Counted from the first letter of the stretch, positions 1 to 64,000 are shown. The stretch: DNA of 64,000 nt from Synechococcus sp. (GCA_047285535.1 JBJBDC010000001.1:512136-576135); one strand, 5' to 3'. The notes: generated by a model not told the origin, from the sequence alone. Program-made: numbers and translations.

Positions 1-1
1 A

Positions 2-1558
2 CAAATCAGTTTGATTCTGGTCGTTGCGGGAGTCACCCGGGTCTGTTTTGAATGGATCCAAAGTCGGGCTGTTCAACTCAGTCAGCAGCGAGGTGCGGCC
101 CGCTCTCAACTTGCTGGCATGCATCGATTGCTGCGCTTGCCAAGTGAGTTTTTTCGCCTACGCAATATCGGCGATCTCCAACTGCGTTTCGGAGCCCTCG
201 ATCAATTACGTGGCGAAATTCAACAGCTGCTTGAGGGTGGTCTTCTAAGGCTGGTCCTCACCAGCATCTACATCCTTTTCATGCTGCGTATCAGCGTGAA
301 GTTGACGGCATTAGCTCTCGTTGTTTCAGCTCTGATCCTGATACCTACAGCTCTCATCGGCTTGCAATCAAGGCCCCTGCAACGCCATCAAGAGGAGGCA
401 GAAGCTCAAGCGCAGAGCCGAAATCTAGAACTGATCGGTTCCGTCTCCAAACTGCGTCTGGCCGGTTCCGAGAGTGCAGCTGCTCGTTGGTGGGGCGCAG
501 AATTCCAAAAAATTGTCTCATTGGAAAATGCCCTTGATGCCAAAGAAGCCAGTGCTTCCCTCCTGAATGCTGTGATGCCCAATCTCGGCACCTTGTTGGT
601 GTACGTGGTGGTGACTCGTCTGATTGCAGAAGCTGCTAGCACGTCAAGCCTGGACGCCCCCAATGTGGGTCAGTTGCTTGGATTCTTTTCTGCTTTCGGA
701 ACCTTTATCGGTGCATCAGCAGGGTTTGCGGGTCTGCTCATCGGCGCTTTTGACATGCCGGTGATCTACGAGCGCGCCAGACCGATTCTCGAAACCAATC
801 CTGAAACTACGGAATTTCGAGATGAAGCAGGCCTTTTGGAGGGTCGAATTCAGCTCGATCGTGTTCGCTATCGCTACTCCCAAGAACTGCCATTTGCGTT
901 GGATGGGGTGAGCTTTGAAACTCATCCAGGAGAAATGCTCGCCATCGTCGGGCCATCTGGCTCCGGAAAATCGACAATTGTGCGCTTAATACTCGGTTTT
1001 GCTAATCCCGAAGATGGTGAGATCCGTTTCGATGGCCAACCCCTTAACGGCCTGCGACTGGACAGCGTGCGCCGCCAGATTGGGACAGTTCTCCAAACCA
1101 ACTCCCTGTTTGGCGGCACCCTGAAAGAAGCGATTGCTGGAGGTAGCCTGATCGAAGAGCAGGAGGCCTGGCACGCAGCAGAGCTTGCTGGTCTAGCAGA
1201 TGAAATTAGAGCCATGCCAATGGGACTCCAAACCGTAGTGAGTGACGGTGGAGGAACCCTTTCTGGTGGTCAACGACAACGCGTCGCCATCGCGAGAGCG
1301 CTGGTACGTCAGCCACGAATTCTGATCTTCGATGAAGCCACCAGCGCCCTGGACAATCGTACTCAGGCCATTGTTACTAAGAGCCTCGAATCATTGGCGA
1401 TCACTCGTCTCGTGATAGCTCATCGCCTCAGCACAGTCCGTCGTGCGGATCGAATTGTGGTGCTAAACGAAGGGCAGGTCCTTGAACAGGGCACCTGCGA
1501 CATGTTGATGCAACGCAAGGGCTTGTTCTTTCGAATGATGCAGCGCCAGATCACATGA
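2..1558 (+). CDS. NHLP/NHLM bacteriocin-type export ABC transporter, permease/ATPase subunit (5'-truncated by window)
   Basis: TM region followed by Walker A GPSGSGKST, signature LSGGQRQR and Walker B LIFDEATSALD. Frame is open back to the window edge. Adjacent to the HlyD and C39-ABC genes. Confidence 0.85.
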   Translation, partial: QISLILVVAGVTRVCFEWIQSRAVQLSQQRGAARSQLAGMHRLLRLPSEFFRLRNIGDLQLRFGALDQLRGEIQQLLEGGLLRLVLTSIYILFMLRISVKLTALALVVSALILIPTALIGLQSRPLQRHQEEAEAQAQSRNLELIGSVSKLRLAGSESAAARWWGAEFQKIVSLENALDAKEASASLLNAVMPNLGTLLVYVVVTRLIAEAASTSSLDAPNVGQLLGFFSAFGTFIGASAGFAGLLIGAFDMPVIYERARPILETNPETTEFRDEAGLLEGRIQLDRVRYRYSQELPFALDGVSFETHPGEMLAIVGPSGSGKSTIVRLILGFANPEDGEIRFDGQPLNGLRLDSVRRQIGTVLQTNSLFGGTLKEAIAGGSLIEEQEAWHAAELAGLADEIRAMPMGLQTVVSDGGGTLSGGQRQRVAIARALVRQPRILIFDEATSALDNRTQAIVTKSLESLAITRLVIAHRLSTVRRADRIVVLNEGQVLEQGTCDMLMQRKGLFFRMMQRQIT

Positions 1559-2676
1559 GCCTCTTCCGTAAGAACGCGTTAGATCATCTCTCTAGTCCGG
1601 AGAAACTCGATCAACCTCTTCGCCTCCTTCGTCCCGGGCAATGGTTGCTATTGCTCTCCCTGGGTGGTTTCTGCATCACGATCACCATCTGGGCGGTGTT
1701 TGGACGTCTCCCGGTCCGTATCAGCGGCAAAGGATTATTGATCCGCTCCAATAGCCTGACGGTGGTGCAGAGCGAGGCCGCAGGACGGATCCTTGAGCTG
1801 AACTTCACCATCGGTGATTGCGTGAAGCGTGGGCAGCTGATGGCTCGTATCGATCCTGTTTCCCAGGAAATCAGCAAAAAGGAAGCGGAAATGCAGCTGG
1901 ATCATTTGATCAGCCAGGACCAGCAGGAAGATCACCTTGGAGCGATCCGTATTCGACAGCTACGAGCAGAAATTTCCCGGATCGCGAAGTTGACCCAATC
2001 CGGCGCGATCTCTATCGATCAATTGAGTCAGCGCCAGAAAGAATTAAGCGGTTTGGAGGACTCTCTTGAAGCTCGTGATGGTCAGCGTGAACAGCAGATC
2101 AAACAGCAGGAGGCACGCATCAATGCCCGCAACGAGGAGATCGAGCGTATCGCTCAGATCAGGGCGCCGATCGATGGCTGTGTCATCGATCGAAATGTGC
2201 ACCGGGGTGAGGTTGTCCAGCCTGGTAATACGTTGTTCACCTTAGAGACAGGTTCTGGACAGACCCCGCTAGAAAGCTTGGCTTTCTTTCAAGCTGGGGA
2301 CGGCAAACGGATCAGCATCGGGCAGAGGGTGCGCATCAGTCCCACCAGCACCAATCAGCAACGCCATGGCGGCATACAGGGCCAAGTGCTCAGCGTGAGG
2401 CGCTTGCCGGTGAGCGATAAGGCGCTGATAAAACGCCTTGGTCTGGAGTCTCTCTTAGATGCTGTGCGCAGTGAACAAAAGGGACCACTGATCGAGGTGA
2501 AGACCTCTCTAGAACGTGATCCAACGACCGTGAGCGGCTACGACTGGGGTGGAAGTGTAGGGCCTGACTTGACGCTCACTACCGGAACACCAACCAATGT
2601 GAGGGTATTAGTTGAGGAACGGCGACCGATCAGTTACGTCATCCCAATTATGAGAGACCTAACGGGCATCTACTGA
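1555..2676 (+). CDS. NHLP bacteriocin system secretion protein (HlyD-family membrane fusion protein)
   Basis: Characteristic N-terminus FRKNALDHLSSPEKLDQ, single TM, coiled coil, IRAPIDG lipoyl half-motif, C-terminal RPISYVIP. ATGA overlap with the upstream gene. Confidence 0.88.
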   Translation: MSLFRKNALDHLSSPEKLDQPLRLLRPGQWLLLLSLGGFCITITIWAVFGRLPVRISGKGLLIRSNSLTVVQSEAAGRILELNFTIGDCVKRGQLMARIDPVSQEISKKEAEMQLDHLISQDQQEDHLGAIRIRQLRAEISRIAKLTQSGAISIDQLSQRQKELSGLEDSLEARDGQREQQIKQQEARINARNEEIERIAQIRAPIDGCVIDRNVHRGEVVQPGNTLFTLETGSGQTPLESLAFFQAGDGKRISIGQRVRISPTSTNQQRHGGIQGQVLSVRRLPVSDKALIKRLGLESLLDAVRSEQKGPLIEVKTSLERDPTTVSGYDWGGSVGPDLTLTTGTPTNVRVLVEERRPISYVIPIMRDLTGIY

Positions 2677-4823
2677 TGGAGCGAACTCCCACCGTTCTGC
2701 AAATGGAGGCCACCGAATGTGGAGCGGCCTCGCTCAGTATCATTCTTCAGCACTATGGTCGCTATGTCCCGCTTACTCAATTAAGGGAGCTTTGTGGTGT
2801 GTCGCGCGACGGCACGGATGCGGCCAATCTGATTCTGGCCGCACGCACATTTGGACTCGAGGCTAAGGGCTTCCAAAAAGGTCTATCGACCTTGGAAAAG
2901 ATGAAGGCCCCCGCCATCCTGTTTTGGGAGTTCAATCACTTTTTAGTCTTTGAAGGATTCAAAGATGACCGTGTCGCTCTTAATGATCCCGCACTAGGTC
3001 CGCGGACCGTGTCTCGAGAAGACTTCGATCGGAGCTATACAGGCATTGTTCTGACCATGGAACCTGGGCCCGAATTTGTTCGGGGTGGTCAGGCTCCATC
3101 CTTTTGGCCCATCGTGCGCCGACGGCTCACGAGTGAGCCGTCAGGTGTTCTTTTCTCCCTGATCGCTGGACTGCTGTTGATCCTTCCCCAACTGGTAATG
3201 CCCATTTATGCCCAGATCTATTTAGATGAGGTGATCGGTAACAGCATGAACCAATGGCTCAAGCCAATGCTTTGGGCTATGGCCTTAACCATCGGTTTAC
3301 AGGTTGTGCTGAAACATCTGCAACTGATCGGCACCAGGAGACTGGAAAAACGACTCACACGCCGTTTTTCGATTGGCTTTGAACACCAAATCCTGGCTTT
3401 GCCAGAAAGGTTTTACAGCCAGCGTCATGTTTCTGATATTGCAGGGCGGATGCAAATCAACGCCAACATCGCTGAATTCATAGGAGGGCGATTGATTCCA
3501 GTTGTCACTGGATTGGTTTTGCTGATCTTTTATTTGATATTGACTTTCCTCTACAGCCCATGGCTTGGATCCCTGATTCTTGGCAGTACAGCCATTAATG
3601 CGATAGCAGTACGGCTCAATCTGCGAGCGCAGAAGGATGCCAGCCTCACGATTCAAAAAGATGCAGCAAAAAGTAGTTCAGTGGTGGTCAATGCCATGCG
3701 GGACATCGAAACCATCAAGGCTGCCGCAATCGAGCAGGACGTTTTTCGTCGGTTTGCTGGCTATCAAAGCCGATTGCTGAACACGCTTCAAGATCTTCAG
3801 CTTCGTAATGCGAAGTTGCGGCTCATTCCGAATGCCCTCACCACTTTCAACGAAGTGACGGTTCTGCTGCTTGGCTTTTTGCTCGTGATTCGCGGTCAGC
3901 TGACTTTAGGCATGCTTCTTGCCGCCCAAACGATTGCCTTCAGCCTGAAAGGCCAACTTGAAAGTGTGATTGGTTTTGTCCAGCAGCTACCCGAATTTGA
4001 AGCAGGTGTTCTGCGATTAGAAGATGTTCTCGAGCAACCTCGTGACCCACTGTTGGAGAGTGATCCTGAGTTGATTCTCAACTCCAAACGTTCTCGGTTG
4101 AGCGGGGCTATTGAAATTCGTGACCTCAGCTTTGGCTTCGTAGCGATTCAACCACCGTTGATCAAAGACATTTCTCTATCCATTCAACCAGGCATGCGAA
4201 TCGCTCTTGTTGGTGGGAGTGGAAGCGGTAAAAGCACCCTGGCGAAATTGATTGCTGGCCTACACCAGCCCAGTGGGGGAGAGATTCTTTTCGATGATCA
4301 AACTCTTCTCACAATCCCAAGAGCCGTTGCGGTGAGTTCCCTTGCCATGGTTCAGCAAGAGATTCAACTCTTCGGATGCAGTGTTCGTGACAACCTTACC
4401 CTTTGGAACCAAGCAATTCAAGAAAGAGATTTGCTGGAAGCTTGCCGAGATGCGGAGATTCTTGATGTGGTTCGAGGACTTCCCGATGGACTCGACACTA
4501 TTCTTTCTGAAGGTGGACGGAACCTTTCAGGGGGGCAACGCCAAAGACTTGAGCTTGCTCGTGCGCTTGTAACCAATCCAAGCATTTTGATCATGGATGA
4601 GGCCACCGCTGCTTTAGATGCTGATACAGAGCAGCGCGTCATCAGCAATCTACGTATGAGGGGGTGCACTCAAATCATTGTTGCGCACCGGCTCAGTACG
4701 ATCAGAGATGCAGATCAGATCCTTGTGATGAAGCAAGGACAAATCATTCAACAAGGAACACACGAAGAATTATTTAATGATCAATCTGGTCCTTACGTTC
4801 AACTTTTAGAGGAGGTTGTCTGA
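2676..4823 (+). CDS. NHLP/NHLM export ABC transporter with C39 peptidase (peptidase/permease/ATPase)
   Basis: C39 motif QMEATECGAASL (Cys), FNHF (His), NDPA (Asp); TM domain; GGSGSGKST; LSGGQRQR; DEATAALD. Confidence 0.9.
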   Translation: MERTPTVLQMEATECGAASLSIILQHYGRYVPLTQLRELCGVSRDGTDAANLILAARTFGLEAKGFQKGLSTLEKMKAPAILFWEFNHFLVFEGFKDDRVALNDPALGPRTVSREDFDRSYTGIVLTMEPGPEFVRGGQAPSFWPIVRRRLTSEPSGVLFSLIAGLLLILPQLVMPIYAQIYLDEVIGNSMNQWLKPMLWAMALTIGLQVVLKHLQLIGTRRLEKRLTRRFSIGFEHQILALPERFYSQRHVSDIAGRMQINANIAEFIGGRLIPVVTGLVLLIFYLILTFLYSPWLGSLILGSTAINAIAVRLNLRAQKDASLTIQKDAAKSSSVVVNAMRDIETIKAAAIEQDVFRRFAGYQSRLLNTLQDLQLRNAKLRLIPNALTTFNEVTVLLLGFLLVIRGQLTLGMLLAAQTIAFSLKGQLESVIGFVQQLPEFEAGVLRLEDVLEQPRDPLLESDPELILNSKRSRLSGAIEIRDLSFGFVAIQPPLIKDISLSIQPGMRIALVGGSGSGKSTLAKLIAGLHQPSGGEILFDDQTLLTIPRAVAVSSLAMVQQEIQLFGCSVRDNLTLWNQAIQERDLLEACRDAEILDVVRGLPDGLDTILSEGGRNLSGGQRQRLELARALVTNPSILIMDEATAALDADTEQRVISNLRMRGCTQIIVAHRLSTIRDADQILVMKQGQIIQQGTHEELFNDQSGPYVQLLEEVV

Positions 4824-4899
4824 TGGTTTTCATTCAGCCTGTTCCTGCTGCATCGAATCTGGGAAAAACTATCCCCCAGAGCCCTGCCTAAGGATCCAG

Positions 4900-6350
4900 G
4901 CGAATCTGCTCAGCATCTTGACGATTGTCTCTTTGTTACTGCCAAGTGTCTGATTGACTCATCAACTTCCGCCTCCACCGTTGAGTCTTTCCTTGATCGT
5001 CTCGCTGATGATTCTCATCCTCACTTTGAGGGTGATGTAGTTGAAGAACATACCTGTGCTTGCTGACCCAATCTCTACGTACATCGATCAATCGTCTTGG
5101 GCTGTTCAGTGTCGTAGGACTCTTCAGCTGGTCATTGTTGTTTCTTCCTTCTGAACTGGGTTGTGGAAAACCATCACAAAAATTGTCCAAGACTTCTTCA
5201 GTTTGGTGGTTGCAACGGCAATCACCCTGATTGTGATTGACCGAGATTTCAAGGTTGATTTAGCTGGACTTGCTGCGACCTCAACATTCATCACCGAGGT
5301 TGTCGCTCTTTCTGTCCAAAAAACACTCAAACCTCTCTCTGCCGCTGTTTCTCTTCCGGTTGACTCCTCTTTTGATCAGGGCGGCTGAATCGACTTAGCC
5401 TTCACCCGTGGCATAGGCATTCCTCTGCGTCGGATGTCGAGCGCTGACGCACCAGCGAGGTCTACATCACCGTCTTGCCAATGAGATATATCTCCTTCGA
5501 AGGCCTCCGCCGAACTAAGTCATCAGAGCCTTGCGTCTGATCTTCGAGATCGGATGGACTGCAGCCTGCTCAGTTCCAAGCCATCGAGCTCCTCAAACGC
5601 GCTGATGAACAACAGAAAGGTGTACATGGTTCCGGCTTCAATGCTTTGGCTCAGAAACTTTGAAGACATCACTCTTGTCTAAAAAATCCGCACCTGGTAG
5701 GCCTGGCCATGGAGCAGCACCAACGGTGCACTGATCTGATCGAGCCAATCTAATACTGCCTTCAACGTATCAACTCAGTGAATACCTTTGCCCATCCCCG
5801 ACTTTCAAGTAAAGGCCTCAACAGCAAAGTTTCTATCGAAAACGTTAAATCGGCAGTGCCTTCAATCCTTTTTAGTTCAAGTCAAACTTTTTAGTCAGTT
5901 CACACCGATCAGCTCCTTCAACACGCTAAGCCAGCTTGCCGCAAAAGTTACGATCCTGGTCAGCGTGTTATAAGCCAAGCTGAATAAGGCAACAGTCTTT
6001 TGATCGTCATGGGCGCAAGCCTCGATGTCATGCGCAATACACCCCAAGGAGGACTTGTTCTGGTGAACACTCTGACGTGGGCTGCTGTCTTGGGTGAAAT
6101 GGTTTTATGCAAGGGTGCACCGGGATCAGCCAATGCAATTTGGAACGTGAAGTGTGTTCTGCTCGACATTCAACGACTACATCTGATCCAACAGATAGAG
6201 GAGAACCCTCAGAATCTTGAGACGATGGGCACTCTTATGGCTCATCGTCGGCAAACTTTGCAATCGATTAGCGAAGAGAGGGCTGAAACTCGAATCCAGA
6301 CACTCATCGGCTGCATTCAGTCTCTCCAGACAAGCATGGGGCAATCATGA
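4900..6350 (+). pseudogene. Decayed MscS-family mechanosensitive channel with C-terminal cyclic-nucleotide-binding domain
   Basis: Fragments stitched across stops and frameshifts: HQLPPPPL; KIVQDFFSLVVATAITLIVIDRDFKVDLAGLAATSTFITEVVALSVQKTLKPLSAAVSLPVDSSFDQGG*IDLAFTRG (MscS pore helix and PFxxGDWI region); EGLRR; QAIELLKR; NNRKV; LIEPI*YCLQRI; then the cNMP-like LGEMVLCKGAPGSA...LLDIQR in ORF 6000-6350. Confidence 0.8.
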
Positions 6351-8233
6351 AGCTCTGGCTCCAGCGCTTAGCGCCGTATGCCTTCGCAAGCGCGCTGCTG
6401 CTCGGACTTCAATACTCACCTGCTGTAGAGCCATTCAACTTGCTTGTCTACGATCTTGTGAGCACCTTGCGTGGCAGGTACTCGCCTCAACTTCCGAATG
6501 ACATCGCAATCGTTGCGATCGATGAGGCCGAAATTGATCGCTACAACTGGCCGATAGCTGATTCCTATCTCTGTGATGCAATCCGCCAATTGGATTTACT
6601 TGATGTCAAAGCGATCGGTTTGGATCTCTACCGAAACCAGAGCATCCCAACCTCTGACCGCTGCCTAAGTCAACTCGTAGCCGATAACCCCCGACTGATC
6701 TCTATTCACAACATTGCAGAATCAATTCCAGCCATTCCTAATACTCCAGCTCAACAACAGGCATTCAACGACATCGTTGTGGATGCGGATCGGGTGGTAC
6801 GTCGCGATTTGGTTCACGTTGGCGGACAGGACAAACGCACACGTTCCTTACCTTTACGTCTTTTAGAGACAGCACGCCATGATCACAATCTGGCTGAACG
6901 ACTTGAAAGCATGGAGTCGTCCATCTGGTTAGAGCCAGGATCTGGCGGTTATCAGCGTCTGGATTCTGCTGGTTACCAAACAATGTTGGCTGTCTACCCA
7001 TCAAGCCGATATCCCATCATTGGTTTACATGATTTCCTCAATGGGCGGTATGACCCTGACCAACTTCAGGACCGAATTGTTCTAATTGGAAGCACTGCTG
7101 CCTCCCTCAAAGATCAATTTGAGATTCCCAACAGTCGTTGGCATCAGGGTGATCGATTTCTTGAGCTGCCTGGGGTCGAGATCCATGCTCAGAGATTGGA
7201 ATCATTGCAAAACCTCTTACTTCATAACCAGGCCCAGATCCGTGTGGCCTCACCTCTACATCGTCTACTTTTGTTGGCAGCCATGGTTCTTTTAGGCATT
7301 GCCTTGGCAGAACGTCCGTCAGGAATTCGACGAAGTGCTCTTCTGCTTGTTCTGTGTGGATGCACCCTCATTGGTGCCGTGGTCATGGTCCTTATTCAAG
7401 GCATCTGGATTGGTGTTGCGATGCCCCTGGCTGGTCTGATTGTGTTTGGCAGCAGCGGCATTCTGAGGCGAGGGGCTATCAGTCAGAACCATCAAAAAGA
7501 GATGCGCCAACTTCTCGGTCAAGCGACTTCACCAGCTGTCGCACAGCAGCTATGGAACCAGCGTACAGAGCTCATTCAGGACGGACGCTTCACTGGTAGA
7601 GAGCAATTAGTGACAATTTTATTCAGTGATATTTGCAACTTCACTCAGGTGTCAGAGCAACTCAGCCCAGCAGAGTTGATCAATTGGTTAAATCAAGGGA
7701 TAGCGATTGGTGTTGATGCGGTCACCAGCCATGGGGGCATGGTGAATAAATTTACCGGGGATGGAATGCTCGCCGTTTTTGGTGCACCTGTCTCCGCTGG
7801 TAGTGAAGTTGAAGCTCAGCAAGCACTCGCCGCTGCAAAGGCTATTCAGGTTGCAATTTTTAATCTGAATCAAACCCTAATGTCCCGAGGTGAATCAACG
7901 TTGCGTCTGCGAATTGGCATTCATTCTGGAAAGGTTATCACTGGATCAATCGGTAGTCGTGAGCGGCTGGAGTACGCCGTTATTGGAGATACGGTGAACT
8001 GTGCATCTCGTTTAGAGAGTTTCTGCAAGGAAAACAACCAAGGATTTGTCCGCGTTCTGGTCTCTTCTACTACTCTTCTTTTAGCTGGAGAAAGTCTTCA
8101 TCAAACTAACTTGAAGGAATGGGGGCTAATTAATGTTAAAGGGCGCCAAGAACCCCTGATAGCCTTTGAACTGATGACTCAAGATTGTTTTAGAAACACA
8201 TCACAGGCACCTCCTGAGGCCACTGAGAATTGA
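6347..8233 (+). CDS. CHASE2-domain class III adenylate/guanylate cyclase
   Basis: CHASE2 motifs IAIVAIDE, YNWP, IGLDLYR, DADRVVRR, IVLIG, PGVEIHAQ; three TM helices; cyclase motifs ILFSDICNFT, KFTGDG, RIGIHSG, GDTVNCASRLE. Confidence 0.92.
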   Translation: MKLWLQRLAPYAFASALLLGLQYSPAVEPFNLLVYDLVSTLRGRYSPQLPNDIAIVAIDEAEIDRYNWPIADSYLCDAIRQLDLLDVKAIGLDLYRNQSIPTSDRCLSQLVADNPRLISIHNIAESIPAIPNTPAQQQAFNDIVVDADRVVRRDLVHVGGQDKRTRSLPLRLLETARHDHNLAERLESMESSIWLEPGSGGYQRLDSAGYQTMLAVYPSSRYPIIGLHDFLNGRYDPDQLQDRIVLIGSTAASLKDQFEIPNSRWHQGDRFLELPGVEIHAQRLESLQNLLLHNQAQIRVASPLHRLLLLAAMVLLGIALAERPSGIRRSALLLVLCGCTLIGAVVMVLIQGIWIGVAMPLAGLIVFGSSGILRRGAISQNHQKEMRQLLGQATSPAVAQQLWNQRTELIQDGRFTGREQLVTILFSDICNFTQVSEQLSPAELINWLNQGIAIGVDAVTSHGGMVNKFTGDGMLAVFGAPVSAGSEVEAQQALAAAKAIQVAIFNLNQTLMSRGESTLRLRIGIHSGKVITGSIGSRERLEYAVIGDTVNCASRLESFCKENNQGFVRVLVSSTTLLLAGESLHQTNLKEWGLINVKGRQEPLIAFELMTQDCFRNTSQAPPEATEN

Positions 8234-8804
8234 TTACATCTTCAAGTCCAAAGAGGAGTTTGATTTTGGAAAGTGGGACTTTCGAATCGCAGGTTAGTAG
8301 CAATTCCTTAAGTTGATCTTGAACTGCAGAATCAATGAGACGCGACTCATCGACAAGCAGACTCTTGGCTGGTGGACTCTCCACACCGATAAAACCAAAT
8401 TCGTCACCAGCTTGTGATTCAGCACACCTATAGGCTGATTCCCAGACTATTGGAAATAGTTGAGTCTGGAGAAGTCGCAACAGCACAAGTCGGGGACCTG
8501 AAGAGACAATGGACCGCATGAAAACAGGTTTGTTCCGCTTGAGAAGCGAAATTTCAATTGGTTTGGGATCTCTAGACGGCCCTTCGAGCCAACCAATCAC
8601 GCCTTCTTTCCCTGGCGCAAACACACTCGACTCTGGAACCAGGTGAACGATTAGACGCGAAACGCATTCTCCTCGCGTTCCTCCGCCAACCCTTCTGCCA
8701 GGAAAGCTATTACGAGACTGGGACCAGCTCTGCTCAGGGTGAATGCCTGTTCCCAGAACCATTAAGGCTGCAGACGTCACAATGGAGCGAATGGGCGAGA
8801 TCAC
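8190..8804 (-). CDS. DUF928-like exported protein
   Basis: Signal-peptide-like N-terminus followed by PGRRVGGGTRGEC, typical of DUF928. Lies between the CHAT and CHASE2 genes. Confidence 0.7.
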   Translation of the reverse strand: MISPIRSIVTSAALMVLGTGIHPEQSWSQSRNSFPGRRVGGGTRGECVSRLIVHLVPESSVFAPGKEGVIGWLEGPSRDPKPIEISLLKRNKPVFMRSIVSSGPRLVLLRLLQTQLFPIVWESAYRCAESQAGDEFGFIGVESPPAKSLLVDESRLIDSAVQDQLKELLLTCDSKVPLSKIKLLFGLEDVINSQWPQEVPVMCF

Positions 8805-8875
8805 GGCAGGATTTCGACTCTATGGCTGCAGAATGCCCCGATCTTTAGCAATTGGCCTTGATTTCGGTCATTTTC

Positions 8876-8897
8876 AAATGTGATTCAGATCACAAGC
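8876..8897. promoter_or_regulatory. CRP (cAMP receptor protein) binding site
   Basis: AAATGTGATTCAGATCACAAGC versus consensus AAATGTGATCTAGATCACATTT. Perfect TGTGA-N6-TCACA at 8879-8894, in the 106-bp gap upstream of the DUF928 gene. A crp gene lies about 6 kb away. Confidence 0.8.
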
Positions 8898-8910
8898 GGC
8901 ATAAAGACAA

Positions 8911-11900
8911 TCACCAGGGAGAACCAAGTAATTCAATTCCAGCCCAGAAAAAGGGATTCTTCACACCTCTTTTGATGCGCTGACGTTGAGACTGATCAAG
9001 ATCTTGAAGTAAAGGCTCTCCACCATGTCCAATGACCTCATCACCTTGGAGATAAACAGATCCCAGAGCAAAGATCTGACGCGTGCGTAGTAAAGCTTCT
9101 GCCTTGGAAGCCCCTTCGGCAAGAAAGCGATAAAACTGAACAAAGAAAGCCGATGTCACGACATCATCGACGTACCAAAGTGTGCCAATTGCACTTTGGG
9201 AGCCTGCCTGTAGAGCTAAACCTGCGAATCCCAACTCACTCTCTTGATCTCCAAGCATGGTGCGACAGGCACTGAGGACCACGAGATCAAGGGGATGATT
9301 ACGACGTTGTCGACGTAGTTCCGCAAAATCGGCCATCGACATCGGTCCCTGCCCTGTGTGTAAAACAGATTTTGTTCGACCACCTGGTCGAAAATCGGCA
9401 TGGGTGGCGATGTGGACGCGGGAATAACGCGGATCACTGGCACGATCGAGCAAGGTTTGCGGTGTGAACGCGTCGTCTAGATATCGATCGGTGCTGGAGG
9501 TGTCCTGAATCTTGTTGAGCTCCTGCGGAACCAGGGGAAGAGGGGCCATTGTCTCAAATTCAGAAGCACCCATGGCAAGAAGTCCTTGGGAGCCATTCGA
9601 AGCACTGAGGTCGGTTAGCGCCAAAGAAGGAGAGAGGGCGAAACCATAACGTTCTCCGAAATATTGAGCGCCATCATTTAAAGCTGAGAATGGTACGGCT
9701 TGGAGACCCTGATCGGCTGCAATCAAAAGGGTTGTGATGTCATGTGTGTCCAAACTTGATTGAACCGGAGCAATCAGAAGATCATGCAATTGCCGAGACG
9801 GCGACATAGGGTCGTTGACCTCCAGTGATTCTTGACGGGACAACTGTCGATAGAGATCTTTCAGAAGTTCAGCAAAGCGTGCTCTTGAGATCTCAACACG
9901 CTTGGCCTGAACGACACCTTCAGGAGGAACGAAGGTGAGATCCAGAAATCCCGTTTGAGCATCGGTAAAACGCACCTGCAACACAGCTGGGACCAGGGCT
10001 TTTCTTCCTGGCTGTTGCTGTTGCACTTCACGTAGCGATTGCTGAATCTGCGACACTGATGGAGTTTCCGGAGCAATGCCATTGAGGCTTTCCTCCAGGT
10101 CAAGGGCTGCCACCGTGCGAAGGGTTGCCTGACCATCTGATTCCTGTAGTTGCAGCGCTGCCTGATCTTCTGGGAGTTTCAGCGGAACAGAAGCCCTAGA
10201 CCCCGTTGGGTTCTGAGTTTGGGGGGACACAGCAAGCATCCCACTCGTTTCACCAAAATTGACCACGACGGGAATGGAGTTGTTGGAGGATTCAACACCG
10301 ACAACCTGACCATTGGGCAGGGTAGAACTCTGATCAATAAGAGGGGCTTGGCTTTGGTTCTGCTGGATAGTTTGGAGAAGGGCTACCTCTGCCGATGGAT
10401 CGAATCCAATCAATCGCTGCGAACGATCGTCATCTTGACGGGTCACATCTGAATCCATTTCAGGGGGCGATTCTTTTGTGGGTATTGGTTCAGGTGTGGG
10501 TGTTGGTGTTGAACTACAAAGATTGGATGATCCACCTCCCGAACAAGTTGCAGAAGTAGGCGATGACGACAGCACATCGAGAGAACCCTTTTTTACAAAC
10601 GTCTCACCGGTGTAGGTAATGGTTGCAGATGGGGAGAATTGGAGGGTTCCATCACCTTCTTTGATGAAGTCGCCATTCCCAGAGATGGCAGCATCCCAGG
10701 TGAGAGTTGAGGCTGATCCCCTTACATCGATTGCTCCCCCACCAGAATTCAGCAGGAGTTCAATGTTGTTGACTGCTTCAGTGGCATCACGACGCAATGT
10801 TGCTCCATTAAGAATGATTTGTGGATTGGAGGCACCGCCTATAACTTCAGCTCCACTTGCTTGGTCGAACCAAATGATGCTATCCCCGGTCGCGATGAGA
10901 CGTTGAACGAAGAGCGTCTCTTGAAATCTTGCTGTACCTGGGCCGTTATGAAGTAAATCTCCGAACATGATGGTGCTTTGTCCATCACGAAGATTGATCG
11001 GTCGAGTGAAAAATACATCACCGGAACCTTCCAATGACAAGTCCGAATTAAACGCTGTAGAGGCTGCTAAGACCGATACAGAATTACCAGTCGTCGGATT
11101 GAGATTGAGCTCACCTTGTGTCATGTCAACAGTTGAACTGCCGTTCAGCGTCAACGTTTGCTTCAGTGAATTGTTCCCGGACCAGTTGCGTAGAACGCCA
11201 CCCTCCAACACCACAGGCTCGTCCAAAGTGATGTCGCCACTCAGCTCCAAAGTGGCTCCAGCTTTAACTGTTGTGGGAATGTTGCTTGCTCCTAAAGCGT
11301 TGGAATTGGTCACACGTAGTGCTCCTGATTCGACCGTGACCTCACCAGACCAGCCGGCATTATTCCCCGACATAATCAAACGTCCATGTCCTGATTTGGT
11401 GAGATCACCACTTCCTGATAGCGTCGATGCCAACGCCTGAGAGCCATAAGTAGGTGTTCCGATCTTGGAGTCACCAGTGGAAACATGGAGTGGGCCGTTC
11501 AGGATTAATTGGCTACCGGACGCTCCCTCTACAAAGCCGGCTCCAGCATTAAGATTCAGCCCTCCGCTACCCGTAGTGATATCAGAGCTGAGTTGGATAT
11601 ACCCTGATGCATCAAGCGTAAGCACGGTTGTTGCTGTGGAGTAATTGAGATCGGCACCCGATGCCCAAGTGATGTTGCCGCCTTGTGTGGGATCTCCATT
11701 TCCCGTAAGAACGCGAACATTATTTCCATCATCCACAAGTGATTGTTTCAACGCTTGCTCATCAACCGTTGATGCGCTGACTGTCGAAGTAAACAGCACA
11801 TTGCTATTGCTACTGCCACTTGGATCAGCAGTGATTGTTCCCGTGACGTTGCTGATCGTGATATTAAATGGATCCAATAACCACTCACCTGCCAGCCCAC

Positions 11901-12924
11901 CTACCGAGCTGACATCCACCCGCTCAGGATTGGCAATGAGCATTGCTCCAGAGGTTTCAACCCGCCCACCATCACCCCCTAGCGGCCCACCCATCGCAAG
12001 GAATGTGCCTTCTGCGACTGTGCCGCCAGACGCGTGATCCAGATCACTCCAGATCACAATTGTGCCGCCATTCCCTTGTCCGGTCGAGGAGGCATTCACC
12101 AAGGAACCAGGCTGCATCCACGTTTGCAAGGCCTGACGCACCGTTTGGTCACTGTTTTGCCAGCTTCCGCCAATGAGGACCTCCCCACCATTCTCCCGAC
12201 CCGTGGCCAACAGCCGGGTCTCGGCACCTACCTTGATCAGATCCGCAGACAGTGCAATCGAACCTCCATCACCGAAGTCATTGCTTGCGGATAACTGACT
12301 GGCTTTGATGTCGATGCGCCCTTCCGGTGCATCGATCAGTAAACTCTCCTCCACATCAAGATCAATACCCTCCATACGAATCCAGGGTCGATCGTCTCCA
12401 TTTCGAGAGCCATGGAGTCCAAGACTTCCAGAGAGTGGATCACTATCCAAGGAAGAAAGGCCAGCCTGATGTGTCTTGAATACATCGAAAACCCCACCGG
12501 GGAAATGAAGTTCACTAGCCGTGCTTAAGGTCAGTTGAGGAATTTGCAGAAACCTGGCACCGGGCATCATCTGAATGCCACCCGGTGAAAGCACAAATAA
12601 ATGGGACGGTGCAGTGAGTGAAATTGCTTTGTCAATGAAACTGCCCTCAGCAGCGGTGACACCCAACACAAGATTCTGAATGCCATCGCTCTGAATCTCT
12701 ACACCACGAATAGCTCCGCGGGTGTCGAAGTGACTCAGCCGGTGAAAGCGATTACGTCCTGAATCAATTCCGCCATCAAGATGGCATACCCCGGTCTTGC
12801 AACTCCCCCCCATGACCCCATTAACTCGGGTCTGAAGCCCTGGCCCTGCCTTCACCTCAGCACGAACATTGCCGGCCTGGATCGACGCCAACAACAAAAG
12901 CAATGGCAGTCGTAGCCTTTTCAT
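8911..12924 (-). CDS. TpsA / filamentous-haemagglutinin-like exoprotein with C-terminal CHAT (caspase HetF-associated) protease domain
   Basis: Signal peptide; TPS-like domain (NRFHRLSHFD, LFVLSPGGI); GNGGTIVIWSD / GGRVETSG / WLLDP; PATR-like repeats (LTKSGHGRLIMSG, FIKEGDGTL); PT linker; CHAT motifs VPFSAL, HIATHA, LVVLSAC, GTLWYVDD, PFFWA. Confidence 0.88.
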   Translation of the reverse strand: MKRLRLPLLLLLASIQAGNVRAEVKAGPGLQTRVNGVMGGSCKTGVCHLDGGIDSGRNRFHRLSHFDTRGAIRGVEIQSDGIQNLVLGVTAAEGSFIDKAISLTAPSHLFVLSPGGIQMMPGARFLQIPQLTLSTASELHFPGGVFDVFKTHQAGLSSLDSDPLSGSLGLHGSRNGDDRPWIRMEGIDLDVEESLLIDAPEGRIDIKASQLSASNDFGDGGSIALSADLIKVGAETRLLATGRENGGEVLIGGSWQNSDQTVRQALQTWMQPGSLVNASSTGQGNGGTIVIWSDLDHASGGTVAEGTFLAMGGPLGGDGGRVETSGAMLIANPERVDVSSVGGLAGEWLLDPFNITISNVTGTITADPSGSSNSNVLFTSTVSASTVDEQALKQSLVDDGNNVRVLTGNGDPTQGGNITWASGADLNYSTATTVLTLDASGYIQLSSDITTGSGGLNLNAGAGFVEGASGSQLILNGPLHVSTGDSKIGTPTYGSQALASTLSGSGDLTKSGHGRLIMSGNNAGWSGEVTVESGALRVTNSNALGASNIPTTVKAGATLELSGDITLDEPVVLEGGVLRNWSGNNSLKQTLTLNGSSTVDMTQGELNLNPTTGNSVSVLAASTAFNSDLSLEGSGDVFFTRPINLRDGQSTIMFGDLLHNGPGTARFQETLFVQRLIATGDSIIWFDQASGAEVIGGASNPQIILNGATLRRDATEAVNNIELLLNSGGGAIDVRGSASTLTWDAAISGNGDFIKEGDGTLQFSPSATITYTGETFVKKGSLDVLSSSPTSATCSGGGSSNLCSSTPTPTPEPIPTKESPPEMDSDVTRQDDDRSQRLIGFDPSAEVALLQTIQQNQSQAPLIDQSSTLPNGQVVGVESSNNSIPVVVNFGETSGMLAVSPQTQNPTGSRASVPLKLPEDQAALQLQESDGQATLRTVAALDLEESLNGIAPETPSVSQIQQSLREVQQQQPGRKALVPAVLQVRFTDAQTGFLDLTFVPPEGVVQAKRVEISRARFAELLKDLYRQLSRQESLEVNDPMSPSRQLHDLLIAPVQSSLDTHDITTLLIAADQGLQAVPFSALNDGAQYFGERYGFALSPSLALTDLSASNGSQGLLAMGASEFETMAPLPLVPQELNKIQDTSSTDRYLDDAFTPQTLLDRASDPRYSRVHIATHADFRPGGRTKSVLHTGQGPMSMADFAELRRQRRNHPLDLVVLSACRTMLGDQESELGFAGLALQAGSQSAIGTLWYVDDVVTSAFFVQFYRFLAEGASKAEALLRTRQIFALGSVYLQGDEVIGHGGEPLLQDLDQSQRQRIKRGVKNPFFWAGIELLGSPW

Positions 12925-13035
12925 TAAGGCACCAAATCAAACATAGGAGATGCATTTCAAATAAACAGCACTTAACCCTAGGCATGCTTCTCCAGACTTA
13001 CTAATCTTCGCGTGCATTAATCGTTCCACGCCTTC

Positions 13036-14712
13036 ATGCTGCTGCTTTTGGCGCAGTTGGTTGCTCCGCCACTGCAGCCCGGTCCCGTTCGTATCCCGGA
13101 ACCAGTTCCAAAAGAGCAGTTTCCGTCTCCTCCTGTTGACCAGGTTCCTCTTGATCCAGAATCACTTCAGTTGCCTCTCAAAGCCCAGCCTTCAAAACAA
13201 AAGGGGGGACCGACAGCTCCTTGGCGACCAACGATCGAAGGATCCGCTCCCTACAGCTCCGATGAACTTTCAGATATTCTCAGCATCTGTTCTAAGAGCA
13301 GTTCAGCCCTCCGTCTGCAGAGCTGCGCTGAAGCGATCACAGCACGTTTACAACTTGACGGCTACGTCAACTCACGGGTTTTTGTGGAGGAGGAACCGTC
13401 CCCTGGTCGTCTTGTGGTGGTGACGGGTCGATTGGTTGAACTCCAGGTCGAGGCGAGCACTCCTTCTCTAGAACAACGTGTTCGAGCAGCTCTGTCCAAC
13501 CTTATTCAGGAGCCATTACAACTTCCAGTACTGCAATCACGACTTCGCCAACTCAAACAGCAGAATGTGGTAGGCAGCATTTCCGGAACTCTGGGGAAGT
13601 TGGGAAGCGATCCCACTCAAGGTGTGCTTCGTATCACTGTCACCGCACCGATGCATCCATGGCGGGGCGATCTCAGTTTGCGTAATGATGGCAATGCTGG
13701 GAGTGGTGAATGGCGAGCCATAACGATTTTGCAAAAACAGAATATTTTTACCGATGGTGATCTGTTGCAACTTTATGGAGAAGGGAATGTGGATAGTGAC
13801 CCTGAATTTGGTGCAGCTATTGGCTCGCTCAGCTATACCTTTCCTCTTGCCAGCAATGTCAACTTCACTGGTTCGTTTGGAGCCAGTCGCCGCAATTTTG
13901 TAGAAGTCAGTGGACTGGCCCATGGCTTGAGCTTTCGTCAATACCAAGGGCTAGGCCAACTTCAATGGACCTTTGCAGAAAATGTTCACCACTCTTGCTA
14001 CGCCTTTGCGGGACTCAGCTCGAATCACAAAAATAGCTATCTCAATGATCAATCCTTTCCTCTGATCATTGGTGGCGGTCTTGATGGTGATCTCACAACC
14101 GGCTATCTACGCTTCGGGCTCGGTAATGCAGGACGATATGGCTCTTGGTCGTGGTCTGGACAGGTTTATGGTCTCCAGGGCCTTGCCGGTTTCAGCACAT
14201 CCGATGAGTTAAGCAATTTGGCCTTTTTTGGTGTGAATCCAGGCGAGTCAAGGGCTCTCGGCGGAATCATGACAAATGGATGGTCCCTAAGCAGAACCCT
14301 TCAACTCTCCTTGAGGGTTGCTGGACAGATTTCCTTCAATGAACTCACTAATGATATGGGTTTTTCCCTGGGCAGTGATACAGGACTCCGTGGTTTACCG
14401 GGGTCGTTGATCAGCGGAGACGATGGCTGGCTCGCAAATACTGAATTCAGCTGGACCTTTTGGCAAAAGGATCAGAACGCCTTGCAATTAGTGCCTTTTT
14501 TGGGCATCGGAGGCATCTCTACTCGAAGGGACGACATCACCATTTCGGACACGATCGGTTCAGGAGGAATGTTGCTCCGATGGCTCAATGGACAACATTG
14601 GAATGTTGAGCTCGGCTGGATAGACCAGTTCAATGCAGAAAACAACATTGGCGTATGGAACGACTGGATTCTCGGCAGCGGGCTTTATGGGAAGGTGAGT
14701 TTTCGTTTCTAA
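13036..14712 (+). CDS. TpsB (ShlB/FhaC/HecB-family) two-partner secretion outer-membrane transporter
   Basis: POTRA-like GYVNSRV, amphipathic beta-strands, loop motif LRGL (VRGY-like), C-terminal Phe. Divergent from the TpsA gene. Confidence 0.8.
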   Translation: MLLLLAQLVAPPLQPGPVRIPEPVPKEQFPSPPVDQVPLDPESLQLPLKAQPSKQKGGPTAPWRPTIEGSAPYSSDELSDILSICSKSSSALRLQSCAEAITARLQLDGYVNSRVFVEEEPSPGRLVVVTGRLVELQVEASTPSLEQRVRAALSNLIQEPLQLPVLQSRLRQLKQQNVVGSISGTLGKLGSDPTQGVLRITVTAPMHPWRGDLSLRNDGNAGSGEWRAITILQKQNIFTDGDLLQLYGEGNVDSDPEFGAAIGSLSYTFPLASNVNFTGSFGASRRNFVEVSGLAHGLSFRQYQGLGQLQWTFAENVHHSCYAFAGLSSNHKNSYLNDQSFPLIIGGGLDGDLTTGYLRFGLGNAGRYGSWSWSGQVYGLQGLAGFSTSDELSNLAFFGVNPGESRALGGIMTNGWSLSRTLQLSLRVAGQISFNELTNDMGFSLGSDTGLRGLPGSLISGDDGWLANTEFSWTFWQKDQNALQLVPFLGIGGISTRRDDITISDTIGSGGMLLRWLNGQHWNVELGWIDQFNAENNIGVWNDWILGSGLYGKVSFRF

Positions 14713-14735
14713 CCTCTGTTTCGCAAGAAGATTGT

Positions 14736-15428
14736 TTAGTCGAGCAGTCCACGCTTCTGGAGCGGCTGTAGATCCACAATGCGCAAACCACCATTTTCTT
14801 CGACAATGACCTTTCTCTGGCGAAGCTTGCTAAGGGTGCGGGACGCCGTTTCCCGTGCAAGACCAGCCAGTAATGCGAGCTCTCTCTGAGCAAGGGAGGG
14901 AATCAAAGCCTGAGGGTCACTTGCTGGACCGGAACTTTTCTTGGCGAGATAGGCCAAAGCATCCAGAAGACGGGATGTGGCATCACCACTCTGAAGAGCG
15001 AATCTTCGATTGAGATCACGTAAACGCTCAGCCTCTAAGCGAGCAAGCCTTAGTGCAAATCCAGCTTGTTTATTTAGAAGCGCAGCAAAGGGTGCCACCC
15101 GAAGCTTGACCAATTTCAATGATGTCAGCGCGACCACATCAGCTGAACGTGCCGAGCCATCGAGGGCTGCCATCTCTCCAAAAAGATCCCCCTCTCCGAG
15201 CAACGACATCACGATCTCTTCACCATCAGCGGTGTAGGTACGCACCTTAGCCAGGCCGGACCGCAATAAAAACAAAGATTCGCCCCAGTCCTGTTCCATC
15301 ACAATCACCTGATCGGGATGATGACCAGTTTCACGATGCCGATCAAGAATCTGATCCAGCTGATCATTCGTAAGGTCCTCGAATAAGGTCATGGACTGAA
15401 GTTCATCGCGCATTGCAGGAGATGTCAT
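14736..15428 (-). CDS. crp: Crp/Fnr-family regulator, cAMP receptor protein-like
   Basis: cNMP pocket FGEMAAL...RSADV. HTH GLARETASR keeps the R-E-x3-R DNA-contact residues of CRP. Confidence 0.85.
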   Translation of the reverse strand: MTSPAMRDELQSMTLFEDLTNDQLDQILDRHRETGHHPDQVIVMEQDWGESLFLLRSGLAKVRTYTADGEEIVMSLLGEGDLFGEMAALDGSARSADVVALTSLKLVKLRVAPFAALLNKQAGFALRLARLEAERLRDLNRRFALQSGDATSRLLDALAYLAKKSSGPASDPQALIPSLAQRELALLAGLARETASRTLSKLRQRKVIVEENGGLRIVDLQPLQKRGLLD

Positions 15429-16288
15429 AAATTAAACAAAACAAGATGCCCCATTCAGATCAACTTGTTGAGGGGTTGCAACATTTAATCCAAAAGGAGA
15501 GAAGAACGCAAACACCCTTCACCCTTTGATCGTTCTTGCACAATCGATTCCCTTACCCCAGTCAAGCTAACAGACATGATCAAAGCCCCTTCTAATCCAT
15601 GATTGGATGAATCATCGTTCAAATAACATCACCACTCCAAATAGCCTTTCTTTTAACGCATCCTTCATTTCGCCCTTGCATTCGTTCAGGACAGAAAAGG
15701 TTCTGACGCCAGAGCCATTGAAAATTGAACCAGACAGCGTTATCTTGAAAATTGGATAATACGAGTTATTGTAAGTTGTGAGATGCGAACACGAATTAGA
15801 ATCTTATCTGTACGACCTATAATGCTAATCATGATGGTATTTGTGAAAACTTTATCTGGATCTTCTGCATGGAAAAAAATAAGTTCAAAATTAGATCTGA
15901 AAAGATAGCCTCAACACCGTGATCCGCTCACTATGAATCCTCATTGTCGATCCTTTAGGGATCTGTAAGTAGCGACGAGGGGATCGCCTCCCCCGATCTA
16001 TGCTTCTTTCGTTTGCAATCTCTGTTATCGCTGAAGAGCTATGTGATTTATTGCCAGTCCATTTAATTATTCCTAGTTCTTATTTATTGGTCTTTGCTGT
16101 TTTGAGGCGAAAGTATCAAGTACTAGTTCTAAAGTTTCATAGTTGTACGAAATCTTTCTGCTCAACCGCGCAGAGGTGCAAATTTCAATTCTCTTAAAGC
16201 TGGGAATCAAGATGATTGGTTCCTGGGAGATGCGTATCAACCGAAGAAATGGCAATCTGCTGAAACTGTTCCTTATCGCGATCAGACC

Positions 16289-17032
16289 ATGCAGCGTCCA
16301 TGGCATTCTGTGTTGATTGATGATTGCGGTGAGTCCTTGCGCCCTCTGCAATCGTTTGTGACTTGCATGGAGCCACATCCCTATCTGTATTTGGGAGCGC
16401 CCTACGGGGAGGGCGCTAATCCATTTTGTCTTCGCCAAGGCGTGAGAAGCCGCTTGCTTGCTGCTCAGCTTCATCTCAATGCTTTAACGACCAGGCACGG
16501 ATGTCAGCCACTTCGTTTGGCTATTTTTGATGCTTGGCGTCCATTGCCAGTTCAGGCCTTCATGGTGGATTACGCCATTGAGCAGGAGTGTTTACGTCAG
16601 GGCATTAACCCTGATGCTTCTGATCAAAGGGATTGTCTTGAGAGAGTTCGTGCCGAGGTGTCCTGTTTTTGGGCTCCACCTTGTTCTGACTTGGACACCC
16701 CGCCGCCACATAGCACGGGTGCAGCTGTTGACCTCACGCTCATGGATGCGAAAGGGTGTCGATTGGAGATGGGTGGTGAGATCGATGCCATTGGACCTGA
16801 ATCTCTTCCAAATCATCATGCTGATGCAGGATCAGAGAATCCTGGTGGGAAGGCCGCTTTATTTCACAGCAGGCGTTGCTTGCTGCATCGTGTGATGAGG
16901 CAAGCTGGATTTATTCGTCATCCCAATGAATGGTGGCACTTTAGCTTCGGTGACCAGCTTTGGGCGTGGACTGTTAATGCAGACCATGCCATTTATGGGC
17001 GTGACCAACGTTTATTTAGCTTGAAACCTTAA
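16289..17032 (+). CDS. D-alanyl-D-alanine dipeptidase (M15/VanX-like)
   Basis: IFDAWRP, PPHSTGAAVDLTL, EWWHFS zinc-peptidase motifs. Confidence 0.85.
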   Translation: MQRPWHSVLIDDCGESLRPLQSFVTCMEPHPYLYLGAPYGEGANPFCLRQGVRSRLLAAQLHLNALTTRHGCQPLRLAIFDAWRPLPVQAFMVDYAIEQECLRQGINPDASDQRDCLERVRAEVSCFWAPPCSDLDTPPPHSTGAAVDLTLMDAKGCRLEMGGEIDAIGPESLPNHHADAGSENPGGKAALFHSRRCLLHRVMRQAGFIRHPNEWWHFSFGDQLWAWTVNADHAIYGRDQRLFSLKP

Positions 17033-18890
17033 GCATCCCTTGAACTGTTTCATCACCAAGTCGGGTGATGTGCTCACCGAAGCCGCGACGGCCGCCAGCC
17101 TCTTTCCAGCTGCGGAGCAATGGCTCGATCGTGGTTTCAAGATCTTCGAGGGGCATCTTTTGTAGGAATGGTCTGGCCAGTCGCTGAAGATTCGCACTGC
17201 CGCCCAACCAAAGCTGATATTGGTTTACTCCACTACCAACGAGCGCTAGTTCTGCCATGTACGGGCGAGCACAACCATTTGGACATCCGGTCATACGGAT
17301 CAGGATTGGTTTGTTGATCTCTAAGTTATGCAGCTGCAAATCCAGTCGTTCCAGAATATTGGGCAGAACTCGTTCTGACTCGGTAATGGCAAGTCCGCAG
17401 GTTGGTAAAGCTGGACAGGCAATGGCATGGCGTGCAAGGGGTGCTACTTCGGCAGGAAGTTTAAATCCCAATTCCGCAAGATCGTTTTTTATAGAAGTCT
17501 TTTGGTTGGTTCCAATGTTACACAAAAGCAAATCTTGGTTGGGTGTAAGGCGAACTTCTAATTGATATCTTTCAATGATTTCTCGCAGGCCTTTTTTTGT
17601 GTTTCCTTCTAATCGACCACACACAAATGGTAGTCCAACAAACCACATTCCCGCCTTTTGTCGGTGCCATCCCAAGTAATCCATTAATTTTGCTGGTGCT
17701 TCATTGCGCAAACTTTGAAGTTTCCCTTTGAAATAGTCCTTGGACAAAGTCTGGCGGAACCAGGAGATTCCACGTTTATGAAGTAAGTATTTCATGCGAG
17801 CATGCTTCCTGATTTCGCGGTCTCCATGGTCTCTTTGCAAGGCCATGATTGACTGCAGGAGGTCTAGAATGTCATCACCTTGGATGTAACCTAAGGGGTC
17901 TGCTAAGCGCGCAAAAGTATCATCTTGATTGTGTGTTCTCCCCATTCCTCCTCCAACATAAACGTTGCAGCCACGAATGGAACCATTTTTATTGGTAAAC
18001 AATACTAGGCCGATATCTTGAGTGAGAAGATCGACCGAATTGTCTCCAGGTACGGTTACTGCAACTTTAAATTTTCTGGGAAGGTACGTGTCACCGTAAA
18101 TAGGTTCATCATGGCTTCCTGAGAAAACACCATCATCAAGCTGTCGACTACGGGCTAGCTTGACTGGTTTTGAGGGCTTGAATCGATAACTAAGGTCACC
18201 ATTGACCCACATGTCTAAGTAGGAACCTTCTGCTGCTTTTGGACTGAGTAAATCCGCTATGTCATCAGCGAGTTTTCTGGCAGCGGGATATCCATGATTT
18301 TCGAATGGTGCTGCCGGAGCCATAACATTTCTATTGATATCACCGCAAGCCGCTAAAGTTGATCCCAGATTTTCGATGATGGAGCTAATTACGGTTTTTA
18401 GGTCAGCCTTCGGAATGCCATGCATCTGAAATGCTTGCCGAGTTGTTATGCGTAATGTTCCGTTCCCATATTGATCAGAGAGATCATCAAGAGCTGAAAA
18501 TAGTTGTGCTGGTACTCGACCTCCTGGATTCCTAAGGCGTAGCATCATTTGCCAGCATTTTACTTTGTCGATTTTTCTTAATTCCCGATGATTTTGTTGA
18601 TAGCTCCCATGAAACTTCAGTAATTGAACCGCGTCCTCACTGAATCGGATCTCTTCATTGCCTAGTTCAGTCTGTAATGGTTCTCGTAGATGTCCGCTAT
18701 AAAGCTTTCTCTTCTCAGCCTTAGATAACGCGGTATCAATCGATTCAGTAGGTGTTGTAGGCCCATCCAGCCCCTGAACGTGGCCTGCCTCTTTCGTTCC
18801 TGAGGTGGTCGTCAAACCTTTGTTCACGGATTCAAAGGATAGGTCTTTTGAAACTAGCGAAGCGGCTTCCAATACAGTCAATACAGTCAA
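17016..18890 (-). CDS. sir: Ferredoxin-dependent sulfite reductase (true start probably downstream of 18890)
   Basis: LKFHGSYQQ, TTRQAFQ, YLPRKFK, CPALPTC and GCPNGC siroheme/4Fe-4S ligands. Confidence 0.92.
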   Translation of the reverse strand: MTVLTVLEAASLVSKDLSFESVNKGLTTTSGTKEAGHVQGLDGPTTPTESIDTALSKAEKRKLYSGHLREPLQTELGNEEIRFSEDAVQLLKFHGSYQQNHRELRKIDKVKCWQMMLRLRNPGGRVPAQLFSALDDLSDQYGNGTLRITTRQAFQMHGIPKADLKTVISSIIENLGSTLAACGDINRNVMAPAAPFENHGYPAARKLADDIADLLSPKAAEGSYLDMWVNGDLSYRFKPSKPVKLARSRQLDDGVFSGSHDEPIYGDTYLPRKFKVAVTVPGDNSVDLLTQDIGLVLFTNKNGSIRGCNVYVGGGMGRTHNQDDTFARLADPLGYIQGDDILDLLQSIMALQRDHGDREIRKHARMKYLLHKRGISWFRQTLSKDYFKGKLQSLRNEAPAKLMDYLGWHRQKAGMWFVGLPFVCGRLEGNTKKGLREIIERYQLEVRLTPNQDLLLCNIGTNQKTSIKNDLAELGFKLPAEVAPLARHAIACPALPTCGLAITESERVLPNILERLDLQLHNLEINKPILIRMTGCPNGCARPYMAELALVGSGVNQYQLWLGGSANLQRLARPFLQKMPLEDLETTIEPLLRSWKEAGGRRGFGEHITRLGDETVQGMLKVSS

Positions 18891-18910
18891 GACCTACATA
18901 GTTAATCGGC

Positions 18911-21070
18911 GTGCCCTCAACATTCCTTCTTGAAATCGGCACTGAGGAACTGCCTGCAGAGTTTGTTGGCTCGGCCCTGGATCAGCTGAAGAAAACTGTG
19001 GTGTCTGATTTGGCTGAGCTTCGCTTGGTCCATGGCGAGGTTACGGTCACGGGTACTCCCAGACGGTTGGTCGTAAGGGTCGAGTCTTTGATCGATCGTC
19101 AGTCTGATCTGGAGGAAGAACGCAAAGGACCCCCCGTTAAGCAAGCGATGGTGGATGGTCAACCCGGTCCAGCTGCGATTGGTTTTGCCAAGCGGTGTGG
19201 AGTGGATCCTCTAGAGCTCAAATCTCGTGATACCCCAAAAGGGCGATGTCTTTTTGCTCTGGTGAGGACGCTTGGAGAAGACACCACTACATTGCTGACG
19301 AATCGGATTCCGGCCTGGATTGATGACCTTCAAGGCAAAAGGTTTATGCGCTGGGGCGATGGAGATCAGAGGTTTAGCCGCCCTATTCGATGGTTGGTGT
19401 CCCTTTATGGGTCAGAGGTTGTCTCCGTCACGCTTTCTGCCGCGCAACCACCGGTTAACGGCGGTCGATTAAGTCGAGCACACCGTCTTCTTCAATCCAC
19501 ATTGGAGATTGATCACGCAGACAGCTATTTCAAGTCTGTGGAGAGGGCTGGGGTCATGGTGGATCGACTTCAGAGGGAGCGGCTAATTCGCTCGTCTTTG
19601 AACGATCAGGCAGCTGCAAGCTCGGCCACAGTGGATTGTCCGGAAGCACTATTCCAAGAGCTAGTGGATCTTGTTGAAGCTCCAAGAGTGTTAAGCGGCG
19701 AAATTTCTGACTGTTATCTCGATCTGCCGCCAGAAGTGATTGTCACTGTGATGCAGGCCCACCAGCGCTATGTCCCGTTAAGGCGAAGTCATACACGCGC
19801 CGATCCGTTGGCCCTGCAGGCCCGAGATGTGTTGTTGTCCAAGTTTTTGCTCGTGAGCAATGGCTTGGCAAGTGCCGATGTAAAGGTTGTGCGTGGTAAT
19901 GAACGGGTGCTAAGTGCCCGTTTGGCTGACGCAGAATTTTTCCTGACCGTTGACCGTAAATGCCCTAGCGATCAACGTCGTGAAGCCCTCAATCGAGTCA
20001 CCTTCGCTAAAGATCTCGGAAGCCTGCGAGATCGATCTGATCGCATTTCTTGGCTGATTGACTACCTGATTCAATCCCTTCCCATTCCTTCAGATACGGC
20101 TGCTCATGCCCAACGAGCAGCTTATTTCTGCAAGCATGATTTAGTCAGTCAAATGGTTGGCGAGTTTCCTGAGTTGCAGGGTGTGATGGGCGCAAAATAT
20201 TTGTTGGAGGAGGGTGAAGACAGACAAGTTGCTCTCGCAGTGGCTGAGCACTATCAGCCTCGTGGTTCTGGTGATTCTCTGCCATCCAGCGCAGCAGGTG
20301 CTCTACTTGCTTTGGCCGACCGGCTGGAATTGCTTTTAAGCATCTATGCGAAGGGTGACCGGCCTAGCGGTTCATCCGATCCCTATGCCCTGCGTCGTGC
20401 TGGGAACGGCATCGTTCAGATCCTCTGGGATCGTGGCTGGCGCCTTCCTCTGCAGACCCTGCTCTGTGATGCAGCGCGTCATTGGTCGGAACTTTTTCTT
20501 GTCTTTGACGTGGATGTTGACCAGTTGGTCGCAGATCTCTCGCTGTTGTTGCGCCAGCGAATGGTTTCTCAGTTTGAAGAAGATGGTTTTCCCGCTGATT
20601 TGGTTCAATCTGTTGCTGGGGAATCCATAGGCGATGTTCGGATTCTCGGAGATCCAGTCGATGGACGTGAACGTCTTGAGTTGCTTAATCAACTTCGTCG
20701 TGACCGTCGCTTGGAGGGAGTAAAGGCTGTGGTGCAACGTGCTGCAAAACTGGCAGAGAAGGGTGATCTAAAAATGGATCAACTCACTCCTGTAGGAGTC
20801 GTTCAGAGTGAATTGTTCCAATCCGTGAGTGAAGTATCTCTTTTAAAAGAACTCGAATTGCTTGCTCCTCTTTCACAATCTTGCAATTACGTTGAGTTAG
20901 CCGATGGTCTTCAGAGTGCCGCTAAGGCACTGGAGGTCTTTTTTGATGGACCACAAAGCGTCATGGTCATGGCAGACGATCTCGATGTCCGCCGTAATCG
21001 TCTCAACTTGTTGGGGGTCTTAAGAAATCAGGCATCAGTTCTTGCTTGTTTTGACTGCATCCAATCCTGA
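18911..21070 (+). CDS. glyS: Glycine--tRNA ligase beta subunit
   Basis: LLEIGTEELP, TPRRL, MRWG, RPIRW, GNERVLSARLADAEFF, EFPELQG, DPYALRR. Confidence 0.95.
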   Translation: MPSTFLLEIGTEELPAEFVGSALDQLKKTVVSDLAELRLVHGEVTVTGTPRRLVVRVESLIDRQSDLEEERKGPPVKQAMVDGQPGPAAIGFAKRCGVDPLELKSRDTPKGRCLFALVRTLGEDTTTLLTNRIPAWIDDLQGKRFMRWGDGDQRFSRPIRWLVSLYGSEVVSVTLSAAQPPVNGGRLSRAHRLLQSTLEIDHADSYFKSVERAGVMVDRLQRERLIRSSLNDQAAASSATVDCPEALFQELVDLVEAPRVLSGEISDCYLDLPPEVIVTVMQAHQRYVPLRRSHTRADPLALQARDVLLSKFLLVSNGLASADVKVVRGNERVLSARLADAEFFLTVDRKCPSDQRREALNRVTFAKDLGSLRDRSDRISWLIDYLIQSLPIPSDTAAHAQRAAYFCKHDLVSQMVGEFPELQGVMGAKYLLEEGEDRQVALAVAEHYQPRGSGDSLPSSAAGALLALADRLELLLSIYAKGDRPSGSSDPYALRRAGNGIVQILWDRGWRLPLQTLLCDAARHWSELFLVFDVDVDQLVADLSLLLRQRMVSQFEEDGFPADLVQSVAGESIGDVRILGDPVDGRERLELLNQLRRDRRLEGVKAVVQRAAKLAEKGDLKMDQLTPVGVVQSELFQSVSEVSLLKELELLAPLSQSCNYVELADGLQSAAKALEVFFDGPQSVMVMADDLDVRRNRLNLLGVLRNQASVLACFDCIQS

Positions 21071-21087
21071 TCGCTAGGCGATCAGGA

Positions 21088-22476
21088 TCAACTCGACGTG
21101 ACCTTGGAGCGCTCTTCTTCAATGCCTGCTTCCTTTGTCTTAGCAGCATGTCCCGAGGTCTGAGCTTTAATGGCTTGTGCCGCTTCATCAGCAAGGAAAT
21201 CACCATCGGAGCGACCTACGGCTGAAGGAACGGAGTCATAGGTGGAGGGCGCTAAAGCTTGGCCACGAAGAAGACTGCTAAGGGTTCGCAGCGTGAGTTT
21301 CACCTGCTGCCAAGGATTCATCATCACCACCCTCTTGTACAGATAACTGTCAAAAGTGAGTTTTTGGACATCCCTGTCGTCACACATTTCGACGAAGGCT
21401 TCTCTGGCAGCATCGCTGCGATAGAAAATTCTCTGAAGAATATCGAGTACGACATACGTCGCTCCGTATTTCCGATCCCAACGCTTGAGGTAGGTGTTTT
21501 TAATTTGCTTTTCCGTTGGTAATTCCTTCCCATTCTTTGAGATTTCAACGATTGCTTCGCCACACATTCGACCACTTTTCGCAGCGAAGTAGATGCCTTC
21601 ACCAGAACTTTTGGTGACATAGCCAGCGGCATCTCCAACCAAAGCCATGCGGCCCACAACTCTTCGAGGACGAGGATGTTCTGGGATTGGGTGTGCCTCA
21701 ACTTTGATGACTTCACCCTTGAATAAACGTTTACGGGCGCGTTCGCGAATGCCTTTCTGAAGTCCTTTGATGAGGGATTGATTTTGTTGCATTGTGCCGG
21801 TCCCTACGGCCACATGGTCGTACTTTGGGAACACCCAGGCATAGAAATCAGGAGAAACGTCAGTACCTACGTACATCTCAGCGAGATCTTCGTAGTAAGC
21901 CATTTCCTCTGCTGGCAATTTGATGCGTTCTTGGAAGGCGATTGCCACGTTGTAGCTTCCAGCGTCCATGGCTTTTGCTACACGGGAGTTGGCTCCATCG
22001 GCCCCAATGATCAGATCTACTTCGAGGGTTTTGATTTCGCCGGTGGCGCCGCCTGCGCTGTAGTCCGCGTAATGAATGGTGTAAGGACCTTGATGGTTGT
22101 CTCCAGTGTCGATTTTTTGCACCAATCCATTAATGAGAGTGGCTCCTAAATCGGCTGCTCGGTCTCGCAGAAATGAATCGAATACTTCACGGCGACACAT
22201 ACCGATATAGGCATTGGCGTCGTACCCCAGGGGATCTAACTTGATATCCACCTCCCGATTGGATGGTGAGATCATCTTCATATTCCGTACTTTGCGGTCG
22301 ATGATCGAGTCAGGAAGATTGAATTCTTCGACCATGCACAGGGGAATTGCCCCACCACAAGGCTTGGCATTGTCGAGCTTTCGCTCGAACAACCATGTCT
22401 TGATGCCGGCCTGTGCAAGGACTTCTGCAGCGCAGGATCCGCTTGGTCCCCCTCCGACCACGGCCACTCTCAGCAT
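21088..22476 (-). CDS. chlP: Geranylgeranyl reductase
   Basis: GGGPSGS, AKPCGGAIP, FYAWVFPK, GDAAGYV...GEGIYFA. Confidence 0.95.
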   Translation of the reverse strand: MLRVAVVGGGPSGSCAAEVLAQAGIKTWLFERKLDNAKPCGGAIPLCMVEEFNLPDSIIDRKVRNMKMISPSNREVDIKLDPLGYDANAYIGMCRREVFDSFLRDRAADLGATLINGLVQKIDTGDNHQGPYTIHYADYSAGGATGEIKTLEVDLIIGADGANSRVAKAMDAGSYNVAIAFQERIKLPAEEMAYYEDLAEMYVGTDVSPDFYAWVFPKYDHVAVGTGTMQQNQSLIKGLQKGIRERARKRLFKGEVIKVEAHPIPEHPRPRRVVGRMALVGDAAGYVTKSSGEGIYFAAKSGRMCGEAIVEISKNGKELPTEKQIKNTYLKRWDRKYGATYVVLDILQRIFYRSDAAREAFVEMCDDRDVQKLTFDSYLYKRVVMMNPWQQVKLTLRTLSSLLRGQALAPSTYDSVPSAVGRSDGDFLADEAAQAIKAQTSGHAAKTKEAGIEEERSKVTSS

Positions 22477-22561
22477 CTCCGCAAACTCCGCCGGATCATT
22501 GATTTCAAACTAATCACTCAACCCCAGAAGTGGCACTGGGGTCTAGCGGACCCCCTTACGA

Positions 22562-23332
22562 TTGAAACAACACTGCATGAATTTTCTGGGAAGGGTCGTC
22601 GCCACGCGTCGTAGCACCCGGGATGACATTCCTGTCGCCCGTCGGTCTAAACCTGTTCCTCGAAAGCGGGGTAACGGGTTGGGGATCGTTTTCGCTTGCC
22701 TGCTGGTGGGAGTGGGAAGTTTGGCTGCTGTTTGGTTGGGGCCAGAATTAATGGCCCTGCGCTCCACTGAACCTCTTGAAGCTGTTGAAGGAATCAAGAC
22801 TCGTCCGGATCGAGACGGTCGACTACTCGGACACTTTCCCTATGACGAAGCAATTTCTACGCAACTTGTTCCAGTAGAAGCTGGCATCGAGTTGCATCAG
22901 GACGCGGCACTTGCCCTGGATTCGATGCGAAGAGCTGCTGCTGCTGATGGAATTGATCTGAGGCTATTGAGTGGTTACCGCTCTCATGACTTGCAGAAGA
23001 CAATTTTCTTTGATGTGAAATCAGAAAGGAATCAGACAGCTGCAGAGCGAGCCAAGGTGTCAGCACCACCGGGTTATTCCGAGCACAGCACTGGCTATGC
23101 GATTGATCTCGGCGATGGTAGTCGCCCTGATACCAATCTTTCAGTTTCCTTCGAGACGACCCCAGCATTTCGCTGGCTTCAGGATCACGCCGCTAGTTAT
23201 CACTTCACACTTTCATTCCCTGAAGTGAATTCACAGGGTGTGAGTTACGAACCATGGCATTGGCGTTTTGAAGGTTCAGCAGAGGCTCTTCGCCAGTTCG
23301 AACCTGCTCGTCAGCTAGCTCTAGGACGTTGA
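22562..23332 (+). CDS. D-alanyl-D-alanine carboxypeptidase (M15B/VanY-like)
   Basis: SGYRS, SAPPGYSEHSTGYAID, YEPWHWRF; N-terminal TM anchor. Confidence 0.88.
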   Translation: MKQHCMNFLGRVVATRRSTRDDIPVARRSKPVPRKRGNGLGIVFACLLVGVGSLAAVWLGPELMALRSTEPLEAVEGIKTRPDRDGRLLGHFPYDEAISTQLVPVEAGIELHQDAALALDSMRRAAAADGIDLRLLSGYRSHDLQKTIFFDVKSERNQTAAERAKVSAPPGYSEHSTGYAIDLGDGSRPDTNLSVSFETTPAFRWLQDHAASYHFTLSFPEVNSQGVSYEPWHWRFEGSAEALRQFEPARQLALGR

Positions 23333-23673
23333 GTTAACAAAGCTTGCCTGAGTTGTTGCACTGAGAAGAGGAGTTGACCGTGTTGATGGCCACTTGATGC
23401 AATGGTTTTGATTCAGCCGTCTGAATGAACATGACAAGAATTCTCGTCCCAGAACGTTCAGCGGCTCAGCGAAGCACCTTTGAGACAAATACTTGAAGAT
23501 GATGGTTGGCAATGGGAGTCATTGGAACACCGATTGGGTGTAATGCGTGGCAGATTGGATATTGGTTGTCATCCATACGCGATCAGTCATGTTGATCAAT
23601 CTCACTTTGAGATAGCATGTCGCAGCTGCGCCTGCGGGCCTTCAAAGTCTCCCCTTAGAACGATACGGACCTC

Positions 23674-25476
23674 ATGAGCGCCCCGAACAAGGCGATCCGC
23701 AACATAGCGATCATCGCCCACGTGGATCACGGTAAGACCACTCTTGTGGATGCTTTGCTCAGTCAGTCAGGAATCTTTCGGGATAATGAGGCTGTTCCAA
23801 CATGCGTTATGGACTCCAATGATTTGGAGAGAGAGAGGGGAATTACTATCCTTTCAAAAAATACAGCTGTCACCTACAACGATACGCGAATCAATATTGT
23901 TGATACTCCTGGACATGCTGATTTTGGGGGGGAGGTTGAACGAGTGCTTGGCATGGTGGATGGTTGCTTGTTAATCGTCGACGCTAATGAGGGCCCTATG
24001 CCTCAGACCCGTTTCGTCCTCAAAAAAGCTCTGGAGCAGGGTTTAAGGCCAATCGTATTTGTGAACAAAATAGATCGTGCTCGTGTAGATCCAGAGACAG
24101 CAGTTGATAAGGTTCTTGATTTATTTCTAGATCTCGGCGCTGATGATGATCAGTGCGATTTTCCCTATCTATTTGGTAGTGGTTTAGGTGGCTTTGCTAA
24201 GCCAGATATGAAAACGGAGAGTGACAATATGCGCCCTCTGTTTGACGCTATTTTGCGTCATGTACCTCCACCGGTTGGAGATGCTGAGAAGCCTTTACAG
24301 CTTCAGATTACTACTCTTGATTATTCAGACTTTCTGGGTCGTATTATTATTGGTAGGGTCCACAATGGCATCATCAGACAAGGTCAGAATGCTGCTCTGA
24401 TTAAAGACGATGGCAACGTCAAGAAGGGTCGAATTAGCAAATTACTTGGCTTTGAAGGATTGCAGAGGGTTGATATTTCAGAGGCTTCTGCTGGTGATTT
24501 AGTTGCTGTGGCGGGATTTGATGACGTCAACATTGGTGAAACAATTGCTTGTCCCGATGAACCAAAAGCATTACCTCTGATCAAGGTGGATGAACCTACT
24601 TTGCAAATGACATTCGTTGTGAATGATTCTCCCTTTGCTGGTAAAGAGGGGAAATTTGTGACGAGTCGTCAGCTTAGAGACCGTTTGCAGCGTGAACTTC
24701 TAACCAATGTCGCATTACGTGTTGAAGATACTGACTCGCCTGATCGGTTTTCGGTTAGTGGTCGAGGGGAACTTCATTTAGGCATTTTGATTGAAACGAT
24801 GCGCCGAGAGGGCTATGAATTTCAAGTCTCTCAGCCGCAGGTGATTTTCCGCACCATCGACGGTACCCCTTGTGAACCAGTGGAAACCCTCGTAATGGAT
24901 GTACCTGAGGCAGCAGTTGGCAGTTGTATTGAAAAGCTTGGGACCCGCAAAGGCGAGATGCAGAACATGGAAACTGGGGCTGATAATCGCACCCAGCTGG
25001 AATTTGTTGTGCCTTCCCGTGGACTCATAGGCTTTCGTGGAGAATTTATTCGCTCCACACGAGGCGAGGGAATTATGAGTCATTCCTTTTTTGAATATCG
25101 CCCAATGGTCGGTGACTTTGATACCCGTAGGAATGGCGTTTTAATTGCCTTTGAGGAAGGCACTGCCACTTTCTACGCCCTAAAGGGTGCAGAAGACAGA
25201 GGTCAGTTCTTTATTACTCCCGGTACAAAAGTTTACAAGGGCATGATCATTGGTGAGAATACTCGGCAACAGGATATGGAAATTAATATCTGTAAAGCAA
25301 AGCAAGTGACCAATATTCGCTCTGCTGGTGCAGATGTTTTAGATTCACTTCAATCTCCTATTCAGATGACTCTGGAACGCGCCTTGGAGTACATAGGACC
25401 TGATGAAATGCTAGAGGTTACGCCTGAATCTATTCGGTTGCGTAAGTTGCCAGCAAAAAAAATGGCTAAGCGTTGA
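23674..25476 (+). CDS. typA: Translational GTPase TypA/BipA
   Basis: [43 protein letters not shown]. Confidence 0.97.
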
Positions 25477-25832
25477 GCGTTCAGATTGATCCCCGTTTTC
25501 CTCCGGCCATCGATCTTTTTAATCGTGGTGCCTGGTACGAAGCTCATGATGCATTTGAAGAGCTTTGGCATGAAACGACCAGTCCAGAGCGGCGATTGCT
25601 GCAGGGAATCATCCAAATTGCAGTGGCTCATGTTCATCTTGAACGGGGCAACCGCCGAGGAGCCATCATGCTCCTTGGTGAGGCAGTTGGTCGACTCTCT
25701 GCAGCATCATCAGGAGATCTTGGTTTAAATCTCCCATTGCTTTGCAATCAAGCACGCTTAAGGCTTGAAGCCCTTCAACAGGATATGGATCCTGATCAAC
25801 TTCCCGTTCCGAAATTGCGTGACCACACTTGA
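25473..25832 (+). CDS. DUF309 family protein
   Basis: LFN...YEAHDAFEELW...LQGIIQIAV. Confidence 0.85.
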   Translation: MSVQIDPRFPPAIDLFNRGAWYEAHDAFEELWHETTSPERRLLQGIIQIAVAHVHLERGNRRGAIMLLGEAVGRLSAASSGDLGLNLPLLCNQARLRLEALQQDMDPDQLPVPKLRDHT

Positions 25833-25871
25833 ATCTCTGGGTACATTGGCTCTACTGACGAGAGCGATCCA

Positions 25872-26324
25872 TTGTTTTTACGCTCCATCGCGCTCACAAT
25901 GAAAAGTTCTCTATCGAAGATTCTTTCCTTAACAACGCTACTGCTCGTCTCTTCAAATGCTCTTCCTGCCAAAGCTCAGATCGAGACAGACGACGATCGA
26001 TTGATCACGATTGAATCAGATACGCAAAGCGCTGACAACATTACTGGTGTGGTCACTGCCTTAGGGAACGTTCGTATTGTTTATCCTGCCAAGGGAATGG
26101 TGGCGACTTCTCGTCAGGCTCAGTATTTCAGCAAGGAAGCATTGCTCGTTCTCAGTGGCGATGTTGATGTGGTCCAAGAAGATGGCAACAGCATTCGTGC
26201 TGAAAGAGTTACTTACAACCTTGATGACGAACGTGCCTTAGCGGACCCCTCCCCAGGCCAGCAAGTTCACTCCACGCTTCTTTTGCAGCGGAGTCCGTCA
26301 TCGCAAACTCCTTTATCGCCATGA
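25872..26324 (+). CDS. lptA: LptA/OstA-family LPS transport protein
   Basis: Signal peptide, beta-jellyroll-like sequence (TALGNV, LSGDV), upstream of lptB. Confidence 0.75.
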   Translation: MFLRSIALTMKSSLSKILSLTTLLLVSSNALPAKAQIETDDDRLITIESDTQSADNITGVVTALGNVRIVYPAKGMVATSRQAQYFSKEALLVLSGDVDVVQEDGNSIRAERVTYNLDDERALADPSPGQQVHSTLLLQRSPSSQTPLSP

Positions 26325-27049
26325 GTTTGAGTCTTGAACAGGTGTCTCTTACCCTTGGAGGACGAATGTTGGTTCGTTCTCTTTCACTCAACTTGAAGCC
26401 TGGTGAAGTGATTGGCTTACTTGGCCCCAATGGTGCAGGCAAGACAACTAGTTTTAACTTAGTCATTGGGTTGCTACGTCCTGATTCTGGTCAGGTTCTT
26501 CTTGATGGTCACCCTGTAGCTGACCTTTCGATGCCGCAGAGAGCACGTCTCGGAATTGGTTACCTACCGCAGGAGCCAAGTGTGTTTCGACAGTTGACAG
26601 TTCGGCAAAATCTTGAATTGGTGCTGGCTCAAAGTGGATTATCTAAAGTTGATAGTCGCGATCGCTTGCATCAATTAATAGATGATTTCCACTTAGAGCC
26701 TTTTATTCATCGCTTTGGTTATCAGCTATCAGGTGGTGAACGACGACGATGCGAGGTAGCTCGCGCCCTCGCAGTTGGTCTTGAAGGTCCACGTTATTTG
26801 CTGCTCGATGAACCTTTTGCAGGTGTTGATCCACTGGCCGTGGCTGACCTTCAACAACTGATCCATGGTTTACGTCAACGAGGTATGGGCATCCTCATCA
26901 CTGACCATAATGTTCGGGAAACACTTGCCATTACAGATCGAGCCTACATTTTGACGGATGGAAGCATTCTTTCTGCAGGCCGTTCGGACCAAGTGGCTCA
27001 CGATCCACTGGTCCGACGTCACTACCTCGGTGAGGATTTTCAGCTGTGA
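26321..27049 (+). CDS. lptB: LPS export ABC transporter ATP-binding protein
   Basis: GPNGAGKTT, GYLPQE, LSGGERRR, LDEPFAGVDP, TDHNVRETL. Confidence 0.93.
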   Translation: MSLSLEQVSLTLGGRMLVRSLSLNLKPGEVIGLLGPNGAGKTTSFNLVIGLLRPDSGQVLLDGHPVADLSMPQRARLGIGYLPQEPSVFRQLTVRQNLELVLAQSGLSKVDSRDRLHQLIDDFHLEPFIHRFGYQLSGGERRRCEVARALAVGLEGPRYLLLDEPFAGVDPLAVADLQQLIHGLRQRGMGILITDHNVRETLAITDRAYILTDGSILSAGRSDQVAHDPLVRRHYLGEDFQL

Positions 27050-28224
27050 ATAGTGACATCTTTATTTCCTCTCAACGTCAAATACGTTTAATTCTGCAAC
27101 GGATTCCATTGATTGACCGTTGGCTGTTTGGGGAACTCATCGGTCCACTGTTGTTTGCCCTGACAGCATTCACCGTTGTGTCCTTATCGGTCGGCGTGAT
27201 GTTTGATTTGGTACGCAAAATAGTTGAATCCAATCTGCCATGGACTATTGCAATTCAAGTGCTGCTGCTGAGATTGCCAAGTTTTCTAGTGATTTCATTT
27301 CCGATGGCCACCTTGATGGCATCGCTTCTTGCCTACAGTCGCCTCTCAGCTAACAGTGAACTCACTGCATTACGCAGCGTAGGTGTCACCGCCAGTCGCA
27401 TGATTGCACCCGCAATTGCAGTAGCTCTTGTGATGACAGGTCTTTCTTTTTTGTTTAACGATGTTATTGTGCCAAGAACAAATCGTTCCGCTGAATATAC
27501 TTTGCAGCGAGCTCTTGGGAAGGCCATAGCTACTGAAAAAGGAGATAATATTGTCTATTCAAGATTTGGTCGTGTATCGGGACCTGATGGTGATGCGGGT
27601 AAGGGATTAACGCAATTATTTTATGCGCGCGAGTTTAAGGATGGGACGATGATTGGAGTCACTGTTCTAGATTTTTCAAGACTTGGTTTTACTCAAATGC
27701 TTGTTGCCGATAAAGCTAATTGGAATGAATCCCAAGCAAAATGGGAATTTATGGAAGGGAAAATCCTTACACTGACTCCATCAGGTAGTACTACTTCAGC
27801 TGATTTTGATCGTTACTTGTACCCACTGAGTCCAGCGCCTTTGCGAATAGCCAAATTGCCTAAAGATGCCAATAATATGACCGTAGCTGAAGCTATTGAG
27901 GCGGAGAGCCTTCTCTCTGATGCTGGTGATCGAAAAGAGTCTCGTAGGCTAAGGGTTCGTATACAAGAGAAATTCACGGTTCCGATGGCCTGCCTAGTGT
28001 TTGGTTTAATCGGATCGAGCCTTGGAGCTAAACCCAATAGTCGTACAAGTCGAAGTCAGGGATTTGGAATCAGCGTGGTTCTTATTTTTGTTTACTACGT
28101 ATTGAGTTTCAGTTTCAGTTCGTTGGGGGTTAAGGGAACTTTGCCTCCTTTGATTGCTGCTTGGTCCCCTGTTTTAATCTCATTAGCAGGAGGTGGATTT
28201 TTGCTACGTCAGGCCAGCCGGTAG
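27046..28224 (+). CDS. LptF/LptG-family permease
   Basis: SELTALRSVG, six TM helices, follows lptB. Confidence 0.88.
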   Translation: MNSDIFISSQRQIRLILQRIPLIDRWLFGELIGPLLFALTAFTVVSLSVGVMFDLVRKIVESNLPWTIAIQVLLLRLPSFLVISFPMATLMASLLAYSRLSANSELTALRSVGVTASRMIAPAIAVALVMTGLSFLFNDVIVPRTNRSAEYTLQRALGKAIATEKGDNIVYSRFGRVSGPDGDAGKGLTQLFYAREFKDGTMIGVTVLDFSRLGFTQMLVADKANWNESQAKWEFMEGKILTLTPSGSTTSADFDRYLYPLSPAPLRIAKLPKDANNMTVAEAIEAESLLSDAGDRKESRRLRVRIQEKFTVPMACLVFGLIGSSLGAKPNSRTSRSQGFGISVVLIFVYYVLSFSFSSLGVKGTLPPLIAAWSPVLISLAGGGFLLRQASR

Positions 28225-28251
28225 CGAAAGAGGGCAGAATCAATCTGTTAG

Positions 28252-29196
28252 ATGTCGTCGATCATGGAGATGGCCGGTATGGATCCTGTACTCGGACTTG
28301 GTTTACTCGCTTTTGCTTTCCTTTTGTTCGCCTTGCCCTTGGCTTTCTGGACAGTGAGCTCAGAGCAAACTTCTGGTGTGGTGACTCTTTTAGTTGCAGC
28401 AGCCAATCTTGCCTTCACGGCACAGCTTGTTTTTCGTTGGTGGCAGTCAGGCCATTTCCCGATCAGCAACCTCTACGAATCGCTTTGTTTCTTGGCTTGG
28501 GCATGCACCATGACTCAATTGTTAGTTGAGCGAGCCTGGTCTACGCCCATCGTTGCAGCTGCTGCGACTCCTATGGGCTTGGGATGCATTGCTTTTGCGA
28601 GCTTTGCGCTTCCTGATCAGTTGCAAGAGGCGTCACCTCTTGTCCCAGCACTTCGATCAACCTGGCTTGTGATGCATGTCAGCGTGATTATGGTGAGTTA
28701 CGCGGCTCTGTTGATTGGTTCTCTGTTGTCTGTTGCTGTTTTAGTAACAGACAGGGGACAATCTTTGGAGTTACGCAGCAGCTCAATTGGAAGTGGTGGT
28801 TATCGACGTGCGGCGATGGCTTCTCACCTTGGCAGTCTCACGAACTCAGAGCTGAATTTGTCTTCTGTGCAATTCACTCGGAATGAGCTGTTGGACAGTC
28901 TTAGCTATCGCACCATTACGGTTGGGTTTTTATTGCTCACAGTTGGAATTATTAGTGGCGCCGTGTGGGCCAATGAAGCTTGGGGTAGTTACTGGAGCTG
29001 GGATCCCAAAGAAACTTGGGCACTGATTTGTTGGTTGGTCTATGCAGCCTATCTGCATTCGCGGTTGAGCAGAGGATGGCAGGGGCGACGTCCTGCCCTT
29101 GTCGCGAGTGCAGGATTGATAGTGATTGGTGTCTGTTATATCGGAGTGAATCTTCTTGGTATTGGCCTCCATAGCTATGGATGGTTCTTTGGTTAG
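28252..29196 (+). CDS. ccsA: Cytochrome c biogenesis protein CcsA (system II; CcsB in some nomenclatures)
   Basis: [17 protein letters not shown] domain [23 protein letters not shown]. Confidence 0.93.
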
Positions 29197-29399
29197 CAGA
29201 TTTCTTCATACTTTTTGTGTTTGCCCTTTCTTTATGCTTGTTAAACCTTTCGTTGTTTCCCATGAAGAGATTTTAAATCTTTTCATTCCATGAATAATCA
29301 ATGTTATACATACTCCAGAAAGTTCGTCGAGCTTTTAGATCGGCTGATGCTTATACTTTTTGGATAAGCCATAATGGATTTGGCAAAACCCACTCTCCG

Positions 29400-29825
29400 A
29401 TGAACGGTATTAAACTAATTGGAACAATTCTGTTTCTAATAGGTGTTGCCAGTTGCGAATCCAAGCAAACCTCAATGGCACAGGCTCAGATGGCTTGTGC
29501 TAAATGGGAAAAATTAGGAACAAAGGCTACTGGAACTATAACTATTCAACCTGAGCAAACAGAGAAGATGGAACGAGCATGGGATATTGATACAGACTAT
29601 GGTTCTGGTTTTGCTGAAAATTGGATGTATGTTGAGGAAAAAAGAAGAGAATGGATGTCTCAACCACAAACCCATACTTATACGTCCTTACATTCTAGAG
29701 AATGTGTCAATGATAAAGATAATAATCAGGTTTTAGGTAAGGAGAATAAGGAGATTGCTAGCGGTAACTATCGTTGGATGGAGAAGGAAGGAGAGTGGGA
29801 AATCGTAAAAAGATACCGCTATTAG
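29400..29825 (+). CDS. Hypothetical lipoprotein, AT-rich
   Basis: From ATG 29400: MNGIKLIGTILFLIGVASC, a lipobox-like VASC. The ORF track starts the frame at 29301. Confidence 0.55.
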   Translation: MNGIKLIGTILFLIGVASCESKQTSMAQAQMACAKWEKLGTKATGTITIQPEQTEKMERAWDIDTDYGSGFAENWMYVEEKRREWMSQPQTHTYTSLHSRECVNDKDNNQVLGKENKEIASGNYRWMEKEGEWEIVKRYRY

Positions 29826-30321
29826 ATCTTTTATGATTTCAAACATTGTTTTTGGTTTTGAGCCTATAGTGACGGTATCTGCAACCTGATTAGCGCTCAG
29901 CAAGACTAGTTTGAGTAATCCTTATTGCTTATCTCTATTGTTGATTATAAAGTCCTTGATTTCTCGTTAACGAGAAGTTTTTGAGCCAAATTCATCCTTT
30001 ATCCTTGAGTCAGTTTCTCCAATAAATATCTCTGCTTTTTCGTGCTGAGTTGCTTAGGTAGTTGTTTCTTTGTACTGATTCATGCAGTCGAAGATTGCAT
30101 TTTTTGAGTTTTTAATTATATGTATTCTGTAGGCCTAGAACTTTTCAGAAACTGATAATATCTATAGGCCTGTGGTGGATCCTCGGTCATAATGAAGAGA
30201 TTAAAATCTCCTGAATCGCCGTCTCGAGAATTTATTGCGATCAACGGAGGGAATGTTGTTCTTGCATTGTCTGGCTATGAATTTGGAATAATTTCCGTCA
30301 TTATGGCTAGAGAAATGAAGC

Positions 30322-30621
30322 TCAACTTTCGTTGACTAATCCATCTAATCCGTAAAGTATATGTGAGACCTCCTCCACATCTATCCAGCGAATTTTATCA
30401 TCATCAACATCAACCACTTGAATGATTGACTTTCCACTTGCATCTTTTGCTGTGCTGTTGCAGGAGACTACCTGGCCCATCCACCAACTTCGATCCTTCT
30501 TGAGATCAACTTGATTCTCACCTTTGACGAGAATATAGTCGCCTGCTTTGACTCTTAGGGAGGACTGGCTAGCCACCTGACCATATGGAAAAGGTGTGCG
30601 TTCCTTGGCTTCGTAATTCAT
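30322..30621 (-). CDS. DUF3104 family protein
   Basis: VKAGDYILV, WWMGQV, QVVDVD...IRWI pattern. Confidence 0.75.
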   Translation of the reverse strand: MNYEAKERTPFPYGQVASQSSLRVKAGDYILVKGENQVDLKKDRSWWMGQVVSCNSTAKDASGKSIIQVVDVDDDKIRWIDVEEVSHILYGLDGLVNES

Positions 30622-31008
30622 ACATTCTTCCGACTCTGACTTCTCTTTAGCTCAATTTTGTAATAAAAGCCACAATACTTGCGGAATATGAAGCAAATCT
30701 AAAGGCGCTGCTTGGGTTTGGCTTCGTTTCTCGTCGGTTATGCATCTTGCGATGCACTTTTTGGTATGTATTGCTTTCTTATCTCCATTATCTTTTGTGG
30801 GTCTTGCTTGGACACCCATTCGTCTATTTTATCTGGTCTGTAACTGGAAGTAGTCAGTACGTGATTTGTGAACCAATATCATTCCAAAGTTCGCTAGGAC
30901 CAAGCTTTCTTTGTACATTAAGTCAACTCATTCAGGGGTGGTTGTGTGCTGGCTTGGAGATCAATATATAGTCGTGTGGTTTTGTTCCGGCTTCTCTTTG
31001 AGTTTTGA

Positions 31009-31764
31009 TTAGGATCTGTTGTGAATAAGCTGTTCTTCAAGTAGTAAATTGAATGTGACTAATTGTTCATCGCTTAATTGCTGTCTTGTTGTTGCTCCCG
31101 TTTTTGTTTGAAGGAATTTTTTTGCATTTTCTTGTGTCCACCCCAGTTCTGTGAGCATTGCATCTCCTTGCACGATCAAGTCACTTCGTCTTATGGGTAA
31201 AGGAGCCGTGTTTTCATTTGCTCCTTTTTCCAGTTTTGACAGCTGTGTGAGATAAGCCAGGATATCGCTATACCGCGTAAGTTTGTGCCTGCTTCCATGT
31301 CCATAGGCACGTTCTAAAAAAACATGCTCCTTTTCTCGATTCCAGCCAATGCGCTTTAGCTGCATATCAATCGATGTAAGTTCTTCGCTCCAATCCTCTG
31401 GATCGGTTGGTGCTTCACTAGGTTCCATGCCTGCAACGGGTTTATCGATTCCTTTGATCGATGAAACTATTGGTTTGTCCGGATGGTCACTCAATGGTTT
31501 TTCAGAAATCTTGTTAATGGCGTTGGATTCGTCTTTGCTTGTTGCAGCCACTTTGATGACTGTAGGTTTGGCTTCTTTTGATTTCTGACCTTCCTTGACA
31601 GTCGTGAACCGATCTATCAATCGCTGTCGAGCGCGGTCTTCCGCTAGTTCTGCATTATCTGCTTCTCCCAAGCTGCTACCCAACAAGAGTTCGCCATCGA
31701 AGCCGATGACCTTGACCACACATCGGTTGGCATCGATGTGGCAAACCTCGACCTTTGTCTTCAT
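31009..31764 (-). CDS. Conserved cyanobacterial hypothetical protein
   Basis: GSSLGEA...AEDRARQRL; EDWSEEL...LKRIGW; repeated LGW...FL...RQQLSD helical units. Confidence 0.7.
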   Translation of the reverse strand: MKTKVEVCHIDANRCVVKVIGFDGELLLGSSLGEADNAELAEDRARQRLIDRFTTVKEGQKSKEAKPTVIKVAATSKDESNAINKISEKPLSDHPDKPIVSSIKGIDKPVAGMEPSEAPTDPEDWSEELTSIDMQLKRIGWNREKEHVFLERAYGHGSRHKLTRYSDILAYLTQLSKLEKGANENTAPLPIRRSDLIVQGDAMLTELGWTQENAKKFLQTKTGATTRQQLSDEQLVTFNLLLEEQLIHNRS

Positions 31765-31801
31765 GCCTCTGAATAGTGGAAATCATTTCTAAGCTGAAGC
31801 A

Positions 31802-32524
31802 ATGGATACAGCTGCCCTTCACTCTCTACTCCCCCTTTTCGATGGAGTCGATCGATGGTCTGAGCTTTTGCCACTTCTTCCAGTGCTTGTTGCTTTGGAA
31901 ATTTTGCTTTCTGCAGATAATGCTATTGCCTTGGCCGCTGTTGTCCGGAAGCAGAGGGACCCTGTTAAGGAAAGAAAAGCACTCAATTTTGGGATTAGTA
32001 TCGCCTTCTTTCTGCGAATCGCATTGATACTAATGTCTCAATGGGTTTTGGAATTCCGTCCGTTACAACTATTGGCAGGTCTTTACTTAATATGGTTATG
32101 CATTTCTCATCTTTGGATTTATCCATGTGATCATTCTCCTGATTCAGACGATTCAGAGTCCATGCCTGTTGTTTCTTTTGCGAAAACAATTTTGACATTG
32201 GTCTTAACTGACTTTGCATTTTCTGTTGATAGTGTTGCGGCCGCAGTTGCCATTAGTGATCAAATTAGTCTGATCATTATTGGAGCCTTCATAGGGGTCT
32301 TAGCTCTCCGCTTGACGTCTGGTCTGTTTCTGCATTGGCTTGAAATTTTTCCACGCTTGGAAACAGCTGGCTATGTTGCAGTAGCGCTTGTAGGTTTTAA
32401 GCTCATTATTTTTATGATTTTCTCTGGCTTCCATCCGTCAGAATGGTTTACTTTTTTGATTGTCTCTTTATTGATTGTTTGGGGTTTTTCGCAGCGACAA
32501 TCCACATTTAATGAAGGAGTCTGA
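31802..32524 (+). CDS. TerC/YkoY-family membrane protein
   Basis: LEILLSADNA and DFAFSVDSV TerC motifs; multi-TM. Confidence 0.88.
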   Translation: MDTAALHSLLPLFDGVDRWSELLPLLPVLVALEILLSADNAIALAAVVRKQRDPVKERKALNFGISIAFFLRIALILMSQWVLEFRPLQLLAGLYLIWLCISHLWIYPCDHSPDSDDSESMPVVSFAKTILTLVLTDFAFSVDSVAAAVAISDQISLIIIGAFIGVLALRLTSGLFLHWLEIFPRLETAGYVAVALVGFKLIIFMIFSGFHPSEWFTFLIVSLLIVWGFSQRQSTFNEGV

Positions 32525-32529
32525 GTCTG

Positions 32530-32880
32530 ATGCTTGTTGAGCTTAGACATGCTGCCACTGATCTATTGATTGATCGAGTCGACTTCGACGAGCCGCCAAT
32601 GCCAGGTGTTTGGTTCTCCCGCGATGCAAATACATTTTTTGTGATGCAAAAGCGCCATCGCTATGCATTGCGCTTTGGTCGGTATGAGCTTGCATCCATT
32701 GTGCTTATGGTCATTTACTCCAAGAAGCCAATTGACGCTCATTTATACGATAACTGCTGGGTGATTGGCGATTTTGATTGTCGTTTCAATGCGCGAAACC
32801 CACTACTTCGCTGTGCCGTCATGCCAGAAGGCCCTTGCGACTCTTGCGTCCATCGTGAATCTCGACCAGATGCGGGTTGA
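32530..32880 (+). CDS. Conserved cyanobacterial Cys-rich protein (DUF6464-like)
   Basis: RHRY...Y; VIGD..CRFNARNPLLRCAVMPEGPCDSC. Confidence 0.7.
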   Translation: MLVELRHAATDLLIDRVDFDEPPMPGVWFSRDANTFFVMQKRHRYALRFGRYELASIVLMVIYSKKPIDAHLYDNCWVIGDFDCRFNARNPLLRCAVMPEGPCDSCVHRESRPDAG

Positions 32881-33089
32881 ATTGATACAAGCTATAGTAT
32901 TAGAAATATTGATCTTGTATCCACAAGCCTTTACCTATATTTCATCTGTTTTGTCTCGGCCTGTGGTTTCTATTTAGATTTTAATCTTCTCCTGTTTTAA
33001 GGGTCATGATGATATCGCTCTTTGTAGTGCTCTTTTCTTCTTTAGTGCCTAGAGATACATCTAATTCTCTTTTACGCGTTTTTTGATGT

Positions 33090-33398
33090 ATGCATTGTCT
33101 TGTCTCTGATGGTCTTGATGTTGTGTATGAGGAGTTTGATCTCCTGTCATTCTCTAGTATTGCCCACTTTGATGTCGTTCCTGTGGTGAATGAAGTTGAG
33201 CGCCTTAGAGCGCGATCAGTCTTGCTTGAGTTTCTTAAATTTAGGGTTTTATCCGCTGGACCCGAGTTTTTTGATGATTTAACTCCGCTAGACCGTCGTC
33301 AGTGGTTGACAGTGGTTCATCCGCAGTCTCTCTGCCTTTCTGATCAAGATCTTGATCAGATTTGGAACCAAGCACGTTTTCTTTATACGGAGATCTGA
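33090..33398 (+). CDS. Conserved hypothetical protein
   Basis: RARSVLLEFLKFRVL...RRQWL...DLDQIWNQAR resembles a picocyanobacterial hypothetical. Start uncertain. Confidence 0.55.
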   Translation: MHCLVSDGLDVVYEEFDLLSFSSIAHFDVVPVVNEVERLRARSVLLEFLKFRVLSAGPEFFDDLTPLDRRQWLTVVHPQSLCLSDQDLDQIWNQARFLYTEI

Positions 33399-33457
33399 CG
33401 GAGCGGATTGAGCCTGCAACATACGTACTTCTGTCTGTTTCAGCTTCCCCAGTTGGC

Positions 33458-34700
33458 ATGGAGTCCGTATCCATCAAATTTGGTTCTTCTTGGTCTTAGT
33501 CAGCTACTTCACAATGCTTTGAAGGCAAAGGTTTACTCGTCTCCATCCCCATACAGGCACAGGCCATACCTGCTGTGATTTTGCCGTGATGTGATGTCTG
33601 CAGCTCAAACTGGACTGTCAGACGTTAGGTGTCACTCTTCAACTGCTCTGTGGTTCACCATGAAGCGAAGCCAGGTCGTTGACAACTTCGGGCTCTGGTT
33701 TTCACAGCTACTCTTGAGCTTGTAGTCCTTGTTGTGGATCACGTAAAAGGGATAATAAATTAGTATCTTTCTCTCAGCAGCAATGGTGTGTTCGCTCGTG
33801 CGAAGATCATTTCTAAATCCAACAGTTTCAAACGGTGGTCGAAGTGATTGTTGTAACTCCAGGACTGTTGCTGGATCTTCTTCAGTAAGGTGCTGTTCGG
33901 TTTGATCGAGTTGAGTTTTTTGTTCATGCTGTGGTAGACCGAATGCTGGATACGGGTGTTGTTCATCACATTAGGTGAGTGCTTTCTCGACTGCCTAATC
34001 GTCGGCAGACTTTGATATTCTTTGCCACCTTCTGGTGACCTCTACAAAAGTTGCTTAGAGAGCTTCTGTCTCCTCCTATTCATATTAAAATTTCACCTGC
34101 CAATCACACTGCTAAGAGTGCGCTTCAGGTCGTTCATCCCATTGATATCACTCGTAAGATTGAATTGCTTTCATCTCTGATTTGCACTGGAGGCTGGTGT
34201 CAGTTTTTGCCTTCTCCCGTACCAAGCCTGGCGTAAATCCCATTACCAAATGCTTATGCCAACGAGGACCTTTGGATGCTGCTATTCATGGAAATCAATG
34301 ACCGGGAGCCATAATCCTTTCCTTGCATGCTCTAAGGACGCTAAGTGCGAGTTCTTGTTGCGACCAATATTGCTGCCATAGGAATTGACATAGAGAGGCT
34401 TCCTTATATGGGGACTCTTGATTTCCCTCATGTTGCCGAAGACTATGGACCCAGGATTGTTCGTACCGGCAGAGCTGATGACATTGGTCATGCCAACTTT
34501 TTTGTGGCTGCAGAGGACTCGTTGCTTTTGAAGTCGCTTGACGGTTTGACAGGTGAATCATTTGGTCGAGAGCTCGTCCCTGGATTTGCATCCACCGTTC
34601 TTAGTGCTCCACCTCTGACCTGAATGGTCGCCGTGCTCGTCGCCGTCTGGCTGACATTCCACGCAGTTTTCAGGTTCGTACCGACGTCTTGACTGCATCC
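33458..34700 (+). pseudogene. Heavily degraded DEAD-box RNA helicase (RhlE-like)
   Basis: Ordered motif remnants: LGLS; PIQAQAIPAV; DVMSAAQTG; RALVFTATLEL; VTPGLLLDL; FVHAVVDRMLDTG (DEAD lost); RQTLIFFAT; HGN; RVLVATNIAAIGIDI; EDYGPRIVRTGRA. Many stops and frameshifts. Ends approximate. Confidence 0.88.
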
Positions 34701-34731
34701 AAGGAGACCCTCGAGAAGTTAAGGCACATCG

Positions 34732-35760
34732 TCATTTAAATAGGCCGAAACTGTCCGAGCGCGACGCTAGTAGTTGTTGTATCAGAGAATCTCCACTGCA
34801 TGGCCTTTTACCTTCCAGTTGTGCTTCTCGAATCACAATTGGGCAACCGCTTGTACTGACGACCAGGCCTATGCCTTTGATGCATTCGAGAATTGTTCCT
34901 GGTTCATGACTTTTAGAGGACCATCGTCCAAGTAGCGGACGGATATCAGTTGATAGTTGCCCTTTGAGTCGTTCGATCAGGGGTTCACACCGCAGCAGTT
35001 TGAGACGTTTATTGTTCCAAAGGGTTACCGCATTGGGGTACAAAGCCATCACTTGCCGATGGATCGCAAGGGCTGATCCAGACCACTGGATCTGATGATC
35101 TTCCTTTGTGAGCATGCGTGCATAACTTGTTTCTCTAGGACTATGACGTTGCTCCTTGACTTCAAGTCTTGCTCTGCGTTCGTTCTCAGATCCCATGCCT
35201 ACTGATTCAATCAATGGCATGGCTTTCACTATGAGGTCAGCAGTGAGAATGCTCATGCGTTCAGCTAGAGATTGGCAGTTGTCTAGCAATTCAATTGTGA
35301 GATTTTTTTCGATCAGCACTGGCCCTGTGTCCAACCCTTCTTCCATGGCCATGACCCCCACTCCAGTTTCTGCGTCGCCTTCTAGTAATGCCCATTGAAT
35401 TGGTCCTGCTCCTCGCCAACGGGGAAGAAGCGAGCCATGGCCGTTCCAGCATCCCAAGGGGGGTTGTTCCAAGACTGCTTTGGGCAAAATTTGTCCGAAT
35501 GCAACCACGACAGATAGCTCTGCTCCCAGCATTGCTAGCTGTTCTTGACAGGCTTCGTCCTTTTTGATTCGCTCAGGTGTGAATACTTGAAGCCCTAATT
35601 CAAGGGCTTTTGTTTTCACTGGTGATGGCATCAACGTCTTACCGCGTCCTCGCCGTCGATCCGGTTGGGTGACTACACCTACAAGCGTATGACCCTCACT
35701 GTGCAGTGCCATCAACGTTGGAACTGCATAGTGTGGTGTTCCCCAAAACAGGATTCTCAT
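34732..35760 (-). CDS. fmt: Methionyl-tRNA formyltransferase
   Basis: ILFWGTP, VTQPDR, HGSLLPRWRGAGPI, GLDTG. Confidence 0.95.
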   Translation of the reverse strand: MRILFWGTPHYAVPTLMALHSEGHTLVGVVTQPDRRRGRGKTLMPSPVKTKALELGLQVFTPERIKKDEACQEQLAMLGAELSVVVAFGQILPKAVLEQPPLGCWNGHGSLLPRWRGAGPIQWALLEGDAETGVGVMAMEEGLDTGPVLIEKNLTIELLDNCQSLAERMSILTADLIVKAMPLIESVGMGSENERRARLEVKEQRHSPRETSYARMLTKEDHQIQWSGSALAIHRQVMALYPNAVTLWNNKRLKLLRCEPLIERLKGQLSTDIRPLLGRWSSKSHEPGTILECIKGIGLVVSTSGCPIVIREAQLEGKRPCSGDSLIQQLLASRSDSFGLFK

Positions 35761-35769
35761 CGTTGTTGT

Positions 35770-37143
35770 TTAGGCTTCGCCTGTTATCGCTAATCCATCA
35801 ATCCAGACATGTGGGGAGACTCCCTGGTGAGTCACAATTTCATCTTTTTCGAGGTGAATCACTCCTTTTAGCACATCTCGAATGTCTCCAGCGATTGTTG
35901 CTGCTTCAACTGAAATTCGTTCCCCCTCTTTTACGAGCCAGCCATCAAAAGGAAGAGAAAATGCTCCTTGACTGGCCTTCACTCCTGCGTGGAGTGCGTT
36001 CAAGTTCTCAATTAAAACAAAGGTGTCTTGTAGTTTCTGATGGTTCAAATGGTCGGATTGATTGTTGAACCCCTCACTTGAACTAACCTCAAACCAATCA
36101 GGCCCTACAGATACCTTGGCCCCAAGCCCTGCGTGTCCGGTTGGATTGACACCAAATTGTCTTGCCGTTGCTTCGGAGTGAAGCAGATTCTGTAGTTGTC
36201 CGTTGTTGATTAAACAAAGTCGTTTGGTGGGTGTCCCTTCACCGTCGAATGCGGCGGCTCCTACGTGCTTTGGGTGCAGACCATTGTCATGGAGGCAAAA
36301 AAACGGGGCCGCTATCTGTTGACCAAGTGATTCCTTACGGCTAAGGCTTACACCATCAAGAATGGCTCTCGCGTTCATCATGCTGCTGAACGCTCCGAGC
36401 AGGTCAAGAAATGCTTCTGGAGTGAAACAAACCAAATAGCGACCAGTGTCGATAGGTCTGTAATTCAGATGGCTGATTGTTCGATCGGCAGCTTCATTGA
36501 TGCAGCCTGCTAAATCAAGGTCTGTACTCCCAAGAGCTACTCGCACCGCACCACCACTGCGTGGTTTTCTTCCATTCTCTTCCGCCCGTGCGTAGAGATA
36601 GAGGCTGGCCTGAGTTCGCTGCATATGACGTAGTGCACCTTCACTATTGAGATAAATCCGTTCGCTACTGCCTTCATTCAAACCGTTGTATGGGATCGTC
36701 TGGATCGCAGGATGCTTGGCAAGGAGTTCGCACTCAACGTCCTTGAGCGTGCTGAGTAATGTTTGAATGCTTTGGGATGGTTTCAGTGGTCGATCAATGT
36801 CTGAGATAGGTGCTGTTGCTAGTGGTGAGAAGCACGGAATGTCGTCTGCATTGCCAAATGCACTGGCCTGATATGCACCGTCTAGGGCTCTTCCCAGACC
36901 ACCAGGAGATAGATCAGAGGTGCTGGTAACACCTACGAGTCCTTCTTTATTCCAGACTCGAACAGTGATTGAGCTCCGCTGGGCAGCCTTCATCTGTTTG
37001 GCTACACCTCGATCCACCTGGACTGAAGCATTCATTCCACGGCTAGCTCCGAGATCCCATTGACGGATTCCCTTCCCATGGGCCAGGGCGTTGAGCTGAT
37101 CGCGCAGTTCTTTGACATTAAGAGGATGCATAGACATGATCAA
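35770..37143 (-). CDS. pmbA: TldE/PmbA family protein
   Basis: FDGEGTPT, TGHA; no HExxxH motif; paired with tldD. Confidence 0.88.
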   Translation of the reverse strand: MIMSMHPLNVKELRDQLNALAHGKGIRQWDLGASRGMNASVQVDRGVAKQMKAAQRSSITVRVWNKEGLVGVTSTSDLSPGGLGRALDGAYQASAFGNADDIPCFSPLATAPISDIDRPLKPSQSIQTLLSTLKDVECELLAKHPAIQTIPYNGLNEGSSERIYLNSEGALRHMQRTQASLYLYARAEENGRKPRSGGAVRVALGSTDLDLAGCINEAADRTISHLNYRPIDTGRYLVCFTPEAFLDLLGAFSSMMNARAILDGVSLSRKESLGQQIAAPFFCLHDNGLHPKHVGAAAFDGEGTPTKRLCLINNGQLQNLLHSEATARQFGVNPTGHAGLGAKVSVGPDWFEVSSSEGFNNQSDHLNHQKLQDTFVLIENLNALHAGVKASQGAFSLPFDGWLVKEGERISVEAATIAGDIRDVLKGVIHLEKDEIVTHQGVSPHVWIDGLAITGEA

Positions 37144-38600
37144 CGCCCCCCCACAGTGATTGAATCAACCTTGATATGGGGTTGCCCTACTGTGACAAAG
37201 ATGTTGCCGCTGATCGAGCCGCAGTAACCAGCAGCCAAATCAAGATCATTCGCACACATTGAAATTCTCGGCATCACCTCTTTGGCTTCTCCGATCAGAG
37301 TTGCTCCTTTGACTGGACGCCCAAGTTGACCATTTTCAATAATGTATCCCTCTTCTACAGAGAAATTAAATTGACCGGTGGGTCCGACGCTTCCACCACC
37401 CATGGACTTGCAATAAAGACCTTGGTCTACGGATTGGATTAGATCTTGGGTGCTATGAGGGCCTGCTGCGATGTAGGTGTTGCGCATACGGCTCGCTGCA
37501 GCAAATCCATGGTTTTGTCGCCTGCCGCTTCCTGTACGCGCGTGCCCTGTGCGAAGTTCGCCAGCACGATCACTTAAAAATCTTTTTAAGACTCCATTTT
37601 TAATCAGAACTGTACGTTGCGATTCCATTCCTTCATCATCCATCGAGAGGGATCCAAAGGCACCGGCACTTAAACCTTCATCGATGGCGGTCACAGCAGG
37701 GTTAGCAATTGTTTCTCCAACTTGATCGGCAAATGGTGTTGTTCCTCGTTCCACTTGCGTGGTTTCGAGAAGATGTCCGCAGGCTTCATGGAAGATCACA
37801 CCACCAAATCGATTGGCTAAAACCACTGGCATTTGTCCTCCGTCCACATAATCGGCACGGAGCATGGTCGCTGCACTAGTGCAAACTTCATGAGCAGCAG
37901 CATCAATATCCCATTCCCGCAAATCATCCGGTCGATCACTTGATCCAAACCGACGCGCAATGCTGGCGCGATGGTCACCGTCAGCAGCTAAGACACTGAG
38001 CCCACTGGATTGATGTAAGCGGATGTCGCGGGCATAAGTCCCATCGCTAGCTGCGACGAGAACCTCCTGCCAGTCACGCGAAAAATTTCCACGTCGAACT
38101 TCTAAATGTTGTCCGAGAGCATTAAGGCGCGCAGTCCCATCAAGAAGTCGTTGTGTGATCTCGCTCAATGAAGGAGAGTTGTCGAGCCATTCATCTTTGT
38201 AGACCCCGAAATCCTTGAGTGGTTTCAAGCCCTGAAAATCTCTGGCAGGTGAGAGATCACTGTGCTCTAACTCGAGCATCGCCAAAGCTTGAGCCAGTGC
38301 TTGGGAAAGGCCCGAATTACTGAGATCGTTAGTGCTGACAAAGCCGTCTCGGTGTCCCAGAAAGACTCGTATCCCTGCTCCCATGCCAAACGAAGGAGAA
38401 ACGCTTGTAATTTGTTCCTGTTCAGCAAGAACCCCAAGGTGGTCGGTTCGTTCTAAAAACACCTCCACCAGATCAGCCCCAGCCCGAACTCCAGTTTGGA
38501 GCAACGATTCCAAGCGATCTTTCCAAGGAGTATGGCTTGGATCCAGAGTTAATGTCTGGTTTAAGTCGGGATGGGTGTCGACCAAGCCCCTTGTCTGCAT
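37140..38600 (-). CDS. tldD: TldD metalloprotease
   Basis: HEACGH, DDEG, RMRNTYI, GYCG, VGQP, ITVGG. Confidence 0.92.
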   Translation of the reverse strand: MQTRGLVDTHPDLNQTLTLDPSHTPWKDRLESLLQTGVRAGADLVEVFLERTDHLGVLAEQEQITSVSPSFGMGAGIRVFLGHRDGFVSTNDLSNSGLSQALAQALAMLELEHSDLSPARDFQGLKPLKDFGVYKDEWLDNSPSLSEITQRLLDGTARLNALGQHLEVRRGNFSRDWQEVLVAASDGTYARDIRLHQSSGLSVLAADGDHRASIARRFGSSDRPDDLREWDIDAAAHEVCTSAATMLRADYVDGGQMPVVLANRFGGVIFHEACGHLLETTQVERGTTPFADQVGETIANPAVTAIDEGLSAGAFGSLSMDDEGMESQRTVLIKNGVLKRFLSDRAGELRTGHARTGSGRRQNHGFAAASRMRNTYIAAGPHSTQDLIQSVDQGLYCKSMGGGSVGPTGQFNFSVEEGYIIENGQLGRPVKGATLIGEAKEVMPRISMCANDLDLAAGYCGSISGNIFVTVGQPHIKVDSITVGGR

Positions 38601-38664
38601 TTGATCTGATTATGGAGAGTCGTACTGACAATCCTAGACAGAGGCTCGGATCTGGTGTGCACTT

Positions 38665-39759
38665 TTACCGAATGCTGGGTTGGTATTGCTCACTGCGAAT
38701 TGGTGCCATCAAAAACAGTGATGCCATCTCTGCTCCATTGGCAAGCCAATGAGGAAGTTTTCTCAGCACTTTGAAAAGTGCAGGTGCTTGGCTTGAATCC
38801 ACTGCGCTTAATGCAGCGTTGTTATCGACCAGACGTTCAAGACCGTTAAAAAAGCGAGGATTGTTGACATCGAGAACGACGGGAAAAACTCGGGCAGAGG
38901 TCTCATTGGTCTTGTCGATGACCAAGCGGTCGTACTCCCGTGCATCTAGCCCCAAGGCTTCGTAAAACTCTTTTCGGGCTACATCTCTGACATACATGGT
39001 GGCGAATACTGCAAGAAGGAAAAATCGACACCACAGGCGCGCACGTAATCCCCTCACAGTGTCTGGCTGAGCTTTCATCAAGGCATCAAAGAAATCTCCA
39101 TGCCGATTTTCGTCTTGGCACCAATTTTCAAAGAAGTTGAAAATTGGAAATATTTTGCATTCGGGATTTTTTTCAAGATGGCGAAAAATTGTGATGTATC
39201 GCCAGTATCCAATCTTTTCAGATAAATAAGTGGCATAAAAAATAAATTTCGGCTTAAAGAATGTATAGCTTTTGTTTGCTGTTAAAAAACCGAGATCAAG
39301 TTGCAGGCCAAAATCGCTCATTGACTTATTGAGGAAGCCAGCATGACGTGCTTCGTCTCTAGCCATATGTGAGAAACATTCTGCCAGCAAAGGGTTTTTC
39401 GTTTTAATTCGACGGCTGAGCTCTTTGTATAACAAAAAGCCAGAAAATTCTGAAGTGCAACTTTGCTCTAGAAATTCAATAAATACTTTCCGAGTTTCTG
39501 GATCTAGTTTTTCTGCAGCTCCCTCAAATTCTCCATTCCGTACGAAGTGATGGCGGTTGTAATCCTTGCGAAATTCGTTACAGATGGCCTCGAGTTCAGC
39601 TTCGTTTGGTCGTAGGTCCATGGCAGCCATGGCCTCGAAATCGGTCGTGTAAAAGCGAGGGGTCAGGATCGTGTCCTTGGTCGGCTCTTTCGTCGAAACG
39701 TTGGATCCAGTTGTGCTTGTGGCTTCGGTCACTGCTGTTGGAGGAACCATCTCTTGCAT
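38665..39759 (-). CDS. acsF: Mg-protoporphyrin IX monomethyl ester oxidative cyclase
   Basis: [17 protein letters not shown] and DENRHG di-iron motifs, SEKIGYWRY. Confidence 0.95.
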
Positions 39760-39822
39760 CAGTCACTCCGCACATCGTAAGTCGCCCTCCGATCACAGCA
39801 GACCACTGTTAAGAGCTTTCTG

Positions 39823-40299
39823 TTAATTCCCACCAAGCCATTTTTGGCCATTCAGTCGTTGAAGCAGGCGAGACTGAAGCAAGCCGAGATTAATTCGCTT
39901 TTCATCAATCAAAAAGGACTCCAAAAGGCTGGGTTCGGTGCCTGACTCTGCAAGAGCGATCGTTTTACCTGACTTTATCGAGTCGGATTCGAAGCAGAGC
40001 CAGAATCGTCGATCCCCTGGTAGAACACCGCACACCATCCAGCATTGGCCTCCCACAACAGGGCGATCTCCTTGGATCAACTCCATTGATGCAGTGATCT
40101 GATGGTTTGTGCTCAGCGCTTTGATGAGTGAAGGAATTAAATCGTCCAGAATGAATTCATTAAACGGCTTGTCCTCTGGCTTGGGCTTGGGTGCAGGCTT
40201 TGCAGATGGTTTGTCTGCAGCTTTAGGTTTTGGAGGAGTTTCGCTCACCGGAGTTTGGTTGCTGCGCGGACTGTAGACAGGAGAGTGCATTCTCACCAA
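39823..40299 (-). CDS. DUF2996 family protein (NdhV-like)
   Basis: EDKPFNEFI, RRFWLCF, ESFLIDEK, RLNGQKWLG. Confidence 0.8.
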   Translation of the reverse strand: MVRMHSPVYSPRSNQTPVSETPPKPKAADKPSAKPAPKPKPEDKPFNEFILDDLIPSLIKALSTNHQITASMELIQGDRPVVGGQCWMVCGVLPGDRRFWLCFESDSIKSGKTIALAESGTEPSLLESFLIDEKRINLGLLQSRLLQRLNGQKWLGGN

Positions 40300-40823
40300 T
40301 CATCGCCAATCTGTTGATTCCAGTCATCTGCTTCTACAGCGATTGGCTGGGGTTTTGTTTGTGTTGGCTGTGTTTGAGTCGTTCCCTGCTCTTGGTTTGT
40401 ATCACCATGGAATTGGTTGCCTCGATGCACGATTCTGAATGGCACCGAAACGGTTGGGGCAGGATCGCGAACATCACGTTCGGGCCAGGCTACGGCTGTT
40501 GATTGTTGTGATCGTGGTGGTTGATCACTCGGGATAGGCTCTTGAAAGCTTGGTTCTTTGACAGGACGTCGGACTTCTCGGCGAAGAGCCGGTTTCGTGC
40601 CGACCATGGCTAGTCCGCTCGCAGCGCTGACACCTGAGCCAAATAACGTCGCGATGGCAATCCACGCTCCAATAGGCAGTGTTGGCAATCTCCATGTAAG
40701 GACTCGCAGTGATGATGGTTGTGAAAAATTGAGCGTTGCAATCAACAACATCAACAGCACTGGGCTCAGGCATGGAATCAGAAGCAACCGCCTAATTTCA
40801 GTCATGATTGGCGACCTTGCCAA
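40293..40823 (-). CDS. Conserved hypothetical membrane protein
   Basis: Two hydrophobic segments, ERDVRDPAPTVSVPFRIV, acidic DDW tail. Confidence 0.7.
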   Translation of the reverse strand: MARSPIMTEIRRLLLIPCLSPVLLMLLIATLNFSQPSSLRVLTWRLPTLPIGAWIAIATLFGSGVSAASGLAMVGTKPALRREVRRPVKEPSFQEPIPSDQPPRSQQSTAVAWPERDVRDPAPTVSVPFRIVHRGNQFHGDTNQEQGTTQTQPTQTKPQPIAVEADDWNQQIGDDW

Positions 40824-41458
40824 CGTTGAAGTGGACTCAAATCCTCACCGAGAGAATCGAACATCCTCACTACTAAGAAATCAACCATCTCACTTAAATT
40901 CTGAGGATTGGTATACCAAGCTGGGATAGGAGGAGCAATTCTTGCTCCAGCTTCAGCTAGTGATGTGAGGTTCTTCAAATGAATCAGGTTCCACGGCATT
41001 TCTCTGGGAGCCAGAACTAACGGCCTACCTTCTTTGAGATGAACATCGGCACAACGTTCGATCAGATCACTAGCCACTCCAGCTGCAATGCGTCCGACGC
41101 TGCCCATTGAGCAGGGAACAATCACCATGCCTCTGGTTGCCACGCTTCCGCTGGCAATCGTGGCAGCTTGATTTGCCCAACGATGGCAAGTGAGTGAACC
41201 TCGTTTTACATTCAGCCGAGTTCTCCAAAAGCGTTCTTGAAGATCAGGATCAACAGGCACTTGGATCGATTGCTCTGCTGACCAAACTTCATGAGCTCCA
41301 CGACTCATGATCAAATGAACATTTCGTTCCTGCTGAAGCAACAGCTGAAGAGCACGTTCTGCTAGAGGTTGAGCCGATGCACCGGTTACCCCGAGGACAT
41401 ATGGACGATCAGCTTGTTCAGTCGCGGACACGGAATTAATCCTCACTCGATGCGACAT
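40802..41458 (-). CDS. ubiX: Flavin prenyltransferase
   Basis: GVTGASA, IASGS, PCSMG, RCADVHLKEGR, PREMP. Confidence 0.92.
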   Translation of the reverse strand: MSHRVRINSVSATEQADRPYVLGVTGASAQPLAERALQLLLQQERNVHLIMSRGAHEVWSAEQSIQVPVDPDLQERFWRTRLNVKRGSLTCHRWANQAATIASGSVATRGMVIVPCSMGSVGRIAAGVASDLIERCADVHLKEGRPLVLAPREMPWNLIHLKNLTSLAEAGARIAPPIPAWYTNPQNLSEMVDFLVVRMFDSLGEDLSPLQRWQGRQS

Positions 41459-43820
41459 TCATGGATGAGACGTCCATGGATGAATTGTCTTGGTCTTCAT
41501 TAACCACTGTGACCACATCTAGGTCGATCTGATTACGCAGAACATCAACTTTGGTCACGCAGACCTTAACAGGATCTCCCAGTTTGTAAATGCGTCGGTT
41601 GCGTCGGCCCACAAGCCTATTTTGACGAGAACGGTATTCATACCAGTCGTCGTTTAAAGAGCTGACATGCACCAGGCCCTCTACCATTGATGGTGCAATT
41701 TCTACGAAGAACCCATAACTTTGAACTCCGCTGATCACACCTTGTTGCTCGTTATTGAGCATCGGCTGTGCACTTCTTGCTTGTGCCATTGAGATCACAT
41801 CTCTGCGCAGTTCCGCTTGCTGGCGACGACGAGAATTGAGGCGTTGAATATATCGTTTTTGAATAAGATCGTGCAATCTCTGATTTATGGACCCGCTAAA
41901 TAAGGGCCAAGTGATTCGTGATGCGGCACCTTTGCTACCCACACTTACAGTTTGTTTCTGACGCACACTGGGACGATCCTTGCCATCATTTAAAAGTTGA
42001 CATAACACTTGTTGATTCAACAAATCCGCATAATGGAGAGTTGGACAGCACCAAGGAGCTAGTAGTTGTGTCGATCCATCCTTAGCTAGCGGAATTTTCA
42101 GCTCGTGGTCGATGTCTAGATCAATCTCGTTCGTTTCGGTTGCTGAAGAGTCCTCCTCATTCGTGCTTGCCTGGTGGTTCTCCTTAGACTGAATCAGACG
42201 GTACTGAGGGTCTGGAAGAGTTTGTCGAAGCTGTAGATTCAGGACCCTTCTTGATGGGCTTCCGATCAAGGCTTGCGCTAGTTCTGAAGCCGAGGTTGTT
42301 CCCTCATCATCAAGAGGAATAGGTATATCCAAAGCAATCGCTGCTTTAGCGACATCGTTAAGCGCTCCACTTTCAGGATTGTTCGTGTGAATCACGAGAG
42401 CTGGAAGATTTAAATCCAAGCAATGTTGAGTCCATGTTTTGTGTGCTGCTCGCACAAAAACCGACAAAATGGAGAAAGGGTCCTCCTCCTTCAGAGGTTC
42501 GATCCATTGACCATTGCCCCCATCTGGTTCAGTTACGCGTAGATCTCCCAGCGAATCCAAGTCTGGTTCCGGAAGATCCAATTCGATCTTTCCATCTCTC
42601 AGATCAGCTCCGTGAAGAGCTTTGGCACAGAACAACAGTGTTTCTAGTTGTCCGATCTGTGCTTTGATTGGTTTAAGAGCTGCAGGTATGGCTCGAGAGC
42701 GGGGTTTACGACCAGCTAAAGCTGACATGGCCTCAGAACTCACTTCAGCAACTGGCTGAATCTGACTTAGGCAAAATTCCCAATCACGAGCTTCTCCATC
42801 AGCAGAGAAATCGATGCGAAGACTCACAGCAGCTTGTGATTCGTCAATTCTGAATGCTGATGCTTGGGAGAGATTGTCGCTCAGAAGGGGGATCCATTTA
42901 TTACCTAAACAAAGTGCTTCACTTTGTTGATACAGCCATTGGTCGAGACTGTTTCCTGGATTGACACGTTCAGCAATGGCAGGAGCATGAATCCATAACC
43001 GGGTTCCTCCTTCGTAGGGGATGACATGTATTGCTGGGAGGTGAGGAGCACCATCAATCGCCCAGTTGTTAAAAACTAAACAAGGTTGATCCGTAAGGTC
43101 TTTGCGTCTTTTGACCGAGGGAGCTTTAAGTGTGGTTCTTGGTGCACTAGCCCTGTTGTGTAAATGGGCCTTCGTAAGAAGAAGATCTCGATCAGCATCA
43201 ACTCCACCATTCAAAGGCAGCGATCGAACGACGTGACCGCGCGCTGGATGCTGAGCGATCGGGTATCGATCCAGTTCTACTTCCACAACTGATGTAGGAG
43301 CCCCTTCCTGCTGATATTGGCTGTCACTTTCATGTAATTCGATGGAAGCGAGAAGCCGATCATCTAGAGGAACCGCCAGCAATCGTTCATCCTGTTGTTC
43401 CACCTGAGCCAGAAGGCTTGTGGTCGCTCGTTCCAAAATGCATTGCACACCTCCCTCTGGAGAGCGACGGCGTCCAGCATCACGGAGGATTCTTACCAGT
43501 ACGCGGTCACCATTCCAAGCATGATTGAGCTGGTGATCGCGAATGTAAATATCTTCGCCACCATCATCACGAATGGCAAAACAGAATCCCTTGCTGCTGC
43601 AACGTAAACGTGCCTCAATGAATCCGATGTCATTGCTTCGGGTGATGGAACCTTCTTCTCCAAGACTCAGTACGCCAAGACGGTCAAGGCCTTTGAGAGC
43701 AATCTCGAGTGAATGCTTATCAGCTCGATTGCTTAATCGAAGAATTTTTTCAAGTTTGCTGATCTCAAGGGAAACGTCTTGAGGGACCTGGTCGAGAAGG
43801 TCGGCGACCGTGAATTTCAT
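41436..43820 (-). CDS. RNase R/II-family (RNB + S1) protein, Zam-like
   Basis: Cold-shock domain (KGFCFA...DIYI), RNB-like core, S1 domain (GVQSYGFFVE...EGLVHVSSL). Start taken at MKFTV. Confidence 0.85.
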   Translation of the reverse strand: MKFTVADLLDQVPQDVSLEISKLEKILRLSNRADKHSLEIALKGLDRLGVLSLGEEGSITRSNDIGFIEARLRCSSKGFCFAIRDDGGEDIYIRDHQLNHAWNGDRVLVRILRDAGRRRSPEGGVQCILERATTSLLAQVEQQDERLLAVPLDDRLLASIELHESDSQYQQEGAPTSVVEVELDRYPIAQHPARGHVVRSLPLNGGVDADRDLLLTKAHLHNRASAPRTTLKAPSVKRRKDLTDQPCLVFNNWAIDGAPHLPAIHVIPYEGGTRLWIHAPAIAERVNPGNSLDQWLYQQSEALCLGNKWIPLLSDNLSQASAFRIDESQAAVSLRIDFSADGEARDWEFCLSQIQPVAEVSSEAMSALAGRKPRSRAIPAALKPIKAQIGQLETLLFCAKALHGADLRDGKIELDLPEPDLDSLGDLRVTEPDGGNGQWIEPLKEEDPFSILSVFVRAAHKTWTQHCLDLNLPALVIHTNNPESGALNDVAKAAIALDIPIPLDDEGTTSASELAQALIGSPSRRVLNLQLRQTLPDPQYRLIQSKENHQASTNEEDSSATETNEIDLDIDHELKIPLAKDGSTQLLAPWCCPTLHYADLLNQQVLCQLLNDGKDRPSVRQKQTVSVGSKGAASRITWPLFSGSINQRLHDLIQKRYIQRLNSRRRQQAELRRDVISMAQARSAQPMLNNEQQGVISGVQSYGFFVEIAPSMVEGLVHVSSLNDDWYEYRSRQNRLVGRRNRRIYKLGDPVKVCVTKVDVLRNQIDLDVVTVVNEDQDNSSMDVSSMNVASSED

Positions 43821-43947
43821 CGGAGTGTGAATGAAACCGGCCTTCAGGACCGGGAGTTGAGACAAAAAAGTCGCACTTGAAGAGTTGGTAGTGCAAACAG
43901 TGATTGAAGCACTAACTCTAATGGCCCGACAGGGATCATCATTCGTG

Positions 43948-44253
43948 CTACTCCTCAGTCTGTGTTGATCCTTGTCCGGTTTGCAGCATCGGCATCAAAA
44001 GGCGACCTCCGATGACCAGAAATCCAGTGGAGGCCAAGAGTTGTAACCACTCAGCTGGAATTACTGCAGATAAGGATCCTCCAGCTAAAGCACCAATCAG
44101 GCTGGCCAGTACCAAAGCGGTCGAGGATCCGAGAAACACAGCTAAAGGACGATTGGAGGTGCCGCTGATAGCCACAGTTGCTAACTGGGTTTTATCCCCG
44201 AGCTCAGCCAAAAAAACAGTCGCAAAGGTGGAGAGGAGAAGGGTGAAATCCAT
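43948..44253 (-). CDS. TMEM165/GDT1 (UPF0016) half-transporter
   Basis: FLAELGDKTQ motif, three TM helices. Confidence 0.88.
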   Translation of the reverse strand: MDFTLLLSTFATVFLAELGDKTQLATVAISGTSNRPLAVFLGSSTALVLASLIGALAGGSLSAVIPAEWLQLLASTGFLVIGGRLLMPMLQTGQGSTQTEE

Positions 44254-44260
44254 GACGTCC

Positions 44261-44590
44261 TCAGAATGACTGCGTCTCAAGAAGTGACTTCAAGGCCTGG
44301 CTACCCAGCCATAGTCCCAAGCCCACCATAAGAACCCCTGCCATTTGTTCCAGCCGTTCAGGAGCGAGGATGGTAGAGAGCCAACGTCCAACCAGCACAC
44401 CAACGAGGCTTGAACAGATCAAGGCCATGGCGGCTCCTATAAAAACCAACCATGGTTCACCTGATTGAGCTGAAAGCAGAAGAGTTGCCAGTTGGGTTTT
44501 GTCTCCCAGTTCGGCAAGGAAAACCGTTGTAAAAGTGCTCAAGAGAACAGCGTTAAATCCAAGTTTGCCTTTGCTTTCTTCTTCAGCCAT
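44261..44590 (-). CDS. TMEM165/GDT1 (UPF0016) half-transporter
   Basis: FLAELGDKTQ motif, three TM helices. Confidence 0.88.
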   Translation of the reverse strand: MAEEESKGKLGFNAVLLSTFTTVFLAELGDKTQLATLLLSAQSGEPWLVFIGAAMALICSSLVGVLVGRWLSTILAPERLEQMAGVLMVGLGLWLGSQALKSLLETQSF

Positions 44591-44955
44591 CAGGAATCCT
44601 GTGACGAACGAATCAATCGCTCGAACCTACGTAGTTCGAGACTTCTTCCACCATGGACTGATCTGATGTGATCTCGGCAACATCCAATCGCGAATGCATC
44701 AAAATCTTCGCTGTCTACATGAAATAAATCCGGAAGTGCACTAACGCGACAGAAGTCTGGTCGGTGGTCATAAATCCGGCAACGACGCCCTCCACGATCA
44801 AAATGTTGGCACCATCCGTCCTCTCCAACCATCTCCAGGTAGAGGGTTTGTTGATCTGGATTCAGCGCTTCCAGGGCTTCCTGTCGTTCAGCTGGAGCAA
44901 GTCTGCAACAGGCACCACATTGACTCAGGCATGACCAATGAAGTTGACGGCTCAT
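44590..44955 (-). CDS. YkgJ-family cysteine cluster protein
   Basis: CxxxCGACC, GWC, CRIYDHRPDFCR. Confidence 0.85.
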   Translation of the reverse strand: MSRQLHWSCLSQCGACCRLAPAERQEALEALNPDQQTLYLEMVGEDGWCQHFDRGGRRCRIYDHRPDFCRVSALPDLFHVDSEDFDAFAIGCCRDHIRSVHGGRSLELRRFERLIRSSQDS

Positions 44956-45074
44956 GGGATTAATTCACGATGCGCTGTGACAACGCATCACAGAGATGAC
45001 TGCCGTTGAGGGGAATGAGGTTGAACGTCTCGTAACCTCTTTGAGGCATTATGCTGATCAACTGCTTTCGTTCC

Positions 45075-45182
45075 ATGGGATTTGATATCCACCTGATCGC
45101 CAATTTTGGAGCTCTTGCTCTGATAACGCTTGCTGGCCCTGCAGTGATCTTCATTCTCTTTTATCGACGCGGCGCTCTTTGA
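45075..45182 (+). CDS. psb30: Photosystem II protein Psb30 (Ycf12); absent from the ORF track
   Basis: Manual translation [35 protein letters not shown], with the AGP motif and RRGAL end. Confidence 0.9.
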
Positions 45183-46549
45183 AGTTTTGCGAGTGCGTGA
45201 TACACCGGCGTTTGGCAGACCAGGCGGCCGGTGTAGGCCGCAATCACAGCAGTGAGACAAGCACCTGCAAATAATTCTTGATCGCCAACAAGGCGCCAAG
45301 AAAAAATAAGTGAAACAAGCGGTAGCTGTGTGGCTCCAGCGAGTCCTGCAGCCAGCCCGAGGCCGATTCCGATTTGAGTGCTGAACCCGATGACGGCACA
45401 GATTGTGTATCCAAGAACGGCCCCAAACGTTAGAGATGGATCGATGAGGCCACCAGGTACTCCAGGAGCAAGGGCGAGCATTGGGCCGATGACACGCACA
45501 ACGGTGATCCAAATGCTCATGAGACCAGAGTTGAGTTCATTGTGTTCAGAACCGAGTTGGGGCAATCCTTGCTCGAGCAGCTGTTTGATCAGTGCTTCTC
45601 CATCTGCAGTACTGGTTCCCCAGCTGAGCAAAGCCAGCAGGCTTAACCCTGCGCCAAGACAGAGGCCTGTGCGCAGAGGTCGTTGGCGAACCATTGGTGC
45701 TAAACGTGATGTGCACCAGACCAATCCACGGTTAAAAAATCCACCCACGAGTCCTGCGGCAATTCCGATCGGGATTGCTAATAGAAGTTGCTCTTTCTCT
45801 GGAGCGAACACATTGATCAGTCCTAATCCGAAGATAGGTTGACCTCCAAGATTTGAGAATCCAGCTGCTGCAACACACACCACTAGAGCTGGCCAGATTG
45901 TCACTATTGAATATTCAGCTGTGAGCTCCTCAATCATGAACACAACCCCAAGAAGAGGTGTGTTAAATCCTCCGGCTAATCCTGCTCCACCGCCGATAGC
46001 GACCATTTGTCGTTCGGTGAGAGATGGCATCCAATTGCCCCATCGCTTTTGAGAAGCCCTTGCCACTGCAGCACCGAATTCAACCACTGGCCCTTCTCGT
46101 CCAAGAGGGAACATTGCAGTTGTTGCGATAGACCAAAGCACTCCACGTTGCACAGTGCTGGTGGCATCCATTGCCTCTGGCATTAACGATGAATCCTCCA
46201 GAGCATTCATCGTTGAGGGGATTCCCGATCCAGATCCTGCACGCCATGGCCCCCTTTGAAGAATCAAAAGGACAGGCATCACCACTAATGGGGAAAGAGC
46301 AATGAGTAGGCCAGTAACGGTCCAACTGGTTTGACCATTCGTTGGTAAAAAGCCAAAAAGCCTCTCTTGAATTCGATCGACGAGATTCAGCGGTAAGCAG
46401 GCCAGGCCAATCAACACACCGACAACAAGTAAGCCAATAAAATGGCGGACCTGTCTTGTCAGCTCGTTGAGCTTGGTTGAGAGATTGAAGTTCTGCAGGA
46501 ATTTGTTTTGGTTATCTAGGGTCATGGAATGAGACCGAGACCAATGCAA
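45161..46549 (-). CDS. ClC-family chloride channel/antiporter
   Basis: GSGIP, GREGP, GGFNTPL, PGG motifs. Confidence 0.9.
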
Positions 46550-48417
46550 GCGTCGCGAATGAGCTCAGCAACATAAGGGTGCCTTGCCCTGTTGTCTTCA
46601 CTTTGGACGACCCCCTGACGGTTGACACTTCCAGACAGGCTTTCGCCAGATGGGTTAGAGATTTCGACTGCGTTTCCCTCCTGCCGACGACAGCGGTAGA
46701 TCCCTTTGCTGCGGTGAAGATCAAGGGTGGCATGGTGTTCTCGAAGCGCCTGAATCTCGAGTTGCAATGTCTCCTCCCCTTGCCATCGATTGATATTGAT
46801 CCGAAAAGCAACATCCACAATTTGGGGCAAAGGTGTGTTCTGTTGCCATCTCCAAGCGATGGCTTCACGCTCAAAGTTGCCTTGAACAAGGGTGAGTTTC
46901 AGATGCCCGCCACGCAAGAATCGTTTTGATGCCACTTCACAGCCTCTTGACCAAAACAGCGGTGCAGGATGACCGACACCAAATGGCTCTAATGAGAGCA
47001 ATGCAGACCAGAGTTCGTGATCAATTCCTGAAAGAGCCAGAAGTGCTTCAGGTTCAACCCAAATTCCTTCTCCGCGATCTTGGATCCAACTCTGTGCCAT
47101 TGCATTGAGAGCATCATGTAGACGGTGAACTTGGTCTGCCCTCACCGTGAATCCACCCGCTGCGGGATGGCCACCATGTCTCTCGAGCAGGGTTGTGCAA
47201 TGGTCCAGGGCCTTGTCTACAGCAAATCCTTCTGGTGCACGCACTGAAGCACGCATCAGTCCTCCTCCATCAGCGGCCAATAATGCAGTCGGTCTTTGAA
47301 ATTTCTCCATAAGGCGTGCTGCGACGATGCCGATCACACCGTGATGCCAATGTCCTTGTGCAAGCAACAGAAACGGTGGCATGGGTTCATGGTCGGACTC
47401 CAATAAAGCAAGGGCTTCTGCCTCAATGGCATCACACAGTTCTCGGCGTTGTCGGTTGAGACTGTCGCATTTTCGCCCAAGCTCAATAGCGCAGTTTTGA
47501 TCGTCCTCCGTTAACAAATCCACTACCAACTGGGGATCGCCGATCCTGCCAACTGCGTTAAGTCTCGGGGCCAATTGAAAACCGATGTCATCAGACCGAA
47601 GAGGCCGATCACCTAGTCCTGCGAGTTGCTGAAGAGCACGAACTCCCGGGCAGTCGCTTTGATGCAAATGCAGTAGTCCTTCTCTCAAAAGGGTCCTGTT
47701 TGCCCCCGTGAGCGGTGCCATATCTGCGACCGTGCCAATGCAAAACAAATCTCGTGCACTCTTAATGGCCGTTGGTTGGTTCATCAGCACTGCGAGTTCG
47801 CTGGCGAGCACATAGGCCAGTCCAACCCCGGCAAGACTTCGATAGGGAGAGTTCTGCGGTGTTGTGGCTGGATGAATTAAAGCAAGAGCTTTTGGGCGTG
47901 TCTCCGGGAGCGTGTGGTGATCGGTAAGGACTACCTCTATACCCAAAACTTCTGCTCGATTAAGCGCCTCATGCGCTGCCACTCCGTTATCGACGGTCAC
48001 GATGAGGCGGACACCTAAACGATGGAGCTCATTCACCATGGAGCAATTCAATCCATAGCCATCAGCCATACGACTTGGGATTGCTGCCTGTGGTTCCGCT
48101 CCAAGGCTGCGCAAAGTTCTCAGTAACAGCGCAGTGCTGGTCATTCCATCGGCGTCATAGTCGCCGCAGATGGCAAGGTTCTCCCTGCTTAAACAGGCTT
48201 GACTCAATCTTTGAACGGCCTTTTTCAACTCCGGGAAGTGATCCTCTGGCTTAGGGAGCGGCGGATCATGAAGAAGGGCATGGACTTGATCTGGTGTCGT
48301 GAATCCACGACGCAAGAGCAAGGCTCGCAAGGATTCTGGGAGTCGAACCGTATCCAAGGCAGTGGTGTCAACGCCCTTTGGCAGTTGCCATTGCTGAAAG
48401 GGAAAGGCACTCGGCAA
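46522..48417 (-). CDS. recJ: ssDNA-specific exonuclease RecJ
   Basis: GDYDADG, TVDNG, TDHH, GTVAD, PRLNAVGR, GGHPAAGG, LEPFG. Confidence 0.95.
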   Translation of the reverse strand: MPSAFPFQQWQLPKGVDTTALDTVRLPESLRALLLRRGFTTPDQVHALLHDPPLPKPEDHFPELKKAVQRLSQACLSRENLAICGDYDADGMTSTALLLRTLRSLGAEPQAAIPSRMADGYGLNCSMVNELHRLGVRLIVTVDNGVAAHEALNRAEVLGIEVVLTDHHTLPETRPKALALIHPATTPQNSPYRSLAGVGLAYVLASELAVLMNQPTAIKSARDLFCIGTVADMAPLTGANRTLLREGLLHLHQSDCPGVRALQQLAGLGDRPLRSDDIGFQLAPRLNAVGRIGDPQLVVDLLTEDDQNCAIELGRKCDSLNRQRRELCDAIEAEALALLESDHEPMPPFLLLAQGHWHHGVIGIVAARLMEKFQRPTALLAADGGGLMRASVRAPEGFAVDKALDHCTTLLERHGGHPAAGGFTVRADQVHRLHDALNAMAQSWIQDRGEGIWVEPEALLALSGIDHELWSALLSLEPFGVGHPAPLFWSRGCEVASKRFLRGGHLKLTLVQGNFEREAIAWRWQQNTPLPQIVDVAFRININRWQGEETLQLEIQALREHHATLDLHRSKGIYRCRRQEGNAVEISNPSGESLSGSVNRQGVVQSEDNRARHPYVAELIRDACIGLGLIP

Positions 48418-48485
48418 CTGGCATGTGCATGATGACTCTGCATTGTGCTCTGTCCTTCAATCTGTTGCCTGAATTGCAGGAGCTC

Positions 48486-49256
48486 ATGTCTGGCTTGAAG
48501 ACCGTTTTCTGGGATGTGGATGGCACCCTTGCAGACACTGAAATGCAAGGCCATCGACCAGCCTTTAACCGTGCATTTGTTGAGCAGGGCCTGGATTGGA
48601 ACTGGGACAGTGCAACCTACATGCGTTTGCTGAAGATTCCTGGAGGTCTCCTTCGCATGAAAACCTATGCGGAACAGCGTGGTGAATTATTGAGTGATGA
48701 CCAGTTGAAAGTGTTGCGATTATCAAAACAAAATCATTATCTGAAAGAGGTGCGTTCAGGAAATGTGTCTCTGCGGCCCGGTGTCCTACGACTTCTTCGG
48801 GAACTTCAGACGTGCTCCATTTCACAATGGATTGTGACGAGCAGTGGAAGCCCTTCTGTATCTGCTTTGCTGGAAACCATATTTCCAGGAGACGACCATC
48901 CGTTCGATGGTGTCCTTAGTGCTGATGATGTAGATCGGCACAAACCTCACCCTGAGCCTTACTTGCAGGCACTTCAACGCAGCCACACCAATCCGGATGC
49001 TGCGTTGGTATTTGAAGATTCAGCTCCGGGTCTTCAATCAGCAGTGGAAGCAGGTTTGAGATGCATCCTCATGCCTTCCCCATGGGATAAAGACCTTCAG
49101 CGCTATCAACATCACGCCGTGGCGGCCATCGATCATCTTGGAAATGCTCACAATCCCTGCACTGTGATCAGCGGACCCCCTTGTCTGGATGGCTATGTCA
49201 CGTTGGAGTATTTGCAGAAGCTTCTCGTTCTCCCAAAACGATGTCGACACATCTGA
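48486..49256 (+). CDS. HAD-IA hydrolase, CbbY-like
   Basis: WDVDGTLADTE, HRPAFN, KPHPEPY, FEDS. Confidence 0.85.
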   Translation: MSGLKTVFWDVDGTLADTEMQGHRPAFNRAFVEQGLDWNWDSATYMRLLKIPGGLLRMKTYAEQRGELLSDDQLKVLRLSKQNHYLKEVRSGNVSLRPGVLRLLRELQTCSISQWIVTSSGSPSVSALLETIFPGDDHPFDGVLSADDVDRHKPHPEPYLQALQRSHTNPDAALVFEDSAPGLQSAVEAGLRCILMPSPWDKDLQRYQHHAVAAIDHLGNAHNPCTVISGPPCLDGYVTLEYLQKLLVLPKRCRHI

Positions 49257-49576
49257 CTCGGTATGAACAGGTTCAACGAAAGATTGGTCTTCAGCTCACA
49301 AGAGCATTTATGGGCTCTTGGCGCCGACGCAGCTTGGGAGTTCTTGCCTTATTGCTGGGATTTATTCTCGGCAGCAATTTTACTATGTATTGGTTTCAAA
49401 GAGTTGGACAGCGCCCCGTGGTTGTCCTCTCCATGGTTGCGATTATTGAGTTGCTGGTCAGGGCTAGGTCCTACGTCAAGCGAGAACCTTGGCCGCTAGG
49501 GTGGCTTGCAATTGACAACATTCGCATAGGGGCGGTCTATGCCGTAGTGATTGAGGCTTTCAAGCTTGGCTCCTGA
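49241..49576 (+). CDS. ycf20: Ycf20 / DUF565 family protein
   Basis: WRRRS...LLLGF; C-terminal RIG...EAFKLGS. Confidence 0.85.
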   Translation: MSTHLTRYEQVQRKIGLQLTRAFMGSWRRRSLGVLALLLGFILGSNFTMYWFQRVGQRPVVVLSMVAIIELLVRARSYVKREPWPLGWLAIDNIRIGAVYAVVIEAFKLGS

Positions 49577-50507
49577 GATACATCCAAAAAAACTCAAAGG
49601 TTTGTCTTTATTGTTGGACACTTTTGGTTGGTCCGATCCAGATCGCTGGTTCAATCATTGGCAGCAGCGCGGTGGTTTAGAGATTGGTCGATGCCTCTGG
49701 CCCTCAGACATTCGCGATGACTGGCTGTATGGCGTTGCCTTCCCATTGCTCTCACAGGTTGAAACCCTTTTAAAGCAGCATGGACGCCATTTGTTAGGTC
49801 TCAGTGCTCTCCCTGGATGTGGAAAAACGACACTTTGCGATTGGATTGTCTTAGCGAGCAAGACTCTCGGATGGTCGGTCGCGTCCCTTTCCATTGATGA
49901 TTTTTATTGGCCAGGTGAGGAACTAGCTCGACGTATGGCTGGAAACCCATGGGGTGTGCCGAGGGCGCTGCCTGGAAGTCACGATTTGAAGTTGATGGCA
50001 CTTGCGCTCGATCAATGGAGGCAAACAGGAGAACTTATTGCACCCCGATTTGACAAATCCCTTCGTCAAGGTAAAGGCGATCGCAGTGGTTGGGTACGAT
50101 CGACACCTGATTTAGTCATTTTGGAAGGCTGGTTTGTTGGAGCAGTTATCTCCGACGAAGCTCCTTCCCCTCAGCTTCTTGATTTGCATCATCTAACAAG
50201 TGATGAGCTTGCTTTTCGCACAGACTTGATTCAAATATTGCCTACCTATAGTTCGATCTGGAATCGGATCGATAGGCTTTGGCACCTCAGAGCGGAGCGC
50301 AACTCATCAAGCCGACTTTGGAAGCACCAACAGATGGACACTCAGAAGAAGCGAACCGGGGTTCAACTACCAAAATCCGACTTGAAGAATTTCGTCCGGA
50401 TGATCGAAACTGCAATCCCAGCGCCTTGGTTGCAGGATTTGAATCAAGCTGACGTTGTGATTGATCTCACAAAAGAAAGGGTTGTAGGGGAGATTCGTGT
50501 CAAATGA
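49551..50507 (+). CDS. P-loop kinase, glycerate-kinase/uridine-kinase-like
   Basis: PGCGKTT, SIDDFY, PGSHD, PRFDKSL, LEGW. Start uncertain. Confidence 0.75.
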   Translation: MRLSSLAPEIHPKKLKGLSLLLDTFGWSDPDRWFNHWQQRGGLEIGRCLWPSDIRDDWLYGVAFPLLSQVETLLKQHGRHLLGLSALPGCGKTTLCDWIVLASKTLGWSVASLSIDDFYWPGEELARRMAGNPWGVPRALPGSHDLKLMALALDQWRQTGELIAPRFDKSLRQGKGDRSGWVRSTPDLVILEGWFVGAVISDEAPSPQLLDLHHLTSDELAFRTDLIQILPTYSSIWNRIDRLWHLRAERNSSSRLWKHQQMDTQKKRTGVQLPKSDLKNFVRMIETAIPAPWLQDLNQADVVIDLTKERVVGEIRVK

Positions 50508-50509
50508 GC

Positions 50510-50686
50510 TCAGCTCTCGCTGTCATCAGATTCATCAACTGGATAAACGAAGCCTTGAGCCCTTCCACTCAAAACAGACTTTCCAATGGACATGGCCCGT
50601 TGAGCGGCTGAGGCAGCTTTGGCCTTCCAAACAGCGTGACGTTGATTGCGCTTGCTCTTAGAGGTTTTCTTCTTCGGGACAGCCAT
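50510..50686 (-). CDS. rpmF: 50S ribosomal protein L32; absent from the ORF track
   Basis: Manual translation [58 protein letters not shown]. Confidence 0.95.
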
Positions 50687-50773
50687 TGCAACCAGTACTC
50701 AACCAAACGCCCATGATCTACTTTTGAGAGTCCGCCCGTCAAATCGCTACTCTTAATACATCGCAGGAACGGT

Positions 50774-52636
50774 GTGAGTTCAGGTCCGGCAGATCGTGAA
50801 AACCTCGTCTCCCAGGCATCTGGGAACGATTCTAAGGACAGGCTTTTCAGTCCCTTCGCTCGGTTCAAGTCGGATCCACCGCCGAGTTACAGCGAGTTGT
50901 TGACTCAAATTTCAGGTGGAAAAGTCAAGGATTTGCAGTTGGTTCCTGGCCGGCGAGAGGTCATTGTTGAGTACGAAGATGGAAGTAAAACATCTGTTTC
51001 AACTCTGGCCAATGATCAATTGATTTTGCGTACGGCCGAAGCTGCTGGGGTACCGCTGACGGTCAAAGATGTTCGTCAGGAAGAAGCCTTAGCAGGCTTA
51101 GCAGGAAATCTTGCCCTGATCGCGTTGATCGTGATCGGTCTCTCATTTCTTCTCCGACGATCGGCCCAGGTTGCCAACAAAGCGATGGGCTTTGGACGTA
51201 CCAAAGCGCGGATCCGCCCCGAAGACGAAATATCGGTTCGATTCGAGGATGTGGCAGGGATCAGCGAAGCTAAGGAAGAACTTCAAGAGGTCGTGACATT
51301 CCTAAAACAGCCAGAAAGCTTTATTCGTCTTGGAGCGCGCATTCCACGAGGTGTTCTATTGGTAGGCCCTCCTGGAACAGGAAAAACTCTTCTTGCTAAG
51401 GCCATAGCGGGAGAGGCTGGAGTCCCTTTTTTCTCTATTGCAGCCTCTGAGTTTGTAGAACTCTTTGTTGGTGTAGGTGCTAGTCGCGTTCGTGATTTGT
51501 TTCGCAAAGCAAAAGAGAAATCCCCTTGCATCATTTTCATCGATGAAATTGATGCCGTTGGCCGTCAACGTGGAGCAGGAATCGGGGGCGGAAATGATGA
51601 AAGAGAGCAGACGCTGAACCAACTGCTGACAGAAATGGATGGTTTTGCAGATAATTCTGGTGTCATTCTTCTTGCAGCAACCAACAGGGCTGATGTGTTG
51701 GATACGGCCTTGATGAGACCAGGTCGTTTTGATCGACGCATTCATGTCGATCTCCCCGATCGTAAAGGTCGTGAGGCAATCCTCTCAGTCCATGCCCGTA
51801 GTCGTCCGCTTTCAGATGAAGTGTCTCTTGAAGATTGGGCTCTTCGGACTCCAGGTTTCTCTGGTGCAGACCTGGCCAATCTCATCAATGAAGCGGCCAT
51901 CCTTACCGCTCGAAATGAGCGCTCATTTTTAGGTAATACGGAACTAGAAGCAGCCCTAGAACGCATCACCATGGGATTATCTGCGTCTCCCCTGCAAGAC
52001 AGCGCGAAAAAACGTTTAATCGCTTATCACGAAGTAGGACATGCCTTGGTTGCTGCTCATACTGCTCACGCGGATCCTGTTGATAAGGTGACGTTGCTCC
52101 CACGTAGTGGAGGAGTGGGTGGATTTACTCGTTTCTTTCCAGATGAGGAAGTGATTGATTCCGGCCTTGTGAGCAAGGCCTACCTGAGGGCCCGTCTTGT
52201 CATGGCGCTTGGTGGGCGGGCCGCAGAAATGGTGGTGTTCGGGCCTGGTGAAATCACGCAGGGCGCTAGTGGAGACCTGCAGATGGTGTCTCATCTCGCT
52301 AGAGAAATGGTGACTCGCTTTGGTTTCTCTTCCTTGGGTCCCGTTGCACTGGAAGGTGGAGATCAGGAGGTGTTTCTTGGCAGAGATTTGGTTCATACGC
52401 GCCCTTCATATGCTGAAAGTACAGGTAAAGCAATAGATCACTGTGTTCGCCAATTGGCTACACAAGCTCTTCAGGAGGCAATCATGTTGTTGGAACCTCG
52501 TCGAGAAGTCATGGATCTTCTTGTTGAGGCTTTGATTTCTGATGAAACGCTCCCAAGTGAGCGCTTCTATGAATTGGCTGGTCTTGACCACCCGAACAAA
52601 AAAGCCGCTCTTGCACAAGAGGCTGCCAAGACTTGA
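50774..52636 (+). CDS. ftsH: ATP-dependent zinc metalloprotease FtsH
   Basis: [28 protein letters not shown]. Confidence 0.95.
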
Positions 52637-55470
52637 TTCGCGTAAGTTTAGTGGCGCAGACCATGCGCTTCATTGTGCGTTTTGGGGTCTTGTTGATCCC
52701 ATTGATTTGGATTCTCTCCAGGTTGCAGGTTGAGTGGTTTTGGTTTGATCAATTTGATCTTGGATCCGTTTATGGCAAACGGTTATGGCTGCAACTAGCA
52801 GGTGCACTCCTTGCCTTTGTGTTTGTGGGATGTTGTGGCCTTTGGCGACAGTTTTGGCTCCGTCCTGACCGATCCAAAGAGCAAAAGAGAAATCCCGTTC
52901 TAAGTGGCTATCAGTATGGGTTTTGCTTACTGGCATGCCTGCTTGTATTGCTTTTGGTTTTGGCAATTGATACGCGTCTGGCCTGGCTGGCCTGGAGCGA
53001 ACCTTTTGCGTTGTCTTATTGGTGGGGGCTTCCTTTTGAGACTGGTTGGCCCCTGCTGAGTCTTTCGATTCTTGCGCTGACCCTCATTGTGTTCGGCCTT
53101 ACGCGCAGTCGTCGATTGGGCCTTGCTCAGCTTTATGGAAGCGTCTGTTTCTGTTTGGTCGTGGCGCGTAGCTGGGGACTCTGGAGTCTTGCCTTTGCGA
53201 TTCCAACCATGGGCCGAATGGATCCGATGCTTGGGGCTGATGTGAGCTTTGGACTCGGTCGCTTTTCAGCAATCGCGCTCGTTCTTGAATTGGTGCTGTT
53301 GCAGCTTTTGCTCACGCTGAGCACAGCTCTGTGGAGTCGATTAACACGTTCAAAGTGTCTCTCTGATTGGGTATTCCCAGGGTTAAGTCAGCGCGAACGT
53401 CATGGTCTCAGACCAGGATTTGCCTTTGTACTAATTATCTGTTCTGGCCTTATGTGGCTTTCAAGGCACCAGTTACTTTGGACTCAAAGTGGAATCGTCG
53501 CAGGTGCTGGATGGCTTGATGTTTATTTGCTTCTTCCTTTGCGCTCTGTAAGTGCAATCGCCCTTTTGGTCTTGGCAATTATTGTTTTACCAACTCCACT
53601 CTCCATTAATCGACGACGTCAGTTGAGGCTCATTCTTGCCTCTATTGCTTTCTTGTGTTTTGGATTGGAGTTAGTGATGCTCCCTTTGCTGCATTGGCTT
53701 GTGGTGCGGCCACGAGAATTGCAACTCGAAAGTCCTTTCATCAGTCGAGCGATTGAAGCCACACGCCATGCATATCAACTGGATGGAATTACCACCAGAA
53801 GAATCGATCCCTCTCCCCGTTTAAGTGCTGAAGATCTTGAGGAAGGGGCTAGCACTTTACGTAATATTAGGTTGTGGGATAGTCAACCCCTTCTTGCAAC
53901 AAATAGACAGCTTCAACAGCTCAGAGTCTATTACAGATTTAGCAACGCTGCTGTCGATCGCTATCCGTTGCGTCCTGATCTACTTGAGCGCCAACAAGTT
54001 ATTCTTGCAGCCCGTGAATTAGATCAGACAGCACTGCCAAAGCGTTCGCGAACCTGGCAAAATAGACATTTTGTTTTTACTCATGGTTTTGGTTTCACAT
54101 TAAGTCCAGTGAATTCCAGAGCTTCTGATGGACTACCTGATTACTTTATTAGTGATTTAGGACGTTCTACACGCATTGATGGCAATGATTCACTAGGAAT
54201 CAGTCGTGACGATGTCAAAAAAAATGTGCCAATAGGAAGAGCTGCACTTTACTTTGGCGTTCTCCCATCTCCTTATGCAGTAACTCCTACACAGATTGAA
54301 GAATTTAATTATCCTGAGGGAGATCAAAATACCTATAATCATTATTCTGGCAGGGCTGGTGTTCCTCTGGCCTCTTTGCCACAGCGAATTGCAGCCGCAG
54401 TATATCTTCGTGATCCGAGACTGCTGAACACAGGTGTTTTGAAGCCTGATTCACGTTTATTGCTTCGCCGTGATGTAAAAAAGCGAGTGAAAGCCCTTGC
54501 GCCTTTTTTACAGATCAAGGGCGATCCTTATCTTGTTTCAGTTCCGATGGAATCTAATAACAAACTGTTTGAATCGTCTCAGCATCAGTATTGGATAGTT
54601 GATGGTTATACTGGTTCCAATACTTATCCTTATGCATCCACGCTTCCAAATGGGGAAGAGTTGCGCTATGTACGCAATTCAGTAAAGGCAATTATTGATG
54701 CCTATAACGGCACTGTTGTTCTTTATATCAGTGAACCCAATGATCCAATGATACTTGGTTGGCAAAAGATTTTCCCTGAACTGTTTCATCCCTTGGAGTC
54801 AATGCCTCAGTCATTGCGTCAGCACCTGATGGTTCCTAGCGCTTTATTTGAACTTCAAGTGCAACAATTGCTGCGTTATCATGTTACTGATCCTAGGATT
54901 TTTTATAGCGGAGATGATATTTGGCAAGTTCCCGAAGAACTCTATGGCAAGACTCAAATTCCAGTGGCTCCTTATCATATTACTGCACAAGTAAAGCCCA
55001 GTGTTGATTCCGAGTTTTTATTGTTACAGCCTCTAACTCCTCTGGCTCGTCCTAATCTTTCTGGTTGGTTAGCTGCCAGAAATGATGGAGATCATTATGG
55101 GGAGCTCATTTTGTTGCGATTTCCCAGTGATGTCCCAATCTTTGGCCCTGAGCAAATTCAAGCACTGATCAATCAGAATCCGTCGATTAGTCAAGAATTT
55201 GGTCTATGGGATCGTGCAGGCTCTCAGGTTGTGCAAGGGAATCTATTGGTGCTACCGCTTGGTAATTCTCTTCTTTACGTTGAGCCAATTTACTTAAGAG
55301 CTCGTCGCGGTGGCCTCCCGACCCTTACTCGCGTTGTTGTAAGTGACGGTAGTCGAGTCGCCATGGCTAAGGATTTGCGCACTGGGCTTGAAGCTCTTCT
55401 CCAGGGGAGTGGATCCAAGGACGTGGTTGTACAGGAGCTTGATCATGCTCCTCAACAAGATCCCCAATAA
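52633..55470 (+). CDS. UPF0182 family membrane protein
   Basis: N-terminal TM cluster, NIRLWD, FTHGFG, YVRNSVK, GNLLVLP, YVEPIYL. Confidence 0.9.
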   Translation: MIRVSLVAQTMRFIVRFGVLLIPLIWILSRLQVEWFWFDQFDLGSVYGKRLWLQLAGALLAFVFVGCCGLWRQFWLRPDRSKEQKRNPVLSGYQYGFCLLACLLVLLLVLAIDTRLAWLAWSEPFALSYWWGLPFETGWPLLSLSILALTLIVFGLTRSRRLGLAQLYGSVCFCLVVARSWGLWSLAFAIPTMGRMDPMLGADVSFGLGRFSAIALVLELVLLQLLLTLSTALWSRLTRSKCLSDWVFPGLSQRERHGLRPGFAFVLIICSGLMWLSRHQLLWTQSGIVAGAGWLDVYLLLPLRSVSAIALLVLAIIVLPTPLSINRRRQLRLILASIAFLCFGLELVMLPLLHWLVVRPRELQLESPFISRAIEATRHAYQLDGITTRRIDPSPRLSAEDLEEGASTLRNIRLWDSQPLLATNRQLQQLRVYYRFSNAAVDRYPLRPDLLERQQVILAARELDQTALPKRSRTWQNRHFVFTHGFGFTLSPVNSRASDGLPDYFISDLGRSTRIDGNDSLGISRDDVKKNVPIGRAALYFGVLPSPYAVTPTQIEEFNYPEGDQNTYNHYSGRAGVPLASLPQRIAAAVYLRDPRLLNTGVLKPDSRLLLRRDVKKRVKALAPFLQIKGDPYLVSVPMESNNKLFESSQHQYWIVDGYTGSNTYPYASTLPNGEELRYVRNSVKAIIDAYNGTVVLYISEPNDPMILGWQKIFPELFHPLESMPQSLRQHLMVPSALFELQVQQLLRYHVTDPRIFYSGDDIWQVPEELYGKTQIPVAPYHITAQVKPSVDSEFLLLQPLTPLARPNLSGWLAARNDGDHYGELILLRFPSDVPIFGPEQIQALINQNPSISQEFGLWDRAGSQVVQGNLLVLPLGNSLLYVEPIYLRARRGGLPTLTRVVVSDGSRVAMAKDLRTGLEALLQGSGSKDVVVQELDHAPQQDPQ

Positions 55471-55474
55471 GCCA

Positions 55475-55500
55475 AAAGCCCACTGTTGACAGTGGGCTTT
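55475..55500. terminator. Bidirectional intrinsic terminator
   Basis: Perfect inverted repeat AAAGCCCACTG-TTGA-CAGTGGGCTTT between convergent genes. Confidence 0.8.
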
Positions 55501-55521
55501 GCTTTCATTTAAAGAGAGTGA

Positions 55522-56124
55522 TTAGTTAATTGCAGCAAAGAACTCTTTGCTGCCCTTAGGATCAGGTTTCATTGTCTTTTCTCCTGGTGTCCAATTTGCA
55601 GGGCAGACTTCGTCTGGATTGGACTGCACATACTGGAATGCCTGCAAAACTCTCAGGGTTTCGTCAACATTTCTGCCAACAGGCAGGTTGTTGATTGTGG
55701 CGTGCATAATCACCCCCTCGGGATCAATGATGAACAAACCACGAAGTGCAACACCTTCGTTGTCGTCAAGCACGTTGTATGCAGTGGAAATCTCTTTTTT
55801 CAGGTCTGAAACGAGAGGATAATTAATATCGCCGATACCACCTTGATTTCTCGCCGTTTGAATCCAAGCTAGGTGACTGAATTGACTGTCAACTGAGATG
55901 CCCAGCACTTCTGTGTTCTTACTGGAAAAATCTGCATAGCGATCGCTAAACGCAGTGATTTCAGTTGGACAAACGAAAGTGAAGTCCAAAGGATAGAAAA
56001 AGAGCACCACATACTTGCCGCGGTACTGCGATAAACTTATTTCCTTGAATTCCTGATCAACTACAGCAGTAGCAGTGAAATCGGGGGCCTGTTGGCCCAC
56101 GCGGAGGCAACCGTTGTCGGTCAT
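55522..56124 (-). CDS. 2-Cys peroxiredoxin (AhpC/TSA)
   Basis: [13 protein letters not shown] and EVCPANW. Confidence 0.95.
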
Positions 56125-56282
56125 GATGAAGGTGCGGTGGTTATGTGACGGAAGCTGGAGACCAGACTCATTCCAAAGTCAGTCCGACTTCAAGTTACAT
56201 CCCTTAATTTATCACGTTTATGAGCTTCTCTGTATGGAGCTGAGCCTAGGCAAGCATTCTGCTGATGAGGTTATAAAATGAA

Positions 56283-56579
56283 TTGATGAATGATCAACCA
56301 ATGTCTTGGGATCAGGCTTTGCTTCGCAAATTCAGCAGTACTGGTCACTTCCGACTCTTGAACCAAGTACGCAGCGAACTTAAAAGCCAGCCTCTCAATC
56401 GAAACACTCAGACACGGAAGCTCACCCTGCAGGCAAGGCCCCATCACGGACAATCTGTTCGACAGCAACGACGACCCAATCCAGTCCCTGAAGATCAACC
56501 AATCTTCACTCCTGCTGAGACCATAAAAGATACTCCTAAGTCATTCAGAGAGCGACTCAATGCCATAGAGATGCGGTAA
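56283..56579 (+). CDS. Conserved hypothetical protein
   Basis: WDQALLRKFSSTGHFRLLNQVRSEL resembles a small cyanobacterial hypothetical. Confidence 0.6.
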   Translation: MMNDQPMSWDQALLRKFSSTGHFRLLNQVRSELKSQPLNRNTQTRKLTLQARPHHGQSVRQQRRPNPVPEDQPIFTPAETIKDTPKSFRERLNAIEMR

Positions 56580-56619
56580 CGAATAAACCGCTGAATCACA
56601 ATTAAAGCCTTCTATTCAA

Positions 56620-56693
56620 TGGCTCGGGGGAGACTTGAACTCCCGACCTTGGGGTTATGAATCCCACGCTCTAACCGGCTGAGCTACCGAGCC
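56620..56693 (-). tRNA. tRNA with CAT anticodon, probably elongator tRNA-Met
   Basis: GGCTCGGTAGCTCAGCCGGTTAGAGCGTGGGATTCATAACCCCAAGGTCGGGAGTTCAAGTCTCCCCCGAGCCA folds as a cloverleaf. G1-C72 is paired, so not the initiator. CCA is not encoded. Confidence 0.92.
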
Positions 56694-56728
56694 ATGACTC
56701 CTGTATTTTAGACGATCACCTGACAGCG

Positions 56729-57760
56729 TCAGGCTCGACCTCTGGGAGGAAGTTGTGCCATTGGATCCATTGCTGAACCACCATGCTGACGAATTTCAAA
56801 ATGGAGATGTGGTCCAGTACTTCTTCCGGTGCTTCCCATCAGTGAAATCTTTGCTCCTTGAGGAATCAGTTGTCCCTTGCGAACTAAGAGACGACTGTTA
56901 TGGGCATAACGTGTAGATGAACCATCAGAGTGAGTTAATTCAACTAGGTAGCCATATCCACTACTCCATCCAGAAAATTTAACGACGCCATCTCTGGAGG
57001 CAACGATTGGTGTGCCGACGTTGTTTGCAATGTCAATGCCTTTGTGCATACGACCCCATCTCCAGCCAAAGCCTGAGGTGAATACCCCTTTGGTTGGCCA
57101 GATAAAAGTCTGCTGATGGTGTTGATCATACGATCCTTCTGGTAACTGAGGCAGTGATGGCCAGCTTGATCCACCAGAACGTGTTGGACGAATAGCCAAA
57201 AGAGCACGTGGAGAGGCTTTAGCGATCCGGACCTCACTTCCCACAACCAACCGAGCTAGGTTCAATCCCGGGTTGAGGGATCTGATTTCACTCACGGTGA
57301 GACCATGATCCTTCGCGAAAGTGGCTAAGGACTGGTTGGATTTGATGCGAACAACTGGTTTGGGAGGGGGGGGAGTGTTTAGTGGTGCCGAGCGAAGAAT
57401 GTTGTCCGCATCTAACTGACTTGAACTTGCAAGTTTGTGCTCAGCATCAGAAGGCAAAACGATCCAGGAACCAGCCTGTATCCGCTCAGAAGCAGTTTGG
57501 TCGTTAAGTGTTAGTAAGTCAGTTGAGGACAGCCCAAGATCTGCGGCTATACCTTGAAGAGTGCTGGATTTAGTAGTTCTGATCCAAAAACGATTTTGCG
57601 TCGTTGGAGCAGATGCCAAAAGAACTGGTTGTTGCGCGTGATCTCCATCTGCAAAACCAGGATGCTGAGAGAGGACAGATAATGACGTTCCCGAAACGAA
57701 TGCCGTAACTAGAACGAAAAGTGGCTTCATCTGATTCAGCGATGGAGAACGCTCCTGCAT
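56729..57760 (-). CDS. LysM-domain M23 family metallopeptidase (NlpD-like)
   Basis: Two LysM-like segments; HKGIDI, YAHN, STGPHLHFE. Confidence 0.9.
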   Translation of the reverse strand: MQERSPSLNQMKPLFVLVTAFVSGTSLSVLSQHPGFADGDHAQQPVLLASAPTTQNRFWIRTTKSSTLQGIAADLGLSSTDLLTLNDQTASERIQAGSWIVLPSDAEHKLASSSQLDADNILRSAPLNTPPPPKPVVRIKSNQSLATFAKDHGLTVSEIRSLNPGLNLARLVVGSEVRIAKASPRALLAIRPTRSGGSSWPSLPQLPEGSYDQHHQQTFIWPTKGVFTSGFGWRWGRMHKGIDIANNVGTPIVASRDGVVKFSGWSSGYGYLVELTHSDGSSTRYAHNSRLLVRKGQLIPQGAKISLMGSTGRSTGPHLHFEIRQHGGSAMDPMAQLPPRGRA

Positions 57761-57839
57761 AAGCCACCAGAGCTCAGGAACTGGCCGAAGGTAGCGGGTG
57801 TAAGTCGGCTGCGCAAGAGCTCAAGTGTCAGCTTGATAA

Positions 57840-58355
57840 TCACCACAGCTTGAGTTGTAAGCCGGCCTGGTGGCTAACGATTGCACAAGCCACAGAAAGA
57901 TTGAGACTTCGAACTCCTCCTTGGCCATCCTTATTGGCACTACAAGGCATGGGAATTGTGGTGATCTCCGTACAGCGATGTCTTGTGGCTTCTGATAGAC
58001 CAGTGTCTTCACGACCAAACAACAGAACATCTCCATGTTCAAAATGCATCTTTTGCAAGGAGATACCTCCTCTGCGACTGCAGCCAATGACTCTAAAGGG
58101 TGGAGATAACACATCCAAATAGTCGTCAAAATTTCTGTGGATGTTAATATCAACATGAGGCCAATAATCAAGGCCAGCCCTTTTTAAATAACGATCTTCT
58201 AGGCTAAATCCCAGAGGTTCGATTAAGTCAAGTGGCAAGCCAAAGGCAGCGCATGTACGAGCAATATTTCCAGTATTTGGAGGTATTTGAGGTTCTAATA
58301 AAGCAACTCTCAGGGGTTTATTTTCTAAAGATTGATTCGCTTGGAGGTATTTCAC
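57840..58355 (-). CDS. trmL: tRNA (cytidine34-2'-O)-methyltransferase
   Basis: PQIPPNTGNIARTC, RAGLDYW, FGRE, RSLNLS. Confidence 0.92.
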   Translation of the reverse strand: MKYLQANQSLENKPLRVALLEPQIPPNTGNIARTCAAFGLPLDLIEPLGFSLEDRYLKRAGLDYWPHVDINIHRNFDDYLDVLSPPFRVIGCSRRGGISLQKMHFEHGDVLLFGREDTGLSEATRHRCTEITTIPMPCSANKDGQGGVRSLNLSVACAIVSHQAGLQLKLW

Positions 58356-58933
58356 GGAACAAGAATGCCGAGTTGCGTTAGGTTTAAGGCTCTACCTTGG
58401 AGAACCAACCAACTTTGAGTCGCTTGTTGTTCAAGGCGTTGGGCAAGTAATCCTTGGCGATCTCTGAATAATCCACCAACGGCTGTAGCTGGAACAACAC
58501 CCCAACCTGTTTCCTCCACCACCATTAGGGTTGGGCTTTGTCGTGACAGCAGACTTTGAATTAGCTCCTCTGATTTTTTTTCCCAATCAAGATCAGTGAG
58601 TTCGAGTAGAGCAGCTGTAAATCCACCAAGGGAATCGATCAATAGGGTTTGATTCATCTTTTCATCGCGAATAGCCTTTGAGAGATTTTCCCCGGGTTCA
58701 ACAAGAAGCCAGTGCGAGGGGCGTCGTTCTCGATGCTTTCGTAACCGCGTTTCCCAAGCCAGATCATTGGGGCGAAGTGATGACGTGGCAACATACGTGA
58801 CGTGATTTTGAGTGCTGATTAACTGTTCTGCCCATCGACTTTTGCCTCCACGGCTGGGCCCACTAATAAGGATCAAACCCTTGGGTAACATTGGGAAATT
58901 GGATTCGTCTTGCAAGGCCTTATCCGCCTCCAT
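58352..58933 (-). CDS. cobU: Adenosylcobinamide kinase / cobinamide-phosphate guanylyltransferase
   Basis: GPSRGGKS, YVAT, HRERRP, EETGWGVVP, FRD. Confidence 0.9.
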   Translation of the reverse strand: MEADKALQDESNFPMLPKGLILISGPSRGGKSRWAEQLISTQNHVTYVATSSLRPNDLAWETRLRKHRERRPSHWLLVEPGENLSKAIRDEKMNQTLLIDSLGGFTAALLELTDLDWEKKSEELIQSLLSRQSPTLMVVEETGWGVVPATAVGGLFRDRQGLLAQRLEQQATQSWLVLQGRALNLTQLGILVP

Positions 58934-60068
58934 TCATCCCTCGCAAAGTGGCCACAGAGGAAGGACTGACACGATTGAGATAACGGAAGATCCAATATTT
59001 AAAGATGGTTGCCAAAATCACAGGGAAGGTGGCGATAAATAAAAGAATAAAATTTTCTCTTGCTGGAAATCCGAAGTGATTCGCTATTCCATCTAGAAGA
59101 ACAGTCCAACCCTCTGGACTATGAAATCCAACAAAAATATCTGTAAAAAGAATAATTGCAAATGCTTTCGCTGAATCACTTAATCCGTAAACAGCTTCAT
59201 CGAAAAATCCCCTTAGCACTCTTAACTCATCACGGCTGAACAGACACACAACCACAAAAGCGATCGTGGCTGCAATATCGGCTAAAACATTTTTAACTGC
59301 GTGAGTACTTTCTGCATCGGCATCGTCTTTTAGTTCTTTAGCTTTCGTGGCCAGCTTTTGTTGAAGCTCCTCTTGACTTGGGATAGTGTCACCTCTTAAG
59401 AGTGCATCAAACTCAATTTCTGCTTTGTATACTCTCAATTTTTCCACAGCCTGCTCTTCCAGCTGAGGTTTTGGATAGCTTAAAAATGGTAGATCCGGAG
59501 CAAACCGATCCACTGCAGGGCTAATGATATATGTACGACTCACTTGTTGTACCAATAGTGGCACCAGAATAAGTAGTAAAAGTACCTTTAAGGAGATCAG
59601 GGTTGAATCTCTACGTCTCCTAAAGCCAGCCACGAGAGTGGCTTCACCTGTCGGATTGAGTTGCCTGCGAACTTTGTCAAAAACTCCAAGCAATGATCGG
59701 GGCAAAGGATCAGGTGCGCGTGTCATGCTCGGAGCGGATCCAATCCTCTTTGGGCTATAACGACTAACCACACTTTCAATCAGCTGCAGCTGTCGCAGCT
59801 CTTGGGGATCGAGCTGAGCTCGTTGATATTCAATTTGATCTAGTGATGATCGACAAACACCAATGGCAACTCGAAATTTGCGAAGAACGGTTGCCTGAAC
59901 GGAGCTAGGAACAGAAAGTTCAAGATCCGGACGGATTGGTCGGTCTCCGTAATACTCAAGCTCAAGGCTTTGGATCAAAAGGGCCGCCTCATAACCCCGA
60001 TCAAGATCTGAATTCACATCCAGTGCATTGGATTTCCCAAAGGCTCCAATCCAGTTACGAAATCCCAT
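58920..60068 (-). CDS. pcxA: Proton extrusion protein PcxA (CemA family)
   Basis: LSDSAKAF, DIFVGFHSPEGW, TFPVIL...KYWIFRYLNR. Confidence 0.92.
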   Translation of the reverse strand: MGFRNWIGAFGKSNALDVNSDLDRGYEAALLIQSLELEYYGDRPIRPDLELSVPSSVQATVLRKFRVAIGVCRSSLDQIEYQRAQLDPQELRQLQLIESVVSRYSPKRIGSAPSMTRAPDPLPRSLLGVFDKVRRQLNPTGEATLVAGFRRRRDSTLISLKVLLLLILVPLLVQQVSRTYIISPAVDRFAPDLPFLSYPKPQLEEQAVEKLRVYKAEIEFDALLRGDTIPSQEELQQKLATKAKELKDDADAESTHAVKNVLADIAATIAFVVVCLFSRDELRVLRGFFDEAVYGLSDSAKAFAIILFTDIFVGFHSPEGWTVLLDGIANHFGFPARENFILLFIATFPVILATIFKYWIFRYLNRVSPSSVATLRGMNGGG

Positions 60069-60074
60069 AGATGC

Positions 60075-60764
60075 TTAGCGGGAGAAAACCCACCAGGTCG
60101 CCATGGGAACAATTGTGCCAACCACCAACAAAACAATCACCCAAGTGAAGGCATTGCTCTCACGAGTTTCCTCCATGGTGGGGACATTGGTTGGGATGCT
60201 GGTGCGATCGATTTCAATAGGTGGGCCAGGATCTTCTCCACCATTCAGTACAACTGCGATGCGTTCAATTCCATTGAGTGAGGCTTGTCGGAATCGATCT
60301 CCATTTCGCATGGGTTGGCTCATCGTGGTCCTACCGGTACTACGAAGTAGAGATTCAGGAAGTTGATCCTTCAGCTGTGCTGAAACGACTACTGCTGCTT
60401 GTTTGTTTTGTGTTTCTTCGAGGAAAAGGATCAGAGGTCGATCACGATCCTGATCATTGTCCGACCAACGCTCCAACAAGGCTTCCCCGAATCCTGTGAG
60501 ACTTAACCCGTAATCCAGGCGCCGCAGAGTGATCACTCTTGCGTCTACTCGAAACGTATCCAATTGCTTCAGTCGACCTTCAATTTCATTGCGACCAGAA
60601 CGACTAAGTACTTCAGCTGCGTCAAGGATGGGGTCCTCAGGAGCTGATGAGGGTAATTCCTGGGGAGCCAGCGCCAACCCATTGGGCACTGCAATTAGAA
60701 GACAGATACAAGTGGCAACAAGTAGCTGTAAAAGTTTGGAAAAGCTCAGCGTCATGAAATTCAT
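60075..60764 (-). CDS. psb32: Photosystem II repair protein Psb32 (TPM domain)
   Basis: Signal peptide, DAAEVLS, TLRRLDYG, DPGPP, C-terminal TM TIVPMATWW. Confidence 0.85.
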   Translation of the reverse strand: MNFMTLSFSKLLQLLVATCICLLIAVPNGLALAPQELPSSAPEDPILDAAEVLSRSGRNEIEGRLKQLDTFRVDARVITLRRLDYGLSLTGFGEALLERWSDNDQDRDRPLILFLEETQNKQAAVVVSAQLKDQLPESLLRSTGRTTMSQPMRNGDRFRQASLNGIERIAVVLNGGEDPGPPIEIDRTSIPTNVPTMEETRESNAFTWVIVLLVVGTIVPMATWWVFSR

Positions 60765-60779
60765 TAGTGCAGTCTGTCG

Positions 60780-61211
60780 TTAGCTGGCGAGGCTGTCGCG
60801 GTTCAAGGCAATGATCGCTTCCATCACGGTCTTCGCTTTGCCCGCCGGTAGATCAACTCTTTGGATCAATTCATCAAGGAACGCTTGTTCTTCGGAGGAA
60901 ACAGTCCGGTCAGCATGGACGAGATGAACAGCAACGGCAAGAGCTGTTTCCTTTTGTTCCTCGGTGAGTTGAGGCAGCGCATCTTGAATCAGTTGGTTTA
61001 AACCATCTTCCCGAAGGCGTTGAAGTAGTGCATCAAACAACAGTGCCATTTCACCTTCGCTTCGCTCCTTGTATGGAGTTCGATATTCGAGCTCTCGTCT
61101 CAACGCATGCGCTTCATCTTTTCCAAGCACTCCATCACAAGCCACAGCCCCCAGCGCGATGGCAGCAAAGGCTTCGGAGTCAGTCATTGGCGTTGGAGTT
61201 TTCTCTACCAT
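60780..61211 (-). CDS. TerB-family protein
   Basis: AVACDG...E and LVHAD...EE repeats. Confidence 0.8.
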   Translation of the reverse strand: MVEKTPTPMTDSEAFAAIALGAVACDGVLGKDEAHALRRELEYRTPYKERSEGEMALLFDALLQRLREDGLNQLIQDALPQLTEEQKETALAVAVHLVHADRTVSSEEQAFLDELIQRVDLPAGKAKTVMEAIIALNRDSLAS

Positions 61212-61255
61212 TTCAGCAAGAGTCAGCCAATCTGACTGCTAGTAGGGCCCAATTC

Positions 61256-61921
61256 ATGTTGAGATCCTCTCAATGGTGTCTTCTTGGAGGGTGCCTCGTA
61301 TTGGGGCTTGCCATTCTCAACGCCAGCAGTGCTGAGACTGTCACTCCAAGTCTGGAGAGAGCTGATGTCCTTGCAGGAATGGCAGGTGTTGGATTGATGC
61401 TTGTTTCTGCCCTATGGACTCGAGCCTCTCCACGCAGCCCAGAGGCTGTTGATCTTGAAGGTGAACAGGGTTTTGTCCTTTCCGAAGATTTGACTGACGC
61501 TGTTCGAGCTGAACTGGCCTGGGGAAGCCATCAGTTTTTAACAGCGACCTCTGCAGCCACGATTCTTGTTTATTGGGAAGGTTCAGTCCTGTTAAGACGT
61601 GGGCTTATGGGTCGTGGGGATTTTGCACCTGGCGATATCTGTCGTCGATCTCAGCAAACACAAAGGCTTGTTTCGCTTGTTAAAACGACTCTCTACCCTG
61701 GTAAAGCTGAGTTTGACCCTGTCTTACCGGGATTGCCTGCCGTGATGATTCAACCTTTGGGTCAAAGTGGTTGGGTCGTGATTGGGGGCTGGTCAGAACG
61801 TTGTTTCAGTCGTTCTGATGAGCGTTGGCTCAGTGGTTGGGCGGAGCGCCTTAAAACAACACTGGAGGTTGAGACGGCTGTGTTGTTGGGGCCTCATCCG
61901 TCTTCTCTTTCTCAATCGTGA
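61256..61921 (+). CDS. Cofactor assembly of complex C subunit B (CCB2/CCB4-like)
   Basis: Two TM helices, ELAWGS, LYPGKAEF, QPLG, RCFSRSDERW. Start set at ATG 61256. Confidence 0.75.
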   Translation: MLRSSQWCLLGGCLVLGLAILNASSAETVTPSLERADVLAGMAGVGLMLVSALWTRASPRSPEAVDLEGEQGFVLSEDLTDAVRAELAWGSHQFLTATSAATILVYWEGSVLLRRGLMGRGDFAPGDICRRSQQTQRLVSLVKTTLYPGKAEFDPVLPGLPAVMIQPLGQSGWVVIGGWSERCFSRSDERWLSGWAERLKTTLEVETAVLLGPHPSSLSQS

Positions 61922-63068
61922 CCTGAGAACGGACTTTGTCACCGGGAGCCATGAAGATCAGTGTTCCCTCTTTGCCGACATTTCCACGAAGCATTTGCGC
62001 TTCAGTGATTTGATTGTTCTCCTCTCGTTCCAGGCGCACGTCTCCTGTTGCTAAGACCGCATCAGTGATCCAGTTCCAGCGACATTGTCGGGCCTTCAAG
62101 TTTTCTCCTGGTTGATTGATTCGGCAACCGTCACGTATAAGGACATAGTTTTCTTCCAGTTGGACCAAAAAACTATCCCCACTGATCTGTGTTTGCTTAA
62201 TCAATGCCTGAAATGGTTCATTGCTAATCAGAGTTTGTTTGCGGAAATTCCAACTTGTATCTTTGGCCCGTAAAAGCCCTTTGTTTTTTGGCATTTTGAC
62301 AATTACAGGTGATTTTACAGTGATTAATCCTTGTTTGGTGTTGCCAATCAATTCTTGACCTTCGAGTTGTTCCAAGACGACCCCTTCTTGATCGCGGCGC
62401 TGACCTAATACCGGGCCATCAGCTTGGAGTGATCCATTTTGCAAGTTCCAAATAGCCTTGCCAGTGCGTATCGCTGTATCGGGTTTGATTTTTAGATCAA
62501 ACTTATCGCGCCAACGATCAAGCTGAACGGGGCCATTCAGGGTGAGATCATTTGTATCTTGCTGGAGAATGGCAATCTCGGCGATGATCCGTGAGTCTGC
62601 ATCAAAGGCTCTGGGTTGTTGATCCATCACCAGACGAGAAAGTTCAGGGGTCCAACGCAGTCGATCTCCTTTGATGACAATCTTCTGTCCATTCAGTTGA
62701 TTTAATTGAACATCTCCTTCGAGCAATATCTGCTCGCCATCATTGATCACAACTGCAAAATCTGCTTTGATTTGAAACGTGGCTTTGTTGTTGTTATAGA
62801 GAGTCCCAATGGGATTTTTGGCTCGCACCATTCTTAGCGTTAGTTCATAGCGAGCCTCAGGACTTGAGAGTATCCAGTCGATATCTCCATTGGGCTTTTT
62901 TTGTTCTAACTCCAGTTTTCGAAACACAAAAGGTGGTGGTCCTGCTCTCTCGGATCTGTTTGCAGTGGATGAGCTGCAACTCAGTACCAGAGTACTGAGC
63001 ATTAACGAGCTGATCCAAAGATGTCTCTTCAAAACTTTTGCTGCGTGGAGTGGAGGAACACTGATCAC
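61851..63068 (-). CDS. lptC: LPS export periplasmic protein LptC (extended cyanobacterial type)
   Basis: Lipoprotein-like N-terminus, repeated OstA-like beta-jellyroll segments. Confidence 0.7.
   Translation of the reverse strand: MISVPPLHAAKVLKRHLWISSLMLSTLVLSCSSSTANRSERAGPPPFVFRKLELEQKKPNGDIDWILSSPEARYELTLRMVRAKNPIGTLYNNNKATFQIKADFAVVINDGEQILLEGDVQLNQLNGQKIVIKGDRLRWTPELSRLVMDQQPRAFDADSRIIAEIAILQQDTNDLTLNGPVQLDRWRDKFDLKIKPDTAIRTGKAIWNLQNGSLQADGPVLGQRRDQEGVVLEQLEGQELIGNTKQGLITVKSPVIVKMPKNKGLLRAKDTSWNFRKQTLISNEPFQALIKQTQISGDSFLVQLEENYVLIRDGCRINQPGENLKARQCRWNWITDAVLATGDVRLEREENNQITEAQMLRGNVGKEGTLIFMAPGDKVRSQVTIEKEKTDEAPTTQPSQPPVLF

Positions 63069-64000: not shown

Follow-up and report, generated by a model that had tools for sequence, protein, structure and literature searches.

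A conserved CHASE2 cyclase and CHAT protease gene set of small cyanobacteria with a probable role in relaying a cell-surface signal

Introduction

The closest described counterpart of the locus analyzed here is the NsrA-CyaK/CyaD1/CyaD2-Clr system of Sinorhizobium meliloti, in which, according to the consulted sections of the reports, a proteinaceous signal acts through an outer-membrane protein to activate a CHASE2 membrane cyclase, and which likewise comprises a CHASE2 cyclase, a CRP-family regulator encoded at the locus and a boxed target in the same locus (PMC13001267, PMC7529298, PMC4222275). In Campylobacterota, gene clusters that pair a CHASE2 adenylate cyclase with an outer-membrane protein bearing a FecR domain have been reported, again with a dedicated exported partner in the part of the preprint considered (bioRxiv 10.1101/2022.03.11.484041), and MtxA, which is encoded beside a CHASE2 cyclase, is described in the consulted part of its report as having an Ig-like domain (PMC4439547), as is predicted for one of the proteins discussed below. 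CHAT proteases are known from several signaling contexts. In the consulted account of Myxococcus xanthus DdvA, a periplasmic CHAT domain forms part of a signaling chain across the envelope, as is proposed here (PMC11506125), and Csx29/Craspase, SAVED-CHAT, separase and HetF (PMC9457339) share the protease fold and His-Cys dyad of our protein and perform signal-controlled cleavage of one dedicated substrate. On the output side, the SyCRP1 and AnCrpA/B regulons use the same TGTGA-N6-TCACA box that we found, with a patchy distribution of crp in marine picocyanobacteria, as far as the consulted text goes (PMC2633013).

Here, we analyzed a stretch of 64,000 nucleotides from Synechococcus sp. (GCA_047285535.1 JBJBDC010000001.1:512136-576135; hereafter the window) together with related loci and genomes. 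Its core consists of four genes, encoding a CHASE2 cyclase, a remote DUF928 relative, a TpsA-CHAT protein and TpsB. This gene set is conserved in small marine and freshwater cyanobacteria and probably relays a cell-surface signal to a membrane cyclase whose product is most likely cAMP.

Results

The features of the locus are listed in Table 1. All six components named by the first-pass annotation, as well as the perfect CRP box, were recovered where it had placed them. Its labels for the CHASE2 cyclase, CHAT, TpsB and CRP could be retained, whereas those for DUF928 and TPS have to be softened, as neither is backed by a direct Pfam match. Scans for sigma-70 promoters and terminators gave counts at or below chance.

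Table 1 Features of the locus (positions are those of the window)
Feature	Position	Strand	Remarks
NHLP-type peptide exporter: ABC2 end, HlyD, C39-peptidase ABC1	1-4823	+	neighbor, outside the core
MscS-cNMP channel pseudogene	about 4890-6350	+	3' end overlaps cyclase start by 4 bases
CHASE2 + class III nucleotidyl cyclase	6347-8233	+	628 aa; Pfam CHASE2 1.5e-45, Guanylate_cyc 1.9e-25
DUF928-like gene, predicted exported	8190-8804	-	204 aa; 44-base overlap with cyclase 3' end
Second, degenerate CRP-type site (TGA-N6-TCA core)	8857-8872	-	22 bp from main box, toward DUF928-like gene
Perfect CRP box TGTGA-N6-TCACA	8879-8894		16 bases past tpsA stop, 74 bases upstream of DUF928-like start
TpsA-like protein with C-terminal CHAT	8911-12924	-	1337 aa; Pfam CHAT 5e-51, residues 1042-1334
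TpsB (ShlB/FhaC-type) outer-membrane transporter	13036-14712	+	Pfam ShlB 1.4e-14
CRP-family regulator	14736-15428	-	230 aa; cNMP 1e-19, HTH_Crp_2 7e-12

The occurrence of the core genes was examined in related loci. A CHASE2 cyclase was located within 1.5 kb of the DUF928-like gene in 77 of 80 loci, and the 39 long loci contained CHASE2 (39), TpsB (37), CHAT (35) and a TPS N-terminus (35), with gene order and orientation varying among loci. In a panel of 28 genomes, all 12 that possess the DUF928-like gene also have a TpsA-type CHAT and a CHASE2 cyclase, and the remaining 16 lack a CHAT gene at a locus of this kind, so that the DUF928-like gene and CHAT are both present or both absent; these counts were taken among kin, and a single block inherited whole could give the same pattern. 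The four genes have stayed together through inversions and relocation to another chromosomal site. In other cyanobacterial families, true DUF928 genes likewise adjoin CHASE2, TPS or TpsB genes. The recurrence of CHAT, DUF928 and CHASE2 genes put forward in the first-pass annotation is borne out by the tight co-occurrence of the four core genes, whose catalytic residues are also conserved, and it seems fairly likely that the four core proteins belong to a single pathway operating upstream of the cyclase.

The surrounding genes behave differently from the core: crp, MscS-cNMP, FecR modules and the NHLP exporter come and go in the region. All six parts occur at one locus in only 7 of the 39 long loci, two panel genomes (G013 and G152) have the core without this crp, and in five others crp adjoins another CHASE2 cyclase, one whose partner is FecR-like. 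Independent assortment, which had been named as grounds for abandoning the circuit, applies to crp and not to the four core genes. A second CHASE2 cyclase with a FecR-like partner is also encoded in this genome, and it could drive the same regulon through the same CRP. These findings, together with the dead channel gene of this genome, do not support a self-contained six-part circuit, and CRP is a shared output rather than one dedicated to the core. In a CHASE2 tree of 38 rows, DUF-partnered and FecR-partnered domains were split with a support of 100, this being a quick tree from which a length filter removed the more divergent FecR-partnered domains.

The metal-binding Asp pair, the Asn/Arg residues, the membrane segments and the CHASE2 domain are all present, which places the protein among CHASE2 class III nucleotidyl cyclases. 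D428, N551 and R555 were conserved in 70/70 homologs, K468 in 69/70, and D472 is conserved as well. ATP-specific cyclases carry a base-selecting pair of Lys plus Thr/Asp. The second base-selecting position is Ala544 here, with Ala in 68/70 and Gly in 2/70. The predicted product is most likely cAMP, and since the second position is Ala rather than Thr/Asp, cGMP or a mixed output would be possible.

The 204-aa protein has a signal-peptide-like N-terminus, a predicted Ig-like beta-sandwich and four conserved cysteines. Pfam and NCBIfam scans yielded no family for it, and DUF928 (PF06051) was not matched above cut-off by this protein or by any homolog (0/87). Remote homology to DUF928, spanning the N-terminal motif and the beta domain, emerged when profiles were compared (124 columns, probability 98.1, E 8e-14), and Atlas row 12 gave DUF928 at 0.85, which we take as a lead only. 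A PGRRxGGGTRGxC motif is near-invariant (Arg38 in 87/87, Arg44 in 85/87), and its second Arg was also found in 20/20 true DUF928 proteins. A fold search with the model yielded no Foldseek match at E<=0.001 (best Z 6.9) and generic Ig-like matches only; MtxA (4Z29) was not among the matches listed, and its likeness to our protein consists in an Ig-like domain, which in our case is predicted. Co-folding with CHASE2, which had been proposed as a check, gave a score of 0.36 against 0.02 for the best control. In the benchmark, 116/157 solved and 2/215 mismatched pairs attained this mark; with the score limited to 0.60 or less, it was attained by just 18 of the solved pairs, together with the two mismatched ones. 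The score was thus above the controls, but contacts agreed in 2% between runs (partner pLDDT 73-74), and the models hint weakly that the DUF928-like protein may be a direct CHASE2 partner.

The TpsA-like protein consists of a signal-peptide-like N-terminus, a divergent TPS domain, a repeat passenger matching PATR, a Pro-rich linker and the C-terminal CHAT. Pfam TPS gave no direct match in the N-terminus, and the TPS assignment (PF05860) comes from a profile match to a Pfam-TPS protein (probability 87, E 4e-6). The transporter matched ShlB above and POTRA_2 below cut-off (E 0.009), and searching the genome with this query turned up no second one. The CHAT dyad, His1175/Cys1220, is invariant in 50/50 sequences. 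No match to the PDB was obtained for the CHAT region by sequence search, whereas fold search matched Csx29, DdvA and separase (E 1.7e-13; DdvA E 3.6e-11), as well as SAVED-CHAT. On the basis of Pfam, the dyad and the caspase-hemoglobinase fold of the model, it is a clan CD protease with predicted activity. A TPR array as in TPR-CHAT proteins (HetF/Csx29/DdvA) was not found in TpsA-CHAT, which has the TPS-like domain and PATR repeats instead. The ratio of dN/dS was 0.08-0.21 across folded regions, and CHAT is among the best conserved parts. The DdvA dyad mutants had no phenotype under the conditions tested, according to the consulted part of that report (PMC11506125), and a conserved dyad is therefore no proof of routine cleavage.

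The arrangement of these genes could also be read as contact-dependent delivery, in which TpsA puts CHAT into the periplasm of a neighbor, the DUF928-like protein serves as inhibitor or immunity protein, and the complex of protease and inhibitor is sensed by CHASE2, so that the protease of another cell, not the cell's own, would serve as an alarm or kin signal. The order tpsB, tpsA and small gene resembles that of cdiBAI, with the DUF928-like gene directly following tpsA in most loci, and both the strict 12/12 co-occurrence with CHAT and a CRP-induced inhibitor, which would form a sensible negative feedback, fit such a scheme. The polymorphic C-terminal domain of CdiBAI is replaced, however, by a conserved CHAT (42-78% identity among 49 loci) that ends all complete tpsA copies except one tandem copy without CHAT. 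At some loci, CHAT genes are short or passenger-less, or tpsA is split ahead of CHAT (L100, L115 and G117), and the DUF928-like gene adjoins CHASE2 more tightly than CHAT (77/80 vs 52/80 loci). We therefore regard delivery as quite unlikely.

In a second alternative, which we consider rather improbable, CHAT would only mature or shed the surface filament, the DUF928-like protein and CHASE2 would form a receptor for another ligand, and the TPS pair would be a co-inherited output or neighbor. TPS proteins are commonly processed, many true DUF928 loci have CHASE2 and no CHAT within 1.5 kb, and the sole physical support, the weak co-fold, concerns the DUF928-like protein and CHASE2. Yet the TpsA-type CHAT and the DUF928-like gene are never apart in the 28 genomes, CHAT is retained where the passenger has been shortened or lost, and no CRP box was found in the tpsA/tpsB divergent region (nor upstream of crp or the exporter), which speaks against the pair as an output.

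The regulator contains a GE...RSA nucleotide cassette and an RETxxR recognition helix and was accordingly assigned to CRP; its best NCBIfam model was CRP, below the equivalog cut-off. Twenty-two perfect boxes were found genome-wide, where an expectation of about 2.7 was calculated and other spacings gave 0-9, whereas the window alone contained 3 boxes at <=1 mismatch against 3.6 expected, that is, at chance level. The other perfect box of the window, at 50456, falls inside a coding frame, has no second site and was regarded as a chance occurrence. For 15 of the 22 boxes, a second site was located exactly 22 bp away, compared with 0-2 at other offsets. A TAN3T element 21-23 bp downstream was present for 1/22 boxes, showing no enrichment and differing from the promoters in the consulted part of PMC2633013. 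The palindrome could also have been a terminator hairpin of tpsA; this was rejected, as its flanks are variable, it is not followed by a run of T, and the layout recurs ahead of unrelated genes. The box precedes the DUF928-like gene in 12/80 loci and in 0/32 long loci lacking an adjacent crp. Feedback on this gene, as suggested by the first-pass annotation, is thus plausible, since the box belongs to the predicted CRP regulon and faces the gene, but it appears to be lineage-specific rather than general.

The number of perfect boxes follows the presence of crp (median 10 in 16 crp-positive vs 1 in 12 crp-negative genomes), with only 2 boxes each in two crp-positive genomes (G041 and G052). This trend argues against the view that no single pathway exists, that is, that cNMP and secretion genes have merely gathered in a variable island (speA-alaS in most relatives, recG-sir in this genome) and the boxes ahead of CCRG-2 genes were carried along when promoters were duplicated. 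The mobility of crp, MscS-cNMP, FecR modules and the exporter would suit that view, as would one perfect box retained in G016, which is crp-negative and cyclase-negative. The cohesion of the four core genes through rearrangement does not, and the arms of the box are retained around a variable 6-bp spacer, with the paired layout also found upstream of unrelated genes. We hold this explanation to be very unlikely.

CCRG-2 double-glycine peptides have been described as co-culture responsive. All five CCRG-2 genes of this genome have a box ending 89-100 nt upstream of the start. The CCRG-2 leader motif (NF033456) scored above cut-off in 3 of the 5 boxed peptides scanned, with 5 matches genome-wide. 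Among 30 HMM-picked loci elsewhere, a box at 89-100 nt was present in 18, vs 2/120 control windows and 1/30 Nif11 genes, and these 18 loci are not independent because their promoters are homologous copies. HMM-picked loci replaced an earlier count (25/31), which was biased by regions chosen for boxes. In one genome (G104), none of 6 CCRG-2 loci had a box at <=1 mismatch. Since Nif11/prochlorosin-type genes lack the box, the regulon does not extend to all leader peptides. From these promoter statistics, CRP probably controls CCRG-2 genes. The literature searched, the original CCRG paper aside, contained no paper on this link and no statement of a CCRG-2 regulator or of a stimulus for the cNMP subunit of the exporter. 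The first NHLP exporter gene, just left of the window, encodes a double cNMP-domain protein (TIGR03896), a subunit present in 8/29 genomes, all crp-positive. The exporter models TIGR03794/03796/03797/03896 were matched above cut-off, save TIGR03797 just below it. The adjacent exporter is a candidate for the regulated peptides, and no more than that, because the genome has four matches to C39-type exporters.

The MscS-cNMP gene is a decayed pseudogene overlapping the cyclase start, as annotated at first. The remnant spans three reading frames with frameshifts and in-frame stops, and its DNA shares 66% identity with that of an intact relative (gaps at 27 of 1499 positions); intact genes in relatives encode 488-497 aa. 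A channel driven by cAMP, as had been supposed, may thus exist in relatives, but is dead in this genome.

Discussion

Our data lean toward a trans-envelope cyclic-nucleotide relay of the NsrA-CyaK-Clr kind, with a TPS/protease/adaptor input and a secreted-peptide output. TpsB would export the TpsA passenger as a surface filament, with CHAT staying in or returning to the periplasm. Contact or damage might then activate CHAT or alter its grip on the periplasmic DUF928-like protein, which, as the co-fold weakly suggests, may bind CHASE2 directly and set cyclase activity. The cyclase, judging from its sequence, would make a cyclic nucleotide, most likely cAMP, and genome statistics point to CRP acting on paired TGTGA-N6-TCACA sites of genes for exported products, chiefly CCRG-2 and small secreted proteins, with the DUF928-like gene itself as a putative target in one marine lineage. 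Such an input would be modular, as the FecR-partnered second CHASE2 clade may feed the same CRP, and the MscS-cNMP channel would be an optional further output that this genome has lost.

A more specific version, a counterpart of protease-activated receptors, is unlikely but worth stating. Upon contact, sensed by the TpsA filament, CHAT would cut the PGRRxGGGTRGxC motif of the DUF928-like protein at Arg, the new end would be the CHASE2 ligand, and cAMP-CRP would switch on CCRG-2 arrays while cNMP tunes the exporter. Arginine specificity of CHAT is suggested by an invariant Trp-Tyr-Val-Asp-Asp segment together with separase chemistry. If true, this would be a neighbor-sensing and peptide-response circuit of picocyanobacteria and, via DUF928 (found in 125/151 class genomes), a general cyanobacterial receptor mechanism.

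For the relay as a whole, the questions of the CHASE2 ligand, the role of DUF928 and the substrate of an exported CHAT are reduced to four proteins in culturable picocyanobacteria, and the boxed promoters offer a ready reporter for the locus. The link between CRP and CCRG-2, if true, names a regulator and a second messenger for co-culture-responsive peptides, and would mean that CRP has a definite function in marine Synechococcus and Prochlorococcus; it would also explain the cyclic-nucleotide-binding subunit on the NHLP exporter.

Compared with known systems, the predicted regulon differs from those of SyCRP1 and AnCrpA/B, for which the consulted text, site tables aside, names no CCRG-2/double-glycine targets or paired 22-bp sites (PMC2633013). 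Csx29, SAVED-CHAT, separase and HetF are all cytoplasmic, and none is fused to a TPS passenger or tied to CHASE2. DdvA is, in the consulted account, a single inner-membrane protein with TPR that releases an ECF sigma factor (PMC11506125), whereas CHAT here ends TpsA, lacks TPR and would act on a cyclase. For the Campylobacterota FecR clusters and MtxA, the consulted parts of the reports describe no protease or TPS pair, unlike the present locus. With respect to NsrA-Cya-Clr, the outer-membrane part, there an NsrA-type single-chain beta-barrel receptor, is here TpsB and a TpsA filament with a caspase-like protease, to which a DUF928-like adaptor is added, the predicted targets are CCRG-2 peptides and linkage to an MscS-cNMP channel is common; that system has its closer structural analog in the second, FecR-partnered cyclase of this genome.

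Composition and conservation of the cassette

The block lies in a complete genome of 3.03 Mb whose relatives are Synechococcus, Cyanobium and Prochlorococcus, and is flanked by an NHLP peptide exporter on one side and a D-Ala-D-Ala dipeptidase gene on the other. All six parts named in the first-pass annotation, that is, the four core genes (CHASE2 cyclase, DUF-like, TpsA-CHAT and TpsB), CRP with its box (TGTGA-N6-TCACA) and an MscS-cNMP channel gene, could be found as described (see table). The cyclase carries a CHASE2 domain and hydrophobic segments at about 298-373; its catalytic residues (D428, D472, N551, R555 and K468) were kept in 69-70 of 70 homologues, and the second base-selecting position was Ala in 68 of 70. 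Compared with a single relative (G006), for which dS is near saturation, dN/dS was 0.08-0.21 in the folded regions of the five intact genes and 0.39 in the TpsA linker. The channel gene is broken at many places in the source genome, so it cannot serve there as the working output that had been proposed.

Features of the locus, the source genome (G000) and compared genomes (G) and loci (L)
Feature	Position	Strand	Remarks
NHLP exporter	window 1-4823; G000:C1:509873-510967		double cNMP-domain subunit (TIGR03896); directly adjoins cassette, likewise in G005, G015, G104, G117
MscS-cNMP gene	~4890-6350
CHASE2 cyclase	6347-8233	+
DUF-like	8190-8804	-	exported, 204 aa
CRP box	8879-8894
TpsA-CHAT	8911-12924	-
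TpsB	13036-14712	+
crp	14736-15428	-
AT-skewed region	23674-43865		lower GC (0.40-0.47 around 28-34 kb), strong skew, several ORFs; looks like a separate island
Tandem genes	G000:C1:2029777-2031715		boxed 167-aa secreted-type gene, three identical copies; related boxed gene in G024
Repeat-rich gene	G000:C1:2039948-2042252		752 aa, RTX-like-looking, box 31 nt ahead, near second cyclase; similar genes at this site in G002, G003, G024
Second CHASE2 cyclase	G000:C1:2045218-2049529 (L002)		flanked by stand-alone cNMP protein and 630-aa exported FecR-like gene; Thr where the window's enzyme has Ala
Further cNMP-domain genes	L019:647-3784; L020-L023		close to cassette
Tandem tpsA	L020:1-3897 (G011)		copy without CHAT upstream of complete gene
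Calpain-family protease gene	L150:6197-8209 (G117)		boxed (89 nt); 635 aa with PPC domain; adjoins CHAT gene

The 204-aa protein does not reach Pfam DUF928, and matched a 20-member DUF928 profile with a probability of 98.1; in its model (pLDDT 86.5), a conserved Arg/Gly motif precedes an Ig-like sandwich. Co-folding of CHASE2 (22-303) with this protein (27-204) scored 0.36 against 0.02 for the best control. The runs (0.36, 0.00 and 0.40) shared 2% of contacts, and by the method's own counts a pass of this kind is weak.

In TpsA-CHAT, His1175 and Cys1220 were both present in all 50 CHAT domains compared from related loci (two from another, short CHAT gene), and the modelled C-terminal 400 residues (pLDDT 85.5) match Csx29, DdvA and separase. 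Complete copies range from 1292 to 2215 aa (n=35) and shorter or split forms occur at some loci; thus, the filament varies and the protease does not. A rival explanation is that the protease only processes the filament and has no role in signalling. At L115, L103, L100 and L150, tpsA is split ahead of CHAT, or the passenger of CHAT is largely or wholly missing, and the catalytic residues are retained; L069 has tandem tpsA copies, both CHAT-bearing.

Occurrence of the cassette and crp

DUF-like relatives were sought in one genome per species, and the best 80 of 134 loci were analyzed. A CHASE2 cyclase lay within 1.5 kb of the DUF-like gene at 77 of these 80; it was 5 kb off at two others, and the third contig was only 3 kb. 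Among the 39 of these loci whose flanks both reached 9 kb or more, we found CHASE2 at 39, TpsB at 37, CHAT and the TPS N-terminus at 35 each, MscS at 34, FecR-like at 25 and crp at 7, and all six parts together at 7. We also examined 28 whole genomes (the source, 17 congeners and 10 further members of the family; eight genus genomes, 56-82% complete, were excluded and one at 70% retained). The DUF-like gene occurred in 12, always with linked CHAT and CHASE2 cyclase, and two others had only long, unrelated CHAT genes. This crp (E<1e-50) was present in 16 genomes. Ten of these have the core; five lack it, and there crp adjoins a different CHASE2 cyclase and a gene of FecR-like type; in the last one, no CHASE2 was found. 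Two genomes carried the core without crp.

Core and crp thus assort separately and crp also accompanies the CHASE2/FecR-like pair. The unit is accordingly an input module of four genes, which on gene content is predicted to be one of two kinds feeding a common CRP. The circuit is therefore not self-contained as first claimed: the four core genes travel together, crp separates from them, and the proposed chain is plausible for these genes plus CRP. One rival reading is simple clustering in an island. Most relatives carry the cassette close to speA and alaS, whereas in the source genome the second cyclase occupies that site and the cassette is elsewhere. Nine loci with non-cyanobacterial titles (L065, L066, L067, L071, L082, L089, L092, L109 and L136) show the typical picocyanobacterial cassette and speA/alaS context, and are probably mis-binned or mis-titled records rather than transfers. 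In relatives, additional cNMP-domain genes lie close to the cassette (L019 and L020-L023); they comprise a second MscS-cNMP-like gene and a conserved cNMP protein of 477-491 aa.

Of three FecR-like genes scanned, two gave a Pfam FecR match, of which one exceeded the cut-off; the source copy had an Atlas lead (0.90) and no Pfam match. In a quickly computed tree, 38 CHASE2 domains separated into 7 with a FecR partner and 31 with a DUF partner (five of the latter being neighbours of DUF928 in other families), a single split among kin and not a co-evolution test.

Predicted CRP regulon

The source genome has 22 perfect boxes, compared with about 2.7 expected, and 17 fall outside long frames, which make up 70% of the genome. 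Crp-positive genomes had a median of 10 boxes (2-30) and crp-negative ones 1 (0-6), these being kin and so not independent. A second TGA-N6-TCA core lay exactly 22 bp away in 15 of 22 boxes, and at any other offset of 16-39 in at most 2. The window's box has its second core on the DUF-like side (6/6 vs 1/6), so that the site points to that gene.

A pattern scan of the whole source genome detected six small double-glycine-leader genes (two of them duplicates), five of the CCRG-2 family. All six had a box with 0-1 mismatch ending 89-92 nt ahead of the start (as background, 33 of 3000 randomly drawn 300-nt windows); products of other boxed genes have signal-peptide-like starts. The CCRG-2 model found 51 places in 6 of 161 family genomes. 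Among the 30 taken as loci, 18 had a box ending 89-100 nt upstream, compared with 2 of 120 shifted windows (source 5/5, G117 5/5, G211 4/6, G015 3/6, G104 0/6, G016 1/2), and three unboxed loci belong to tandem arrays and closely follow a boxed copy. Crp was present in five of the six genomes; neither crp nor cyclase was found in G016. Nif11 genes had a box in 1 of 30 (of 91 places). The cNMP-binding exporter subunit TIGR03896 occurred in 8 of 29 genomes, every one crp-positive. This predicted peptide regulon opens the system to direct testing.

In CCRG-2 promoters (L174-L201), a conserved GATGGTGTG-like element some 45 nt past the box may be an alternative-sigma promoter, and a short hairpin (GGAGG...CCTCC) ahead of the start may exert translational control. 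The 1.9-Mb genome G117 (L166-L169) has 22 perfect boxes, 17 inside 85 kb around the cassette, and single boxes there separate divergently oriented genes for double-glycine peptides of two different types, at about 91 and 80 nt from the respective starts.

Proposed mechanism and known systems

Sequence establishes domain content, conserved catalytic residues, co-occurrence and box statistics. In the signalling order that we propose, the filament would act through a periplasmic CHAT protease and the DUF-like protein on CHASE2, the cyclase would produce cAMP, and CRP would activate rather than repress. The same parts might instead form a delivered protease and immunity system that is read by CHASE2.

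The system is real and conserved, and apparently undescribed in print. Apart from PMC5587647, which mentions neighbouring CHASE2 and DUF928 genes in passing, no account was found in the literature on CHASE2/CHAT/DUF928/TPS and periplasmic CHAT, most subscription papers lying outside coverage; the accessible part of PMC2853523 names fusions of caspase with CHASE2 and does not include this system. With the same coverage, no CRP-CCRG-2 link was found in the literature on picocyanobacterial CRP and CCRG, including the accessible parts of PMC2633013, PMC10783134, PMC8120280 and PMC5974335; the original CCRG paper or the PMC2633013 supplements may already note the motif. CHASE2 cyclases with exported partners have been noted (bioRxiv 10.1101/2022.03.11.484041; PMC4439547), DdvA is a periplasmic CHAT sensor (PMC11506125), and the closest system in logic is NsrA-CyaK/CyaD-Clr (PMC13001267, PMC7529298, PMC4222275). 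We conclude that the system is, as predicted from its genes, a variant of CHASE2-cAMP-CRP envelope signalling in which a TPS protein bearing a protease would provide the input.
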